DNA of 64,000 nucleotides. Source: Jatrophihabitans sp. GTDB taxonomy: Bacteria > Actinomycetota > Actinomycetes > Mycobacteriales > Jatrophihabitantaceae. A program made the position numbers and the translations under genes. Positions 1 to 64,000 of the stretch are shown here, piece after piece. Below the pieces are notes generated by a model that was not told the origin of the DNA, ran no database searches, and worked only from the letters and a program-made list of their open reading frames with translations. Within the stretch, counting starts at the first letter, position 1. The number at the start of each line of letters is the position of its first letter. Location of the stretch: positions 40 through 64,039 of the forward strand of contig DATAKO010000049.1 in assembly GCA_036261575.1 (NCBI GenBank), read 5' to 3'.

Positions 1-171
1 ATCGGCGACATCGGTTCTGACATCGAGGCGGCGAGCGCGGCCGGGGCGCACTCGGTGCTGGTACCCACGGCGCGCACCCGTGCCGCCGAGGTGGCCGCGG
101 CACCGCTGCGGGCACCGGACCTGGCGGCAGCGGTGGACTTGGTGCTGTCCGGCGAATGGCAGTGGTCATGA
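1..171 (+). CDS. gmhB: HAD-family heptose-1,7-bisphosphate phosphatase-like protein, 3' end only (truncated by window edge)
   Basis: Frame 1 reads IGDIGSDIEAASAAGAHSVLV (HAD motif IV, GD-x3-D); TGA at 169-171 overlaps the next ATG (ATGA); lies in a gmhA/hldE operon. Confidence 0.7.
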   Translation: MGDIGSDIEAASAAGAHSVLVPTARTRAAEVAAAPLRAPDLAAAVDLVLSGEWQWS

Positions 172-1175
172 CCGGCCGGGTGCTGGTGGTGCGGCTGGAC
201 AGCATGGGCGACATGCTGGTCTGCGGGCCCGCGATCCGCGCGGTTGCAGCGGCGGCGCCGGTCACGGTACTGGCCGGCCCGGCGGGCCGGGCGGCGGCAG
301 AGCTGCTTCCCGGGGTCGGTGCCGTACTGGAGTGGGATTGCCCCTGGATTTCGGCTGATCCGGCTCCGGTAACCGCGAAGGACTGCGATGAGATCGTGGC
401 GCGGCTGCGGTGCGAGCGGTTCGACGCCGCGCTGATCCTGACCTCCTTCCACCAGTCCGCGCTGCCGACGGCGTTGCTGCTGCGGCTGGCCGGCATCGCG
501 CGGATCGCCGCGGTCAGTACCGACTACCCAGGCTCGCTGCTCGACGTCCGGATTCCGGAGCCGCCGGACGGGCCGGAGCCGCAACGGATGCTGGCCGTGG
601 CCGAGGCCGCCGGTTACCTGCGGGCGCCCGATGACGGCGGTGAGCTGCAGGTGCTCCCGCCGCCGGTGACCGGCCTGCCCGGTCCGTACCTGGTGGTGCA
701 TCCGGGGGCAGCGGCGCCGGCGCGGACGTGCTCGCCGGCGAACTGGCAGCACATCGTGGCAGGTCTGCTCGGCGATGGGCACCGGGTGGTGCTGACCGGG
801 GCCGCCGGCGACGCCGACTGGGGTGCCGGGCTGCCGGCGACAACGGATCTCACCGGCCGGCTGCGGCTCGCCGAGCTGGCCGGGGTGCTGGCCGGAGCAG
901 CCGCCGTGGTGGTCGGCAACACCGGTCCGGCACACCTCGCCGCGGCCGTCGGCACCCCGGTGGTGTCGCTGTTCGCGCCGGTGGTGCCGGCCGTCCGGTG
1001 GGCCCCGTACACGCCGGCGCGCGTCGTGCTGACCGACCCCGAGGCAGCGTGCGCGGGTAGCCGGGCCCGGACCTGCCCGGTGCCGGGACACCCGTGCCTG
1101 GACCGGATCACGCCGGCGCAGGTGCTGTCGGCGCTGGCCGAACTCGGCGTGGCGGCCCCGGCGGTGATCGGATGA
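168..1175 (+). CDS. Glycosyltransferase family 9 (heptosyltransferase-like)
   Basis: RVLVVRLDSMGD N-terminus, VHPGA, GNTGPAHLAAAVGTP motifs; ATGA overlap at 168. Confidence 0.9.
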   Translation: MTGRVLVVRLDSMGDMLVCGPAIRAVAAAAPVTVLAGPAGRAAAELLPGVGAVLEWDCPWISADPAPVTAKDCDEIVARLRCERFDAALILTSFHQSALPTALLLRLAGIARIAAVSTDYPGSLLDVRIPEPPDGPEPQRMLAVAEAAGYLRAPDDGGELQVLPPPVTGLPGPYLVVHPGAAAPARTCSPANWQHIVAGLLGDGHRVVLTGAAGDADWGAGLPATTDLTGRLRLAELAGVLAGAAAVVVGNTGPAHLAAAVGTPVVSLFAPVVPAVRWAPYTPARVVLTDPEAACAGSRARTCPVPGHPCLDRITPAQVLSALAELGVAAPAVIG

Positions 1176-2116
1176 GGATCCTGCTCTGGCACCTGCACGG
1201 CAGCTGGATGACCGCGTTCGTCCAGGGCCGGCACGACTACCTGGTCCCGGTGACACCTGACCGCGGCGAGTACGGGCTCGGCCGGGCACGCACCTGGCAG
1301 TGGCCGGCGTCGGTGCGCGAGGTCACGCCGGCGCAGCTGGCCCAGGAGCCGGTCGACGTGGTGATCCTGCAGCGGCCGGAGGAGCTGGCGCTGTGCCAGG
1401 CGTGGCTGGGCCGGCGTCCCGGTCCGGATGTGCCGGCCGTCTACCTGGAGCACAACACCCCGCGCGGGCAACGGCATCCAGTGGCAGACCGGGCCGACCT
1501 TCGGCTGGTGCACGTGACCCACTTCAACGAGCTGTACTGGGACAGCGGCCAGTGCCCGACGACGGTGATCGAGCATGGCGTGATCGATCCGGGGCAGCGC
1601 TACACCGGCGAGCTCGAGCGCGTGGGCGTGGTCATCAACGATCCGGTCCGCCGCGGCCGCGAGGTCGGCGCCGACCTGCTGCCGCGGTTCAGCGACCTGG
1701 CCCCGATCGACCTGTTCGGCATGCGCGCCGCGCAGTACCGGGCGCCGGCGGTGCAGCCGTTCGAGGACCTGGCCGATCAGCAAGCGCTGCATCGCGAGCT
1801 GGCCCGCCGCCGGCTGTACCTGCACCCGGTCCGGTGGACCTCGCTCGGGCTGTCGCTGATCGAGGCGATGCTGCTCGGGCTTCCGGTGGTTGCGGTGGCC
1901 GCCACCGAGGTGCCGGAGGCGATCGATCCCCAGGCGGGGGTGATCTCCACCGACCTGCAGCGGTTGCGCGCCGGCGTCCGGCTGTACCTGAACGAGCCGG
2001 AGGCGGCCCGGCTGGCGGGCAAGGCGGCCCGCCAGGCGGCGCTGCGCCGGTTCGGCCTGACCCGCTTCCTGTCCGACTGGGATCGAGTGCTGCACGAGGC
2101 GAAGGAGGATTGCTGA
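1172..2116 (+). CDS. GT-B glycosyltransferase (family 4-like)
   Basis: MRILLWHLHGSW start at ATGA overlap; SLGLSLIEAMLLGLPVVA matches the GT4 E-x7-E region. Confidence 0.8.
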   Translation: MRILLWHLHGSWMTAFVQGRHDYLVPVTPDRGEYGLGRARTWQWPASVREVTPAQLAQEPVDVVILQRPEELALCQAWLGRRPGPDVPAVYLEHNTPRGQRHPVADRADLRLVHVTHFNELYWDSGQCPTTVIEHGVIDPGQRYTGELERVGVVINDPVRRGREVGADLLPRFSDLAPIDLFGMRAAQYRAPAVQPFEDLADQQALHRELARRRLYLHPVRWTSLGLSLIEAMLLGLPVVAVAATEVPEAIDPQAGVISTDLQRLRAGVRLYLNEPEAARLAGKAARQAALRRFGLTRFLSDWDRVLHEAKEDC

Positions 2117-3336
2117 TGCGGATCGCGTTGGTTTCCGAGCATGCCAGCCCACTGGCCGGCATCGGCGAGGTGGACGCCGGCGGGCAGAACGTGCACGTTG
2201 CGGCGCTGGCCTCGGGCTTGGCCTTGCGTGGTCATCAGGTCGTGGTCTACACCCGGCGCGATGCAGCCGAGCTGCCGGACCGGGTGGTGCTCGATTCGGG
2301 CGTGCAGGTGGAGCACGTGCCGGCCGGGCCGCCGCACCGGCTGCCCAAGGACGAGCTGGCGCCGCACATGCCCGCCTTCGCCGATCATCTGGCCCGGCGC
2401 TGGCGGCTGGCCCGCCCCGACCTGGTGCACGCGCACTTCTGGATGAGCGGGCAGGCCGCACTGGCCGCGGCCGGTGGCCAGCCCCGGCGGATCCCGGTGC
2501 TGCAGACCTTTCATGCCCTGGGCAGTGTGAAGCGGCGCTGGCAGGCGGACGCGGACACCAGCCCGCCGCACCGCCTTGCCACCGAGCGCCGGATCGCCCG
2601 GACCGCTGACCGGATCATCGCCACCTGCGCCGACGAGGTGCGCGAGCTCAGGCTGATGGGTGCCGATCCGGGCCAGGTCGACGTCATCCCGTGCGGGGTG
2701 GACGCCGAACGTTTCCGGCCCGAACCCGGCAGCGAGATCGGCCAGCGGCTGCTGTCCATCGGCCGGCTGGTGCCACGCAAAGGCGTCGCCGACACGATCC
2801 AGGCGCTGGCCTGGCTGCCCACCGCCCAGCTGGTGATCGCCGGCGGTCCGGTGCGCACCGGGCTGGCCGGCGACCCGGAGTACCGGCGGCTGCAGGCGCT
2901 GGCCGACGAGCTCGGGGTGGCCGATCGGGTTGAATTCGTGGGCCAGGTCCCGCACGAGCAGTTGCCGGCGCTGATCCGCTCGGCGGCGGTGGTGGTCTGC
3001 GCGCCGTGGTACGAGCCGTTCGGCATCGTGCCGGTGGAGGCGATGGCGTGCGGCGTGCCGGTGGTGGCAAGCGCCGTCGGCGGCATGCTCGACACCGTCG
3101 TGGACGGCCGGACCGGATTGCTGGTGCCACCGCAGCAGCCGCAGCGGTTGGCGGCGGCACTCGGTGAGCTGCTGGCCGACCGGGAACTGCGCCGGCGCTA
3201 CGGGCGGGCCGCGCGCCGGCGCGCGCTGCACAACTACACCTGGCCGGCAGTGGCCGAGGCCACCGAGCGCAGCTACCAGGCCGTGACCGGCCGCGGCGCG
3301 GCGGCGCAGATCCCGATCGGAGTCGTTCATGAGTGA
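2116..3336 (+). CDS. Glycosyltransferase family 4 (MshA-like)
   Basis: MRIALVSEHASPL, DAGGQNVHV, HAHFWMSG, YEPFGIVPVEAMACG; TGATG coupling. Confidence 0.9.
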   Translation: MRIALVSEHASPLAGIGEVDAGGQNVHVAALASGLALRGHQVVVYTRRDAAELPDRVVLDSGVQVEHVPAGPPHRLPKDELAPHMPAFADHLARRWRLARPDLVHAHFWMSGQAALAAAGGQPRRIPVLQTFHALGSVKRRWQADADTSPPHRLATERRIARTADRIIATCADEVRELRLMGADPGQVDVIPCGVDAERFRPEPGSEIGQRLLSIGRLVPRKGVADTIQALAWLPTAQLVIAGGPVRTGLAGDPEYRRLQALADELGVADRVEFVGQVPHEQLPALIRSAAVVVCAPWYEPFGIVPVEAMACGVPVVASAVGGMLDTVVDGRTGLLVPPQQPQRLAAALGELLADRELRRRYGRAARRRALHNYTWPAVAEATERSYQAVTGRGAAAQIPIGVVHE

Positions 3337-3904
3337 GCACCTGCGTTCCCTGACCGCCGCGCTTGAGCGGTTCGACCGGGACCGCCTGACCGCCACCTGG
3401 GGTCGCCGGCTGGCGGACCGGCTGTGCGGCGGCGCGAAGTTGCTCGCCGCCGGCAACGGTGGCAGCGCCGCCCAGGCCCAGCACTTGACCGCCGAACTCG
3501 TCGGCCGGTTCCGCGCCGACCGACCGCCGTTCTGCGCGATCTCGCTGCACAGCGAGCCGTCGGCGCTGACCGCGATCCTCAACGACTACGGTCCGGACGA
3601 GGTGTTCGCGCGCCAGCTGCAGGCGCACGGGCGCCCCGGCGACGTGCTGCTGCTGATGTCCACCTCCGGCGCCAGCCGCAACGTGCTGGTCGCGGCCGAG
3701 CGGGCCCGTGACATCGGCGTGCAGGTGTGGGCGATGACCGGTCCGGTGCCCAATCCTCTTGCCGCATCGGCTGATCACACGCTGGCGGTGGCCTCGGCAA
3801 GTACCGCGACGGTGCAGGAGCTGCACCTGGTGGCGCTGCACATGATCTGTGAGGCCTTCGACGAGCGGGTGGCCGAGCTGCTGCTGGCCGGAGCGGTCGG
3901 ATGA
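3329..3904 (+). CDS. gmhA: D-sedoheptulose-7-phosphate isomerase (SIS domain)
   Basis: AGNGGSAAQAQHLTAELVGRF, NDYG, STSGAS, QELHL motifs. Confidence 0.92.
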   Translation: MSEHLRSLTAALERFDRDRLTATWGRRLADRLCGGAKLLAAGNGGSAAQAQHLTAELVGRFRADRPPFCAISLHSEPSALTAILNDYGPDEVFARQLQAHGRPGDVLLLMSTSGASRNVLVAAERARDIGVQVWAMTGPVPNPLAASADHTLAVASASTATVQELHLVALHMICEAFDERVAELLLAGAVG

Positions 3905-5247
3905 GCGAGCCGATCGCCGTCGTCGGCGATGTGATGCTCGATGTCGACCTGATCGGGCATGCCGGCCGGCTGAGCCCGGACGCCCCGGTACCGGTGCTCG
4001 ACGACGTGGTCACCCGCAGCCGGCCCGGTGGTGCCGCGCTGGCCGCGACGATGGCCGCGGCGGGCCGGGAGGTCTACCTGATTACGCCGATGGTGGACGA
4101 CGACGCCGGGCGTGAGTTGCAGCGGTTGCTGCCGAAGGGAGTGCGGCTGGTGGCGCTGCCGGGTAGCGGCGAGACGGCGGTGAAGACGCGGATCCGGGCA
4201 GGTGAGCATGCGCTCGCCCGGATCGATCGCGGTAGCGCGCAGGTGCTGCCGACCGCCGTCCCGGACGAGGCGGCGCAGGCGCTGGCGGCGGCGTCGGCGG
4301 TGCTGGTGGCCGACTACGGCCGGGGGCTGACCGCCGACCCACGGATGCGGGACCTGCTTGCGATCACGGCGGATCGGCGACCACTGGCCTGGGATCCGCA
4401 CCCCCGGGGGCGGCCGCCGGTGCCCGGCACCACGGTTGCCACTCCGAACGCGGCGGAGCTGTTCGCGCTGTCCGGCGCGGCCGGGTCGACCCGGCTGGCG
4501 GGTGCGGCGGCTGCGGCTGGCAAGCTGCGGGCACAGTGGCAGCTGCCCTGGCTCAGCGCGACTTTGGGCGAGCGCGGCGCCCTGCTCGACCATGCGGGCG
4601 GCCATTTCCTGGTCGCCGCGGAGCCCGCCACCGGCGGCGATCCGTGCGGCGCGGGAGACGCCTATGCCGCCGGCCTGACCGGTGCGCTTGCCGACGGGGC
4701 GCTGATGACCGAGGCGGTGCAGCATGCCGTCAGCGTCGCCGGTGACTGGGTCCGGTACGGGCGGGCCGCCGTGGTACCGACCGCGCGGCTGGACGGTGCC
4801 GCCGCAGCCGTCGCCGACCGGGTGCGTGCCCGTGGCGGCACGGTGGTCGCCACCGGCGGCTGCTTCGATCTGCTGCACCCCGGCCATGTCGCGGTGTTGC
4901 AGGCGGCCCGCGCCTGGGGAGACTGCCTGATCGTCTGCCTCAATTCCGACGAGTCCATCCGGCGGATCAAGGGTCCGGACCGGCCGGTGCAGTCCGAGCG
5001 GGCCCGTGCCGCGGTGCTGTCCGCGCTGGCTTGTGTCGACGCGGTGGCCGTGTTCGGCGAGGACACCCCGGAGCAGGTGCTGCGCGAGCTGCGCCCGGAC
5101 GTGTGGGTGAAGGGCGGTGACTACAGCGCCACCGATCTGCCGGAGGCGCCGGTGGTGCGGTCCTGGGGTGGCGTGACGGCGACCGTGCCGTACCGCACCG
5201 GACTGTCCACCAGCGCGCTCGTGGACAAGATCCGGCTCACCGGGTGA
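3901..5247 (+). CDS. hldE: Bifunctional heptose-7-phosphate kinase / heptose-1-phosphate nucleotidyltransferase
   Basis: N-terminal PfkB (VVGDVMLD, PGGAAL, DPCGAGD) fused to GGCFDLLHPGH, LNSD, KGGDY, STS nucleotidyltransferase domain. Confidence 0.92.
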   Translation: MSEPIAVVGDVMLDVDLIGHAGRLSPDAPVPVLDDVVTRSRPGGAALAATMAAAGREVYLITPMVDDDAGRELQRLLPKGVRLVALPGSGETAVKTRIRAGEHALARIDRGSAQVLPTAVPDEAAQALAAASAVLVADYGRGLTADPRMRDLLAITADRRPLAWDPHPRGRPPVPGTTVATPNAAELFALSGAAGSTRLAGAAAAAGKLRAQWQLPWLSATLGERGALLDHAGGHFLVAAEPATGGDPCGAGDAYAAGLTGALADGALMTEAVQHAVSVAGDWVRYGRAAVVPTARLDGAAAAVADRVRARGGTVVATGGCFDLLHPGHVAVLQAARAWGDCLIVCLNSDESIRRIKGPDRPVQSERARAAVLSALACVDAVAVFGEDTPEQVLRELRPDVWVKGGDYSATDLPEAPVVRSWGGVTATVPYRTGLSTSALVDKIRLTG

Positions 5248-6254
5248 AGACGACGCTGGCGCTGCGGGCGATCGGGCTGGGCGACTTCCTGACCGGCCTG
5301 CCGGCACTGCAGGCGTTGCGCTGGGCGCGCCCGGACGACCGGCTGGTGCTGGCCGCGCCGGCCCATTTCCAGCCGCTGTTGCCGCTCGGCGTGCCGGTGG
5401 ACGAGCTGTGCCCGACCGACGAGCTTTCACCCATCCCGTGGCAGGGGCCGGTCGAGCTGGCAGTCGATCTGCACGGCAACGGACCGGCCAGCCGGCGGCT
5501 GCTGGACCGGCTGCGGCCCGGTCGGGTGCTCGGCTTCGGCTATCCGGGGCGCCCGGGACCGCGGTGGCTGCCGGACGAGCCGGAGGTGCATCGCTGGCTA
5601 CGGCTGATCCAGGAGGGACTGCCGGCCGGCAACCCGCGACGGTGCAACCAGCCGGCGGCATGCCACCCGGCTGCCACGGACTCTCCTGCTGCCCGACCGG
5701 CAGTCCGGTTGTCCGTGCCGCAGGTGCCGGCTCCGGAGGGGGCGATCGTGCTCCATCCGGGCGCGGCGGCACCGGCACGGCGCTGGCCGGTCGAGCGCTT
5801 CGCCGCGCTGGCCCGGCTGCTGCACGAGGCCGGTCAGCGCGTGGTGGTGACCGGATCGGCCGGCGAGCACGCACTCGTCGAGCGGGTGTGCCGGGATGGC
5901 GCGGCGACCGGCTGGGTCGGCCCGACCCTGCAGGAGCTGTTCGCGCTGGTGGCCCGGGCGCGGCTGGTGATCTGCGGCGACACCGGTGTCGCGCATGTCG
6001 CCAGCAGCTACCGCACGCCCAGCGTGCTGCTGTTCGGTCCGGTGTCGCCGGCCAGGTGGGGACCGCCGGCCAGTGGCCCACACCGGGTGCTGTGGCACGG
6101 TGACGGCACCGGCGATCCGCACGGCGCGGTGCTCGATCCGGCGCTGGCGCGGATCGGGGTCGACGAGGTGCTGCAGGCGGCGTTCGCCATGCTGCACCGA
6201 GCTGGACACCCCCGCAGCCACATTGCACCCCTGACCGAGAAGGAGCTGGCGTGA
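5244..6254 (+). CDS. Glycosyltransferase family 9
   Basis: LRAIGLGDFLT, LHPGA, CGDTGVAHVA motifs; GTGA overlap. Confidence 0.88.
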   Translation: MKTTLALRAIGLGDFLTGLPALQALRWARPDDRLVLAAPAHFQPLLPLGVPVDELCPTDELSPIPWQGPVELAVDLHGNGPASRRLLDRLRPGRVLGFGYPGRPGPRWLPDEPEVHRWLRLIQEGLPAGNPRRCNQPAACHPAATDSPAARPAVRLSVPQVPAPEGAIVLHPGAAAPARRWPVERFAALARLLHEAGQRVVVTGSAGEHALVERVCRDGAATGWVGPTLQELFALVARARLVICGDTGVAHVASSYRTPSVLLFGPVSPARWGPPASGPHRVLWHGDGTGDPHGAVLDPALARIGVDEVLQAAFAMLHRAGHPRSHIAPLTEKELA

Positions 6255-7219
6255 GCGAGAATGCCGCCGAACCCACCGACCTCAGCCGCACCTCATGGCG
6301 GGGCGTGCTGCGCCGGTCGGTCCGCGAGTTCAGAGATGACAACCTGTCCGACTGGGCGGCGGCGCTGACCTATCGCAGCGTGCTGACCCTGGCTCCGGCC
6401 AGCCTGCTGCTGGTGTCGGTGGTCGGCCTGCTCGGCCGCGACGCGGTGAACCGGCTGCGCAGCAACATAGATGCACTCACGCCGGGCGGGATCCACTCGA
6501 CTTTGCAGCAGATTCTCGACAGCGTGCAGAACCGCTCCGGAGCGGGCCTGGCCGCCGTGGTCGGCATCCTGGCCGCGTGGTGGTCGGCGTCGAGCTACGT
6601 GGCCGCCTTCATGCGCGCCTCGAACGCCATCTACGAGGTAGGCGAGGGCCGGCCGATGTGGAAGACGATCCCGCTGCGACTGTTGATCACGCTGGCCATG
6701 CTGGTGCTGGGGGTGCTCGCCGCCGCCATCGTCATCTTCAGCGGCCCGCTCGCCGACCGGGTGGGACAGGCGGTCGGCCTGAGCAGCACCGCGGTACTCG
6801 TGTTCAACATCGTCAAGTGGCCGGTGCTGCTGGTGATAGTCAGCTTGATGCTGGCGATCCTCTACTACGCCGCGCCGAACGCGCGGCAGCCCGGCTTCGC
6901 CTGGATCAGCCCCGGCGGGGTGCTGGCGGTGCTGCTCTGGCTGGCCGTGTCCGGCCTGTTCGCGGTCTACGTCGCCAACTTCGCCTCCTACAACAAGACG
7001 TACGGCACGCTGGCCGGGGTGATCGTCTTCCTGGTCTGGATGTGGCTGACGAACATGGCGATCCTGCTGGGTGCGGAATTCAACGCCGAACTGCAGCATG
7101 CCCGCGCCATCCAGGACGGGCTTGCGGATCCGGACTCGCCGGACTTCGCGCTACCGCGGGACACCCGCACCCTGTCCGGGGACGCGCAGCGGCGCGCGCA
7201 GGCGCTGCGGCGCGAGTGA
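6251..7219 (+). CDS. YihY/BrkB family membrane protein
   Basis: DNLSDWAAALTY, RASNAIYEV, PGGVLA, YNKTYGTLAGVIVFLVWMWL, GAEFNAE; multiple TM helices. Confidence 0.9.
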   Translation: MSENAAEPTDLSRTSWRGVLRRSVREFRDDNLSDWAAALTYRSVLTLAPASLLLVSVVGLLGRDAVNRLRSNIDALTPGGIHSTLQQILDSVQNRSGAGLAAVVGILAAWWSASSYVAAFMRASNAIYEVGEGRPMWKTIPLRLLITLAMLVLGVLAAAIVIFSGPLADRVGQAVGLSSTAVLVFNIVKWPVLLVIVSLMLAILYYAAPNARQPGFAWISPGGVLAVLLWLAVSGLFAVYVANFASYNKTYGTLAGVIVFLVWMWLTNMAILLGAEFNAELQHARAIQDGLADPDSPDFALPRDTRTLSGDAQRRAQALRRE

Positions 7220-7241
7220 TCGCGCCCCAGCGCCGGTCCGT

Positions 7242-8114
7242 TCAGGGCCGGTGCGCCTGCTCGCCGGTGTGCCGCGACTCCGGCCAGCTGGGCGCGGCCC
7301 CGGTCAGCACCACTTCCTCGGCGACGTCGGCAAGCTTGACGTGGTTGCGTTGCGAGGCCGTGCGCAGCAGCTCGAAGGCCTGCTCCTCGGTGACCTTGTA
7401 GATGGCCACCAGCACGCCGATGGCCACGCCGATCCGGCGGTTGCTCTCCAGCGCCTTGCTGAGGTTGTCGGCCTGATCGCTGCGGCTGGCGTCGTGCAGG
7501 GCTACCGCGGCGTGCACGGCGTACACCGATCCGAGCGCCAGCCGCTGCATCGTCAGGGCGTACGGCCGGTCCGCGTACAGCACCAGCACGCCGACCGGAT
7601 CACCTTGCGTGCCAAGGCAGAACGCCGCCGCCGAACGCACCGGCGTGCGGTCCATCATGTGCCGGGAGTAGCCGGGCCAGCGGGTCTCGGCGGCGAAGTC
7701 GTCCACCACCAGGTTGCCGCCGGTCCGCAGGCATTCCTCGGCGAGTATTGCCTGGCTGGCGGCAATCTCGGCCAGGCCCTCGCCCAGCCCCGCGTCGCTG
7801 CACGCGTCCAGCCGCAGGTGCGTCGCCCGTTCGGGCAGGTGCCACAGGGAGGCACAGTGGCAGCCGAGCTTGGCCACCGCCAGCTGGACGATCTGCTGGC
7901 GGGTGCTCGCCAGGTCGGGCGCCTCCGCGATGCACATCGCGACGTCGGCGAATTCCATCGCCAGGTTCAGTTCCGCACCGCTGGCAGCGGCGGCACCGGC
8001 ATCCGCCGGCAGTGAACCTGCCTCCTGCCGAGCAGCATCGTTGGGCGCCACATCGGGAGCGGCACTGTCGGTCACGGTTGTGCGGGACAGGGTTGTGGAG
8101 GACGGGGAAGTCAT
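7242..8114 (-). CDS. GAF and ANTAR domain protein
   Basis: GAF region then ALESNRRIGVAIGVLV...AFELLRTASQRNHVKLADVA (ANTAR); AAGG RBS before ATG. Confidence 0.9.
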   Translation of the reverse strand: MTSPSSTTLSRTTVTDSAAPDVAPNDAARQEAGSLPADAGAAAASGAELNLAMEFADVAMCIAEAPDLASTRQQIVQLAVAKLGCHCASLWHLPERATHLRLDACSDAGLGEGLAEIAASQAILAEECLRTGGNLVVDDFAAETRWPGYSRHMMDRTPVRSAAAFCLGTQGDPVGVLVLYADRPYALTMQRLALGSVYAVHAAVALHDASRSDQADNLSKALESNRRIGVAIGVLVAIYKVTEEQAFELLRTASQRNHVKLADVAEEVVLTGAAPSWPESRHTGEQAHRP

Positions 8115-8524
8115 GGTTCACCTTCTTGCATCGAGGTGTGCGACCGCCGTCACAGTCAGCCACACCGATCTGAAGAACGGGTGGCCCGCGGAGCGGTCGA
8201 AGCAGAGCTTTGCTTGTCTGCGCTGTACCGGACGTGCAATGGATCGTCCTGGACATTCCCGCCGGTGCGTCACCGCGATGACGCGGTGTTCGGACTCGTC
8301 AGCTGCGAAGACTCGAATCAGCTGAAACTCGGAGTTCGGAACCGGAGGGAGTTAAGGCGCCTAGCAACACCTCGAAGGTAACCCTACCCCCACCGCTGTC
8401 AGATCGAGTTAAAAGGGACGGTTATTCACAGGTCGGCGCCCGACTGGTACGGCCGTTCGCGTCGGTGCGAGGTAGGGTTCGGCTCAGGCCGACCAGCGCC
8501 TGCCCCGAATGCTCGGAGGCTGGT

Positions 8525-9034
8525 ATGGCTGTCCCTCACCGCCCGCTGCTGCCGTTGTTCAGCTGGGCCGCGCTGTGTTGGCTGGCGCTGACCTGGAGCC
8601 TGCAGCCCGAACAGCTCGTGGCCGGAGCCGTGATCAGTGCGGCCGTCTCGTTCGGCCTGGCCGGGCTGATGGACGGGGTCGCGCGGCCGTGGGCAGTGCT
8701 GCGTCCACGGCGCGCGCTGGCGTTGTGCAGGCTGCTTGGCCGCACCGCCGGCCACGTGGTGCTGGCCAACCTGCGATTGACCCGGCGGATCTGGAGCCCG
8801 GTGCGGCCACTGCGCTCCGGGATGCTGGTGGTGCGCACCTCGATGCGCGGCGATGGCGAGCTGGCGACGGTGGGCCTGCTCAGCTCACTCATCGTCGACA
8901 ACCAGCTGGTCGATCTCGACCGGGCCACGCATCAGCTTCAATACCACGCGATGGCGGTGTCCCCGCCCGGCCCGCACCGAAGCAGCCAGGTGACCGGCGA
9001 CATCGAGCCGCTGATCCGGGACATGCTGCAATGA
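8525..9034 (+). CDS. mrpE: Na+/H+ antiporter subunit E
   Basis: GGAGG RBS then ATG 8525; WLALT, VVLANL, PLRSGMLVV; N-terminal TM helices. Confidence 0.8.
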   Translation: MAVPHRPLLPLFSWAALCWLALTWSLQPEQLVAGAVISAAVSFGLAGLMDGVARPWAVLRPRRALALCRLLGRTAGHVVLANLRLTRRIWSPVRPLRSGMLVVRTSMRGDGELATVGLLSSLIVDNQLVDLDRATHQLQYHAMAVSPPGPHRSSQVTGDIEPLIRDMLQ

Positions 9035-9291
9035 CCAGGGTGTACGAAGCGGTGTGCGTGCTGGAGCTGCTGCTCATGATCGCGCTGCTGGTGCGGCTCG
9101 CGCGCGGCCCGTCGGTCACCGACCGCATCCTCGCCCTGAACACCATCTCCAGCCAGGCCGCCGTGGCCGTGCTGTGCTACGCCGCGGCGGCCGGCCGGTC
9201 CAGCTATGCCGATGTGGCACTGTGGCTCGCCTCGTTCAGCTACCTGGCAGCCTTCATCTGGGCTCGCTACCTGGAGCGGGGCTTGCTGTGA
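9031..9291 (+). CDS. mrpF: Na+/H+ antiporter subunit F
   Basis: RLARGPSVTDRILALN motif, three TM helices, ATGA overlap. Confidence 0.88.
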   Translation: MTRVYEAVCVLELLLMIALLVRLARGPSVTDRILALNTISSQAAVAVLCYAAAAGRSSYADVALWLASFSYLAAFIWARYLERGLL

Positions 9292-9632
9292 GAGACGTCG
9301 TGGTCATCGTGCTCGCAGCGGTGGGGATGTTCGTCTCGCTGACCGCCACCGTGGGCATCCTGCGGATGCCCGACCTCTACACCCGGGTGCAGTGCTCGTC
9401 CAAGGCGGTGACGGTAGGCACGCTGCCGGTGCTGGCGGCGGTCGTGGTCGGGCAGGGCCCGCTGACCGCCTATGGTGGCCGGGCGCTGCTGGTCGGGCTG
9501 CTGATCCTGCTGCTCGGCTCGGCCACCGCGCACGCGCTCACCCGGGCTGCCTACAAGGCGGGCGTGCCCATGTGGCCCGGGGCGGTGGTGGACGAACCGC
9601 ACGAGCAGGGCGCGGATGGAGCGCCGGGATGA
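9288..9632 (+). CDS. mrpG: Na+/H+ antiporter subunit G
   Basis: VGILRMPDLYTRVQCSSKAVTVG motif; GTGA overlap. Confidence 0.88.
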   Translation: MRDVVVIVLAAVGMFVSLTATVGILRMPDLYTRVQCSSKAVTVGTLPVLAAVVVGQGPLTAYGGRALLVGLLILLLGSATAHALTRAAYKAGVPMWPGAVVDEPHEQGADGAPG

Positions 9633-9925
9633 CCGGGTTCTGGACCATCGACCTGCTGTGCCTGCTGATGATCCTGCTGTCGGCGGTGCTGGTACTGACC
9701 CTGCGCAACCGGGTCGCCTCGGTGCTGGCGCTGTCCGGGCTCGGCACCGGGCTGGGGCTGCTGTTCGTGGTGCTGGCCGCCCCGGATGTCGCGCACGCCG
9801 AGATCATCGTCGGCACCATCGCCACCCCGACGCTGTACCTGATCGCGATCAGCAAGCTGCGGGCCGATGTGCCGGAGTCGGGCGAGCTCGGTGAACCGGC
9901 GGCGACCGACGAGCCGGCGTCATGA
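9629..9925 (+). CDS. DUF4040 / MbhD-like small membrane subunit
   Basis: LAAPDVAHAE motif (APDVA-x-E), three TM helices; ATGA overlap. Confidence 0.82.
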   Translation: MTGFWTIDLLCLLMILLSAVLVLTLRNRVASVLALSGLGTGLGLLFVVLAAPDVAHAEIIVGTIATPTLYLIAISKLRADVPESGELGEPAATDEPAS

Positions 9926-10869
9926 CCGGCAGCGAGGTACCGCACCGGGCACACCGGCCGGTGCTGGCGGCGCTGCTCGCCGTTGCTCTGCTGGTGCTGC
10001 TCTCGCTGGGCGTCGGTAGCCTGCCCGGGGAAGCGGCCGCGCTACCGGCGATCGCCCGGCACGCCATGCAGATCGCGCTTCCGCGCTGGGGACAGGCCGA
10101 GGTGGTCAGCGAGATCGTCTATGGCAGCAGGGGATTCGACACGTTCGGAGAGACGTTCCTGCTGCTGGCCGCAGTGCTGTCGGTGACGGTGCTTGCCCGC
10201 TCCAAGGAGCCGCGCGCCGAGTACGTCGGGGAGTCGACGGCAGGCCGTCGCGAGCAGCGGGAGATCGACCCGGAGCAGGCCCCGGACCGACGCGAGGCGC
10301 AGGCGCAGTCGGCCGAGCGCGATGAGGATGACGAGGAGGCCGCCCCGGCTGCGCCGCCGCCGGATGCGGATCGGATGCGGCTGGCGGCGCGCGCGCCGGA
10401 GCCGGCTGAGGCGATGACCGTGGTCCTGCGGGTCACCGCCCGGATCGCTGCGGTTTTCCTGGCGGTCGCGGCGATCTACCTGGCGGCCTGGGGTTACAGT
10501 CCCGGCGGCGGCTTCCCTGCCGGGGCGGGCCTCGCCGGTGTGGTCATCCTGCTCTACGCCGCGCTCGGCCACCGACGGCTCAGCGGGCTGGTTCGGCCGA
10601 GCGTGCTCGAACCGGTCGAGCTGGGCGGGGCAGTGCTGATCGTCGGCGTCGGTCTCGGCGGCCTGATCGCGCACGGCTCGCTCTTCGCCAATTTCCTGCC
10701 GCTGGCCGCGCCGCAGACCATCCTGGCCGGTGGCGATGAGCAGCTGTACTCCGGAGCCGAGCTGGTCGAGGTCGGCACCGGGCTGGTGATAGCGGTGTTC
10801 AGCCTGCTGGGCCTCGGCCACGACTGGGTGCCGGACGACGACAGCGACCGTGGAGCGCAGGACCAGTGA
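9922..10869 (+). CDS. mrpB: MrpB/MnhB-domain subunit (MbhE+MbhF-like fusion)
   Basis: EIVYGSRGFDTFGE and GYSPGGGFPAG motifs separated by a long hydrophilic linker. Confidence 0.82.
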   Translation: MTGSEVPHRAHRPVLAALLAVALLVLLSLGVGSLPGEAAALPAIARHAMQIALPRWGQAEVVSEIVYGSRGFDTFGETFLLLAAVLSVTVLARSKEPRAEYVGESTAGRREQREIDPEQAPDRREAQAQSAERDEDDEEAAPAAPPPDADRMRLAARAPEPAEAMTVVLRVTARIAAVFLAVAAIYLAAWGYSPGGGFPAGAGLAGVVILLYAALGHRRLSGLVRPSVLEPVELGGAVLIVGVGLGGLIAHGSLFANFLPLAAPQTILAGGDEQLYSGAELVEVGTGLVIAVFSLLGLGHDWVPDDDSDRGAQDQ

Positions 10870-11234
10870 TCATCTGCAATTACCTCGCTGCGGCAACGCT
10901 GTTCTGCCTCGGCCTGCTGGCGATCATGCTGCACCGGGACCTGGTGAAGATCGTGCTCGGGCTGTCGCTGATGGAGGGGGCCGGCTACCTGTTGCTGGTG
11001 TCTATGGCCTACCGGCGCGACGCAACCGCGCCGGTGCTGTCCTCCCCGCCGCCTGGCACCAGCGCCGCCGAGTTGGTGCGCGGCCGGGTCAGCGATCCGG
11101 TGCTGCAGAACTTCTGCTTGACCGCCATCGTCATCGGTGTCGCGGTCACCGCGGTCTTTCTGACCGTCGCGGTGCGGGCCGGCCAGCATTACCGCACCCT
11201 GGACGCCGACAAACTGACCGAGCTGCAGGGCTGA
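10866..11234 (+). CDS. mrpC: Na+/H+ antiporter subunit C
   Basis: RDLVKIVLGL, DPVLQNFCLTAIVIGVAVT, final ELQG. Confidence 0.9.
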   Translation: MIICNYLAAATLFCLGLLAIMLHRDLVKIVLGLSLMEGAGYLLLVSMAYRRDATAPVLSSPPPGTSAAELVRGRVSDPVLQNFCLTAIVIGVAVTAVFLTVAVRAGQHYRTLDADKLTELQG

Positions 11235-11236
11235 GC

Positions 11237-12979
11237 TTGACTGCCGCCGGGCTGCTGCCGCTGGCCGTGCTGGCCCCGCTCGTCGGCGGTGCGATCAGCC
11301 CGCTGCTGGCCCGCTGGCATCGCCGGCTGCCGCTGCTGGCTGGGCTGGTGGCGGTGACCGGCGCGCTGGCGCTGCTGCTGGTGCTGGCCGTCCGGGTCTA
11401 TCGGCACGGGCCGCTCACGCACTTCTTCTCCGGTGAACGTCCGGTGGCCGGCCAGGCACTGGGCATCGCCTTCACCGCAGATCCGTTCGGCATGGTGGTG
11501 GCCATCACCTCCGCTTTCATCGGGCTGATCCTGCTGGTGTCGCTGCTGTCGGAATTCGGCGAGGTCGGCCGGCGGGAGGTGGGTGGCCTGGCCGGACTGG
11601 TGCAACTGCTGCTCGCGGCGCTGATCGCCGCGGCGCTCACCGCCGACCTGATCAATCTGTTCGTCTGGTTCGAGGTGGCGGCGCTGGCCAGTTACGGGCT
11701 GACCGGCTTCCTGCTCGAGCGGCCGATCGCCCTGGAAGCCGCCTTCAAGCTGCTGGTGCTGACCTCCACCGGTGGCTTTGCCGTGTTCATCGGTGCGGCC
11801 ATGCTCTACGACAGCTACGGCGCGCTCAACCTCGGCCAGCTGCACATTGCACTGGGAGCGGGGGTGAACCGGTCGGGCCTGGTTGCCGGTGCGCTGCTGG
11901 TGGGCGGCTTTGCGGTGAAGGCCGGCCTGGTTCCCTTCCACGCCTGGCTGCCCGATGCGCACACCCCCGTGCCCGGTGCCATTTCCGCCCTCTTCTCCGG
12001 GCTGATGGTCAATCTAGGCGCGGTCGGCCTGGTCAGGCTCGCGGTGCTGGTGTACCCGCTTCGCCCCGGCCACCACCTGCTCGGGCTGCTCATGGGGTTC
12101 GGCCTTGCCTCGGCGCTGCTCGGTGCACTACTGGCGCTGGTGCAGGACGATCTGAAGCGGCTGCTGGCCTGGGACACCGTGTCCCAGATCGGCTTGCTGC
12201 TGCTGGGCTTTGCCAGCCACACGCAGGATGGCATGGCCGGAGCCACCTTTCACCTGATCAATCACGCGCTGTTCAAGACGTTGCTCTTTCTGTGTGCGGG
12301 AGCCGTGGTGCACGCCACCGGCGCGACCTCGCTGTCGCAGATGGGTGGCCTGCTGCAGCGGCGGCCGCTGCTTGCCTGCTCCTTCGTGCTGGCGGTGCTG
12401 GCCATCTCCGGGGTTCCCGGCTTCAACGGCTACGTCTCGCTCGACCTCATTCACCGCGGACTGCAGTCGACACCGGTGCTGGAATGGTTCGCCCGGCTGG
12501 CACAGGTGATCACCGTCGCCGCGCTGAGCCGGGGCGCCTACCTCGGCTTCCTCCGCCGCCGCCCGGACGAGTACGACCGGCTGGATACACCGCGGCTGGG
12601 CATGCGGATCAGCTTGCTCAGCCTGGCCACCATCTGCCTGGGGTTCGGCGTATTCGGCCGGCTGCTGGTGACCCGGGTGGCCGCACCGGCCGCCGCGGTG
12701 CTCGGCCGGCCGGATTACTACGCTCGAGCAGCGCTGGGGCTGCCGACCGGGCCGCTGCCCGGCAGTCCCGTCGAGTTCCACTACTTCGCGCCGGGCACGC
12801 TGCTGCCGGCGCTGGTCGAGATCGCGCTCGGGTTGCTGCTGGCCGCCGTCGCCGTCCGCTGGGCCGCCCCGATCCGGCCGATCGGCTGGCTGCAGCGGCT
12901 GCACACCGGCTCGGTGAACGACTATGCCATGTGCGTGACGGCCGGATTTCTGATCACCGGCTGTGTGCTTCTGCTGTAG
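11237..12979 (+). CDS. mrpD: Na+/H+ antiporter subunit D (complex I NuoL/M/N-like)
   Basis: DLINLFVWFEV, KAGLVPFHAWLPDAH, DDLKRLLA, HLINHALFK, SQMGGL, GVPGFNG; TTG start inferred 2 nt after mrpC stop. Confidence 0.9.
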   Translation: MTAAGLLPLAVLAPLVGGAISPLLARWHRRLPLLAGLVAVTGALALLLVLAVRVYRHGPLTHFFSGERPVAGQALGIAFTADPFGMVVAITSAFIGLILLVSLLSEFGEVGRREVGGLAGLVQLLLAALIAAALTADLINLFVWFEVAALASYGLTGFLLERPIALEAAFKLLVLTSTGGFAVFIGAAMLYDSYGALNLGQLHIALGAGVNRSGLVAGALLVGGFAVKAGLVPFHAWLPDAHTPVPGAISALFSGLMVNLGAVGLVRLAVLVYPLRPGHHLLGLLMGFGLASALLGALLALVQDDLKRLLAWDTVSQIGLLLLGFASHTQDGMAGATFHLINHALFKTLLFLCAGAVVHATGATSLSQMGGLLQRRPLLACSFVLAVLAISGVPGFNGYVSLDLIHRGLQSTPVLEWFARLAQVITVAALSRGAYLGFLRRRPDEYDRLDTPRLGMRISLLSLATICLGFGVFGRLLVTRVAAPAAAVLGRPDYYARAALGLPTGPLPGSPVEFHYFAPGTLLPALVEIALGLLLAAVAVRWAAPIRPIGWLQRLHTGSVNDYAMCVTAGFLITGCVLLL

Positions 12980-13052
12980 CCGACCGGGCACGGTGCGCCC
13001 AGCCCGCGCATGCGTCGGGTATCCCGGCGCGCCGAGTGCCCATTCCTGCTCG

Positions 13053-13058
13053 TATAAT
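13053..13058 (+). promoter_or_regulatory. TATAAT -10 hexamer, probable leaderless promoter
   Basis: Perfect TATAAT in GC-rich background, 8 nt before GTG at 13067, no RBS. Confidence 0.65.
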
Positions 13059-13066
13059 TTGCGTCC

Positions 13067-13840
13067 GTGATGTCGAACGATGGCGTCGCCGACCGCGCTG
13101 CGAAATCCGATCCGCCGCCCACCCTCGAAGCTGCACGTGCAGTTGACCCCGGCACCCCGGAACCATCGGTCGCGCGGGTGCTCAGCCGGCTGGCCCGGCG
13201 GCTGCAGGGCGAGCAGGATCAGGATGCGTTGCTGGGCGCCATCGCCGACGCTGCCGTGTTCAACGTCAGCGGCGCCGAGTGGGCCGGCATCAGCGTGCGA
13301 TCCGACCGGGCCGGCTTGATCACCCGGGCTGCCACCGACCCGGTGGTGCCGGCAATCGATGAGGCACAGCTGACGCTGGGCGAGGGGCCCGGGCTCGACG
13401 CGGCTCGCCGGCGACACACCATCCGCAGCGCCGACCTGGTTGCTGAGCGCCGCTGGCCCCGCTTCGCCCCGCAGGCGCTCGGGCTCGGCGTGCGCTCGCT
13501 GCTGTCGCTGGAGTTGTTCGGCGCGCGCCGCCGCTTCGGCGCGCTGAACGTCTACAGCGGGCAGCCGAACGCCTTCGACGAGCCGGCGGAAGCGGCGGCA
13601 TTGCTGCTGGCAGCGCATGCTGCGCTGGCCATCGGCGCCCAGCAGACCCGCTCGACGCTCAGCCACGCCCTGGATATCCGCGACGTCGTCGGGCAGGCCA
13701 AAGGCATCCTGATGGAGCGCTACCGGATCGGCAACCAGGAGGCCTTCGAGCTGCTGTCGACCTCGTCGCAGAACACCAACCGCCGGCTGGTCGAGGTGGC
13801 CGACGAGCTGATCCGTACCGGGCAACTGCCGCTGCCCTGA
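13067..13840 (+). CDS. GAF and ANTAR domain protein
   Basis: GEGPGLDAA GAF motif, ALDIRDVVGQAKGILMERY...AFELLSTSSQNTNRRLVEVA ANTAR. Confidence 0.92.
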   Translation: MMSNDGVADRAAKSDPPPTLEAARAVDPGTPEPSVARVLSRLARRLQGEQDQDALLGAIADAAVFNVSGAEWAGISVRSDRAGLITRAATDPVVPAIDEAQLTLGEGPGLDAARRRHTIRSADLVAERRWPRFAPQALGLGVRSLLSLELFGARRRFGALNVYSGQPNAFDEPAEAAALLLAAHAALAIGAQQTRSTLSHALDIRDVVGQAKGILMERYRIGNQEAFELLSTSSQNTNRRLVEVADELIRTGQLPLP

Positions 13841-13976
13841 GTCGACCACCTGCCGTGGCCGAGGGGTGCCGGGGAAGGCCGGCGTGGAGGGTGGCCGGTG
13901 GCGCGTCGAACCGGGGCGGTAATTTACCTGCACCGGTCGGATGACAGCGCCCGATCGACGACGTCAAGGAAACAGG

Positions 13977-14294
13977 ATGGAACTTCTCGTTGAGGTCGAC
14001 GACTCCTCGGCCGACGAATCCGTGATCACGCTGACCGGCTCGCTGGACCTGGCCAGTCGTGGACAGCTGATCGAGGCGGCCGGTGCCGCCATCGATGCCG
14101 GCCGCGGCCTGGTGCTGGATCTGGCCGAGCTGACCTTTCTCGACTCCACCGGCATCGGCGCGCTGGTCGAGGCGGCCGGCATGGCAGCCGATGCCGAGCA
14201 GCGATTCCGGCTACGCAACCCGTCAGCCCGGGTCGCGCGGGTGCTGGAGCTGACCGGCATGTCAGAGCAGTGGCAGATCGAAACCACCGGCTGA
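13977..14294 (+). CDS. STAS domain anti-sigma factor antagonist
   Basis: GSLDL, LVLDLAELTFLDSTGI (phospho-Ser motif), RVLELTG. Confidence 0.9.
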   Translation: MELLVEVDDSSADESVITLTGSLDLASRGQLIEAAGAAIDAGRGLVLDLAELTFLDSTGIGALVEAAGMAADAEQRFRLRNPSARVARVLELTGMSEQWQIETTG

Positions 14295-14327
14295 ATCGCG
14301 CGCGAACCGCAGGAAAGGACGCCGGCT

Positions 14328-14714
14328 GTGTCGGACTTCATCACCATCGAGCTGCCCCCGGAACCGTCGGCGGTGATCCTGGCCAGGCAGTTCGTGGCCG
14401 AGCACGCCGGGGACCTGCCGGAGGACCGCAAGTTCGACGCCGAGTTGCTGGTGTCGGAACTGGTCGCGAACGCGGTCCAGCACGGCCAGCCCGACATCCG
14501 GCTGTCGGTCAGCCCGGACCCGCCCGGCATCTGGGTGCAGGTCAGCGATGAGGGCGACTACCTGCCCCAGCTGCCCGACCGGGCACCGGATTCGCGCCAG
14601 CCCAACGGCCGCGGGCTGCGGCTGGTGGATGCGATCGCGGACTCCTGGGGGGTCAAGCCCGCCGACTCGCCACCCGGCAAGACGGTCTGGTTCGAGATCC
14701 GCATCAGCAGCTGA
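14328..14714 (+). CDS. Anti-sigma factor / serine kinase (RsbW-like HATPase)
   Basis: ELLVSELVANAVQHG N-box, VSDEG, GRGLRLVDA, GKTVWFE; GAAAGGA RBS. Confidence 0.9.
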   Translation: MSDFITIELPPEPSAVILARQFVAEHAGDLPEDRKFDAELLVSELVANAVQHGQPDIRLSVSPDPPGIWVQVSDEGDYLPQLPDRAPDSRQPNGRGLRLVDAIADSWGVKPADSPPGKTVWFEIRISS

Positions 14715-14748
14715 CCGGTCCCGACGCGTGGGTAGCGATCGGGCGGGG

Positions 14749-15147
14749 CTAGTTGCCGGCGGTGCAGTCGGCGTCGGCCGGTTCCAGGCAGGGCAGCAAC
14801 GAGCTCAGCCCGGTCAGCTCGAGCAGTGAACGCAGCCGGGGCGAGGCGCCGTCCAGGTAGACCCGCACGCCGCGGGATTCGGCGTAGTTGCTGACCTGAA
14901 CCAGTCCGCCCAGGCCGGAGGAGTCGACGAAACCGACCCTGGTGACGTCGAGGACCAGGCTATCCACCGCGCCGGCCGCCGCCGAGTCGATGCTGGACTC
15001 CGCGGCGCCCCCGGCTGCCACCGGAGCGGCTGTGTCGCTGGCCGTGCCGCGCAGCGCCAGGTGCGCGATCTCTACGGCAACCCGGGCCGAGGTCATGTCC
15101 AGGTTGCCGGACAGCTCAGCACGAACCGTCCGTCCCAAATCCGTCAC
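14749..15147 (-). CDS. STAS domain anti-sigma factor antagonist
   Basis: LSGNLDM, LVLDVTRVGFVDSSGLG, LLELTGL; GTG start after GAAAGGG RBS. Confidence 0.85.
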   Translation of the reverse strand: MTDLGRTVRAELSGNLDMTSARVAVEIAHLALRGTASDTAAPVAAGGAAESSIDSAAAGAVDSLVLDVTRVGFVDSSGLGGLVQVSNYAESRGVRVYLDGASPRLRSLLELTGLSSLLPCLEPADADCTAGN

Positions 15148-15272
15148 GTGGGCAGCCCTTTCCGGCAAGAATCAGCACGGCGTGCTGACGGCGGGCCCTG
15201 CTCTGTTTGCCCGCTGCTGGCCGTGGCGTCGTGGATGCGCCACCGGCTTCCGGGATAGGCCGCCCCTCACCA

Positions 15273-15280
15273 TATGCTCT
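15273..15280 (+). promoter_or_regulatory. TATGCT(CT) -10 element, probable leaderless promoter
   Basis: TAnnnT hexamer 6 nt before ATG 15285; same TATGCTCT at the same spacing upstream of paralog at 20634. Confidence 0.55.
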
Positions 15281-15284
15281 GGTG

Positions 15285-17159
15285 ATGACGTCGATTGACC
15301 CGGTCCGGCTTCCGGCCACCCCAGGCACCGCCGCCAGGCTCGGGATCGACGACCCGGCGCGGCTGCTGGCCGTGCGCGACACGGGCCTGCTCGACACCGA
15401 TCCGGAGCAGATCTTCGACGGCTTGACCGAGCTCGCCGCCTCCGTGTTGAACGCCCCGTACGCACTCGTCACGCTGGTCGACGACCGGCGCTCGTTCTGG
15501 AAGAGCCGGTCCGGCGTCGCCGACCCCGAGCTGATGCAGAGCGCGATCGAGGATTCGTTCTGCCAGTACGTCGTGTCCAGCGGGCAGCCGCTGATCGTCG
15601 GCGATGCCGCCACCGATCCGCTGACCGCCGGCAATCCCGCCATCTCCCAGCTCGGCGTGGCGGCCTGGGCCGGCTTCCCGCTGCGCTCGGCCCAGGGTCA
15701 CACGCTGGGCACCTTCTGCGTGGTGGACACCCGGGTGCGCGAGTGGACCGGCCGCGAGGTGGAGATCCTGCGGGTGCTGGCCGATGCGGCCAACCGGGAG
15801 ATCTCCCTGCGGCAGTCGATGGCCGATGCGGAGCTGGCCAACGCCAAGCTCAGCCTGCTGGTGGAAGCCGGCCAGCTGCTGGCCGAGACCACCGACCTGC
15901 CGGTATCGCTGGAGCGGCTCACCCATCTCGTCGTGCCGCTGCTCGGCGACTGGTGCGTCATCTCGGTCGTGGATGAGGACGGCCATCTTGCCGACCGGGG
16001 CTGGTGGCATCACGACGAGGCCAGCCGCGAGCTGGTGAGCCGATTCGTGGGCAACCGGCTGGTCGGGCTGAACGAGGACGGCGCCACCAACCGGGCGCGG
16101 CTCAGCAAGCGTCCGGTCATCGTCGAATCGGGTGCGCTGGAGGCAGGTCTGGCGGTGCTGCGCTCGCCGGAGGCGCGCGCCGCCTACCAGCAGCTGGCGC
16201 CGGTGTCCTACGCCGTTTTCCCCATGACCGCAGGCAATCGGGTGAACGGCGTGCTGGCCATCCTGCGCGACGGCTCCCGGCCGCCGATGACCCCGGTTGC
16301 CATCGAGGTGGCCAGCGGCGTTGCCCAGCGCGCCGGACTGGCGCTGGAGAACGCCCGGCTGTTCGAGGCGCAGCGGGTCGCCGTCGAACACCTGGCGATG
16401 GCCAACGCGCGCATCGTGGCGACCGCCAAGCATGACCGGATCGTCGCCCGCGCGCTGCAGGACGCCTTGCTGCCCAACCTGATCGACTCCGATGAGCTGG
16501 AGCTCAGCGCGCGCTACCTGACCGCGGACGGCGCGGATCAGGTCGGCGGCGACTTCTACGACGTGATCGTCACCGACGGCGGGGCCACCAGCCTGGTGAT
16601 CGGCGACGTCAGCGGCCACGACATCGGCGCCGCGGCGGAGATGGGCCGGATCACCAACATGCTGCGGGCGATGCTGTGGCAGCAGCCGGAAGGATCGCCG
16701 GCAGAGGTGCTGGCCCAGCTCGACCGGGCGATGCGCGATTTCGACGTGCGCACCATGAGCACCGCCGCACTGGTACACATCGAAGGGCCGAACGGCACCG
16801 GGCACCGGGCCGTCCGCTGGTCGAACGCCGGCCACCTGCCACCGATGCTGGTGCAGTCAGACGGCACGGTGCGGGCGTTGACCGGCCGGCCGGACCGGCC
16901 GCTTGCGGTGGATCCGCGCGGCGCCCGGCACGATCACCAGGACGTCATGCCGGTGGATGCGACCCTGCTGGTCTACACCGATGGCCTGGTCGAGACTCCC
17001 CAGCGGGACGTCGATACCGGGTTGGAGCAGCTTCGCCAGTACCTGCAAGCACATTGCGGGGACCCGTTGGAATCGCTGGTGGACGGCGTGCTGAGCGAGT
17101 TGATCGCTGATCAGCCGACCGACGACGTCGCCGTGGTGGCGCTGCGGCTGCGGCAGTAG
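15285..17159 (+). CDS. GAF-GAF-SpoIIE (PP2C) phosphatase, RsbU/RsbP-like
   Basis: LLDTDPEQIFD...SFCQYVV GAF; VGGDFYD, IGDVSGHD, NAGHLPP, YTDGLVE, DDVAVV PP2C motifs. Confidence 0.92.
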   Translation: MTSIDPVRLPATPGTAARLGIDDPARLLAVRDTGLLDTDPEQIFDGLTELAASVLNAPYALVTLVDDRRSFWKSRSGVADPELMQSAIEDSFCQYVVSSGQPLIVGDAATDPLTAGNPAISQLGVAAWAGFPLRSAQGHTLGTFCVVDTRVREWTGREVEILRVLADAANREISLRQSMADAELANAKLSLLVEAGQLLAETTDLPVSLERLTHLVVPLLGDWCVISVVDEDGHLADRGWWHHDEASRELVSRFVGNRLVGLNEDGATNRARLSKRPVIVESGALEAGLAVLRSPEARAAYQQLAPVSYAVFPMTAGNRVNGVLAILRDGSRPPMTPVAIEVASGVAQRAGLALENARLFEAQRVAVEHLAMANARIVATAKHDRIVARALQDALLPNLIDSDELELSARYLTADGADQVGGDFYDVIVTDGGATSLVIGDVSGHDIGAAAEMGRITNMLRAMLWQQPEGSPAEVLAQLDRAMRDFDVRTMSTAALVHIEGPNGTGHRAVRWSNAGHLPPMLVQSDGTVRALTGRPDRPLAVDPRGARHDHQDVMPVDATLLVYTDGLVETPQRDVDTGLEQLRQYLQAHCGDPLESLVDGVLSELIADQPTDDVAVVALRLRQ

Positions 17160-17232
17160 CCGCAGCGCCCGTCACCTGCGTGACCTGCCTGCTGCAGGTA
17201 TGGGACGGCGGGAATCTGGTTACGTTCGGAGT

Positions 17233-17958
17233 ATGTCCCTCTCCGAACTGATCCTGGTCCGGCACGGCGAGAGCACCGGAAACGTCGCCCGGGAGCGGGC
17301 ATTGGCCGACGGCGCCGAGATGATCTCGATCGACCGGCGCGACGCCGACGTGCCGCTCACCGAGCTGGGCTGCCAGCAGGCGATCGCATTCGGGGCGTGG
17401 CTGGCCGCGCGGCCGACCGACCGCCGGCCCGATGCGGTGTGGTGCTCGACCTACCTGCGGGCCCGGCACACCGCCGAACTCGCGCTGGACCGGGCCGGCC
17501 TGCCGTTGCCGATCACCCTGGACGAGCGGCTGCGTGACCGGGAGCTCGGCATGCTGGACCTGCTCACCGCGACCGGCATCAGCCGGCGATTTCCGGAGGA
17601 AGCCCGCCGGCGAGCGTGGCTGGGCAAGCTCTACTACCGGCCGCCCGGCGGTGAGTCCTGGGCTGACGTGGCACTGCGGCTGCGTTCCCTGCTGCGCGAG
17701 GTCGATCAGCCGGCCGGGCCGCGGCGGGCGCTGCTGGTATGCCACGACGCGGTCATCCTGTTGATGCGCTACATCTGCGAACAGTTCGATGAACAAAGCC
17801 TGTTCGCCACAGCCCGCGACGGCGCCATCGGCAACGCCACCGTCACCGTGCTGCGCCGTACCGATGACGGCTGGCAACCGGAGCTGGTGAATCACGACGA
17901 GCACCTGAGCACCCGGGCCACCGAACACCCAGGAGAGCGCGATGACTTCGGCAGCTGA
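17233..17958 (+). CDS. Histidine phosphatase (phosphoglycerate mutase-like)
   Basis: LVRHGES, LRDRELG, PGGESW, CHD motifs; GGAG RBS before ATG 17233. Confidence 0.9.
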   Translation: MSLSELILVRHGESTGNVARERALADGAEMISIDRRDADVPLTELGCQQAIAFGAWLAARPTDRRPDAVWCSTYLRARHTAELALDRAGLPLPITLDERLRDRELGMLDLLTATGISRRFPEEARRRAWLGKLYYRPPGGESWADVALRLRSLLREVDQPAGPRRALLVCHDAVILLMRYICEQFDEQSLFATARDGAIGNATVTVLRRTDDGWQPELVNHDEHLSTRATEHPGERDDFGS

Positions 17959-18832
17959 CATCGTCACCCCGGCCACGCTGCGCGACTGGCCGCTTCCCGA
18001 GCCCGGCGGCCACAAGAGTTCGCGCGGCCGGGTGCTGGTGATCGGTGGCGCGCGCACCGCACCCGGCGCCGCGCTGCTGGCCGGCCGGGCGGCGTTGCGC
18101 ACCGGCGCCGGGGTGCTCACCATCGCGCTGGCCGAAGCGGTCGCGTCGGCGGTCGGTGCTGCGCTGCCCGAAGCGGGATTGCTGTGGCTGGCCGAGCCGA
18201 TCGGCGCCGCGGCGGCGGAGGTCGTGGGCGACTGTGCCGCCGCGGCGGATGCGATCCTGATCGGACCAGGCCTGGACGATCCGGCTGCCACCGGACAGCT
18301 GCTCCAGCGGCTGCTGCCGGAGCTACCCTCGGACACCCCGGTGTTGCTGGACGCCTACGCGCTGGGCGCGCTGCGCGACCTCGACGCCGCGGTCACGGCC
18401 AGGCTGGCCGGCCGGTTGGTCCTGACCCCGAACCCCGCCGAGGCCGACTTCCTGCTGGCCCGAGACGGCGATGCGCAGAGCCAGGATGCACCCGGTGACC
18501 AGCTGGCCAGGCTGGGGCGGATCGCGGACCGATTCCAGGCGGTGGTCAGCTGCCAGAACCACATCGTGGCACCGACCGGAGACAGCTGGCGGGTGCCCGC
18601 CGGGCATGCCGGCCTGGGCACCTCCGGCAGCGGTGATGTGCTGGCCGGGGCCGTCACCGGTCTGATCGCACGCGGGGCGGACCTCGCGCAGGCCACCACC
18701 TGGGGCACGTTCCTGCACGCCCAGGCGGCCGAGCGGCTGTCCGGCGCCACCGGTCCGCTCGGCTTCCTCGCCGGAGAACTGGTGCAGCCGCTGCCAACCC
18801 TGCTGTCCGAGCTGACCGCCCGGTTGGCATGA
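17942..18832 (+). CDS. nnrD: ADP-dependent NAD(P)H-hydrate dehydratase (YjeF C-terminal only)
   Basis: HKSSRGRVLVIGG, GAALLAGRAALRTGAG, IGPGL, LTPN, GTSGSGDVLAG. Confidence 0.9.
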   Translation: MTSAADIVTPATLRDWPLPEPGGHKSSRGRVLVIGGARTAPGAALLAGRAALRTGAGVLTIALAEAVASAVGAALPEAGLLWLAEPIGAAAAEVVGDCAAAADAILIGPGLDDPAATGQLLQRLLPELPSDTPVLLDAYALGALRDLDAAVTARLAGRLVLTPNPAEADFLLARDGDAQSQDAPGDQLARLGRIADRFQAVVSCQNHIVAPTGDSWRVPAGHAGLGTSGSGDVLAGAVTGLIARGADLAQATTWGTFLHAQAAERLSGATGPLGFLAGELVQPLPTLLSELTARLA

Positions 18833-18983
18833 CCGCCGGCGCTATCTCGCGCTATATGCACGTATGTGCGTTTTGTGCAGGATCGGGTCTGTGACCGCGG
18901 CCGTTGAACCTGATAAGGGCCTTGGTGTGACTTCAGCCGGCGGTGCCGCTGCCGATAGGTTCCCTGCCTAGAAAGGGTCGATT

Positions 18984-20591
18984 GTGTCGTCTGCGCTGCA
19001 AGGCCGGCTGTCACCGCACGAGGTGCCGGTGGCCGGCTCGGCGACCCGGCCAGCAGCAGCGGACCTTCGCGCGAACGAGCTGCTGATCGCTCGCCAGCTG
19101 CGCCGTGCGCTGCGTGCCGGTGCCATCGCGGTGCATTACCAGCCCGTCGTCGAACTGCCGTCCGGTCGGATCGTCGGCGCCGAAGCGCTGGCTCGCTGGA
19201 ACGATGAGCTGCTCGGCACGGTGACCCCGGACGTGTTCATCGGTGTGGCCGAGCGCGCCGGCCTGATCGAGGAACTCGGCGCGCATGTGCTGCGCACCGC
19301 GTGCGCCGAGGCCGCCACCTGGACGCCGGCCGCGCCGGACGTGACCGGCCCGTCGGTGTCGGTGAACGTCTCGGCGCTGCAGCTGCGCACAGACGACATC
19401 GTTTCGACGGTGCAGCACGCGCTGGCCGCGGCCGGGCTGGCCGCGACCCGGCTCTGCCTGGAGATCACCGAGACCGCCGCGGTGCAGGACCTGCCCGGCT
19501 GCACGGAGCGGTTGACCGCGCTGCGGGCGCTCGGTGTCCGGATCGCGCTCGACGACTTCGGCACCGGTCACTCCTCGCTGACCTTGCTGCGCCGGCTGCC
19601 GGTCGACATCGTCAAGATCGATCGCTCGTTCGTCGAGCAGGTCACCGCCGACGCCCGCGACGCGGTGCTGGTGCGGCTGCTCATCGACGCGGCGCACAGT
19701 TTCGGCCTGCGGATCTGTGCCGAGGGTGTGGAGACCCGCGAGCAGGCGCGCCAGCTGGTCGCGATGGGTGCCGACCGCGCGCAGGGGTGGCTGTTCGGCA
19801 GGCCGGAGGCCGGCTCGCCGGCGCTCACAGCCCGGCTGACCGGTCCGGCGCGAGAAGGTGTGGACGACACCGCGGCGCCGAAACTGCTGCTCGGCGGCAA
19901 CGAGGAGCTGGTGGTGGTGACCGGGCCGGACTACCGGATCCGCTACATCTCCGCGGCGCTGCACGCGATGCTCGGCTACCTGCCGAACCAGGCTGTGGGC
20001 GCCTCGGTACTGACCTTCCTGGAGAGCGACTCGCTGGTCGGACCGCACCGACCGGAGCCGGGTGTGCTGGTCGGCAACGGCCGCTACCAGGTCCGTCACC
20101 GCGACGGCAGCCTGCGCTGGTTGCACTCGCGCGGCCAGCAGCTGGCCGACATCGGTGGCCGCGGCGCGGAATTCCTGTTCGTGGTCCGCGACGTGACTGA
20201 CGCGGTACGCGCCGAGCGGGCGCTGGCCGAGAGCGAGGCCAAGTTCCGTGAGGCGTTCGACGGGGCGCCGATCGGCATGGCGATCAACCGGCTGGACGGC
20301 AGCTTCCTGGACGTGAACCAGGCGCTGGCCGAGCTGCTCGGCTACACCACCGAGCAGATGCTGGCGATGACGGTGGCCGACATCACCTGCCCGGAGGATC
20401 AGGCCGGCGATGTCGCGAACACCGAAGCGTTGCTGGCCGGCACGGTCCGGCACGTCTCGGTGGACAAGCGCTATCTCGACGTGCACGGCCGGCAGCTGGC
20501 CGTGCGGGTGCGGGCCTCGATCGTGACCGACGACGGCACCGGCCAGGCCTACATCGTGGCCCACGTGCTGCCCCGCGGCTCCGCGTCCTGA
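18984..20591 (+). CDS. EAL phosphodiesterase domain followed by two PAS/PAC domains
   Basis: YQPVV, AEALARW, EITE, DDFGTGHSS, KIDRSF, AEGVE, QGW, then two PAS repeats; no GGDEF. Confidence 0.85.
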   Translation: MSSALQGRLSPHEVPVAGSATRPAAADLRANELLIARQLRRALRAGAIAVHYQPVVELPSGRIVGAEALARWNDELLGTVTPDVFIGVAERAGLIEELGAHVLRTACAEAATWTPAAPDVTGPSVSVNVSALQLRTDDIVSTVQHALAAAGLAATRLCLEITETAAVQDLPGCTERLTALRALGVRIALDDFGTGHSSLTLLRRLPVDIVKIDRSFVEQVTADARDAVLVRLLIDAAHSFGLRICAEGVETREQARQLVAMGADRAQGWLFGRPEAGSPALTARLTGPAREGVDDTAAPKLLLGGNEELVVVTGPDYRIRYISAALHAMLGYLPNQAVGASVLTFLESDSLVGPHRPEPGVLVGNGRYQVRHRDGSLRWLHSRGQQLADIGGRGAEFLFVVRDVTDAVRAERALAESEAKFREAFDGAPIGMAINRLDGSFLDVNQALAELLGYTTEQMLAMTVADITCPEDQAGDVANTEALLAGTVRHVSVDKRYLDVHGRQLAVRVRASIVTDDGTGQAYIVAHVLPRGSAS

Positions 20592-20621
20592 GCGGCGCCT
20601 GATGGCCGGGCCGGCCATGTC

Positions 20622-20629
20622 TATGCTCT
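20622..20629 (+). promoter_or_regulatory. TATGCT(CT) -10 element, probable leaderless promoter
   Basis: 6 nt before ATG 20634; identical to the element at 15273. Confidence 0.55.
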
Positions 20630-20633
20630 CGCC

Positions 20634-22403
20634 ATGACAGCCCTCGAGCCCGGCGGCGCCGACCCGTCCCGCCGCGCAGTGTTCGAAGGGCTGGCAGCGC
20701 TCACCCGCAGCCGGCTCGCGACGAGCCACGCGGTGATCAGCTCCGATGCGCTGGAGCGGCCGTGCTGGGGCGGCGCCGATGATCGCGCGGTACCGGCCGA
20801 GCTGACGGCCGCGCTGGCCGAGCTGGTGACCGGGCCGGTCGCCCGAACCGGCCGGCCGGTCCAGCTGGCCGGACCGGCGAACGCGGCCCCCTTCGCCGCA
20901 GCGGCAGCCGAGCCGGTCTTCGACGCAGACGGCCAGCTGGTCGGCATTCTGAGCGTGCTCGATCAGCAGCCGCGGAACTGGACGCCGGGCGAGCTGGCAA
21001 CGCTGCGTGGCCTGGCCGACCAGGTGGGCGCCGAACTGGGGCTGGACCAGACGCTGTCCCAGCTGCGGCTGGCGACCGCGAAGCTCGGCTTGCTGGCCGA
21101 GGCCAACCACCGGCTTGCCGACACCCTCAATGTCGAGAAGACCGTTGGCGAGCTGGCCCGGCTGGTGGTGCCGGTGCTGGGCGATTGGTGCATGGTGTCC
21201 GCGGTCGACGACGACGGCCGGCTGCAGGACCTGGGCTGGTGGCACGGCACCGAGGACGGCCGGAGCCTGGTGCACGAGTTCATCTCCGATCGGCTCGCCG
21301 TGCTCTCCCAGGACAGCCCGACCTACCGGGTGTTTCGCGAGGGCAAGCCGTTCGTGCTGCCCGCGGGCGCCCTGGCGGCCGGACTGCGGACGCTGTCCAC
21401 CCCACGCTCGCAGGCTGTCTGGCAGCGCTTGGCGCCGGAGTCCTACGCAGTGTTCCCGATGGTGGCCGGTCCCAGGATCAACGGTGTGCTGTGCATCGTG
21501 CGTGGCTCCGACCGGCCGCCGATGTCCGACTTCGCCCTCGAGGTGGCCGAGGGGATCGCCAGCCGCGCCGGCCTGGCGCTGGAGAACGCGCGGCTGTTCC
21601 AGTCCCAGCGGCTGCTCAATGACAAGCTGTCCCAGGCCAATTCTCGGCTGCTGGCCAGCTCCCGGCACGACCGGGTCGTGTCGCGAGCGCTGCAGGATGC
21701 GATGCTGCCCAGCGTGTCGGCAGGCACCGGTGACCTGCAGGTGTGCGCCAGGTACCGCACCGCGGACGGCGAGGACCAGGTCGGCGGCGACTTCTACGAT
21801 GCGATCAACGCCCGCAGCGGCGGCACCACCGTGGTGATCGGTGACGTCAGCGGGCACGACATCGCTGCCGCCGCGGTGATGGGCCGGATCACCCCCGTGC
21901 TGCGCTCCTTTGTGTGGGACCGGCCGGACGAAAGCCCGGCGGAGCTGCTGGAACGGCTGGACCGGGCGATGACCGCGCTGGACGTGGCCAAGCTGACCAC
22001 CACCGCGCTGTTCCATCTGGACCAGCCGGTCGGCGGTGACTACCTGGCCGGCCGGCGCAGCGAGTGGTCGAACGCGGGGCACCTGCCGCCGCTGCTGATC
22101 ACCGCTGACGGCGCCAGCTTCCTCGGCCAGCAACCCGATCCGCCGCTGGGCATCACTGCGCGCGCCGCGCGACGCGACTTCCAGCTGCTGCTGCCGGCGG
22201 GCTCGACGCTGCTGCTCTACACCGACGGGCTGGTGGAGAGCCGGCAGCGCGACCTGGACGCGGGCCTGCAGCAGCTGCGCGCGTTCGTCAGCGAACAGGC
22301 CGCCCTGCCGCTGGCCGAGCTGCTGGATGCGACGCTGCAGGAGATGGTGCCCGGCGAGTTCGGCGACGATGTCGCGTTGGTGGGGGTCCGGCTGCGCGGC
22401 TGA
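20634..22403 (+). CDS. GAF-SpoIIE (PP2C) phosphatase, paralog of 15285..17159
   Basis: VGGDFYD, IGDVSGHD, NAGHLPP, YTDGLVE, DDVALV; shortened N-terminal GAF. Confidence 0.92.
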   Translation: MTALEPGGADPSRRAVFEGLAALTRSRLATSHAVISSDALERPCWGGADDRAVPAELTAALAELVTGPVARTGRPVQLAGPANAAPFAAAAAEPVFDADGQLVGILSVLDQQPRNWTPGELATLRGLADQVGAELGLDQTLSQLRLATAKLGLLAEANHRLADTLNVEKTVGELARLVVPVLGDWCMVSAVDDDGRLQDLGWWHGTEDGRSLVHEFISDRLAVLSQDSPTYRVFREGKPFVLPAGALAAGLRTLSTPRSQAVWQRLAPESYAVFPMVAGPRINGVLCIVRGSDRPPMSDFALEVAEGIASRAGLALENARLFQSQRLLNDKLSQANSRLLASSRHDRVVSRALQDAMLPSVSAGTGDLQVCARYRTADGEDQVGGDFYDAINARSGGTTVVIGDVSGHDIAAAAVMGRITPVLRSFVWDRPDESPAELLERLDRAMTALDVAKLTTTALFHLDQPVGGDYLAGRRSEWSNAGHLPPLLITADGASFLGQQPDPPLGITARAARRDFQLLLPAGSTLLLYTDGLVESRQRDLDAGLQQLRAFVSEQAALPLAELLDATLQEMVPGEFGDDVALVGVRLRG

Positions 22404-22411
22404 GCGGCGCT

Positions 22412-22528
22412 TCAGCCGGGCTGCACGGCGACGACGTCGCCGTCCGGGCAGAGCACCGTCACGCCGGCGTTCTCGAAGGCTCGACGCAGCGGCCCGGGTG
22501 GTTCGGCGTCGGTGATCTCGCGCATCAT
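22412..22528 (-). pseudogene. Possible DeoR/GlpR C-terminal remnant or 38-aa small ORF
   Basis: Manual translation MMREITDAEPPGPLRRAFENAGVTVLCPDGDVVAVQPG resembles the DeoR sensor-domain tail (ITD...GV-V); below ORF-track cutoff. Confidence 0.3.
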
Positions 22529-22610
22529 GACTGCCTTGGCCAGGTTGCTGGTGCTGTCAACGCATTCGGTGATGTTCGAGTCGCCGGCACGCGTGAGCTG
22601 AATGACGCTG

Positions 22611-22631
22611 AGGCTTTCGTTGCGAAAGCCT
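22611..22631. repeat. Perfect 9-bp inverted repeat
   Basis: AGGCTTTCG-TTG-CGAAAGCCT in intergenic region. Confidence 0.7.
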
Positions 22632-22851
22632 TGCTCACCACAGCGTCGGACAAGTACTGCAGCAGGGCCCGGAAGGTATTTACGCTGCTGGATGAACGCT
22701 ACCTATGCTGCTCGGGGAAGTTCGATATTTGAGATCGCTGACCAGCACGGTTGCGTTTGCCCGCGTTGAACGTCAGTGAGTTCGCGACGATTGGCTCGTC
22801 GACAACCGCCGTGCACGCGCCCACACCGACCTCCCTCCTCCAGGAGCCCAC

Positions 22852-23835
22852 ATGACCGCACCGACCGATGGCCTGACGCTGCTGGCGGCCAACCAGCCCC
22901 CGCAGCGCCGCTACCTGGGCGGGGCGCGGATCGCCGAGTTTCGCGGGCTGCCCGCGGCCGGCGGCGGGCGCACTCCGGAGGACTGGATCGCCTCCACCAC
23001 CCCGCTGTTCGGCCAGCACCGGCTCGGGCTCAGCGAGCTTCCGGACGGCCGGTTGCTGGCGGCGGCGATCGAGGCCGACCCGCTCTTCTGGCTGGGCGAG
23101 CGGCATATCGCGCGCCACGGCACCGACCCGAGGCTGCTGACGAAGCTGCTCGACACCGGGCAGCGGCTGTTCGTACATGCGCATCCGGATGACAGCTTCG
23201 CGACCCGGCACGGCTTTGCCAACGGCAAGGCGGAGGCCTGGTTCATGCTCACCGGTGGCACTGTGCACCTGGGGCTGCGGGAACCGGTGTCGCCCGCGGA
23301 GCTGCTGCGGCTGGCCCGGGAGCAGGACACCGAGCGGCTGCTGGGGCTGCTGAACCGGGTGCAGGTGGCCGCGGGGGATGTCGTCGCGGTGCCGCCGGGC
23401 GTGCTGCATTCGATCGGGGCAGACCTGCTGCTGCTGGAACTGCAGCAGCCCGCCGACCTGTCGATCCTGCTGGAATGGCAGGGCTTTCCGATCGACGGGG
23501 CTGCCGACGGCAACCTGGGGCTCGGTCTGCAGGTGGCGATCGAGGCAGTACAGACCGAAGCGAGCCGCAACCTCGACGAGCTGGTCCGGCCGGCCGGCTA
23601 CGGCGTGTCCGTGCTGCCACCGGTGATGGATGAATTCGTGCGGCTGGAGCGATGGGCGGTCGACGGCCGCCAGCAGCTGGAGCCGGGCTTCGGGGTGCTG
23701 GTGGTCACCGCCGGCAACCTCGCCGCCGGCGGCCAGCAGCTGCCCCGGGGCAGCGTCGGGGTGCTCGCGCACGGTGCGGGCGACCTGTCGATCACCGGGA
23801 CCGGTGAGCTGCTGGTGGCCCGGCCGCCCCGATGA
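22852..23835 (+). CDS. Class I phosphomannose isomerase-like cupin
   Basis: PEDW, KLLD, LFVHAHP, KAEAW, VLHSIG, ELQQPAD; AGGAG RBS. Confidence 0.8.
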   Translation: MTAPTDGLTLLAANQPPQRRYLGGARIAEFRGLPAAGGGRTPEDWIASTTPLFGQHRLGLSELPDGRLLAAAIEADPLFWLGERHIARHGTDPRLLTKLLDTGQRLFVHAHPDDSFATRHGFANGKAEAWFMLTGGTVHLGLREPVSPAELLRLAREQDTERLLGLLNRVQVAAGDVVAVPPGVLHSIGADLLLLELQQPADLSILLEWQGFPIDGAADGNLGLGLQVAIEAVQTEASRNLDELVRPAGYGVSVLPPVMDEFVRLERWAVDGRQQLEPGFGVLVVTAGNLAAGGQQLPRGSVGVLAHGAGDLSITGTGELLVARPPR

Positions 23836-23896
23836 GCGCGGCCAGCGACGCTAGGCTGGCCGAACCAGCGCAGCACGGGCCGACGGAGCGGGAGCA

Positions 23897-24847
23897 GTGG
23901 TGAGTCTCGAACCGGCCGATGTCGCCCGGCTGGGCCTGGGGCTCGCCGCGATCGGCCGGCCGGCCTACATCACCGCCGGCCGCGGGCACGATCTCGGGCC
24001 GCCGGCGCAGCGCACCGTGGCCAGCATGCGCAGCCGGACGCACGCCTTGCTGGACTCGGCCTGGTCCGCCGGCATCCGCTACGTCGACGTTGCGCGCTCC
24101 TACGGCAGGGCTGAGGAGTTCCTCGGCGAGTGGCTGGCGGCGCATCCGGGTCGCCGCGCCCAGCTGCGGCTGGGCTCCAAATGGGGTTACGAGTACGTGG
24201 GGAACTGGCGTGCCGACGCCCCGCTGCACGAGCGCAAGCAGCACTCCCGGGCGATGTTGGACAAACAGTGGCCGCAGACCCTGCAGGCGCTGGGCGGACC
24301 GCCCGACTGGTATCTGATCCACTCGGTGACCCCGGACAGCCCGGCGCTCACGGACCGGGACCTGCTGGCCGCCCTGTCCGAACTTGCTGCCACCGGCATC
24401 CGGATCGGGCTGTCGACCAGCGGCCCGGCACAGGCGGCGGTGATCGAACGGGCGCTGGCGTTGCGTTCGGTGCCGTTCTCGGTGGTCCAGTCGACCTGGA
24501 ACCTGCTGGAGCAGTCGGCGACCCAGGCGCTGCTGCGCGCGCATGCTGCTGGCTGGCAGGTCATCGTCAAAGAGGTGTTCGCCAACGGCCGGTTGGCCGG
24601 CACCGCGGCACCTCCGGCGATCCGGCAGGTGGCCGAGCAGCAGGGCCGGACGGTGGAGTCGGTCGCGCTGGGCACCGTGCTGGCCCAGCCCTGGGTCGAC
24701 CTGGCCCTCACCGGTGCGGTCACCGGCGATCAGTTGGCGGCCAACCTGGCCGCCGACGTCGCGGCGCCGCTGCCGGATCTGCTCCACGGGCTGGCGGTGG
24801 CGGCGCCGGAGTACTGGCATGCACGCGGCGAGCTGAGCTGGGCCTGA
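23897..24847 (+). CDS. Aldo/keto reductase
   Basis: LGLGLAAIG, YVDVARSYGRAEE, GSKWG, YLIHS, STWNLLE. Confidence 0.88.
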   Translation: MVSLEPADVARLGLGLAAIGRPAYITAGRGHDLGPPAQRTVASMRSRTHALLDSAWSAGIRYVDVARSYGRAEEFLGEWLAAHPGRRAQLRLGSKWGYEYVGNWRADAPLHERKQHSRAMLDKQWPQTLQALGGPPDWYLIHSVTPDSPALTDRDLLAALSELAATGIRIGLSTSGPAQAAVIERALALRSVPFSVVQSTWNLLEQSATQALLRAHAAGWQVIVKEVFANGRLAGTAAPPAIRQVAEQQGRTVESVALGTVLAQPWVDLALTGAVTGDQLAANLAADVAAPLPDLLHGLAVAAPEYWHARGELSWA

Positions 24848-24864
24848 CCGGGCAGGCGTCGGCG

Positions 24865-25905
24865 ATGCGGATCGTGGCAGCCCCGGACAAGTTTCGTGGC
24901 ACCGCCGATGCGCGGCAGATCGCCGCTGCGGTGGCACGGGCGGCGGATTCGGCGGGTGCGCACTGCGTCTCGGTGCCGCTGTCCGATGGTGGCGAGGGCA
25001 TGCTGCAGGCCTTCGGTGGCGGCAACCGCATGGACACGGTGACCGGACCGCTCGGCACGCCGGTGCAGGCACCGTGGCGGCTGCAGCCGGACGGGATCGC
25101 GATCATCGAGAGCGCGCTGGCCTGCGGCCTCGCGCTGGCCGGTGGCGCGCAGGCCAACGACCCGGAGGCGGCCGGCACCCGCGGTGTCGGTGAGCTGATC
25201 GTGGCCGCGGTGCGCGCCGGCGCCGGGCAGGTGGTGATCGGCCTGGGCGGCTCGGCGAGCACGGACGGCGGCGCGGGTGCCGCGGCGGTGCTGCGGGCGG
25301 CCGGCGTGCGCGGACGCGGGCTCACCGGTGTGGCGGTGCGCGGCAGCTGCGTGCGGCTGGTCGTGTGCTGTGACGTCACCACCCGGTTCTCCGACGCGGC
25401 CAGGGTCTTCGGACCGCAGAAGGGCGCGGGCCCGGGGCAGGTCGCACGGCTGAGCGCGCGGCTGGCCGCTGAGCGGGCGCGGGTGCTCGCCAGCACCGGC
25501 CTGGACCTGGACCGGGTGCCCGGCAGCGGTGCCGCCGGTGGCCTGGCGGGCGGCCTCGCTGCGCTCGGAGCGGAGCTGGTGCCTGGCTTCGACGCGGTCG
25601 CTGCGGCCAGCTCGCTGGATGCAGCGCTGGCCGGGGCGCACCTGGTGGTGACAGGGGAGGGCAAGCTGGACCGGACGTCGCTAGCGGGCAAGGTCGTGGG
25701 TGGGGTGCTCGAGCACGCCGGCCGGGTCGGGGTGCCGGTGCTCGTACTGGCAGGCCAGGTCGAGCCGGATCTCGTGCTGGAACCCGAGGCGACGGTGCTC
25801 GACCTGACGGTCCGCTACGGCGCCGAACGGGCCTGGCGTGACACCACCGGTTGCGTGACCGATGCGGTGGGCCGCCACCTGCGCCAGCTGGCCGCCCGCG
25901 GCTGA
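24865..25905 (+). CDS. glxK: Glycerate kinase
   Basis: MRIVAAPDKFRG, PLSDGGEG, IGLGGSASTDGG, FGPQKGA, GAAGGL, TGEGKLD. Confidence 0.9.
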   Translation: MRIVAAPDKFRGTADARQIAAAVARAADSAGAHCVSVPLSDGGEGMLQAFGGGNRMDTVTGPLGTPVQAPWRLQPDGIAIIESALACGLALAGGAQANDPEAAGTRGVGELIVAAVRAGAGQVVIGLGGSASTDGGAGAAAVLRAAGVRGRGLTGVAVRGSCVRLVVCCDVTTRFSDAARVFGPQKGAGPGQVARLSARLAAERARVLASTGLDLDRVPGSGAAGGLAGGLAALGAELVPGFDAVAAASSLDAALAGAHLVVTGEGKLDRTSLAGKVVGGVLEHAGRVGVPVLVLAGQVEPDLVLEPEATVLDLTVRYGAERAWRDTTGCVTDAVGRHLRQLAARG

Positions 25906-25929
25906 TCGCTGCTCGGGCATACTCGATGC

Positions 25930-26454
25930 ATGTCCGACATCGCGCGGCCGGCTCAGCCCGCGAGCACGCCGGCCAAGAAGGCTGCCGCGAAGAAGGCTGC
26001 GGCGAAGAAGGCACCCGTCAAGAAGGCTGCGGCGAAGAAGGCCCCCGTCAAGAAGGCTGCCGCGAAGAAGGTCCCCGCGAAGAAGGCCCTCGCCAAGAAG
26101 GCTGCGGCGAAGAAGGCTGCCGCGAAGAAGGCTCCCGCGAAGAAGGCTCCCGCGAAGAAGGCCCCCGCCAAGAAGGCTGCCGCGAAGAAGGCGCCCCCGG
26201 CCAAGTCGGCTCCCCGGCGTCCCGCGGCGACTTCGGCCGGCCGGCCGGGCGTCTCGTCGGTACCCGAGCTCGAGCCGACCCCGGCCGACCCGCTGGAGCT
26301 GCTCGGGCTGACTGCGGGCTACACCCGCAGCCAGCTGCGTGCGGCCTGGCGGGCCTTCGCGGTGACGCATCATCCCGACCGCGGCGGCCAGGCCTCGCTC
26401 TTCGTGCGCGGCGAGCGCGCCTACGCCGTCCTGCTCGCACAGCTCGATCGGTGA
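25930..26454 (+). CDS. Histone H1-like Lys/Ala repeat protein with C-terminal J-domain
   Basis: 15 tandem xxKKA-type pentamers, then DPLELLGL...[18 protein letters not shown] (HPD motif); GC3-rich codons; CATACT 6 nt upstream; GTGA overlap with crtI. Confidence 0.8.
25969..26193 (+). repeat. 15 x 15-bp in-frame tandem repeat ([15 protein letters not shown])
   Basis: Repeated (G/C)CxGCGAAGAAGGCx units read directly from sequence. Confidence 0.95.
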
Positions 26455-27953
26455 ACGTGATGGGCCTGCGCCGGGTGCCCGGCCGCACCGACCGGGTGGT
26501 AGTGATCGGGGCCGGCCTGGGCGGGCTGTCGGCCACGTTGCGGCTTCTCGGCGCGGGACGCGAGGTGACGGTGGTGGAGCAGGCCGATCGGCCGGGTGGC
26601 CGCGCCGGCCTGCTGCAGCGCGACGGCTACCGTTTCGATACCGGCCCGACGGTGCTCACCATGCCCGAGCTGATCGACGATGCCCTTGCCTGCGTGGGGG
26701 AACGGCTGTCGGACCGGGTCAGGCTGCTGCCGCTGCAGCCGGCCTACCGGGCCCGGTTCGCCGATCGATCGAGCATCGACGTGCACGCCGACCCGGAACG
26801 GATGGCGACGGAGATCGAGCGGGTGGCGGGGCCGGCGGAGGCGGCAGGCTATCGGGAGCTGGTGAGCTTTCTCCGAAGGCTGTACCGGCTGGAGTTGGCC
26901 AACTTCATCGACCGCAATCTGGACTCCCCCGGGCAGCTGGTGAACAGCGCCGGGCTGCAATTGCTGGCCATCGGCGGCCTGCGCCGGCTGGCACCCAAGG
27001 TCGGGCAGTACCTCAAGGACGACCGGCTCCGGCGCGTCTTCTCCTTCCAGGCCATGTATGCCGGCCTCGCGCCGCAGGACGCGCTCGCGATCTACGCGGT
27101 GATCTCCTACATGGACACGGTGGCCGGCGTCTACTTCCCCGAAGGTGGCATGCATGCGGTGCCGCAGGCGATGGCTGCCGCAGCCGCCCAGCACGGTGCT
27201 CGTTTTCGCTACCGCACCCGCATCGAACGGATCGAGGTCGGCCAGGGCCGGGCGCGGGCCGTGCACACCGACCAGGGCGAGCGGATCGAGGCAGATGCCG
27301 TCGTGGTCAACGCCGATCTGCCCACGGCGTACCAGGACCTGCTGCCGCCCGAGTACCGGCCCGCACGGCTGCGGCGACTGCGCTACTCGCCGTCCTGCGC
27401 TCTGCTGCATGTCGGCTCGACCGTTGCGGTGCCGGAGCTGGCCCATCACAGCATCTTCTTCGGCCAGGCCTGGCGCGAGACGTTCCGCGAGATCATCGAC
27501 CAGGGCCGGCTGATGAGCGATCCCTCGTTCCTGGTGAGCAATCCCAGCCAGAGCGATCCAGGCCTGGCACCTGCCGGCGGCCACAGTTACTACATCCTGT
27601 TCCCCACGCCGAATGCCCGGGCCGGCCTGGACTGGCCGAGCCTTGCTCCGCGCTACCGCGAGGAGATGCTGATGAACGTGCAGGAACGGACCGGTGTCGA
27701 CCTGGCCGCCGGCATCGACACCGAGCTGCTGGTGACGCCCGCGGACTGGCAGGCGCAGGGGCTGGCTGCTGGCGCCCCGTTCGCGGCCGCGCACACCTTC
27801 GGCCAGTCGGGACCGTTTCGGATGCCGACCCTGGACCGGCGGATCGAGAACCTGGTGTTCTGCGGCTCCAACACCCAGCCCGGCGTCGGTATCCCGATGG
27901 TGCTCATCTCGGGGCGGCTCGCCGCCGAACGCATCTGCGGCCCGGTGCGGTGA
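26451..27953 (+). CDS. crtI: Phytoene desaturase
   Basis: [33 protein letters not shown]-type C-terminal [15 protein letters not shown]. Confidence 0.95.
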
Positions 27954-28969
27954 CCGGCCGGCTGGCCCGGGCCGAGCTGGCCGCCGCGGGAATCGAGCAA
28001 GCGCAGCTGGTTGAGGGCTATTGCCGGGCGCGGCGGCTCAATGCCGAGCACGGCAAGACCTACTACCTGGCCGCGCTGCTGCTGCCGGCGGCCAAGCGTC
28101 CCTACGTGCACGCGCTGTACGGCTTCGCCCGGTATGCCGACGACATCGTCGATCGGCTCGATCCGGCCAGCACCGCCGACACCCGGGCTGCGGAATTCGA
28201 CCGCTGGTGTGCCGGCTTTCGCGACGATCTGGCCGCCGGCCGCTCGAGTGACCCGCTGATCGCCGCGCTGATCGACACCAGCACCCGCTGGCAGTTGCCG
28301 CACCAGCTGTTCGGTGACTTCCTGCGGTCGATGGCGATGGACCTGACGGTGACCGAGTACCGCAGCTTCACCGAGCTGGCCGAGTACATGTGGGGTTCGG
28401 CAGCGGTGATCGGCCTGCAGATGCTGCCCATTCTCGGCTACCGGGCCGGCGAGCGGGAACGCGCGGAGCATTGCGCAGCCCAGCTGGGCCTGGCGTTCCA
28501 GCTCACCAACTTCCTGCGCGACGTGGGCGAGGACCTGGACCGTGGCCGGGTCTACCTGCCGCAGGAGTCGCTGCAGTCGTGCGGGGTCGATCTGGGCCAG
28601 CTGCAGCACGCTCGCCGGACCGGCCGGGTGGACCTGCCGATCCGCCGGTTGCTGGCGTTGGAGATCGAGCGGGCGCGCAGTCTCTACCGCGCGGCCGAGC
28701 CGGGCATCGACCTGCTCGAACCGCCCTCGCGCGAGTGCATGCGCACCGCGTTCGTGCTGTACGGCGAGATCCTGGACCGGATCGAGCAGACCGATTACCA
28801 GATCTTCGCCGGCCGCATCGCGGTTGCGCTGCCCCGCCGAGTGCAGGTGGCGGCCGGTGGACTGGCCCGATCGCGCTGGTCGCGGATGACCAGCCAGGTC
28901 AGGGGCCTTGCTCGATCCGATCGGCGATCAGCCGGTACCAGTCCTCGCCGGGGCGGCCGGTCTCGATGA
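27950..28969 (+). CDS. crtB: Phytoene synthase
   Basis: HGKTYYLA, YGFARYADDIVD, QLTNFLRDVGEDLDRGRVYLP. Confidence 0.93.
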   Translation: MTGRLARAELAAAGIEQAQLVEGYCRARRLNAEHGKTYYLAALLLPAAKRPYVHALYGFARYADDIVDRLDPASTADTRAAEFDRWCAGFRDDLAAGRSSDPLIAALIDTSTRWQLPHQLFGDFLRSMAMDLTVTEYRSFTELAEYMWGSAAVIGLQMLPILGYRAGERERAEHCAAQLGLAFQLTNFLRDVGEDLDRGRVYLPQESLQSCGVDLGQLQHARRTGRVDLPIRRLLALEIERARSLYRAAEPGIDLLEPPSRECMRTAFVLYGEILDRIEQTDYQIFAGRIAVALPRRVQVAAGGLARSRWSRMTSQVRGLARSDRRSAGTSPRRGGRSR

Positions 28970-29741
28970 ACCACGTGGCGCCCGCCTCGGCGTAGTCGGC
29001 CAGCAGCTCTGTCCGCCCGTCCGGCTCGGTCAGCTCGCTCCAGACCACCAGGTCGTAGCCGGCGAGCGGGCGCTGCTGCGCGAGATAGGCCCGCACCTCG
29101 GCCAGATCGTCCACCGAGGGACGCACCACCCGGCCTGCCGCGAACCGGATCGGCACCGCACCGTCCCAGCGCGCTGCCCGGGCGAGCGGGCGCCGGGCCG
29201 GCAGCACGCCGCCGACCCAGACCGGGATGCTGCCGCGGACCGGGCGCGGGGTGAAGCGCATCGGTGCCAGCTGGTAGTACGGTCCCTGGTGGTGGAACCG
29301 CTCGCCGCTGAAGAACTGCGCAAGCAGCTGCAGCCCCTCGTCGAGCAGCTCGGCGCGGCCTCGATCGTCTGACCGCTCCCCGAAATGTGCGAAGTCCCCG
29401 GCCGCCGGTGAGCCCAGCCCGACACCGAGCACCAGCCGGCCGTTGCTGAGGCGGTCGATGCTCACGCACTGCCGGGCCAGCGTCCAGGGGCGGCGGCGGG
29501 ACAGCGGCGTCACCATCGGCCCGAGGGTGATCCGCTCGGTGCGATCGGCCAGCACCGCCAGCACGGTCCACGGGTCGAGGATGTCCGGGCCGTTCCCGTC
29601 GTTGGCGAACAGCATGTGATCCCAGATGAAGAAGCCGTCGAAACCGGCCGCCTCCGCCTGCACGCCGAGCGCGACCAGCGCGGCCGGGTCAGTGCCGAAA
29701 CACGGGACCGCGAGCGCCCGTCGCGGTGCCGCGGCGGTCAC
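28899..29741 (-). CDS. LLM-class flavin/F420-dependent oxidoreductase
   Basis: GFDGFFIWDH, DPW, RITLGPMVTPL, GRLVLGVGLG, IPVWVGG. Confidence 0.88.
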   Translation of the reverse strand: MTAAAPRRALAVPCFGTDPAALVALGVQAEAAGFDGFFIWDHMLFANDGNGPDILDPWTVLAVLADRTERITLGPMVTPLSRRRPWTLARQCVSIDRLSNGRLVLGVGLGSPAAGDFAHFGERSDDRGRAELLDEGLQLLAQFFSGERFHHQGPYYQLAPMRFTPRPVRGSIPVWVGGVLPARRPLARAARWDGAVPIRFAAGRVVRPSVDDLAEVRAYLAQQRPLAGYDLVVWSELTEPDGRTELLADYAEAGATWFIETGRPGEDWYRLIADRIEQGP

Positions 29742-30778
29742 GAACCTGCCCCGGCCGGCTCGCCCTGGCGGCTGATCGCAGCGCGCGCCAGCGCCAACGC
29801 CCGAGCCTGCGCCAGGCCATCAGCGGCAACTGTGTGCCGGGCCGGCTCCACACCCGCCACCGCGCGCTGCACGTGCCGGATGGCGTGCTCGAAGGCGGTG
29901 CCGGCGGCAGCCGGCCAGCGCTCGACCAGCCGGCCGTCCCGCCACAGCTCGATGCCGTCGGCCGGCGTCGGGTGAAACGGGTTGCTGAGCCGCAGCTCGC
30001 CGCCGGTGCCCAGGACGCGGGTGAAGGTGGACGGTCCGCGCCGGAAGCCGGCCGACAGCAGCAGCCGGCTCCCGGCAGCGAAGTCCAACGCTGCGGCCAG
30101 TTCGATGTCGACGCCGGCGCCGGCCAGTCCGATGGCCTCGCCGGTACCGGCCGGGTCGAAGCTGGCCAGGCCGGCCGCCTGCACCGGCTCCGTGCCGAAC
30201 AGCAGCCGGGCCAACCTGATCGGGTAGCAGCCCACATCGAACAGCGCGCCACCGCCGTGCTCGGTCGAGAAGCGGAGATTGCCCCGATCGCGCAACACGA
30301 AATGGAATTCCGACTGCAGCTCGGTGACCTCGGCGACGGCGCCGTCGGCCAGCAGCTGGCGCAGCGCGTCCGTCTGCGGGTGGAACGGGAAGACGAACGC
30401 TTCCCAGATCAGCGGCTGACCGGTGGTGGTCAGCGTCGCCACCTCATCGGCCTCGATCGCCAGCGGCTTCTCGCAGAGCACGGCCTTGCCGGCAGCCGCC
30501 GCGCGCGCGGCCCACCGGATGTGTTCATCGTTGGGCAATGCGATGTACACCGCATCGATCCGCTCGTCCTCCAGCACGTCCTGGTAGCGCACCGCGGCGC
30601 CGACGCCGTGGCGCTCGGCCCAGCCGGAGGCCCGGTCTGGATCCCTGCTGCCCACCAGCTCGGCGTGCCCACCGGCCGCCCGCAGCGCCGGCAGGAATGC
30701 CTTGGCCGCGATGTTGGCGGTGCCCAGCACCGCCCAGCTCAGGCCGGGATCTGCTTGCGCAGAGGGGGTAAACGGCAT
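29738..30778 (-). CDS. Gfo/Idh/MocA oxidoreductase
   Basis: WAVLGTANIA, DAVYIALPN, VLCEKPL, GGGALFDVGCY; AAGGAG RBS. Confidence 0.92.
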   Translation of the reverse strand: MPFTPSAQADPGLSWAVLGTANIAAKAFLPALRAAGGHAELVGSRDPDRASGWAERHGVGAAVRYQDVLEDERIDAVYIALPNDEHIRWAARAAAAGKAVLCEKPLAIEADEVATLTTTGQPLIWEAFVFPFHPQTDALRQLLADGAVAEVTELQSEFHFVLRDRGNLRFSTEHGGGALFDVGCYPIRLARLLFGTEPVQAAGLASFDPAGTGEAIGLAGAGVDIELAAALDFAAGSRLLLSAGFRRGPSTFTRVLGTGGELRLSNPFHPTPADGIELWRDGRLVERWPAAAGTAFEHAIRHVQRAVAGVEPARHTVAADGLAQARALALARAAISRQGEPAGAGS

Positions 30779-30851
30779 CTCAGCTCCTTCGTCGCGCGGC
30801 GGTCGCAGTCCCTTGGATGCGCCGCCTTATGTGATCCACAACACCACTCTG

Positions 30852-30871
30852 GGCGATTGTCGACAATCGCC
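30852..30871. promoter_or_regulatory. Perfect 20-bp palindrome, probable GntR/FadR-family operator
   Basis: GGCGATTGTCGACAATCGCC in the 143-bp divergent gap; TTGT-CG-ACAA core; gntR ends the rightward operon. Confidence 0.75.
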
Positions 30872-30921
30872 TGTCGCCTTAGGCTTCGGTTCTATTCAAG
30901 CGGACAGGAGGTGGAAACGCG

Positions 30922-31953
30922 GTGAACGACGAGCTCAACGTGTTGATCGCTACCTACCTGGAGCCCGAACTGGTCGAGCGGATCGCGTCGTCGGACCCCC
31001 GGCTGCGCGTGCTGTACGAACCGGATCTGCTGCCGGTGCCACGATATCGCTGCGATCACGGTGGTCAGCCTCGCACGCTCAGCCAGGCAGAGCAGCAACG
31101 CTGGCAGGCCATGCTCGCGGCGGCCGATGTCTCCTTCGACTTCGACTGGCAGGAGCCGGCCCGGCTGCCCGAGCGTGCGCCTCGGCTGCGCTGGGTGCAG
31201 GCCACCAGCGCCGGCATCGGGGCATTCATGCGCCGCACCGGGCTGCACGAGCACGAGCTGACCGTGACCACGGCTGCGGGCATCCATGCGGTCCCGCTCG
31301 CCGAGTTCGCGGTGGCGGGTGCGCTGTACTTCATCAAGGGATTCGAGCAGCTGCGCCGGCGGCAGGCCGCCAAGCAGTGGCAGCGCTACACGACCGAGCA
31401 GCTGGCCGGCCGGTCCGTGACCGTGATCGGCCTCGGCGGTATGGGCTCGCGCACCGCCGCGCACTTCGCCGCATTGGGCGCCCGGGTCACCGGTCTGGGT
31501 CGGCCGGGCGGCCAGTACAACCTGCCTGACGGGGTGACGGTCCGCAGCACCGAGGAGCTGTCCGAGGTGTTGCCGGCCACCGATGTGCTGGTGCTGTGCT
31601 GCGCGCTCACCCCGCAGACAGAAGGCATGATCGGCGCCGCGCAGCTGGCCGCGTTGCCCGCCGGCGCCATCCTGATCAACCTGTCCCGCGGCCAGGTGGT
31701 CGACGAGCCGGCCCTGATCGAGGCGCTGGCCGCCGGCCGGCTCGCCGGCGCCTGCCTGGACGTGTTCACCGTCGAGCCGCTGCCGGCGGATTCGCCGTTG
31801 TGGGAACTGGACAACGTCATCATCTCGCCGCACTCGGCCTCGACCGTGGACACCGAGAACGCCGCGCTGACCGAGCTGTTCCTGCAGAACCTGCAGGCCT
31901 GGCGTGCCGGGCAGCCGCTGCGCAACACCTACCGGCGCGAGCTGGGCTACTGA
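30922..31953 (+). CDS. D-2-hydroxyacid dehydrogenase
   Basis: WVQATSAG, IGLGGMG, INLSRG, LDVF, EPL, ISPHSA; AGGAGG RBS. Confidence 0.92.
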   Translation: MNDELNVLIATYLEPELVERIASSDPRLRVLYEPDLLPVPRYRCDHGGQPRTLSQAEQQRWQAMLAAADVSFDFDWQEPARLPERAPRLRWVQATSAGIGAFMRRTGLHEHELTVTTAAGIHAVPLAEFAVAGALYFIKGFEQLRRRQAAKQWQRYTTEQLAGRSVTVIGLGGMGSRTAAHFAALGARVTGLGRPGGQYNLPDGVTVRSTEELSEVLPATDVLVLCCALTPQTEGMIGAAQLAALPAGAILINLSRGQVVDEPALIEALAAGRLAGACLDVFTVEPLPADSPLWELDNVIISPHSASTVDTENAALTELFLQNLQAWRAGQPLRNTYRRELGY

Positions 31954-32903
31954 TGAACGGAACCCTCGAGATGGCCGATACGACCGCGGCGCCGGCGCTG
32001 TCCGGCACCTGGTACATCGCTCCAACCCCCTTCACCGACGCGGGCGAGGTCGACGTCGATAGCCTGCAGGCCGTCGTTGCCGCCGCCGCCCGCTGGCACG
32101 CCGAAGGCATCACCATCCTCGGCGTGATGGGGGAGGCGCCGGCGCTCAGCGACGACGAGCGGCGGCTGGTGCTCAGCACGGTGGCAGCGGCGGCGCGGGG
32201 ACTGATCCCGTTCGCGGTGGGCTGCTCCTCGCCATCGGCCGGACTCACCGCGGCCCGGGTCGCCGAGGCCTGCAGCGCCGGCGCTGCAGCGGTGATGATC
32301 GCCGCCCCGACTCTGCTGCGCGATACCGACCAGCTCGGCCCGTTCTTCGCCACCGCCACCGCCGAGGCCACGGTGCCGGTCATCGTGCAGGATGAGCCGG
32401 CGGCGACCGGCGCGCCGTTGCCGGTGTCGGCGCTACTGGCCGCGTTGCAGGCGAGCGCCAGCACGACGGTCAAGTTGGAAGACCCGCCGACGCCACCCAA
32501 GATCGGCCGGCTGCTCGCGGCACGGCCCGAGCTGACCGTGTTCGGCGGTCTCGGTGGCGTCAGCGTGTACTCCGAGCTGGCTCGCGGGGCGGCCGGCACC
32601 ATGACCGGCTTCGCTTATCCCGAGATCCTGCGGGCGATCCGGCTGGCCTTCGAGGCCGGCGATCGGGCCCGTGCGGCCGCCGTCTACGACCGGTTCCTGC
32701 CCTACCTCGTGTTCGAGGGCCAGCCGGTGGCGGGCCTGGGCATCCGCAAGGAGGTGCTGCGCCGGCGCGGCGTGCTCGCCACTGCGCGGACCCGGGGCGC
32801 GCGCCCGTTGCTGGACCAGGCGACCGCAGCAGAGCTGGACGACGTGTTGGACCGGGTCGGCCTGGTGCCTGCGCCCGACGCACTCGACGTGGTCGGCGGA
32901 TGA
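31953..32903 (+). CDS. DapA/NanA-family class I aldolase/dehydratase
   Basis: PTPF, LGVMGEA, VIVQDEP, VKLED (Schiff-base Lys), GTMTG; TGATG coupling. Confidence 0.88.
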   Translation: MNGTLEMADTTAAPALSGTWYIAPTPFTDAGEVDVDSLQAVVAAAARWHAEGITILGVMGEAPALSDDERRLVLSTVAAAARGLIPFAVGCSSPSAGLTAARVAEACSAGAAAVMIAAPTLLRDTDQLGPFFATATAEATVPVIVQDEPAATGAPLPVSALLAALQASASTTVKLEDPPTPPKIGRLLAARPELTVFGGLGGVSVYSELARGAAGTMTGFAYPEILRAIRLAFEAGDRARAAAVYDRFLPYLVFEGQPVAGLGIRKEVLRRRGVLATARTRGARPLLDQATAAELDDVLDRVGLVPAPDALDVVGG

Positions 32904-33691
32904 GTCGCCCGATGCGCCGTCGGGGTGCGGTGGTCGGTGGGGGCACCGCCGGCCTGGGTGAGGCGATCGCGCAGCGGCTGGCCGCGGACGGGACCGAGCT
33001 GCTGCTCTGGTCGCGCAGCGAGCAGCGGTTGGCCGAGGCCGCCGAGCGGATCTCGAGCACCCACGCAGTGCCGGTGTACACGGTCGCTGCCGATGCCGGC
33101 AGCCCCGACGCCGCCGCCCGGGTGGCCGAAGCTGCGCAGCGAGTGCTGCCCAGCGTCGACGTCCTGGTACTCAACGCCGGCGGGCCGAAACCGTGCCCAC
33201 CGGATCGGACCGATGCCGACGACTGGCGCGCAGCGCTGCAACTGCTGACGATCACGCCGATCGAGCTGGCCACCCGGCTGCTGCCGGGGATGCGCGAGCG
33301 CGGCTGGGGGCGGGTGCTCGCCGTGCTGTCGTCCGGAGTGCGCGAACCGCTGCCGGAGCTGGCTTACTCCAACTCCGGCCGGGCGGCGCTGGCCAGCTGG
33401 TTGAAGACGGTCGGCCGGCACGTGGCCGGTGACGGAGTGACGGTGAACGGCATCGTGCCCGGCCGGATCGACACCGACCGGGTCGCCGCGCTGGACCGGG
33501 CCGCGGCGGAGCGGCAGGGCCACGATGTCGCGGAGGTGCGGCGTGCGAGCGAGGCCGGCATCCCGGCCGGTCGCTACGGCCGGCCGGAAGAATTCGCCGC
33601 AGTGGCGGGCTTTCTCTGCTCGGACGCGGCAAGCTACCTGACCGCCAGCCTGATCTCCTGTGACGGCGGCCTGATGCGGAGCCTCACGTGA
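32900..33691 (+). CDS. SDR oxidoreductase
   Basis: GGGTAGLG, LNAGGP, YSNSGR, VTVNGIVPG, CDGG. Confidence 0.9.
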   Translation: MSRPMRRRGAVVGGGTAGLGEAIAQRLAADGTELLLWSRSEQRLAEAAERISSTHAVPVYTVAADAGSPDAAARVAEAAQRVLPSVDVLVLNAGGPKPCPPDRTDADDWRAALQLLTITPIELATRLLPGMRERGWGRVLAVLSSGVREPLPELAYSNSGRAALASWLKTVGRHVAGDGVTVNGIVPGRIDTDRVAALDRAAAERQGHDVAEVRRASEAGIPAGRYGRPEEFAAVAGFLCSDAASYLTASLISCDGGLMRSLT

Positions 33692-34929
33692 GCGGCGCCG
33701 GCCCTGCGGTGTCGCCGCTGGTCGACGCGCTGCCGCCGTCGGGCATCCGGGCCATCGCCACCGCCGCCTGGGCGATCGAGGACGCGGTGCACCTGGAGTT
33801 CGGCGAGCCGGACTTCGACACGCCCGAGCACATCGTCGAGGCCGGCTTCCGGGCGGCCCGGCGCGGCGCCACCCGGTACGGCCCGTCCGCGGGGCTGCCG
33901 GCGCTGCGCGAGGCCATCTGCGCCAAGCTCGCCCGCGACAACGGCGTGGCCGGGGTTCGGCCGGAGCAGGTCATCGTCACGCCCGGCGGAGTGGGCGCGA
34001 TCGCCCTGGCATATCGAGCGGTTCTCGACCTGGGAAGCGAGGTCCTGGTACCCGATCCTGGCTGGCCGAACCTGGCCGGCATCGCTCAGCTGTACGGCGC
34101 GGAGCCGGTGCGTTACCGACTCGCGGCCGCCACTGGCTTCCGTCCCGACCTGGACCGGCTCGACGCTCTGGTCACCGAGCGGACCCGCGCCCTCGTGATC
34201 AACTCGCCGGCCAATCCACTGGGCACCGTGTGGCCGCCGGACACCCTGCGTGAGCTGGCCGACTGGGCGACCCGGCGCGGGCTGTGGATCATCTCCGACG
34301 AGTGCTACGACCAGCTCTGGCACGACCGGCCGGCCACCTCGCTGCTCCGGGTGGCGCCGGAGGCGCCGGTGATCACGGTGTTCTCGCTGTCCAAGAGCTA
34401 CGCGATGACCGGCTGGCGGGTCGGCTATGCCGTCGGTCCGGCCGAGCTGATCGGCCACCTGACCAGGATTCAGGAGACCTGGACCTCCTGCGTCAGCACA
34501 CCGACCCAGCATGCCGCGCTGGCCGCGCTCAGCGGGGACCAGGCCGGCCTCATCACGATGCGCTCGGCCTACCGCCGGCGGCGCGACGCAGCGCTGCGTC
34601 GCGCGGGCGAGCTCGGCCTGGACGTGCACCGGCCGGACGGCGCGTTCTACCTGTGGCTGCGGCTGCCGGACCGGATCACCGACTCGACCGGCTTCGCCCT
34701 GCATCTGCTGGAAGAATCCGGCGTCGCGGTGGCACCGGGCCGTGCCTTCGGGCCGGCCGGTGAAGGTCAGCTGCGGCTCTCGCTGGCCGCATCACAGGAA
34801 CACCTCGAACGTGGCCTGACGGCCATTCGGCACGCCTTGGATCGCATCGAAGACAGCTACTGCACCGACCAGGCGGGCCGACCCACCACCCCCGCACAAC
34901 GATCGGCCGCCAGCGTCGCCGGCCGATGA
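33688..34929 (+). CDS. PLP-dependent aminotransferase class I/II
   Basis: GEPDF, YGPSAG, NSPANPLG, SDECY, SLSKSYAMTGWRVG (PLP Lys). Confidence 0.93.
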   Translation: MSGAGPAVSPLVDALPPSGIRAIATAAWAIEDAVHLEFGEPDFDTPEHIVEAGFRAARRGATRYGPSAGLPALREAICAKLARDNGVAGVRPEQVIVTPGGVGAIALAYRAVLDLGSEVLVPDPGWPNLAGIAQLYGAEPVRYRLAAATGFRPDLDRLDALVTERTRALVINSPANPLGTVWPPDTLRELADWATRRGLWIISDECYDQLWHDRPATSLLRVAPEAPVITVFSLSKSYAMTGWRVGYAVGPAELIGHLTRIQETWTSCVSTPTQHAALAALSGDQAGLITMRSAYRRRRDAALRRAGELGLDVHRPDGAFYLWLRLPDRITDSTGFALHLLEESGVAVAPGRAFGPAGEGQLRLSLAASQEHLERGLTAIRHALDRIEDSYCTDQAGRPTTPAQRSAASVAGR

Positions 34930-34934
34930 CTCCG

Positions 34935-34957
34935 GGTGCGGGACGGCCACCCGCACC
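34935..34957. repeat. 8-bp stem hairpin after aminotransferase
   Basis: GGTGCGGG-ACGGCCA-CCCGCACC. Confidence 0.6.
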
Positions 34958-35133
34958 GCACGTACCGCCACAAGCACATCGCAGCACAGAGCACGCACTT
35001 CACCCGAGCACGACCCAGCAATCCGGTGCCAGCGTCGGCACCTCGACACAGTGCCCCGAGGCGGTCACTGGCAACGCTCCACACGGCAGCGGTGAATCCG
35101 CACCCTGCCCGTCCGACTCTGTCAGGAGAGACG

Positions 35134-36777
35134 ATGCTTCGATCCAGGATGTTGTTCGGCGCCGCGGTGCTCACCGCGGCTCTGACGGCAACCGCCTGCT
35201 CCGGTTCGAGCAGCAACAGCGGCAAGTCGTCCGGCTCGTCCGGCAACCCGAAGTACGGCAACACGATGACCGTTGCCTACAAGAGCGATCCCAAGACCTT
35301 CGATCCGGCGGTCTGCTACGACGCGACCTGCTGGAACAACATGCGGATGCTCTACGACCGGCTCTATGACTACATCGGCGACACCATGAACATCGGCCCG
35401 CAGGCCGCGTCGGCGATGCCGACCGTCAGCTCCGACGGCCTGACCTACGACATCAAGCTGCGCTCAGGCATGGTCTTCTCCGACGGCAAGCCGGTCACCG
35501 CGCAGGACTTCGTCTACTCCTTCGACCGGATCCTGGACCCGGCAACCAAGTCCCCGGTAGCCAGCTTCTGGACCGGGGTGGAGGGTGCCGCCGCCTATGC
35601 CAAGAACCCGACCGGAACCGTGTCCGGCATCAAGGCGGTCTCCGACACCGAGCTGCAGATCAAGCTGACCGCACCGAACAGCGCGTTCAAGTACGTGCTG
35701 GCAATGCCGCACGCCTCCGTCATCGAGCAGGGCAGCGGCTCGACCATCGCCACCAAGCCGGTCGGCTCCGGGCCGTTCACCTTCGACCACTTCACGCCCG
35801 GCCAGGAGATCGTGCTCAACCGCAACCCCAAGTACTGGGACTACCCGAAGCCGTACGTGGCCAAGGTGGTGGAGAAGCTCGGTGTCGACCCGTCCGTGGC
35901 GCTGCTGCAGCTGGAGAAAAACCAGATCGACCTGATGGGTGACCCGATCCCGCCGGCGCAGTACCTGCAGGTGAAGAACGATCCGTCGCTGAAGTCGCAG
36001 ATCAAGAACATCACCAAGCCGTCGACGTACTTCCTCACCTTGAACACCAAGATGAAGCCCTTCGACAACCCGAAGGTGCGCGAGGCCGTGTCCTACGCGA
36101 TCGACCGCTCCTTCCTGCTCAAGCTGGTCAGTGGCCAGGGCACGGCGGCCAACGAATTCCTGCCGCCGGGCATCATCGGTCACACCGATGAGAACCTGCT
36201 ACACGATCAGGACCTGACCAAGGCCAAGCAGCTGCTGGCCGACGCCGGTTACCCGAACGGCTTCTCCACCACGCTGTACTCCTGGAACACGCCGCCGTGG
36301 ACGCAGCTGCTGCCGCAGATCCAGCAGGATCTGGGCAAGATCGGCATCAAGGTGGACGCGCAGCCGATTCAGCAGAGCACCTTCTTCGACGTGGCCGGCA
36401 CCCCCGGCAAGGCGCCGATGACGCTGACCTTCTGGGTGGCGGACTACCCCGACGGCAGTGACTTCTACCAGGCTTTGCTGTCCTGCGCGGCCGCGGTGCC
36501 GGGGGGCCAGAACTACCCGTTCTACTGCAACCCGAAGGTCGATGACCTGGTGAACCAGGCGCTGGCGGCACAATCCTCGGACGAGGCCACCTCGCTCTAC
36601 ACCCAGGCGACCAAGTTGATGCTGGCTGACAACCCGATCGTGCCGCTGTTCTACGGCACCAAGACCGAGGTCTTCGGCAAGGACGTCGGCGGTTACCACT
36701 CGCAGCCGGTCTGGGGCTGGGACATGACCAACTACTGGAAGGTCAACGGCTCCAGCACCGAACCTGCCAAGGGCTGA
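35134..36777 (+). CDS. ABC oligopeptide/nickel-type (family 5) substrate-binding lipoprotein
   Basis: AGGAG RBS; signal peptide with lipobox LTATA-C; FDPA, FSDGKPVTAQDF, GSGPF, VREAVSYAIDR. Confidence 0.93.
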   Translation: MLRSRMLFGAAVLTAALTATACSGSSSNSGKSSGSSGNPKYGNTMTVAYKSDPKTFDPAVCYDATCWNNMRMLYDRLYDYIGDTMNIGPQAASAMPTVSSDGLTYDIKLRSGMVFSDGKPVTAQDFVYSFDRILDPATKSPVASFWTGVEGAAAYAKNPTGTVSGIKAVSDTELQIKLTAPNSAFKYVLAMPHASVIEQGSGSTIATKPVGSGPFTFDHFTPGQEIVLNRNPKYWDYPKPYVAKVVEKLGVDPSVALLQLEKNQIDLMGDPIPPAQYLQVKNDPSLKSQIKNITKPSTYFLTLNTKMKPFDNPKVREAVSYAIDRSFLLKLVSGQGTAANEFLPPGIIGHTDENLLHDQDLTKAKQLLADAGYPNGFSTTLYSWNTPPWTQLLPQIQQDLGKIGIKVDAQPIQQSTFFDVAGTPGKAPMTLTFWVADYPDGSDFYQALLSCAAAVPGGQNYPFYCNPKVDDLVNQALAAQSSDEATSLYTQATKLMLADNPIVPLFYGTKTEVFGKDVGGYHSQPVWGWDMTNYWKVNGSSTEPAKG

Positions 36778-36788
36778 TCACCCGCGGC

Positions 36789-36822
36789 TGAGGTGGCCCG
36801 GGCACCCTCCCGGGCCACCTCA
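36789..36822 (+). terminator. 14-bp perfect hairpin after SBP gene (mRNA-stabilising or partial terminator)
   Basis: TGAGGTGGCCCGGG-CACCCT-CCCGGGCCACCTCA, no U tract. Confidence 0.75.
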
Positions 36823-36883
36823 CGACCGGGAAACATCCCGCCGCCAGCTCCATGCCCAGCGTCGACGCGACAAGGACATCGCC

Positions 36884-37867
36884 ATGACACATCTGCTCGA
36901 AGTGGAAGACCTCACCGTGGACTTCGTCTCCGGTCTGGGTGCTGCCACCAGTGCGGTTCGGCAGGTGACGTTCAGCGTCGAGCCGGGTCAGCGGGTCGGC
37001 ATCGTCGGCGAATCCGGGTCGGGAAAGTCCGTGACCACCCAGGCCATCATGCGGCTGGTCGCCGACACCGCCCGGATCGACGGCCGGATCCGCTTCGACG
37101 GCCAGGACGTGCTCGGGCTGACCGGCAGCCAGCTGGCCGCCTGGCGCGGCTCCGACATCGGCATCGTCTTTCAGGACCCGATGTCCAGCCTGAACCCGCT
37201 GCTGCGGATCGGGCCGCAGATCACCGAGGTGCTGCAGCGCCACCGTGGGCTGTCCAAGCATCAGGCCCGCGAGCAGGCAATCCGGCTGCTGCAGACCGTC
37301 GGCATCCCGGACGCGGAGCGACGGCTGCGCGACTTCCCTCATTCCTTCAGCGGCGGTATGCGCCAGCGGGTGTGCATAGCCATCGCGGTCGCCTGCACGC
37401 CCAAGCTGCTGATCGCCGACGAGCCGACCACCGCACTGGATGTGACGATCCAGGCACAGGTGCTCGACCTGCTAGACGAGCTCAGCGAGCAGCACGGCAC
37501 CGCCGTCATCCTGATCAGCCACGACCTCGGCGTGGTGTCCAGCTTCTGCGATCGCATCCTGATCATGTACGCCGGCCGGATCATGGAGTCCGGCCCGACC
37601 GAACAGCTCATCTCCGCACCCCGGCATCCCTATACCCGCGCCCTGCTTGATTCCATTCCGCGGTTGCAGGGCCAGCTGCCAGGCCGGCTGCCGACGATTG
37701 CCGGCGCGCCCCCGGTCGGCGTGCTGACCGAGGATCGCTGCTCGTTCGCCAGCCGCTGCCCACGAGCCGAGGACCGTTGCTGGCAGCAACAACCGATCTT
37801 GCCGGCCGCCGGCTCCCAGCCGGTCGCCTGCCACTTTCCCTTGCACTCGGAGGTGATCGGGCAATGA
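36884..37867 (+). CDS. ABC peptide transporter ATPase (OppD/DppD)
   Basis: [38 protein letters not shown]. Confidence 0.95.
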
Positions 37868-38925
37868 CAGCCGTGATCGACCCCGCCGCCCCGGCCAGCA
37901 CCGGTGACGAGCCGGTGGTCCAGGTACGCGAGCTGACCGTCCGTTACGGCGGCCGCGGCCTGTTCAACCGGGCCGGCATCACCGCTGCGCGGCGGGTCAG
38001 CTTCAACATCGAGTCCGGGCGCACGCTCGGCATCGCCGGCGAGTCGGGCTCCGGCAAGAGCACCGTCGCGCGGGCCATCACGCGGGTGATCGACAGCCAC
38101 GCCGGTCAGGTGCTGGTAGCCGGCCATGACGTGCGCGCGCTGCGTGGCCGGGGCCTGCGCCGGTTCCGACGGCACATGCAGATGGTGTTCCAGGACCCTT
38201 ATGACTCGCTGAACTCCAGGCTCACCGCCGGGCAGAACGTGGCCGAGGGCCTGGTCGCCGCGGGGGGGCGGCGACCCGATCACACGCTGCGCGTGCGCGA
38301 GCTGTTCGACCGGGTTGGCTTGCCGGTCTCCTTCACCGACCGCTACCCGCATCAGCTATCCGGCGGCCAGCGGCAGCGGGTGTCGATCGCCCGGGCACTC
38401 GCGGTGAACCCGCAGGTCCTGGTGTGCGACGAGGCGGTGTCGGCGCTGGACGTATCCATCCGGGCGCAGATCCTCAACCTGCTCAAGGACCTGCAGGAAC
38501 GCGACGGCATCTCGCTGCTGTTCATCTCCCACGACCTGTCCACACTGCGGTTCATCGCCGACGAGATCGCCATCATGTACTTCGGCCAGATCGTCGAGGT
38601 CGGCCCGGCCGACGTCATCTTCGCCGATCCGCGCCACCCGTACACCCAGGCCCTGATCGCCGCGGTGCCCGAGCCGGGAGCGCGCCGCCGCTACCCGCGC
38701 AGCAGGCTGGCCGGCGAAGCACCCAGTCATCACGCGCCGCCGCCGGGCTGCCCGTTCCAGCCGCGTTGCCCGCTGGCCACCGAGGTATGCCGCCAGCAGG
38801 ATCCGGCGCTGTTACCGCACCGCAACGGCAACCGGGTGGCCTGCCATCACGCCGATGACGCGGTCGCTGTCACTGCGGCTCCGGATGCGGCTGCGCCGGC
38901 TTCGATCGAGGAGGACCGGTCATGA
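37864..38925 (+). CDS. ABC peptide transporter ATPase (OppF/DppF)
   Basis: [41 protein letters not shown]. Confidence 0.95.
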   Translation: MTAVIDPAAPASTGDEPVVQVRELTVRYGGRGLFNRAGITAARRVSFNIESGRTLGIAGESGSGKSTVARAITRVIDSHAGQVLVAGHDVRALRGRGLRRFRRHMQMVFQDPYDSLNSRLTAGQNVAEGLVAAGGRRPDHTLRVRELFDRVGLPVSFTDRYPHQLSGGQRQRVSIARALAVNPQVLVCDEAVSALDVSIRAQILNLLKDLQERDGISLLFISHDLSTLRFIADEIAIMYFGQIVEVGPADVIFADPRHPYTQALIAAVPEPGARRRYPRSRLAGEAPSHHAPPPGCPFQPRCPLATEVCRQQDPALLPHRNGNRVACHHADDAVAVTAAPDAAAPASIEEDRS

Positions 38926-39893
38926 CACTCGAACCGGCCGATCACCTGTCCGCTATGGCCACCGGCGCCACCCAGGCGCCCACCCTGGGCCTGGCATCGG
39001 CCGGCGAGTCGGCCGAGCTGCCGCCGGCCGCGCCCGGCCTGGGCCGGCGGATCCGGCACAGCCTGCGCTCGGACAAACCGGCGATCGTGTCGATCACGCT
39101 GCTGGTGCTGCTGGCGCTGGCCGCGGTGCTCGCTCCGCTGCTGGCCCCGCACGACCCACTGCACACCTTTGCCGACGGCATCAGCTCCGACGGTGCACCG
39201 CTCGGTCCGGGCGGCAAGTTCCCGCTCGGCACCGATCCGAGCGGCCGGGACGTGCTGTCCCGGCTGCTGTTCGGAGCGCGGGTGTCGCTCACCATCGGCA
39301 TCCTGGCCAACGGGTTGGCCACCGTGATCGGGGTGTTCGTCGGCCTGTGCGCCGGCTACCTCGGTGGCTGGGTCGAGACCATCCTGATGCGGCTGACCGA
39401 CATCGTGATGTCCTTCCCGATCCTGCTCTTCTGCATCGCCCTGATCGCGGTCACCGGGCCCAGCGAACGCAACGTGATCATCGTGATCGCGTTGATCTAC
39501 TGGACAACGCTGGCCCGGATCACCCGAAGCCTGGTGCTGTCGCTGAAGGAGCGGGAGTTCGTCGTCGCGGCCCGGGCCCTCGGGCTGAGCCACTGGCGGA
39601 TCATGCGCAAGCACCTGTTCCCGCACCTGGTGCCGACGATCATCGTCTACGCCACCCTGGGTGTGGCGTCCTCCATCCTGATCGAGGCATCGCTGTCCTT
39701 CCTCGGCATCGGGGTGCCGATTCCCAACCCGTCGTGGGGTCAGATGATCGACCAGGGCCGGGAGTACTACCAGATCGCGCCGTGGCTGCTCATCTTCCCC
39801 GGCCTGTGCCTGGTGTTGACGGTGCTCTCGTTCAACCTTGCCGGTGACTGGTTGCGCGACCTGCTCGACCCGACTGCTGCGGAGCGTCGCTGA
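38922..39893 (+). CDS. ABC peptide transporter permease (OppC/DppC)
   Basis: LGTDPSGRDV, GARVSL, EFVVAARALG, LSFLGIG, PSWG. Confidence 0.95.
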   Translation: MTLEPADHLSAMATGATQAPTLGLASAGESAELPPAAPGLGRRIRHSLRSDKPAIVSITLLVLLALAAVLAPLLAPHDPLHTFADGISSDGAPLGPGGKFPLGTDPSGRDVLSRLLFGARVSLTIGILANGLATVIGVFVGLCAGYLGGWVETILMRLTDIVMSFPILLFCIALIAVTGPSERNVIIVIALIYWTTLARITRSLVLSLKEREFVVAARALGLSHWRIMRKHLFPHLVPTIIVYATLGVASSILIEASLSFLGIGVPIPNPSWGQMIDQGREYYQIAPWLLIFPGLCLVLTVLSFNLAGDWLRDLLDPTAAERR

Positions 39894-39894
39894 C

Positions 39895-40821
39895 ATGACT
39901 GGATTCCTCTACCGCCGCATTCCGCAGACGGTCATCGTGCTGTTCGGCGTGGTGACGCTCGCGTTCTTCATGACGCACGTGGTGCCCGGCGACCCGGCCC
40001 GGCTGATCGCCGGTCCGAACGCCAGCGCCGCCACGGTCGCCTCGATCCACCGTCAGCTCGGTCTCGATCGCAGCCTTGCCTACCAGTACTGGCTGTTCGT
40101 CAAGGGCCTGGTGCACGGCGACCTCGGCAACAGCTACGCGCTGGCCGGCCAGTCGGTCAGCTCTCTCATCCTGCACGCGTTGCCGGTCAGCCTGTGCGTC
40201 GCGGTCGCCGGTGTGCTGTTCGAGGTGCTGCTCGGCGTGCCGGTCGGCATCATCGCCGCCTACCGGCCCAAGGGCCTGCTGGACCGGCTCACCACCCTGG
40301 CGACGCTGCTCGGCCTGTCCGCGCCACCGTTCTGGCTCGGGCTCATCCTGCTCTACGTTCTTGCATACAAGTTCAGCGTATTCCCGCTCACCGGCTGGCA
40401 GTCGCCGTACCTGAACTACCTGCTGCTGCCCGGCTTCACGCTCGGCCTTGGCGGCGCGGCGTGGTACGCCCGGATGACCCGCACGAATATGATCGAGGCG
40501 CTGCGCAGCCCGTACGTGCAGTTCGCACGCGCCAAGGGCATGCCAGAGCGGCACATCCTGCTACGGCATGCGTTGCGCAACGTGCTGTCGCCGCTGATCA
40601 CCATGCTGGGCATGGATCTCGGCTACTTCCTCGGCGGCGTCGTCGTGATCGAATCCGTCTTCGGGCTGCCCGGCGTCGGCAAGCTCACCTTCGACGCCAT
40701 CGGCACCCTGGACATCCCCATGATCACCGGCGCCGTGCTGTTCGCGGCCTTCTTCATCGTCCTGATGAACCTGCTGGTCGACTTCGCCTACTCGGTGGTC
40801 GATCCGCGCGTTCGTCGCTAG
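39895..40821 (+). CDS. ABC peptide transporter permease (OppB/DppB)
   Basis: PGDPA, GDLGNS, YVQFARAKG, ESVFGLPGVG, DPRVR. Confidence 0.95.
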   Translation: MTGFLYRRIPQTVIVLFGVVTLAFFMTHVVPGDPARLIAGPNASAATVASIHRQLGLDRSLAYQYWLFVKGLVHGDLGNSYALAGQSVSSLILHALPVSLCVAVAGVLFEVLLGVPVGIIAAYRPKGLLDRLTTLATLLGLSAPPFWLGLILLYVLAYKFSVFPLTGWQSPYLNYLLLPGFTLGLGGAAWYARMTRTNMIEALRSPYVQFARAKGMPERHILLRHALRNVLSPLITMLGMDLGYFLGGVVVIESVFGLPGVGKLTFDAIGTLDIPMITGAVLFAAFFIVLMNLLVDFAYSVVDPRVRR

Positions 40822-40873
40822 CCATGCCGGCGCGGCCGGTTTCCGATATTGCCTGTGCTGAAAGGAAGAACTG

Positions 40874-42004
40874 ATGGATAGCAAGCTTCGTGTCGCAGTC
40901 GTGGGGGCGGGCCGTTGGGCCCAGCGAGCGCACATCCCGGGCTGGCAGCGCGACCCGCGGGTCGAGGTGGTCGCCCTGGTGGACACCGACGAGCAGGTGC
41001 TGGCCGAGGCCGGTGCGCGCTTCGGCGTGAGCCGGTTGCACACCGACTACCGTGAGCTGCTCAGCGACCCGGACATCGACGTGATCGACGTGGCCACCGC
41101 CAACACCGCCCACTTCGAGGTGTCCGAGGCCGCACTGCTGGCCGGCAAGCACGTGCTGTGCGAGAAGCCGGTGCACCACGATTACCGGCAGACCCAGCGG
41201 CTGGCCGACCTGGCCAAGTCCCGCGGTCTGAAGACGAAGCTCGGCTTCACCTTCCGCTACGCCCCGGCCGTGCAGTACGCCCGCTCGCTGATCGAGCAGG
41301 GCTTCGTCGGCACGCCCTACATCTTCAACGGCTACGAGCAGAACAGCCAGTGGATCGACCCGCAGACCCCGATGCGCCAGGTCGACCCGAACGCCGACCC
41401 GGCCGTCATCGCCACCTCGTCCATCGAGGGCTACGGTGCGCCGATCATCGACATCATGCACGAGTGGGTCGCTGCACCGCTGACCTCGGTGGTGGGCACC
41501 ATGCGCAACTTCGTGCCGGAGCGGATGGTGCGGGCGACCGGCCAGATGCAGCGGCTGAACATCGACGACGGCGACATGTGGATCTGCGAGTTCGAGAACA
41601 ACGTGATGGCATCGATCCAATCCTCCTACGTCACCGTCGGCAACTTCCCCGGCATCGAGGCGCGTATCTTCGGCTCCGAGGGCGCCATCATCGTCCGGCT
41701 GGTGGACGAGTTCGGGATCTGCCAGACGATCAAGACCGCCACCAAGGATGAGGTCGAGTTCGTCGAGCGGGAGATCCCGCAGCAGTTCTTCCCGGCGGGC
41801 GGCGCGTCCACCGAGGACTGGGACTTCCTGTTCTACTCCAGCCTGTGCCTGGACTTCACCACCGAGATCCTGTCCGGTGAGGCGGTCAACCAGGGTGACT
41901 TCGCCCAGGGCGCGCTGGTGCAGGAGACCATCAACGCCTTCGAGACCTCGTTCCGCAACCGGGCCTGGACCCGGTTCCCGCTCAGCGCCGAGCTCAACTC
42001 GTGA
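40874..42004 (+). CDS. Gfo/Idh/MocA oxidoreductase
   Basis: VAVVGAG, DVIDVAT, HVLCEKP; GAAAGGAAG RBS. Confidence 0.92.
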   Translation: MDSKLRVAVVGAGRWAQRAHIPGWQRDPRVEVVALVDTDEQVLAEAGARFGVSRLHTDYRELLSDPDIDVIDVATANTAHFEVSEAALLAGKHVLCEKPVHHDYRQTQRLADLAKSRGLKTKLGFTFRYAPAVQYARSLIEQGFVGTPYIFNGYEQNSQWIDPQTPMRQVDPNADPAVIATSSIEGYGAPIIDIMHEWVAAPLTSVVGTMRNFVPERMVRATGQMQRLNIDDGDMWICEFENNVMASIQSSYVTVGNFPGIEARIFGSEGAIIVRLVDEFGICQTIKTATKDEVEFVEREIPQQFFPAGGASTEDWDFLFYSSLCLDFTTEILSGEAVNQGDFAQGALVQETINAFETSFRNRAWTRFPLSAELNS

Positions 42005-43470
42005 CCGCTCACGAGTGGGGTGAGCTGGCCGAGGACGCGACGGCGGTCCGGCTGATCGAGGACGCGCTGGATGCGGCCGGCCCCGCCGAGTTCGCCGACG
42101 TCCGGCTGATCGAGGCGGAGGAGCTGCGGCTCTACAGCCAGCTCGGTGCCGACAGCGATGAGCGCGTCGAGCACAACGTCGGCATCGGTGTCCGGGTTCT
42201 GCTCGACGGTGCATGGGGATTCGCGTCCAGGCCGCTGCTGGATGCGGCCGATCCGGCCAGAGCCGCGCGTCAGGCGCTGGCCTCGGCACGCGCCTCGGCC
42301 GGAACCACGGCGCCGGCCCGGCTGGACCCGATGCCGGCCGCCAGTGGTCGCTACCAGACCGAGGTCGAGCAGGATCCGTTCGCGGTCTCCGCCGAGGAGC
42401 GGCAGCGGCTGCTGGCCGAGGTGATCTCCAACGCGGCGGCGACGGCCGGCATCGTCTCGGTGCAGGCCGGCATCAACGCCAAGCGCCAGCACCGGCACTT
42501 CGGCAACAGCGAGGGCTCCCGCCAGCACCAGCACTTCGTCGAGACCGGAGCCGGCCTGGTCGCCAACGCGGCCGGCCATGACGACGTCCAGCGGCGCAGC
42601 TACCCCAACTCTTTCCACGGCAACACCGCCGCGGCCGGCTGGGAGTACCTGCGCACCCTCGACCTGGCCAACCAGGCCGTCCGGGTCGGCGAGGAGGCGG
42701 TGGCGCTGCTCACCGCTCCGATGGCCGATCCCGGTTATGCCGACGTGGTGATCGGAGCCCAGCAGGTCTCGCTGCAGATCCACGAATCGGCCGGGCACGC
42801 GCTGGAGCTGGATCGCATTCTCGGCGATGAGGCCAACTACGCGGGTACCTCTTTCATCACCGCCGAGGACATCGGCACGCTGCGTTACGGCTCGCCCGCG
42901 GTCACCATCACCTCCGATCCCACCATCGGCGGCACCCGAGGCAGCTTTGCCTTCGACGACGAGGGCACGCCGGCCCGGCGGACCCGCCTGATCGATCGGG
43001 GCGTGGTGGCGGCCACGCTGTCCAACCGGGACGCAGCCGGCCGCTCCGGGCAGCAGCTGACCGGTGCCGCCCGTGCTGACGGCTGGGCCTACCTGCCGGT
43101 CTGCTTCGCCACCCACGTCTACCTCGAGCCGGGCCAGGGATCGCTGGACGAGCTGCTCGACCGGATGGGCGACGGCTACTACATCGACGACAACCGCAGC
43201 TGGTCGATCGACAACCGGCGCTGGAACTTCCAGTTCGGCACCGAGGTCGCCTACGAGGTGCGCAAGGGAAAGCGGGGCCGGCTGATGAAGAACTTCTCCT
43301 ACGGCGGCATCACGCCGCAGTTCTGGGGATCGGTGGAGGCGGTGGCCGGGCCGGAGGAGCTGCGCATCTTCGGCTACCCGTGCGGCAAGGGTGAGCCGAA
43401 GCAATGGGGCTTCCTGAGCCACGCCGCGGCACCGATGCTGGTACGCAACCTGCGGATCGGGGTCGCCTGA
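42001..43470 (+). CDS. tldD: TldD metalloprotease
   Basis: VRVLLDGAWGFAS, HESAGHALE (HExxxH), FDDEG, QFG, CGKGEP (Cys ligand). Confidence 0.92.
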   Translation: MTAHEWGELAEDATAVRLIEDALDAAGPAEFADVRLIEAEELRLYSQLGADSDERVEHNVGIGVRVLLDGAWGFASRPLLDAADPARAARQALASARASAGTTAPARLDPMPAASGRYQTEVEQDPFAVSAEERQRLLAEVISNAAATAGIVSVQAGINAKRQHRHFGNSEGSRQHQHFVETGAGLVANAAGHDDVQRRSYPNSFHGNTAAAGWEYLRTLDLANQAVRVGEEAVALLTAPMADPGYADVVIGAQQVSLQIHESAGHALELDRILGDEANYAGTSFITAEDIGTLRYGSPAVTITSDPTIGGTRGSFAFDDEGTPARRTRLIDRGVVAATLSNRDAAGRSGQQLTGAARADGWAYLPVCFATHVYLEPGQGSLDELLDRMGDGYYIDDNRSWSIDNRRWNFQFGTEVAYEVRKGKRGRLMKNFSYGGITPQFWGSVEAVAGPEELRIFGYPCGKGEPKQWGFLSHAAAPMLVRNLRIGVA

Positions 43471-44870
43471 TGACCGGCCTGATCGAGTTCGCCCCGCCAC
43501 TGACAGCAGACCGCGCGCTGGCCGCGGTCGAGCAGGCGGTCGCCGCCTGCCCGGCCGACGAGGTCGAGGTGACCTTGCTCGGCCGCAGCGGTGAGTACAG
43601 CCGTTTCGCCGGCGAGCGCATCCACCAGCCGCAGGACATCACCGAGGTGAGCGTCAGCGTCAAGGCCATCGTCAACGGGCATGCGGCACGGGCCGCGACC
43701 AGCAGCCTGGACCGGGTGGCCGAGACCGCGCGGCGGGCGGGCGAGCTGGCCGGTGGCCGGACCCGGCTCAACGCCGCGGCGGGCAGCGCGCGGGTCGCGG
43801 CCGGCCAGGGCGAGAATGCCGCGGAACCTGTGCCCGAACTCAGCCATGAGGACACGCTCGCCTTCGACGCCGGCCGCCGGGTGGCCCTGATCGCGCGGGC
43901 CATGCACGCGGCTGCCGAGCACGGTGGCCGGGCCGCGGGCATGATCGGTCGCGCTTACACCCAGATCGCGGTGGGCACCAGCACCGGTGTGCGGCGGCAT
44001 GCGGTGGCAACGGAGGCCAGCGGTTCGCTGACCATGGCGATCGACGACGGCACCGCGCACTGGGTGGACCTGCACCGCAGCGCCGACGCGCTCGACGCGG
44101 CAGGCAGCATCGACCGGGCGCTGCAGCGCGCGCTGGCCGGCCGGGGCCGGATCGAGATGCCGGACGGTGAGTTCACGGTGGTGCTCGGCCCGCAGGCGGC
44201 CGGTGAGCTGATCGGCTTCCTGGACGCGCTGGGCTTTTCCGGCGAGCTTGCGGCGGCCGGCGTCGGGGTGTGGGCACGGCAGGCCGGCCGGCGGCTGGTG
44301 TCCGAGCTGGTGACGGTGGCCGACGACGCCACCAGCAGCTACGGCCTACCGATCCCGTTCGACTTCGAGGGTGTCAGCAAGCGCCGGGTGCCTTTCTTCG
44401 CGGCCGGCGTGGTGGGCGAGCCCGTCACGGACCTGGCCACGGCGGCCGTGCTCGGCCGGGAGTCCAGTGGCAACGCGCACATCGCCCGCGAGGAGGTGCC
44501 CAGCCCGGTGGCCGCCAACCTGGTGCTGCAGCCGGGTACCGACACGGAGGAGTCCCTGATCGCCGGCGTGGAACGGGGGGTGTACGTCGAGCGGTTCTGG
44601 TACACCCGGTTGGTCGACCGGCAGGCCTCCACCATCACCGGCGTCAGCCGGGACGGCTGCTTCTTGATCCGCGACGGCCGGCTGGCCGAGCCGGTGGCGA
44701 CCGGCCGGTTCACCCAGTCGGTACTGGACTTCCTGGCCAGCGTGGACGGGGTGGCCGACCGGGTGCGCTCGCAACCGGTGATGAACGTGTGGAACGGCAG
44801 CGCGTCGGCACCGGCCGTACGCGGTCACCGCTTCCGCTTCGGCAGTCGCCCGGTCGGCGGTGCCCGATGA
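43470..44870 (+). CDS. tldE: TldE/PmbA partner subunit
   Basis: RFAGERIHQ, PFDFEG, TGVSRDGCFLIRDG; no HExxH; TGATG coupling to tldD. Confidence 0.88.
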   Translation: MTGLIEFAPPLTADRALAAVEQAVAACPADEVEVTLLGRSGEYSRFAGERIHQPQDITEVSVSVKAIVNGHAARAATSSLDRVAETARRAGELAGGRTRLNAAAGSARVAAGQGENAAEPVPELSHEDTLAFDAGRRVALIARAMHAAAEHGGRAAGMIGRAYTQIAVGTSTGVRRHAVATEASGSLTMAIDDGTAHWVDLHRSADALDAAGSIDRALQRALAGRGRIEMPDGEFTVVLGPQAAGELIGFLDALGFSGELAAAGVGVWARQAGRRLVSELVTVADDATSSYGLPIPFDFEGVSKRRVPFFAAGVVGEPVTDLATAAVLGRESSGNAHIAREEVPSPVAANLVLQPGTDTEESLIAGVERGVYVERFWYTRLVDRQASTITGVSRDGCFLIRDGRLAEPVATGRFTQSVLDFLASVDGVADRVRSQPVMNVWNGSASAPAVRGHRFRFGSRPVGGAR

Positions 44871-45742
44871 GGCCCCGTACCAACGCCGATCGATTGATCA
44901 CCCAGACCCTGGCAGGTGAGGTGTGGCCGCCGCTGGCGGACCGGCACGCCTACCGGGTCGACGCGGACGGCCAGCCGTTCCTGCTGCCCGGCATGGGCGG
45001 GGTGACCCTGGGCGTGCACCTGGGCGACCCGGCCACCGGCTACGCGGCCGACCACCTGGAGCCGGGCCTGTCCGTCCGGCACGCACAGCCGGGCCCGAAC
45101 CTGGCGTTGCAGTACCTCAGCTGCGTGGGCAACACGGTGACGGTCCGCTCCGGCCCGGCTGCCGGCGCCACCGGCGTGGTGATCGGCCAGCACGCCTACG
45201 TGCTGGTGGACATGGCCGACGAGGCGATGCGCGAGGTGTGCACCGGCGACCAGGTCGTGGTGACCGCCCGTGGCCAGGGTCTGCGCCTGCTGGATCATCC
45301 CGACGTGGTCGTGAAGAACCTGGATCCGGAGCTGGCCGGCAGGATGCCGCTGCAGACCTGTCCGGACGGCCGGCTGGAGGTCCGGGTGGCCGCCCGGGTG
45401 CCGGCGGCCGCGGTCGGCGCCGGCGCCGGCATGGTCTCCGAGTTCGCCAACACCGACCTGATGGGCGCCTACGCCGGCCAGGGGGAGGACCTCAGCCTGG
45501 GCCTGGAACGGCTGCGGATCGGGGACCTGGTGCTGCTGGAGGATCAGGATCACCGCTACGGCCGGGGCTTTCACGAGGGCTACCTGAGCATCGGCGTGAT
45601 CAGCACCGGGCACTGCAGGCTGTTCGGGCACGGCCCGGGCCCGTCCTCCATCCTGTCCGGACCGGCCTCGGCCTTCGCGATCGTCGACGACGAGTCGGCC
45701 AACCTGGCGCACTACCTCCTGGAAGGGGAACCGGCCCGATGA
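44867..45742 (+). CDS. DUF4438 (TM1086-like) protein, copy 1
   Basis: RTNADRLI, GGVTLGV, DHLEPGLS, SCVGN, GQGLRLLDHPDV, GHGPG match my recollection of TM1086. Confidence 0.82.
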   Translation: MRPRTNADRLITQTLAGEVWPPLADRHAYRVDADGQPFLLPGMGGVTLGVHLGDPATGYAADHLEPGLSVRHAQPGPNLALQYLSCVGNTVTVRSGPAAGATGVVIGQHAYVLVDMADEAMREVCTGDQVVVTARGQGLRLLDHPDVVVKNLDPELAGRMPLQTCPDGRLEVRVAARVPAAAVGAGAGMVSEFANTDLMGAYAGQGEDLSLGLERLRIGDLVLLEDQDHRYGRGFHEGYLSIGVISTGHCRLFGHGPGPSSILSGPASAFAIVDDESANLAHYLLEGEPAR

Positions 45743-46599
45743 GCGTGCCGACGGCAGTCGCGGTCAACCTGATCGGAACGGTGGAGCATCCGGAATTCGG
45801 CGGCTCCCCCTTCGCCGTCGCGATGGACGGCAGCCCCTACCTGCCGGTCGGCGATGCCGGCATCGTGCTCGGGGTGCAGCTGGGGGACCTGGTTTTCGGC
45901 CTGGAGGGTGATCACGTCGCACCGGGCGCCACCCTGACCCACCCGGACCAGGCGGCCCGGCACGCGCTGACCTCGTTCGCCTGCCTGGGCAACGAGGTCC
46001 GGGTCCGCACGGGCGGGGCTGCCGGTGCCACCGGCCGGGTGCTGGGCAAGCGAGGTGAGGCCGGCCGGGTCATCGTGGTGTTCGAGCCGGACGTGCTGGC
46101 CACCCTGGCTCCCGGCGATGCGATCCAGGTCCGCGGCTTCGGCCAGGGCAGCAGCTGCCCGCCGGAGCTGGCCGCGGCCGGCGCGGTCGTGCTGAACTGC
46201 GACCCGGCGATGCTGGACCGGCTGCAGGTGCGGCTGGGGGAGCGGGCCTCGTTCCCGGTGCGGGCGGTGGTGCCCTCGAAGTTGGTCGGCAACGGCCTGG
46301 GCCGGCCGGCGCAGCAGTGGGACCTGGACCTGGCCGTGACGGTCGGCAACGCCGAGCGCTGGTCGATGGCGCAGCTGCGCTTCGGTGACCTGATCGCGAT
46401 CACCGACCTGGACGTGCGGCACAACGCCGGCTACCGGCACGGCTGGACCACGGTGGGCGTGACGGTGCACGGCGCGAGCCGGTTGCCCGGCCACGGGCCC
46501 GGCGTGATGCCGGTGTTCTGCGGGCCGTCCGAGCTGGTCGACGTGCGCCCCGATGCCGCGGATCATCGCGGTGTCACGTCCGATCGCCTATGGTCCTAG
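45739..46599 (+). CDS. DUF4438 (TM1086-like) protein, copy 2
   Basis: GDHVAPG, ACLGN, GFGQG, LRFGDLIAITD, GHGPG; collinear with copy 1. Confidence 0.78.
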   Translation: MSVPTAVAVNLIGTVEHPEFGGSPFAVAMDGSPYLPVGDAGIVLGVQLGDLVFGLEGDHVAPGATLTHPDQAARHALTSFACLGNEVRVRTGGAAGATGRVLGKRGEAGRVIVVFEPDVLATLAPGDAIQVRGFGQGSSCPPELAAAGAVVLNCDPAMLDRLQVRLGERASFPVRAVVPSKLVGNGLGRPAQQWDLDLAVTVGNAERWSMAQLRFGDLIAITDLDVRHNAGYRHGWTTVGVTVHGASRLPGHGPGVMPVFCGPSELVDVRPDAADHRGVTSDRLWS

Positions 46600-47258
46600 A
46601 CGTGTCCGAAGCACACCTGCCACCGGGAACGCCGGATACCGCAGTGCTGCACATGTCACTGCCGGAGTCGGTGCACCAGATCCTGCGCCGGCGCATCCTC
46701 AACAACGAGCTGCGGGCCGGCACCCGGCTGGTCGAAGCCAACCTGGCGCTCGAACTGGGCGTCAGCCGCTCCACGCTGCGGCTGGCACTGCGGCAGCTGG
46801 CACAGGAGGGCCTGGTTGACGTCGCGCCGCGGCGGCACAGCACGGTCACCCGGATGTCGTATGAGGAGGTTCGCGACGCCTGTTACGCCCGGTACGTGCT
46901 GGAGGTGGGCGCGCTGCGCGCCATCGCCGACGACCAGCTGGAAGCGCTGGCCAGCGCGCTCGACGCCGTCGCGGCGCGCATGACGGAAGCCGCCAAGGCC
47001 AGCGATCTGGCGCTGCTGGTCGACCTGGACACCGAGTTCCACGGCTGCATCGTGCACGCGTCCGGCAAACGCCGGCTGGCCGGGCTGTGGTCGACCCTGG
47101 ACGCCCAGATGGGTGCGTTGATGCGTTCGTCGATGGAGGATCAGGCGATCGACCTGGCCGAGGCCGGCCGGCGGCACCAGCAGTTCGCCGACGTGGTCCG
47201 CTCCGGCGACCGGGACCGGATCGCGCACGAGCTCTACCACCACTACCTGCGCGACTGA
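46590..47258 (+). CDS. GntR family regulator (FCD domain)
   Basis: LVEANLALELGVSRSTLRLAL HTH; LDTEFH FCD motif. Confidence 0.92.
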   Translation: MVLDVSEAHLPPGTPDTAVLHMSLPESVHQILRRRILNNELRAGTRLVEANLALELGVSRSTLRLALRQLAQEGLVDVAPRRHSTVTRMSYEEVRDACYARYVLEVGALRAIADDQLEALASALDAVAARMTEAAKASDLALLVDLDTEFHGCIVHASGKRRLAGLWSTLDAQMGALMRSSMEDQAIDLAEAGRRHQQFADVVRSGDRDRIAHELYHHYLRD

Positions 47259-49015
47259 GCCGCCAGCGCCTGTGTCGCGTCCGGCACGGACGCCGGCGGC
47301 AACTGGCCGGCCGGTGCCGGTCGACCGATCAGGAAGCCCTGTGCGGTGTCGCAGCCGAGCTCGCGCAACACCGCCAGCTGCTGCGGCCGCTCCACGCCTT
47401 CGGCGGTCACGGTGAGGCCGAGCGCATGCGCCGCCTCGATCACGCCCCGCACCAGCGCCGCGTCTGCCGGGCTGGCGTCCACGCAGTCGATGAAGCTCTT
47501 GTCGATCTTGACGGCGGTCAGCGGCAGCTCGCGCAGCATCGACAGCGACGAGTATCCGGTGCCGAAGTCGTCCAGCTCCACCTCGACGCCGACGCGGCGC
47601 AGCGCCGCCAGCTGCGCCAGGCTGGCCTCGAAGTCGATGATGGCCGAGCTCTCGGTGATCTCGATCCGCAGCAGCGCGGCCGGCAGCGACCACAGCTGCA
47701 GCGTCCGGGCGATCACGCCGGCCAGTTGAGGGTCGCGGAACTGCACCGGCGAGACGTTGACCGAGACGATGCGTGGCCGTCCGGCGTCGAGCCAGGCAGC
47801 GGCCTGTTCGCAGGCACGGTCGAGCACCCAGCGACCCAGCTCGAAGATCTGGTCGCTCTCCTCGGCGATCGGGATGAATTCGGCCGGCGACACCGGCCCG
47901 AGTTCCACATCGGACCAGCGCAGCAGCGCCTCGACCGAGCTCGCGTCGCCGGTCGCCATCTCCAGCTTCGACTGGTAGTGCAGCGACAGGCCGCGATCGT
48001 CGGTCAGCGCCCGGCGCAGCCCGCGCCGGATCAGTGCGCGCCTGGCCAGCGAGTCGCCGTCGGCCCGGTCCAGGATCCGCTCGACCCGCCGCTTGCCGTT
48101 GCGCTTGGCCCGCAGCATCGCCCCGTCAGCCAGCCGGAGCAGCGCGTCCAATTGCGTCAGGCCCTGCTCCTGCCTGGCCTCCGCGCCGGTCACGATGCCC
48201 ACCGAGGCCGAGATGTGCACCGGCTCGTCCTCGATCACGAAGCCGGCGCTGGCAACGAGTACCAGCCGCTCCGCGATCGCCAACGCCTGGGCCTCGGACA
48301 CCCCGGCCAGCAGCACCGCGAACTCGTCCCCGCCGAGCCGCGCGATGACGTCGGCCGGTCGCACGCAGGTACGCAGTCGCTGCGCGAACTCGACCAGGAT
48401 CTGGTCCCCGGCCCGGTGCCCCAGCGTGTCATTGACCAACTTGAAGCCGTCCAGATCGACGTAGAGGATCGCGATCTCGGCCGGCGCCTGCCCGGCTGCC
48501 AGCAGTTGCGCGGCGCGTTGGTCCAGCAGCCGCCGGTTCGGCAACCCGGTCAGCGGGTCGTGCAGTGCGATGTGCCCGAACACCGCCGACAGCCGCTCGA
48601 AGACCGCTGACGCGGTGACCACCCGGGTGCGCGAGCCGGCCAGCACCAGCAGGTCGGCGTACCGCTCGGCAGCAGGCCGCTGCAGGATGTGGCCGGCTGT
48701 TGCCGGCAGATCCAGCTCGGCGGCCACCGTGAGCGTGGCAGCCGGAGCGAGCTCACCGGCGGTGGCGCGAGCGTGCAGCGAGCGGCCGTAGCCGAACGGC
48801 CCGGACAGCGCCGCATCCAGGCGCTCTCGGGACAGGTACCGGTCCGGTCCGGGGCCCGCCACGAGCACGCCGCGCAGCAGCGGCTCGCGGCGAAAGAGCC
48901 GCTCCACGCCGAGCACCGGCTCGGCGGCGTCGACCCGCGGCACGTCGAAGGCGAGCGCGCCTACCCGACTTTCAGCCGCGGCGGTGGCCAGCACCTGCAC
49001 AGGGATTGCCGACAT
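47243..49015 (-). CDS. CBS-like / GGDEF / EAL protein
   Basis: N-terminal [10 protein letters not shown] region, [43 protein letters not shown]; start 49015 or 49021. Confidence 0.9.
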
Positions 49016-49136
49016 GATCAACTCGTCGGCGCGCCGACGCCTGCTCTGAGGCGCAGCGCCGGCTGTTCACTCCTCGTTCAGCCGCTGGTCGGTCGCCCCG
49101 CCGGCGGCTCGTGGCGGGTGTGGTTGAGTGGTCGGC

Positions 49137-50549
49137 ATGGCCCTGCACCGTGGTGACCACAGCCGGCCCGGACGTGAGCGCGCCTCGGCGGGTGGCCGGC
49201 ACCTGAACGCGTTGATCACCTCGACCACCCCGGTGCTGGATGATCAGCTGGTCCCCCCCACCCACCGGTTGGCCGCGGACCCGGTGCCGGCCGATGTCGC
49301 CTGCCAGCTGGTGAAGGACGAGCTGCTGCTGGACGGCAACGCGCGGCTCAACCTGGCCACGTTCGTCACCACCTGGATGGAGCCGCAGGCGGCCGAGCTG
49401 ATGGCTGCGTGCGCGGACAAGAACATGATCGACAAGGACGAGTACCCGCAGACTGCTGAGCTGGAGCGCCGGTGCGTGGCGATCCTGGCCGACCTGTGGC
49501 ACGCGCCTGAGGCCGCCGCCGCGGTGGGCTGCTCCACCACGGGTTCCAGCGAGGCGGCAATGCTGGCCGGGCTGGCGTTGCAGCGACGGTGGGCCGCGCG
49601 CACCGGGGACCGTAGCCGCCGGCCGAACCTGGTGATGGGTGCCAACGTCCAGGTCTGCTGGGAGAAGTTCTGCCGCTACTGGGACGTGGAGGCGCGGCTG
49701 GTGCCGATGGAGGGCGACCGGTTCCACCTGGGCGCGGCCGAGGCGGTGGCGCAAGTGGATGAGAATACCATCGGCGTGGTGGCCATCCTCGGCTCCACCT
49801 TCGACGGCAGCTACGAGCCGGTCGCCGAGATCTGCGCCGCGCTGGACGATCTGCACGCCAACGGCGGCCCGGACGTGCCGGTGCATGTCGATGCCGCCTC
49901 GGGCGGCTTCATCGCACCGTTCCTGGATCCGGAGCTGGTCTGGGACTTCCGGCTGCCCAGGGTTGCCTCGATCAACGCTTCCGGTCACAAGTACGGGCTG
50001 GTCTACCCCGGCGTCGGCTGGGCGCTCTGGCGCGAGAAGTCGGCACTGCCGGAGGAGCTGATCTTCAACGTCAACTATCTCGGCGGCAACATGCCGACCT
50101 TCGCGCTGAACTTCTCCCGACCCGGTGCCGAGGTCGTCGCCCAGTACTACAACTTCTTCCGGCTCGGCCACAACGGCTACACCGCCGTACAGGCCGCGGC
50201 CCGCGACGTTGCGACGACCCTCGCCGACGGCATCGCCCAGCTCGGCCCGTTCCGGTTGCTGACTCGCGGTGACGAGCTGCCGGTGTTCGCCTTCACCACC
50301 ACGCCCGAGGTGACCGGCTGGGACGTCTTCGCGGTCTCGCGGGCGTTGCGGGAGCGCGGCTGGCAGCTGCCCGCCTACACCTTCCCGGCCAACCGGCAGG
50401 ACCTGTCCGTGCTGCGGGTGGTGGTACGCAACGGCTTCGGCCACGACCTGGCGCAGCTGCTGCTGCACGACCTGCGCGCCAGCGTCGAGCAGCTGAGCGC
50501 GCAGGCCGGTGCCGGTGCGCAGTCCGGGCCGTCCGGCTTCCACCACTGA
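49137..50549 (+). CDS. gadB: Glutamate decarboxylase
   Basis: [43 protein letters not shown] (PLP Lys). Confidence 0.95.
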
Positions 50550-50684
50550 CCGATCGCCGGCCGTGGTTGCGGCGTCGGTGAACAACAAACCTTGCCAACG
50601 GCTGCTGCCGACGGCTTCGATGGTCCAGGCGGCGGCTCGCTGCCCGCCGCCGATGCGAGAGGGCCGCAGATGCGAGGAGCAACG

Positions 50685-51026
50685 ATGGCATGGGTCTACC
50701 TGGCGCTGGCCATTGCCGCCGAGGTCGGCGGAACCGTCCAGCTGCGTGCGCTGAGCACCACGAGCCACCGGTTCGCACTGATCGTGGCGGTCACCGTCGC
50801 CTACGCGGCATCGTTCTTCTTCATGACGTTTGCCCTACGCCATATCGGTGTCGGTGCGGTCTACGCGATCTGGTCTGGGGTCGGCACCTTCTTCGTCGCG
50901 CTGCTGGGCCAGCTGCTCTACGGCGACCGGATCCGCTGGATCGGGGCGCTCGGCATGGTGCTCATCGTCGGTGGTGTGATGCTGGTGGTGGCCGGTGGCA
51001 GCGCGCACGGCCGGTCGGGTGGCTGA
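50685..51026 (+). CDS. SMR/DMT small multidrug efflux protein
   Basis: [17 protein letters not shown] (membrane Glu), VYAIWSGVG, four TM helices; GAGGAG RBS. Confidence 0.9.
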
Positions 51027-51038
51027 TCTCGACTTGTG

Positions 51039-51054
51039 ACTCTGCTAGTTGTAG
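51039..51054. promoter_or_regulatory. Candidate operator, copy 1 of ACTCTGYTARYWGWAG
   Basis: ACTCTGCTAGTTGTAG, overlapping a TAGCGT -10-like hexamer 8 nt before ATG 51066. Confidence 0.55.
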
Positions 51055-51065
51055 CGTCACCGGCT

Positions 51066-52631
51066 ATGACGTCAGATCGGATCTGGGCGCAATTACCGGG
51101 TGATCGAGGCCCGGTGACCAATCTCGCGGCCATCGTGCGCGCCCGTGGCCAGGTCACTCCGGAACTGCCCGCGATCATCGAACCCGACCGCACCACGACC
51201 TTCGCCCAGCTGGACCGGCGTTCCAGCCAGGTCGCTCAGGCGCTGCTGTCCGCGGGTGTGGGACCGGGCGATCGGGTGGCCTACCTGGGCGTGAACGCGC
51301 CGTCCTTCCTGGAGGTGTTCTACGGCACCGCCAAGCTGGGCGCGATCGCCACCGCGCTCAACCACCGGCTCGCGCCGGGGGAGATCCGCCAGATCCTGGC
51401 CGATGCCGAGCCGACCGTGCTGGTGCAGGGTGCCGGCGAGCCGCCGCTGCTCGACCCGCCGGCCGGCCTGCGGGTGGTGCGGGCCGAGGACTACGAGCAC
51501 TGGCTGGCGCCGCATCCGGCCGACGATCCGGGCCGGGAACCCGGCCCGGACGAGCCGGCGGTCATCCTCTACACCTCAGGTACCACCGGGCTGCCCAAGG
51601 GCATAGTGCTCACCGGCGGCTCCATCGGCCAGGCGCTGGCGACGATGCACTGGGACATGGAGCTGGACGAGACGTCGGTCGCCATGGCGCCGATTCCCTA
51701 CTTCCATGTCTCCGGCCTGGGGCTGGCCATGGTCGCCAACCTCAACGGCGCGGCGCTGCTGCTGGAGCTGGCCACCGAACCGACCGCGTTGATGAACCTG
51801 CTGGTGAGCCGGCGCGTCTCGCACGCGGCGGTGGTGCCGACCCTGATCCAGCGGCTGGTGCAGCTGCCGGCGGCAGCAACAGCGGACTGGTCGGCGCTGA
51901 AGTACCTGGTCTATGGCTCGGCGCCGATGCCGCTGCCGATCATCAAGGCGGCTACCGAGCTGTTCGGCTGCAAGTTCATCCAGAGCTACGGCCTGACCGA
52001 ATCCACCGGCGGGGTAACGGTGTTGTGGCCCGAGGACCACCTGCCGGAGCCGGGCCGGGAACACCAGCTGCGGTCGGTGGGGCGGCCGATGCCCGGCGTG
52101 CAGCTGCGAGTGGTCGATCCGGACACGCTGCAGCCGCTGCCGCCGGGCCGGCGTGGCGAGGTGCTGATCGGCGGCGGTCACCTGATGCAGGGGTACTGGC
52201 GCCGGCCGGCCGAGACCGCCGCCGTGCTGACCGAGGACGGCTGGCTGCGCACCGGCGATGGCGGCAGCATGGACGAGCAGGGCTTGCTGTACCTGCACGA
52301 CCGGCTCAAGGACATGATCGTCACCGGCGGCGAGAACGTGTTTCCGGCCGAAGTGGAATCAGTGCTGACCGGACATCCCGCGGTCGCCGAGGTGGCGGTG
52401 ATCGGCATTCCGTCCCAGCAATGGGGGGAATCCCCCTATGCCATCGTGGTGCTCGCGCCGGGGGCCACTGCCGATGCGGCCGAGCTCATCGGCTACGCCC
52501 GGGACCGGCTGGCTCACTACAAGTGTCCGGTCGGGGTCTCCTTCGTGCAGGCGTTGCCCCGCAATGCCAGCGGAAAGCTGCTCAAGCGGGTGTTGCGCGA
52601 GCAGTTCGGCGAGCCGGCCGGGGTCAGGTGA
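51066..52631 (+). CDS. Long-chain acyl-CoA synthetase (AMP-binding)
   Basis: YTSGTTGLPKG, YGLTE, WLRTGDGG, DRLKDMIVTGGENV, GKLLK. Confidence 0.93.
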   Translation: MTSDRIWAQLPGDRGPVTNLAAIVRARGQVTPELPAIIEPDRTTTFAQLDRRSSQVAQALLSAGVGPGDRVAYLGVNAPSFLEVFYGTAKLGAIATALNHRLAPGEIRQILADAEPTVLVQGAGEPPLLDPPAGLRVVRAEDYEHWLAPHPADDPGREPGPDEPAVILYTSGTTGLPKGIVLTGGSIGQALATMHWDMELDETSVAMAPIPYFHVSGLGLAMVANLNGAALLLELATEPTALMNLLVSRRVSHAAVVPTLIQRLVQLPAAATADWSALKYLVYGSAPMPLPIIKAATELFGCKFIQSYGLTESTGGVTVLWPEDHLPEPGREHQLRSVGRPMPGVQLRVVDPDTLQPLPPGRRGEVLIGGGHLMQGYWRRPAETAAVLTEDGWLRTGDGGSMDEQGLLYLHDRLKDMIVTGGENVFPAEVESVLTGHPAVAEVAVIGIPSQQWGESPYAIVVLAPGATADAAELIGYARDRLAHYKCPVGVSFVQALPRNASGKLLKRVLREQFGEPAGVR

Positions 52632-53328
52632 GCCGGAACCGCACCCCGGACAGCTCGAAGGTGTGCCCGGCCCGGCTCCGGTCGGTGGCCGGCAGGCTCA
52701 CCCCGACCAGGCCGGTCCGGCCGTCCCGCTCGGCGATGAAGTGCACGCTGCGACCGGACAGGTCCAGGCTCTGACCGTCCGGCTGCACCGGCACGTCCAG
52801 CACCGCTGCCCACCGCGCGCAACAACCGACCGGGTCGGCGACCGCGAGCTCGATCGCGGTGATATCACCGACCACGTCGGTGCACGCGTTGTCGAAGATG
52901 CGTGGTGCCATGTGCCAGCTGCTTGCCGGCCGGATCTGGTCGAACTCCACCAGGGTGCCGAAATCGCGCGGGTGCCACTGGGTGATGGTGTGGCCTTCGT
53001 AGGGCGTCTGGAAGACCGGTTTCAGGTCAAGCCGTCCGGCCCGTGCCTGCAGCGCCTCTATGTCCTCGACCTGAACCACCACCATGTAACCGAGGTTCCC
53101 GCGCTTGGCGACCAGCCGCCCCGGCATGGTGTCGGGCCCGAGCGGGGCACTGAATTCGAGAAACGTGTCCCGAATGGTCAACACCTCATGGATGAAACCG
53201 AGCGCGGCCATCCCCTCGGCATCCTGCACGCCGCGGCCCAGCCCCAGCTCCTGCCGGGCGCGCGCCAGCGTGTCCGGCAGGTCGGCCGCCAGGAAGACCA
53301 GCTGCCGGACCGCCGGTAGCGCGGTCAT
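52624..53328 (-). CDS. VOC/glyoxalase-like hypothetical protein
   Basis: RQLVF...FLEFSAP...GYMVVVQV...WHPRDFGTLVEFDQ; two beta-alpha-beta-beta-beta-like repeats; ATGA overlap with upstream gene. Confidence 0.6.
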   Translation of the reverse strand: MTALPAVRQLVFLAADLPDTLARARQELGLGRGVQDAEGMAALGFIHEVLTIRDTFLEFSAPLGPDTMPGRLVAKRGNLGYMVVVQVEDIEALQARAGRLDLKPVFQTPYEGHTITQWHPRDFGTLVEFDQIRPASSWHMAPRIFDNACTDVVGDITAIELAVADPVGCCARWAAVLDVPVQPDGQSLDLSGRSVHFIAERDGRTGLVGVSLPATDRSRAGHTFELSGVRFRLT

Positions 53329-54407
53329 CGAGCGGCTCCGGTCAGCCGCGGCTGCCACGGCAGCAGGTCCGGCAGCTCGAAGATGCCGGGTTCTGCCTGC
53401 ACCACGAACGGGATCGCCGCGATCACGGGACCGGCGGTGGCGTACTGCTCGGCATGGGTACGCCGGCCGGCCGGCTGGTCCGGCGGTTCGGTGACGTCGA
53501 TCGCCAGCGCCACGCCGGGCGTACCGGTGATCGAGATGGTCCACAGGTGTGGGTTCTCGAAACCCGGCAGCTGCGCATCCATGATCCAGTTGATCGACAG
53601 CGTGAGGAACCTGCGGCCGGCCACGACGGCATGCCAGCGCCAGTTGGTGCCCGCCACCTGGCCGGGCTCGATCACCCCGCTGGCCAGCTCCAGCCGCCGG
53701 GTTGCCGTAAACACCTGGTGATCCGGTTCGATGCGCTCCAAGGTGAGGCCGAGCCGGTCGATGGCGAAGTGGATTGCCTCGGCGAACAGTGTGTCGTACA
53801 GCTGGGCGAACGCCCCGGTGAGCAGTTCCGGCGCGGCAGGGTCCTTGCCCATGCCCATCACGTCGAACACGAATGCCGGGTCCGGCATGGTGGAGGCATC
53901 CACCACCTCGCGGACCGCGATCGAGTCGACCCGCAGGCACATTCCGGTGGCGGTCAGCGCGAGCCGCTCCAGCACGAAGCCCGGATTGATGCCGGCCCCG
54001 AACAGCGTGACGCCGCCCCGTTCGGCCGCCTCGCGGAACCTCGCCTCGCGCTCCGGCCCGTGCGCACGGGGGTAGTGATGCCCCAGCGTGGTGATCACGT
54101 TCTTGCCCGATTCGAGCAGCGCGATGATGTCATCGTCCTGTGATTCGTAGGGAATCCCGATTCGCGCGGTGTGCAGCACCACATCGGCGTCCAGCGCCAG
54201 GATCTCGTCCCGGCTCCGGGTGGCACGCACGCCGGTCGGCTCGACCCGCGCCACCGTCCCGGCGTCCTGGCCTGCCTTGCGCTCGGAGTAGACGTACAAC
54301 CCGACCAGGTCCAGGTCTGGATGGGCGAGCACTGCCCGCAGGGTGGTCTTACCGATCGCCCCGGTAGCCCACTGCACCACCCGCCACGGCCGGCCCGGCG
54401 CGCTCAC
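53325..54407 (-). CDS. Dihydrodipicolinate-reductase-like / 2,4-diaminopentanoate-dehydrogenase-like oxidoreductase
   Basis: VVQWATGAIG, KAGQDAG, LESGKNVIT, GAGINPGF. Confidence 0.8.
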   Translation of the reverse strand: MSAPGRPWRVVQWATGAIGKTTLRAVLAHPDLDLVGLYVYSERKAGQDAGTVARVEPTGVRATRSRDEILALDADVVLHTARIGIPYESQDDDIIALLESGKNVITTLGHHYPRAHGPEREARFREAAERGGVTLFGAGINPGFVLERLALTATGMCLRVDSIAVREVVDASTMPDPAFVFDVMGMGKDPAAPELLTGAFAQLYDTLFAEAIHFAIDRLGLTLERIEPDHQVFTATRRLELASGVIEPGQVAGTNWRWHAVVAGRRFLTLSINWIMDAQLPGFENPHLWTISITGTPGVALAIDVTEPPDQPAGRRTHAEQYATAGPVIAAIPFVVQAEPGIFELPDLLPWQPRLTGAAR

Positions 54408-55624
54408 GCCTCGGCCAGCCGCTCGATGACTACGGCGGTGCCCAGGCCCAGTGCCGCCGGGATGGTCAGCAGGCCGTACCGGCCGCCGGTGCGCTCGAGT
54501 GCCGCCAGCGCGGTGGCCAGCAGGATGCCGCCGCTGGCGCCGAGCGGGTGTCCCATCGACACCGCGCCGCCGTCGACGTTGAGAATCTCGTCGGCGAAGC
54601 CGAACTCGCGCTGCACCAGCAGCGGGCTGACCGCGAACGACTCGTTCACCTCGACGATGTCGAGCTCGGCCGGGGTCAGCTTGGCGCGGTCCAGTGCGCG
54701 CCGGACGGCAGGGATGGTGGCGGTGAGCAGCGGCGAGCGAACCGCGGCGGTCGCTGTCGCCAGGATCCGCGCGCGTGGCGGACGGTGCACTACCTGCTCC
54801 GCGGCGCGGCTGCCGATCAACGCGAGCGAGGCGCCGTCGACGATCTGCGGCGCCACCGCCGCGGTGTGCACCGGCGGAAACTCGCCGAGCTCGGGCAACC
54901 GGCGACCGACCCGGGCATGCGCGCTCGCGTCGTCCGGGAACAGCAGCGGCATCGCCGCGAAGTCGGCCGCGGTCAGCTGTGGCCGGATGGCGTCGTCGCG
55001 CTCCAGCAGCGGTTGGCCGTCCGCGCCGAGCACCGGTATCACGCTGCCCGAGAAGTGCCCCTGCGCCCAGGCCCGGGCCGCACGCTGGTGTGAGCGCAGG
55101 CCGTAGGCATCGAGCTCGGCCCGCGTCATCCCGGCGGTCGCCGCGGTGGCGTCGGCGGAGACCCCGATGGTCACGAATCCAGTGCGTTCACCGAGCTCTT
55201 CGTCGAAGCCGATGCCTGGCCGGTCCGACATCATCGGCGCTCGCGACATCGACTCCACGCCACCGGCCGCCACCAGCTCGGCGGTGCCCGCGCTCACCTG
55301 TGCCGCCGCGGCGGCCAGCGCATCCAGTCCGGAACAGCACAGCCGGCCGACCACGGTGCCGGACAACTCGTCCGGCCAGCCCGCCCAGATCACCGACGCG
55401 CGCGCCACATTGCCCGCTTGCTCGCCGGTGATCGTGCTGACCCCGAGAATCACCTCTTCGACCGTCGTCCCGTCGTGCCCGGCCGTCAGGTCGTTGCGCT
55501 CGTCGAGGGCGTGCATCAGCTGCCCGACCAGCTCGTGCGGCGGTACCGCGGCCAGCGCACCACCGTCCCGGCGCACCCGGCCGCGCGGCGTGCGCACCAC
55601 GTCGTAGACGTAGGCGTCCAGCAT
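54404..55624 (-). CDS. Thiolase-family protein lacking the C-terminal catalytic Cys
   Basis: VRTPRG, RLCCSG, GGVESMS, NESF, GHPLGASG, but TIPAALG in place of CxGGG; AAGGAG RBS. Confidence 0.85.
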   Translation of the reverse strand: MLDAYVYDVVRTPRGRVRRDGGALAAVPPHELVGQLMHALDERNDLTAGHDGTTVEEVILGVSTITGEQAGNVARASVIWAGWPDELSGTVVGRLCCSGLDALAAAAAQVSAGTAELVAAGGVESMSRAPMMSDRPGIGFDEELGERTGFVTIGVSADATAATAGMTRAELDAYGLRSHQRAARAWAQGHFSGSVIPVLGADGQPLLERDDAIRPQLTAADFAAMPLLFPDDASAHARVGRRLPELGEFPPVHTAAVAPQIVDGASLALIGSRAAEQVVHRPPRARILATATAAVRSPLLTATIPAVRRALDRAKLTPAELDIVEVNESFAVSPLLVQREFGFADEILNVDGGAVSMGHPLGASGGILLATALAALERTGGRYGLLTIPAALGLGTAVVIERLAEA

Positions 55625-55850
55625 GGCGTTCTCCTTCGGGGCTTCGTGGCCCTCGCTCACCGGCAGCCGGCGCCACCGGTGAACCTCGTCGCCGCGGGCA
55701 TGATGCGGCCGTCGAGCGGGGCCTTGATACTTCAGTAATAGCAGTGACTCGGTCACAGAGGAAGTGCCAATTCGTCACCGGCGTGCCGGACGGGCCGAGT
55801 CGGGCTTGTGAGCGGCGGGCAGCGTGGTGCATAGTGCCTGTCACGCAGTT

Positions 55851-55866
55851 ACTCTGCTAACTGAAG
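55851..55866. promoter_or_regulatory. Candidate operator, copy 2 of ACTCTGYTARYWGWAG
   Basis: ACTCTGCTAACTGAAG in divergent gap; related inverted copy CTTCAGTAATAGCAGTGAC at 55730-55748. Confidence 0.55.
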
Positions 55867-55946
55867 TTTAGCTCTGCTGGCCGCAGCGCTCGCCCACCTC
55901 GTCAATCCAGGGTGATCGCTGATGCGGGCCGGTCGGAAAGGGACGG

Positions 55947-56897
55947 ATGCCGCCGATGGATCTCGACGCGCTGCGGGTACCGGTCATTGCCGCTCCGATG
56001 TTCCTCATCTCGGGCCCGGAGCTGGTGATCGAGGCGTCCCGGGCAGGCGCGATCGGAGCCTTCCCGGCGCCGAACTGCCGCACGGTCGACGAACTCGACG
56101 AGTGGATGCACACCATCGAGCAGGCCCTGACCGACGCCGACGGTCACACGCTGCCCTGGGCGGTCAACCTGGTGACGCACCGCACCAACGAGCGGCTGCC
56201 GGCTGATCTCGAAGTGGTGGCCGCGCACCGGCCGCCGATCGTCATCACCGCACTGGGCTCGCCGAAACCGGTGATGGAGACGGTGAAGGGTTACGGCGGG
56301 TTGGTGCTGGCCGACGTCGTCAGCGTGGCCCTGGCACGCAAGGCCGCCGCCGCGGAGGTGGACGGGTTGGCCTGCGTGTCAGCTGGCGCGGGCGGCCACA
56401 CCGGGCACCTGTCGCCCTTTGCTTTCATCAGCGCGGTGCGGGAATTCTTCGACGGCATCATCGCGGTGGGCGGTGGCATCAGCGACGGGGCCGGCGTTGC
56501 CGGCGCCATCGTGGCCGGCGCTGACCTGGTTTACGTGGGTACCCGGTTTCTGGCCACCACCGAGAGCATGGCGGTGCCGGAATACAAGCAGATGGTGGTC
56601 GAACACGGACTCGACGACCTGATCGTCAGCTCCGCGGTGACCGGTACCGATGCATCCTGGCTGAAGCCGAGCCTGATCGCCAACGGCTTCGATCCCGATG
56701 ACATGGGTGCCGCCCACGAGCGCAGCTACAACAGCGGTAACGCCGCCGGTCACGCCAGGTGGAAGGAGATCTGGGCGGCCGGCCAGGGATTGCAGACAAT
56801 TCACGCGGTGGACCCGACCCGCACCGTGGTGCAACGGCTCGAGGCGGAGTACCGCCACGCACTGCGGCGTCGGCTGCCTGCCGACGTCACCGGCTGA
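55947..56897 (+). CDS. Nitronate monooxygenase / FabK-like FMN oxidoreductase
   Basis: PVIAAPMF, AGAGGHTG, GGGI, YVGTRFLAT, WAAGQG. Confidence 0.88.
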   Translation: MPPMDLDALRVPVIAAPMFLISGPELVIEASRAGAIGAFPAPNCRTVDELDEWMHTIEQALTDADGHTLPWAVNLVTHRTNERLPADLEVVAAHRPPIVITALGSPKPVMETVKGYGGLVLADVVSVALARKAAAAEVDGLACVSAGAGGHTGHLSPFAFISAVREFFDGIIAVGGGISDGAGVAGAIVAGADLVYVGTRFLATTESMAVPEYKQMVVEHGLDDLIVSSAVTGTDASWLKPSLIANGFDPDDMGAAHERSYNSGNAAGHARWKEIWAAGQGLQTIHAVDPTRTVVQRLEAEYRHALRRRLPADVTG

Positions 56898-56927
56898 ACA
56901 CTTACCCACTGCCCGAAAGGAAAATCC

Positions 56928-57323
56928 ATGACCGCGGCGGAGCCCCGTCACCCGCACGTACAGCTGCTCGATCGGATCATCGCGGCGGCCGAAGCCGGCG
57001 ATGCCAGCGATCTGGTGAACATCTACGCCGAGGATGCGGTGATCTGGCACAACCACGACGGCAAGCAGACCTCAGTCGCCCAGAATTCGAAGCTGCTCGA
57101 ATCGATGGCGAGCTGGGTGGCCGACCGCCGCTACACCGACCGGCGCATCCACGTCTTCGACGGCGGTGTGGTGCAGCAGCACGTGCTGCGCGGCACGCAC
57201 CGGGCCAGCGGTGAGGAGCTGGCGATGGATGCCTGCGTCGTCGTGCTGGTCAATGAACAGGGCCGGATCACCCGGCTGGACGAGTACATCGACTCCCGCC
57301 AAGCTGCTCGCTTCCGGCCCTGA
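56928..57323 (+). CDS. NTF2/SnoaL-like protein
   Basis: YAEDAVIWHNHDG, VVQQHVL, ITRLDEYID; GAAAGGA RBS. Confidence 0.85.
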   Translation: MTAAEPRHPHVQLLDRIIAAAEAGDASDLVNIYAEDAVIWHNHDGKQTSVAQNSKLLESMASWVADRRYTDRRIHVFDGGVVQQHVLRGTHRASGEELAMDACVVVLVNEQGRITRLDEYIDSRQAARFRP

Positions 57324-57368
57324 CCGCAGGGCGGCGGCACGCGGCTCGGCAAAGCCTGCGCGGCGCGC

Positions 57369-58583
57369 TCAGGTCAGCCGTTCGATGATCATCGCCATGC
57401 CCTGACCGCCGCCCACGCACATCGTCGCCAGACCGTACCGGCCCTGCCGCTCGGCCAGGCTGTGCAGCAACGTCACCAGCATGCGCGCGCCGGTCATCCC
57501 GAACGGGTGTCCCAGTGCGATCGCGCCTCCGTTGACGTTCAACCGGTCCGGGTCGATGCCCAGGGCACGCGCGCTGCCGATCACCTGGACGGCGAATGCC
57601 TCGTTGATCTCGACCAGGTCCAGCTCGGCGATGCTGAGACCGGCCCGGGCCAGGGCCGCCCTACTGGCCGCCACCGGGCCCAGCCCCATGATCTCGGGGC
57701 TGAGCGCTGAAACACCGGTAGCCACGATCCGCGCCAGCGGCCGGACACCGAGCTCGGCCGCCCGGCTGTCACTGAGCACCAGCAGCGCGGCCGCGCCGTC
57801 GTTCAGCGGGCAGCAGTTGCCCGCGGTCACCGTGCCGTCCGGGCGGAACGCCGGCGGCAGCGCGGCCAGGTCGGCCAGCGTCGTGGCCGGTCGCGGGCTG
57901 TCGTCCCGGTGCACCAGCACGCCGTCGGCGCCCGGCACCGGTGTGATCTCGGCATCGAAGAAGCGGCGCGCCAGCGCCGCAGCGGTGCGCTGCTGACTGG
58001 ACAGCGCGTACTCGTCCTGCTCCGCCCGGCTGATGCCCAGCAAAGACGCCACGTTCTCCGCTGTCCGGCCCATTCCGAGAAAGAGCTGCGGCACCCGGCC
58101 GGTGCTGCGCGGGTCCCGCCAGCGATCGGTACCGGTCTCGCCGGCGGCGAGGGCTTCGGCCTCGACGAACATCGGATGCCGGGTGTCGGGAAGTAGCCCC
58201 GGAAAGGCCAGCGCGTGCTGGCTCACGCTCTCCACGCCCACTGACAGCACGGCATCGGCCTCACCGGCCCTGATCGCGTGCGCGGCCATCCGGGTGCTCT
58301 GCAGGCTGGAGGCGCAGTAGCGGGTGACGGTCGTGCCGGGAACGGTGTCCCAACCGAGCTCGACGGCTAGGTTGCGGGCGATGTTGTAATCGGTCTCGCC
58401 GTTGGGCTGGGTGTAGCCGGCGATGATGTCCTCGATGCTGAGCGGATCCAGCTGGGGCACCTGGGCGAGTGTCGCCTCGACGACGCTGCGGGCGAGGTCG
58501 TCCGGCCGTACGGCCGCCAGCGATCCCTTGCCGGCACGGCCGATCGGGGATCGCGTGGCCGCGACGACGACCGCCTCAGCCAT
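57369..58583 (-). CDS. Acetyl-CoA C-acyltransferase (thiolase)
   Basis: RSPIGRA, RYCASS, NEAF, GHPFGMTG, TMCVGGGQG (complete Cys-His-Cys set). Confidence 0.93.
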   Translation of the reverse strand: MAEAVVVAATRSPIGRAGKGSLAAVRPDDLARSVVEATLAQVPQLDPLSIEDIIAGYTQPNGETDYNIARNLAVELGWDTVPGTTVTRYCASSLQSTRMAAHAIRAGEADAVLSVGVESVSQHALAFPGLLPDTRHPMFVEAEALAAGETGTDRWRDPRSTGRVPQLFLGMGRTAENVASLLGISRAEQDEYALSSQQRTAAALARRFFDAEITPVPGADGVLVHRDDSPRPATTLADLAALPPAFRPDGTVTAGNCCPLNDGAAALLVLSDSRAAELGVRPLARIVATGVSALSPEIMGLGPVAASRAALARAGLSIAELDLVEINEAFAVQVIGSARALGIDPDRLNVNGGAIALGHPFGMTGARMLVTLLHSLAERQGRYGLATMCVGGGQGMAMIIERLT

Positions 58584-60192
58584 GGTGCCGTGCACCGGTA
58601 CGGGTGCGGTCGTGCACACCGTCAGCCGCAGCGATCGAGCGTGAGATCAACGCCTTCTGCACCCGCAGGGTAGGCGTCTTGGGCAGCTCGTCGACGAAGT
58701 GCAGGTAGCGCGGCACCATGAACCGGGGTAACCGCGGATCGAGGTAGTCCCAGAGCTGCTCGGCGGCAAGCCCGGCCCCAGGTTCGCGGACGACCACCAG
58801 CTTGATCTCGTCCTCCACGTCATCGGCAGGCACCGCAATGGCGGCACACTCGCGCACCGCGGGGTGCCTGATCGCTTCGGCCTCGACCTCGTAGGAGGAC
58901 ACGTTCTCGCCGCGGCGGCGGATTGTGTCCTTGAGCCGGTCCACGAAGAAATACCTGCCGTGCTCGTCGCAACGAAACGCGTCACCGGTGTGGAACCAGC
59001 CGTTGCGCCAGGCCGCCACGGTGGCCTCGGGCATGTTCAGGTAACCGGCGTTGAGCGTCCACGGCACTTCGGTTCGCAGTACCAGCTCACCCACCTCGCC
59101 CGGCGCGACGTCATAGTCGTGCTCGTCGACGATTCGCAGCTGGTAAAAGGGGTATCCCTCGCGTGCCCACCCGCAGTTGGGTACGTCACCGGCCTGCCAG
59201 TGTGGCAGCCAGGTAGGCACGCTGATCTCGGTCATGTTGTAGGCGCTCCACACCCGGGTACCGAAGCGCTCGTTGAACTCGTCCACCGCCGGCACCACCG
59301 GCGCCATCAGGACGTTGGTCAGGCTCGTCCCCGCGTCGCCGGGCGCCGGTGGGGCCGACAGCAGGAACTGCGCCATCGCCCCGACCAGGCCGGTGTCGGT
59401 TGCCCGGAACCGGCGCACCTCATCCCAGAAGGCCTTTCCGCTGAAGGTGTGACGCATGACAGCAACCCCGCCGAGCATTGCCATCGCCGCAGCGGCGCCC
59501 TTTGCCTGTACGTGGTTGGGCGGCCCGTTGACGTAGATGACCTTGTCCGGGCTGGGACCGGACTCGATGCCGGCCACGGTCAGCAGCTGGCCGGCGTGCA
59601 ACTGGCCCCACGGCATCAGCACGCCCTTGGATGGTCCGGTGGTTCCCGAGGTGTAGATGACCGAGGCGATGTCCCACATCTGCGGCTGTGCATAGGCACG
59701 GCCCGGCTCGTCCGGGACCGCGGCCAATAACTCCGCTGCCGAGTGGCCGGTCAGCCCGCCGACTGGCTCGGAACCACCCTGCTGGCGCAGCACGGTGTGC
59801 AACCGCGGCACCTCACCGGCCACCGCCGCCACCGCGGGGAGGGCAGCGTCGTCGGCGATGAGCAGCCGTGCCTCGGGCAGCCGCAGCTGATGTGCCAGCA
59901 CGGAGCCTTGCAGGGCCACGTTGATCGGCACCTCGACCGCGCCGGCCCACGCGATGCCGAACCAGACCGCATAGTTCTCCGCGGTGTTGTGCAGCATCGT
60001 GGCCACCATGTCGCCGGGCTGCACTCCCAACCGCATGAGCACCCGCGCCCAGCGCAGCGCTCGCTCGTGCAGCTGCCGGTAAGTGAAACTGCCGCCCTCG
60101 ACGTCCAGCAGGTACGGCCGGTCCCCGTCGTGCTCGGCACGCTCGCGCACCAGCAGCGGCAGCACGACCTCCTCGGGCCGGTAGCCGGTCAC
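58576..60192 (-). CDS. CaiC-like acyl-CoA ligase (AMP-binding)
   Basis: YTSGTTGPSKG, YNMTE, WFHTGDAF, DRLKDTIRRRGENVSS; GTGA overlap. Confidence 0.9.
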   Translation of the reverse strand: MTGYRPEEVVLPLLVRERAEHDGDRPYLLDVEGGSFTYRQLHERALRWARVLMRLGVQPGDMVATMLHNTAENYAVWFGIAWAGAVEVPINVALQGSVLAHQLRLPEARLLIADDAALPAVAAVAGEVPRLHTVLRQQGGSEPVGGLTGHSAAELLAAVPDEPGRAYAQPQMWDIASVIYTSGTTGPSKGVLMPWGQLHAGQLLTVAGIESGPSPDKVIYVNGPPNHVQAKGAAAAMAMLGGVAVMRHTFSGKAFWDEVRRFRATDTGLVGAMAQFLLSAPPAPGDAGTSLTNVLMAPVVPAVDEFNERFGTRVWSAYNMTEISVPTWLPHWQAGDVPNCGWAREGYPFYQLRIVDEHDYDVAPGEVGELVLRTEVPWTLNAGYLNMPEATVAAWRNGWFHTGDAFRCDEHGRYFFVDRLKDTIRRRGENVSSYEVEAEAIRHPAVRECAAIAVPADDVEDEIKLVVVREPGAGLAAEQLWDYLDPRLPRFMVPRYLHFVDELPKTPTLRVQKALISRSIAAADGVHDRTRTGARHHG

Positions 60193-61730
60193 GGTCGCAG
60201 TCCCCAACTGACCGGCCCGGGCGCTCGCAGCGGGGCCGCCAGGTTGGCGAACTCGCACAGCAGCGCGCGGGTGTCGCGCGGATCGATGAGTTGCTCGATG
60301 TCGAATGCCTCGGCCGTCTTGATCACTCCCTGCGTCTGCTCCACCTTGTTCAGGATGTCGCGGAGCAATCCGTCCGGATCCGGACTGGCCGCGAGCTCGG
60401 CACGGTAGGCCGCCTCGATGCCACCTTTGGCCGGGATCGAGCCCCAGTCGGCCGAAGGCCACGCGTAGCGGTATTGCAGTCGCGCGTAGTTGGCATGCCC
60501 TGCCCCGCCGACGCCGAAGACCTTGCGCAGGATGATCGAGCACCACGGCACCCGTGCCTGATACACCGCCGACAGTGCGCGTACGCCGTGCCGGATCACC
60601 GCTGCCCGCTCGGCCGCGAGACCGATCAGGAAGCCGGGGTTGTCCACCAGGTGCACCACCGGCAGGTGAAAGGTGTCGGCGAGGTCGATGAACCGCACGG
60701 CCTTGTCCGCGGCGTCGGCACCCCAGCTCCCGCCGTAGATGTAGGGATCGCTGGCGAGCAGGGCTACCGGCCAGCCGTCCAGCCGGGCGAACCCGGTCAC
60801 CACCGCCTTGCCGAAGCCGGCCCCGATCTCGAAGAACGACCCGGTATCGACGACAGATTCGATGATGGGACGGATCCGGTAGACCTTGCGGCGATCGGCG
60901 GGCACGGCGCCGATCAGCCAGTCATCGGCTCGCGCCGGATCGTCGTCCGGTTCGGTCCGTTCGGCCAGCTCGTGTACCGAGGAAGGCAGGTAGGACAGGA
61001 AGCGCCGGGCGCTGGCGAAGGCGGCAGGCTCGTCGTCGACCACGGCATCGACGGTGCCGTTGCGGCCGTGCACCTCGGCGCCGCCGAGCTCCTCCTTGGT
61101 GCGGTGCTCACCGACCGCCGCCACCAGCGGGGGCCCGGCGGTGAAGATCTGGCTGACACCGCGCACCATCACCGCATAGTGGCTGGCCGCCACCCGGGCG
61201 GCGCCGAAGCCGGCGCACGGTCCGAGTGCCAGCGACACCACCGGCACCGTGGCCAGGTTGGCCACGGAGAACTCCCAGCCGGGCAGCGCCGGCACGTAGC
61301 TGCGGCCGAGCTCGACCAGGCTGCGGATGCTGCCGCCGCCACCGGTTCCGTCGATCAGCCGGATGATCGGCAGCCGAAGCTCGTTGGCCATCTGCTCGGA
61401 GTAGATCTGCTTGCGAATGTTGAAGGCGTCCGAGGCCCCGCCGCGGACTGTGAAATCGTCGGCACCGACGACGACCGGCCGGCCGTCGATCCGGCCGCGG
61501 CCGGTGAGGAAGTTGGTTGGCAGGAACCCCGGCTCACCGCCCGGCTGGTGCCGCCCGGACAGCGTGCCGAGCTCGCGGAAGCTGCCCTCGTCCAGCAGCG
61601 CGGCGATTCGCTGGCGGACGTCGAGCTTGCCACTGTCGTGTTGGCGCGCCACCTTGGCGCTGCCACCCATGCCGCGTGCCTGCCGCTCCCGGTCGCGGAT
61701 CTCGTCGATCGAGGGTTGCCAATCGGTCAT
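60189..61730 (-). CDS. Acyl-CoA carboxylase carboxyltransferase subunit
   Basis: RQRIAALLDEGSF, DDFTVRGG, EELGG, VDNPGF, GGIEAAY, IDPRDTR. Confidence 0.92.
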   Translation of the reverse strand: MTDWQPSIDEIRDRERQARGMGGSAKVARQHDSGKLDVRQRIAALLDEGSFRELGTLSGRHQPGGEPGFLPTNFLTGRGRIDGRPVVVGADDFTVRGGASDAFNIRKQIYSEQMANELRLPIIRLIDGTGGGGSIRSLVELGRSYVPALPGWEFSVANLATVPVVSLALGPCAGFGAARVAASHYAVMVRGVSQIFTAGPPLVAAVGEHRTKEELGGAEVHGRNGTVDAVVDDEPAAFASARRFLSYLPSSVHELAERTEPDDDPARADDWLIGAVPADRRKVYRIRPIIESVVDTGSFFEIGAGFGKAVVTGFARLDGWPVALLASDPYIYGGSWGADAADKAVRFIDLADTFHLPVVHLVDNPGFLIGLAAERAAVIRHGVRALSAVYQARVPWCSIILRKVFGVGGAGHANYARLQYRYAWPSADWGSIPAKGGIEAAYRAELAASPDPDGLLRDILNKVEQTQGVIKTAEAFDIEQLIDPRDTRALLCEFANLAAPLRAPGPVSWGLRP

Positions 61731-63085
61731 GCCGGCCGTCCGATCGGGCGCAGCCGGCCCACCAGACCGGTGTCGTAGCCACCGTGCTGGAAGGCGGGGT
61801 CCGCCAGCAGCTCGGCGAAGAAAGGCAGGTTGGTCCTCGGCCCCTCGATCCGGAACTCCGCGACCGCGGCCGCAGCCCGGCGCAGGGCAGCCGGACGATC
61901 CTCGGCCCACACGCACAGCTTGGCCAGCAACGGATCATAGAAGCGTGTGACCGTGTCGCCGGCCCGGTAACCGGCATCAACCCGGATGCCCTCTCCTGCC
62001 GGCTGCCGCCAGCGCTCGATCAGGCCCGGGCTCGGTAGGAAAGTCAGCGGATCCTCGGCACAGACCCGCAGCTGCAGCGCGTGCCCGCACGGGGCCGGTG
62101 GCTGCCGCGGATCGAAACCCGGCCGGTCCCCGGCCGCGACGCGCAGCTGCTCGGCCACCAGGTCCAGGCCGGTGACCAGCTCTGTCACCGTGTGCTCGAC
62201 CTGCAGCCGGGTGTTCATCTCCAGGAAGACGAACTGCCCGGTGGCGGGATCGAGCAGCCATTCCACCGTGCCGGCCCCGCGGTAGCCGACCGCGCGGCCG
62301 GCCGAGATCGAGGCTGCGGCCAGCGCGGTGCGGGTGCGCTCAGCGAGCGCGGTCGCCGGGGTCTCCTCTGCCAGCTTCTGGTGTCGGCGTTGCACGCTGC
62401 AATCACGCTCGCCGAGCGCGACCACCTGCCCGTCCGCCAGTCCGAAGATCTGCACTTCGATGTGCCTGGCCCGCTCGATGAAGCGTTCCAGGTAGAGCTC
62501 GCCGCGGCCGAAGGCGCGTTCGGCGCCGCTGCGGGTGCGCTCGAAGGCAGATACCAGTTGCTGCTCATCGCGGGCCAATGCCATGCCGATGCCGCCGCCA
62601 CCGGCGGCTGCCTTGAGCATGACCGGGTAGCCCAGCCGCTCGGCCGCGGCGATCGCGGCCGAGCGGTCCGGCAGCGCGCTCTCGCTGCCGGCCGAGACCG
62701 GCAGGCCCGCACCGGCCATCCTCAGTCGCGCCTGCAGCTTGTCGCCCATGGCGGCGATGCAGTTCGGGTCCGGTCCGATGAAGGTGAGGCCCGCATCGAT
62801 GACCCGCTGCGCGAATTCCGCGTTCTCGGAGAGGAATCCGTAACCGGGGTGCACGGCTTCAGCGCCGCTGGCGCGAACCGCCGCGAGCATCGCGTCCATG
62901 TCCAGGTATGCCTGTCCCGGTGCCGCGCCCGGCAGTGCGACCGCGTCGTCGGCCGCGTCGACGTGGGCGGCACCGGCGTCGGCGCCGGAGTGCACCGCGA
63001 TACCGCGGACGCCGAGCTGGCGCAGCGTCCGCAGCACCCGGACCGCGATCTCACCGCGATTGGCGACCAGAACTGACCGGAACAT
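61727..63085 (-). CDS. Biotin carboxylase subunit
   Basis: VLVANRGEIA, HPGYGFLSEN, GGGGIGM, RDCSVQRRHQK, EMNTRLQVEH; no fused BCCP. Confidence 0.95.
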   Translation of the reverse strand: MFRSVLVANRGEIAVRVLRTLRQLGVRGIAVHSGADAGAAHVDAADDAVALPGAAPGQAYLDMDAMLAAVRASGAEAVHPGYGFLSENAEFAQRVIDAGLTFIGPDPNCIAAMGDKLQARLRMAGAGLPVSAGSESALPDRSAAIAAAERLGYPVMLKAAAGGGGIGMALARDEQQLVSAFERTRSGAERAFGRGELYLERFIERARHIEVQIFGLADGQVVALGERDCSVQRRHQKLAEETPATALAERTRTALAAASISAGRAVGYRGAGTVEWLLDPATGQFVFLEMNTRLQVEHTVTELVTGLDLVAEQLRVAAGDRPGFDPRQPPAPCGHALQLRVCAEDPLTFLPSPGLIERWRQPAGEGIRVDAGYRAGDTVTRFYDPLLAKLCVWAEDRPAALRRAAAAVAEFRIEGPRTNLPFFAELLADPAFQHGGYDTGLVGRLRPIGRPA

Positions 63086-63119
63086 GGGCTCGACTCCGCG
63101 GCGTCGGCAGGCGCCACTA

Positions 63120-63135
63120 ACTCTGTTAACAGTAG
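63120..63135. promoter_or_regulatory. Candidate operator, copy 3 of ACTCTGYTARYWGWAG
   Basis: ACTCTGTTAACAGTAG containing the perfect palindrome CTGTTAACAG (63123-63132) in the BC/BCCP divergent gap. Confidence 0.6.
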
Positions 63136-63237
63136 TATCGTGCGTGCAGTTGAAGTTAGAGCACGCGTTGCCCGCACGCAAGAATCTCCTGCGGCACAGC
63201 TGCATTCGAACCATCTGCGACCTGGAGGCGACCGCGG

Positions 63238-63462
63238 ATGGCGGAGCTGAACGTGCACAGTGACATCGCCGCATCGATCTGGCAGGTGCTCGTCGAGCCT
63301 GATTCGCAGGTCGGCGAGGGCGATGAGGTGATGATCCTGGAGTCGATGAAGATGGAGGTTCCGGTGACCGCTCCGCGGGCTGGCCGGGTGCTTCAGGTGC
63401 TGGTTGTGGCCGGCCAGTCGGTCGAGGAGGGTGAGCTGCTGATCCGGCTCGATATCAGCTAG
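63238..63462 (+). CDS. Stand-alone biotin carboxyl carrier protein
   Basis: ILESMKME biotinylation motif, 74 aa; GAGG RBS. Confidence 0.92.
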   Translation: MAELNVHSDIAASIWQVLVEPDSQVGEGDEVMILESMKMEVPVTAPRAGRVLQVLVVAGQSVEEGELLIRLDIS

Positions 63463-64000
63463 CCCCGGACAGCAACCGGCGCACCTCGTCGGCCGCGGCG
63501 CTGCCCTGCCGGTACCCGGCACGGGCCGCGGCCGCGGCAACAGCCGGGTCCAGCGGGTTGGTGCCGAAGGCGGTGCTCGCCATCGCGTCCGCGGCGATCA
63601 CGCACTGCTGCGCGCCGGTCAGCGCCGCCAGTTCGCGATCAAGACCGGCCGGGCCTGCCATCGGTGCCAGCACCAGCACCTGCTGGTGGCCGGCCGCGAC
63701 AGAGAGGTTCAACGGCGACCGGACCGCGCCGTCGACGTAGGCCTCGCCGCCGATCCACACCGGCGGCCACACGCCGGGCACCGCGCAGCTTGCTCCGACG
63801 GCATCGAGCAGCGCCACCCCGTCCGCGGCGCGGAAGATGCGCAGCCGACCGGTCTGCGCGCTCACCGCGGTGATCCTCAGCTCGGTCGCCGGCCAGTCGG
63901 TGCGGGGCACAAGCTCGGCGATCTCCTGTCGCCGCCGAGCCGGCGAGATCGTCGTCGCTGCGAGGGCGAGCGCGCCGATCCGGCTGCGGGCCTGCTCGGC
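63455..64000 (-). CDS. Patatin-like phospholipase, 3' part (truncated by window edge)
   Basis: DWP, ASCAVPGVWPP, YVDGAVRS (DGx motif); frame open to the edge. Confidence 0.85.
   Translation of the reverse strand, partial: AEQARSRIGALALAATTISPARRRQEIAELVPRTDWPATELRITAVSAQTGRLRIFRAADGVALLDAVGASCAVPGVWPPVWIGGEAYVDGAVRSPLNLSVAAGHQQVLVLAPMAGPAGLDRELAALTGAQQCVIAADAMASTAFGTNPLDPAVAAAAARAGYRQGSAAADEVRRLLSGAS

Follow-up and report, generated by a model that had tools for sequence, protein, structure and literature searches.

The 64,000-nt stretch of Jatrophihabitans sp. DNA analysed here, referred to as the window, carries an acyl-CoA cluster made up of five transcription units. The acyl-CoA ligase gene fadD1 (51066-52631, plus strand, Pfam AMP-binding) forms the first of these, and is followed on the minus strand by thiolase-1 (thl1), a DAP_DH-like dehydrogenase and a VOC-like protein (52624-55624), whose genes overlap by 4 nt. 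An NMO-family flavoenzyme and a SnoaL-like protein are encoded on the plus strand (55956-57323), while biotin carboxylase, carboxyltransferase, a further acyl-CoA ligase (fadD2) and thiolase-2 (thl2) make up a minus-strand unit with overlapping stop and start codons (57369-63085), beyond which lies the plus-strand gene for a biotin carboxyl carrier protein (BCCP) of 74 aa (63238-63462, PF00364). A preliminary description of this DNA had pointed to a shared 16-mer in the promoter regions of the cluster, at 51039, 55851 and 63120, and all three copies are indeed found there, each of the outer ones being identical to the middle copy at 13 of 16 positions. Their setting is also AT-richer intergenic DNA, as had been described, with 58-62% GC in the gaps that contain them compared to ~70% elsewhere.

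Collecting 21 sites, including those from the other loci described below, we found that the conserved site is longer than the 16-mer. The 3-4 bases directly 5' of it (AGTn) are likewise conserved, which extends the site to an asymmetric 21-mer with the consensus AGTnACTCTGyTArYTGTAGT, where the information content is unbroken over positions -3 to 17 and the conserved positions include T5, T8 and A15. The palindrome CTGTTAACAG, which had been taken for the core of the motif, is confined to copy 3 among the collected sites. Since T occupies position 12 in 18 of the 21 and A does so in two, the motif has to be called asymmetric, and the only symmetry that remains is the outer dyad ACT...AGT. Reading the motif as two direct repeats of 7 or 9 bp was also tried and discarded, the support for it being weak (5-8 of 9-11 positions).

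Site 1 (51035-51055, plus strand, TGTGACTCTGCTAGTTGTAGC) ends 10 nt 5' of the fadD1 ATG (51066) and occupies the 17-nt spacer and the first 4 nt of the second hexamer in a promoter-like pattern, TCGACT-N17-TAGCGT. The -10-like hexamer that had been noted at this copy thus exists, as TAGCGT at 51052-57, but its promoter character is a pattern match only. Site 2 (55847-55867, plus strand, AGTTACTCTGCTAACTGAAGT) has the start of the NMO gene (55956) 88 nt downstream. Site 3 (63116-63136, plus strand, ACTAACTCTGTTAACAGTAGT) lies inside the gap between the divergent biotin carboxylase and BCCP genes, 30 nt from the start of the former (63085) and 101 nt from that of the latter (63238). An inverted relative of the motif, placed earlier at 55730-55748, is present on the minus strand at 55729-55749 (AGTCACTGCTATTACTGAAGT), where it faces thiolase-1; its arms, AGTnACT and ACTGAAGT, fit the consensus and its centre deviates. 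Treating this variant as a 17-mer with a 2-bp insertion was discarded, as the 21-nt frame aligns ungapped.

Scored with a position matrix, the three copies reach 24-30 bits and the rest of the 64 kb stays at or below 12 bits. In a Jatrophihabitans MAG (L004, NZ_JBQCEE01), whose carboxyltransferase is 81% identical to that of the window, three sites were observed versus 0.03 expected, and a syntenic soil contig (L084), with proteins 63-90% identical, has four. All the sites of these two relatives lie at orthologous or cluster promoter gaps, in flanking DNA that has diverged. Sites 2 and 3 are kept in both, and around site 1 a block of 35 nt (51025-51059) is identical in L084 despite a different upstream gene. 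The variant site, which scores at background level (12.4 bits) with a matrix from other lineages, is a 25/25-identical block in L004 among diverged flanks, adjoining the thl1 ATG there. A second conserved block, 3' of site 3 (63149-63164, plus strand, GTTGAAGTTAGAGCAC), is kept as GTTGAAGCTAG in L004 and as GACGAAGCTAGAGCAC in L084, and may be a promoter element. The distant carboxyltransferase loci (L005-L083), proteobacterial ones included, were without this version of the motif, the best score among them being 18.7 bits.

One homologous cluster, L087, encodes within it a tandem HxlR protein. Using homology to this protein alone, independent of the motif, we gathered regulator loci, and the homologues fetched with their context came from Mycolicibacterium, Pimelobacter, Nocardia, Gordonia, Streptomyces and a soil contig. 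Cultivable carriers of a tandem HxlR include Nocardia sp. CNY236, Streptomyces sp. 3214.6 and Pimelobacter simplex. Genes adjoining the fetched regulators include those for AMP-binding ligase, thiolases, DapB/DAP_DH-like, VOC, NMO, SnoaL, DUF1295, MaoC and RPE65 proteins. A forward matrix, trained on the sites of the window and L004 only, found sites of 20-29 bits in the promoter gap of the regulator or in the adjoining one at six of the seven regulator loci; at the seventh, in Gordonia, the site is weak (11.9 bits). Hits of at least 17 bits numbered 7 in the 105 kb of the first five loci versus a single one in the high-GC control of 1.92 Mb (P ~3e-11), a figure that ties the motif to the cluster and does not fully separate out the regulator, because the same enzyme genes accompany the latter in every case. 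Conversely, a reverse matrix of 21 nt, built from the regulator-encoding loci only, gave 32.4 bits for site 2, 30.0 for site 3 and 28.3 for site 1, compared to a maximum of 16.8 bits in the control (1.9 Mb). In Nocardia, a single ligase gene, a site of 28.6 bits and a divergent tandem HxlR gene make up the entire unit. Among the strong sites, 20 of 21 are oriented toward a downstream gene. Its start is listed for 18 of them and lies 9-122 nt away for 17, while for the last, at 317 nt, a pseudogene remnant intervenes. Conservation in the two relatives and recurrence at seven actinobacterial loci support the earlier proposal of an operator uniting at least five transcription units; the motif has the look of an operator by which fadD1, thl1-DAPDH-VOC, NMO-SnoaL, BC-CT-fadD2-thl2 and BCCP are joined into one regulon.

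The tandem HxlR regulator is a single chain of ~290-330 aa with two diverged HxlR modules, where each repeat consists of an HxlR winged helix and then a conserved H-x2-C-x9-C-x2-C knuckle. Pfam HxlR matches both halves, the AlphaFold2 model is confident (pLDDT 88, pTM 0.86), and each modelled half matches solved HxlR-family chains (PA1607, PA1374, HypR, HxlR, YodB and QsrR). Its gene is absent from the 64-kb window (tblastn), from L004 and from L084. More generally, there are no regulator genes by the sites in the window cluster, L004 or L084, or in the 3.8-8.8 kb beyond, which agrees with the earlier remark that this part of the window has none. The preliminary description had further suggested looking for a TetR, GntR or PaaX regulator just past position 64000. 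At the corresponding place, beyond BCCP, the syntenic L084 instead has patatin, enoyl-CoA hydratase, another site and DUF1295, and no regulator of these three families adjoins the sites in the window cluster, L004, L084, L087 or L164-L169; the likely regulator is the single-chain tandem HxlR protein instead. The window does carry a GntR gene (46590-47258), 3.8 kb upstream of site 1, near which there is no match of operator strength, the best being 10.4 bits within its coding sequence. Exact-protein matches sought to extend the window past 64000 were all on short contigs (1-5.5 kb) in two soil runs, and the window itself matched soil-metagenome DNA runs only, with no RNA run found to cover it.

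Considering these findings, we think it likely that the motif serves as operator for a factor coordinating a catabolic acyl-CoA regulon, with a tandem HxlR protein acting in trans as the best candidate. Such a protein could be envisioned as a covalent pseudo-dimer whose two modules would each sit on one arm of the lopsided site. With unlike modules, its site would be non-palindromic and would have a fixed polarity toward the downstream gene, and two unlike DNA-binding modules do fit a site that is asymmetric and spans about two helical turns. Because several sites, at 9-17 nt from start codons, lie within or adjoin core promoters, the outcome of binding would likely be repression, most probably through blocking of RNA polymerase. 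The HxlR family also includes activators, e.g. HxlR and HypR, so that it is the position of the sites that suggests repression here. Release of the regulator from the DNA could be brought about by a metabolite of the pathway. In this lineage, where the regulator is not beside its targets, it would act in trans from another locus; we infer that it is encoded in this genome, outside the window, and that it would bind the 21-mer. We also lean towards the view that single-chain tandem HxlR proteins represent an undescribed class of one-component regulator, which would read a polar 21-bp operator as covalent pseudo-dimers, serve a conserved multi-operon pathway of actinobacteria and, in the present case, work purely in trans. 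A full-text literature search found no papers on the tandem HxlR family, and a PDB sequence search found no structure of a double-module HxlR protein.

It can be argued that the operator is real and is read by a regulator of another family (TetR, GntR, PaaX, MarR or similar) encoded elsewhere, the tandem HxlR being a passenger or a second regulator. That the window, L004 and L084 have no regulator beside their sites would allow for this, as would the confounding of the motif-regulator statistics with cluster content. However, we consider it unlikely, since no other regulator family recurs beside the sites in nine loci, the Nocardia unit consists of nothing but the ligase gene, the site (28.6 bits) and the divergent tandem HxlR gene, and homodimeric TetR/GntR proteins normally read sites that are not asymmetric and polar. 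The polarity toward the downstream gene, fixed in 20 of 21 cases, could also be that of a promoter, with the motif being what, for example, an alternative or ECF sigma factor recognises, and in some copies the 3' end is TANNNT-like (TAGTAT, TAGCGT). Conservation, however, is continuous over the 21 nt and does not fall into two boxes with an unconserved 16-17-nt spacer, many copies are missing the final T of a -10 element, and the distance to the start codon varies from 9 to >100 nt. As sigma and anti-sigma genes are also absent from all examined loci, a promoter element appears quite improbable. An E. coli-type sigma-70 scan of the three gaps, which is uninformative for actinobacteria, returned no promoter.

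The sense orientation that the motif nearly always has would likewise be compatible with a role as RNA, either as a 5'-leader element or as an sRNA target. Such a role seems very improbable to us: there was no Rfam match down to E=1, the folding z-scores (-1.0 to +1.1) show nothing unusual, one site serves divergent gene pairs, and the ATG that follows site 1 at a distance of 10 nt has no ribosome-binding site, which suggests that this site is located at the transcript start or upstream of it. As for a chance similarity of AT-richer intergenic stretches, it is true that a count of 3 versus 0.27 is circular, the pattern having been derived from the same three copies. The independent matrix from other genera nevertheless gives 28-32 bits compared to at most 16.8 in 1.9 Mb, and the copies are conserved in two relatives with diverged flanks; chance is refuted, and we give it hardly any weight.

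The tandem HxlR candidate can be compared with several known systems. Each of its modelled halves has the winged-helix fold in common with HypR (YybR, Bacillus subtilis), HxlR, YodB and QsrR, and the single-domain HxlR/DUF24 regulators have operators of ~16-21 bp at or near promoters, often controlling a divergent neighbour, which is the arrangement seen here. The signals of known HxlR/DUF24 members are oxidants, quinones or formaldehyde, and their targets amount to one or two detoxification genes, whereas the candidate regulator would control a multi-operon acyl-CoA catabolic regulon. A similar logic is found in Mce3R of Mycobacterium tuberculosis, a double TetR repressor whose fused modules read a non-palindromic operator before lipid-catabolic genes, although it belongs to the unrelated TetR family and its motif is different. 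The best matches per half in both sequence and fold are the 'long' HxlR proteins PA1607 (PDB 2f2e) and PA1374 (PDB 4gcv) of Pseudomonas aeruginosa, which span ~140 aa of each half, the C-terminal extension included; they differ in being single-module chains of 146-168 aa and are annotated only as putative transcription factors. HypR binds as a homodimer to a symmetric 7-2-7 inverted repeat, GTATCAAAATTGATAC (PMC3351151). In contrast, the regulator described here has two fused, diverged modules that each carry an extra His-Cys3 knuckle, and the site proposed for it lacks the inverted repeat of a classical HxlR/DUF24 homodimer operator, being asymmetric and polar instead.

With the tandem HxlR reading, an anonymous motif becomes a defined regulon with a candidate regulator family. 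The 21-nt operator model is sharp (~30 bits, with almost zero false positives over megabases) and allows the complete regulon to be catalogued for any actinobacterial genome, and such a catalogue is the best available handle on the substrate of the carboxylase/thiolase/NMO pathway. As to what this substrate may be, the association with RPE65 oxygenases in relatives points to acids derived from carotenoids or isoprenoids. A fused, diverged double HxlR protein with a polar site also offers a clean system for studying the evolution of asymmetric recognition in homodimeric winged-helix repressors. The pathway that this reading would place under the regulator comprises acyl-CoA ligases, unusual thiolases, an NMO flavoenzyme and often an RPE65-type carotenoid-cleavage oxygenase, to which the present cluster adds an acyl-CoA carboxylase.

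Five transcription units, delimited by overlapping stop and start codons and served by only three gaps, make up the acyl-CoA cluster of the window. Based on Pfam and NCBIfam, they encode the acyl-CoA ligase fadD1 (51066-52631, plus strand); a VOC-like protein, a DAP_DH-like dehydrogenase and thiolase-1 (52624-55624, minus strand); an NMO-family flavoenzyme (NMO) and a SnoaL-like protein (55956-57323, plus strand); thiolase-2, the ligase fadD2, carboxyltransferase and biotin carboxylase (57369-63085, minus strand); and a biotin carrier protein (BCCP) of 74 aa (63238-63462, plus strand), with a patatin-like gene convergent. The preliminary description had placed a shared 16-mer in these gaps, and we recovered ACTCTGCTAGTTGTAG at 51039, ACTCTGCTAACTGAAG at 55851 and ACTCTGTTAACAGTAG at 63120, each outer copy sharing 13 of its 16 bases with the middle copy, together with the inverted relative on the minus strand at 55729-55749. 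As described there, all copies lie in AT-richer gaps (58-62% GC, compared to ~70% for the window), and gene calls with Pfam/NCBIfam searches placed no regulator gene between 51 and 64 kb. The three copies score 24-30 bits with a 17-nt matrix, while the rest of the 64 kb does not exceed 12 bits. Since the pattern was taken from the same three copies, its count of 3 against 0.27 expected is circular, and we therefore relied on position matrices and other genomes.

Two relatives were drawn from public collections, a Jatrophihabitans MAG contig (L004) via its carboxyltransferase, 81% identical to that of the window, and a 17-kb syntenic soil contig (L084; protein identity 63-90%) via NMO alignment. 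The motif occurs three times in L004 against 0.03 expected: upstream of biotin carboxylase, in the NMO/thiolase-1 gap, and in the enoyl-CoA hydratase/quinone oxidoreductase gap. L084 has four sites, corresponding to site 1 and the NMO and BCCP sites plus a new one before the DUF1295 gene. In alignments of all three gaps, the sites stand out as identical stretches amid diverged DNA; site 1 falls within a 35-nt block identical between window and L084, despite a different upstream gene (SMR-like in the window, dusB in L084). Two further blocks near site 3, GTTGAAGTTAGAGCAC (63149-63164, 13 nt downstream of the site and retained in both relatives) and CGCAAGAATCT (63177-63187, retained in L084), could belong to the BCCP promoter. 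A 13-15-bit matrix match within the carboxyltransferase coding sequence (window 61400-61420, L004 10317-10337, L084 13832-13852) uses the same codons in three genomes and most likely reflects protein-coding conservation rather than a site.

Taken over 21 strong sites, the consensus is AGTnACTCTGyTArYTGTAGT, with conservation unbroken across the 21 nt and 20 of the 21 oriented toward the downstream gene. The palindrome CTGTTAACAG, earlier taken as the core, does not hold, for it requires an A at position 12 that only two of the 21 sites have; dyad character is left only in the outer ACT...AGT. The element at 55729 fits the 21-nt frame ungapped, both arms matching and the centre differing, and scores only 12.4 bits. 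It is probably a weaker variant site, a function suggested by its conservation: in L004 it is identical at 25 of 25 positions and abuts the thiolase-1 ATG.

No regulator was found near the sites in the window (tblastn), L004 or L084. A more distant contig, L087, has an NMO 68% identical to that of the window and two weaker sites; thiolase-1 and a ligase-NMO operon here flank the gene of a 330-aa protein in which the HxlR domain occurs twice. Homology searches (650 and 1,053 matches) gave several hundred actinobacterial relatives of this tandem HxlR protein, of ~260-430 aa, most 285-335. Six homologues were taken with 10-kb flanks, the motif being ignored in choosing: Mycolicibacterium sp. ND9-15 (L164), a Pimelobacter simplex-type genome (L165), Nocardia sp. 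CNY236 (L166), Gordonia alkaliphila (L167), Streptomyces sp. 3214.6 (L168) and a soil contig (L169). Their neighbours resemble the window genes (AMP-binding ligases, thiolases, DapB/DAP_DH-like, VOC, NMO, SnoaL) and include DUF1295, with its counterpart in L084, as well as MaoC and, often, an RPE65-type oxygenase. A forward matrix trained on window and L004 sites only found matches in the promoter gap of the operon containing or facing the regulator: 27.5 bits in L164; 22.0, 19.9 and 17.3 in L165; 28.6 in L166; 27.3, 27.5 and 22.1 in L168; 27.3 in L169; and only 11.9 in L167. The first five regulator loci gave 7 matches of at least 17 bits in 105 kb, against 1 in 1.92 Mb of high-GC control (Poisson P ~3e-11). 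In reverse, a 21-nt matrix built from regulator-encoding loci only scored the window sites at 32.4, 30.0 and 28.3 bits, against a control maximum of 16.8.

These forward and reverse tests, with the conservation in L004 and L084, support the notion of an operator uniting a regulon. The regulator had been guessed to be of the TetR, GntR or PaaX type, which is not supported; at the loci with a regulator beside the sites it is a tandem HxlR gene, and no other regulator recurs. That a different trans-acting protein reads the motif is improbable: the tandem HxlR gene always accompanies the enzyme genes, which would leave room for such a protein, but the minimal Nocardia unit consists of just a ligase, a site and a divergent tandem HxlR gene. 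This unit, and the fact that no other regulator recurs, favour the HxlR protein as the predicted reader. An RNA element is unlikely, given that Rfam gave no match and fold z-scores ranged from -1.0 to +1.1. Recognition as an alternative-sigma promoter is also unlikely, as the motif lacks an unconserved spacer and a sigma gene is present in none of the examined loci.

The distance from site to start codon is 10 nt (window) and 9 nt (L084) for fadD1, 16 nt for the Nocardia ligase, and 17 nt (L004) and 30 nt (window) for biotin carboxylase; some sites are too near the start to lie upstream of the promoter. At fadD1, which looks like a leaderless gene, a conserved block reads TCGACT-N17-TAGCGT, with ATG 8 nt on, and the site occupies the N17 spacer and the start of TAGCGT, in line with the reported overlap with a -10-like hexamer. 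Such positions, at fadD1 and other starts, point to a regulator that would repress through promoter occlusion. A scan with an E. coli-type promoter model, the host being actinobacterial, had no match in the gaps.

The HxlR/DUF24 proteins characterised so far bind palindromes as homodimers, HypR for example a 7-2-7 inverted repeat (PMC3351151), whereas the candidate here has two modules in one chain and an asymmetric, polar site, to which two unlike modules would be suited. Its model is confident (pLDDT 88, pTM 0.86), and each half matches solved single-module chains of the family (PA1374, PA1607, HypR, HxlR, YodB, QsrR). PDB sequence and fold searches returned single-module chains only, with no double-module structure, and a full-text literature search gave no publication about double HxlR proteins. 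After each module of the tandem protein comes an H-x2-C-x9-C-x2-C motif (L087:7035-8027 and homologues, alignments A4 and A5), modelled as a small beta-hairpin knuckle and probably a metal site, which may be structural or sensory; among 48 homologues H130/C133/C143/C146 and H300/C313/C316 are invariant and C303 nearly so. Streptomyces sp. 3214.6 has two tandem paralogues 2.7 kb apart (L168:10001-10954 and 13649-14644), with two adjoining sites (12810-12830 and 12837-12857) upstream of the second. Distant homologues (29-37% identity) adjoin NMO genes in metagenome contigs L090, L091, L094, L097, L105, L124 and L136, where the NMO-upstream DNA carries AGTCACTAGC...-type elements sharing the left arm AGTnACT with the window motif.

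Almost every regulon of the regulator-encoding relatives contains an RPE65-type carotenoid/stilbene cleavage oxygenase beside an SCP-x-like thiolase (L087:2706-4295, L164:8417-9943, L165:20-1537, L167:7032-8561, L168:8459-9979, L169:8463-9980); the window cluster has no RPE65-type gene. This hints that the pathway processes carotenoid- or isoprenoid-like compounds after their cleavage; such a role would be consistent with an acyl-CoA carboxylase being required. Upstream of RPE65 in Mycolicibacterium, an uncalled 1.2-kb stretch (L164:7219-8416) holds the 27.5-bit site, an apparent C-terminal remnant of an SCP-x-like thiolase and, on the opposite strand, an uncalled GAF/ANTAR-like frame. The biotin carboxylase gene is missing from L084 (12624-14437), where the site and then BCCP come immediately after carboxyltransferase, and that of L004 (8862-10004) has a ~72-aa internal deletion (380 vs 452 aa in the window, 61727-63085) removing residues ~161-239, part of the ATP-grasp region. 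In the relatives, this carboxylase subunit seems to be dispensable or in decay, or to come from another source.
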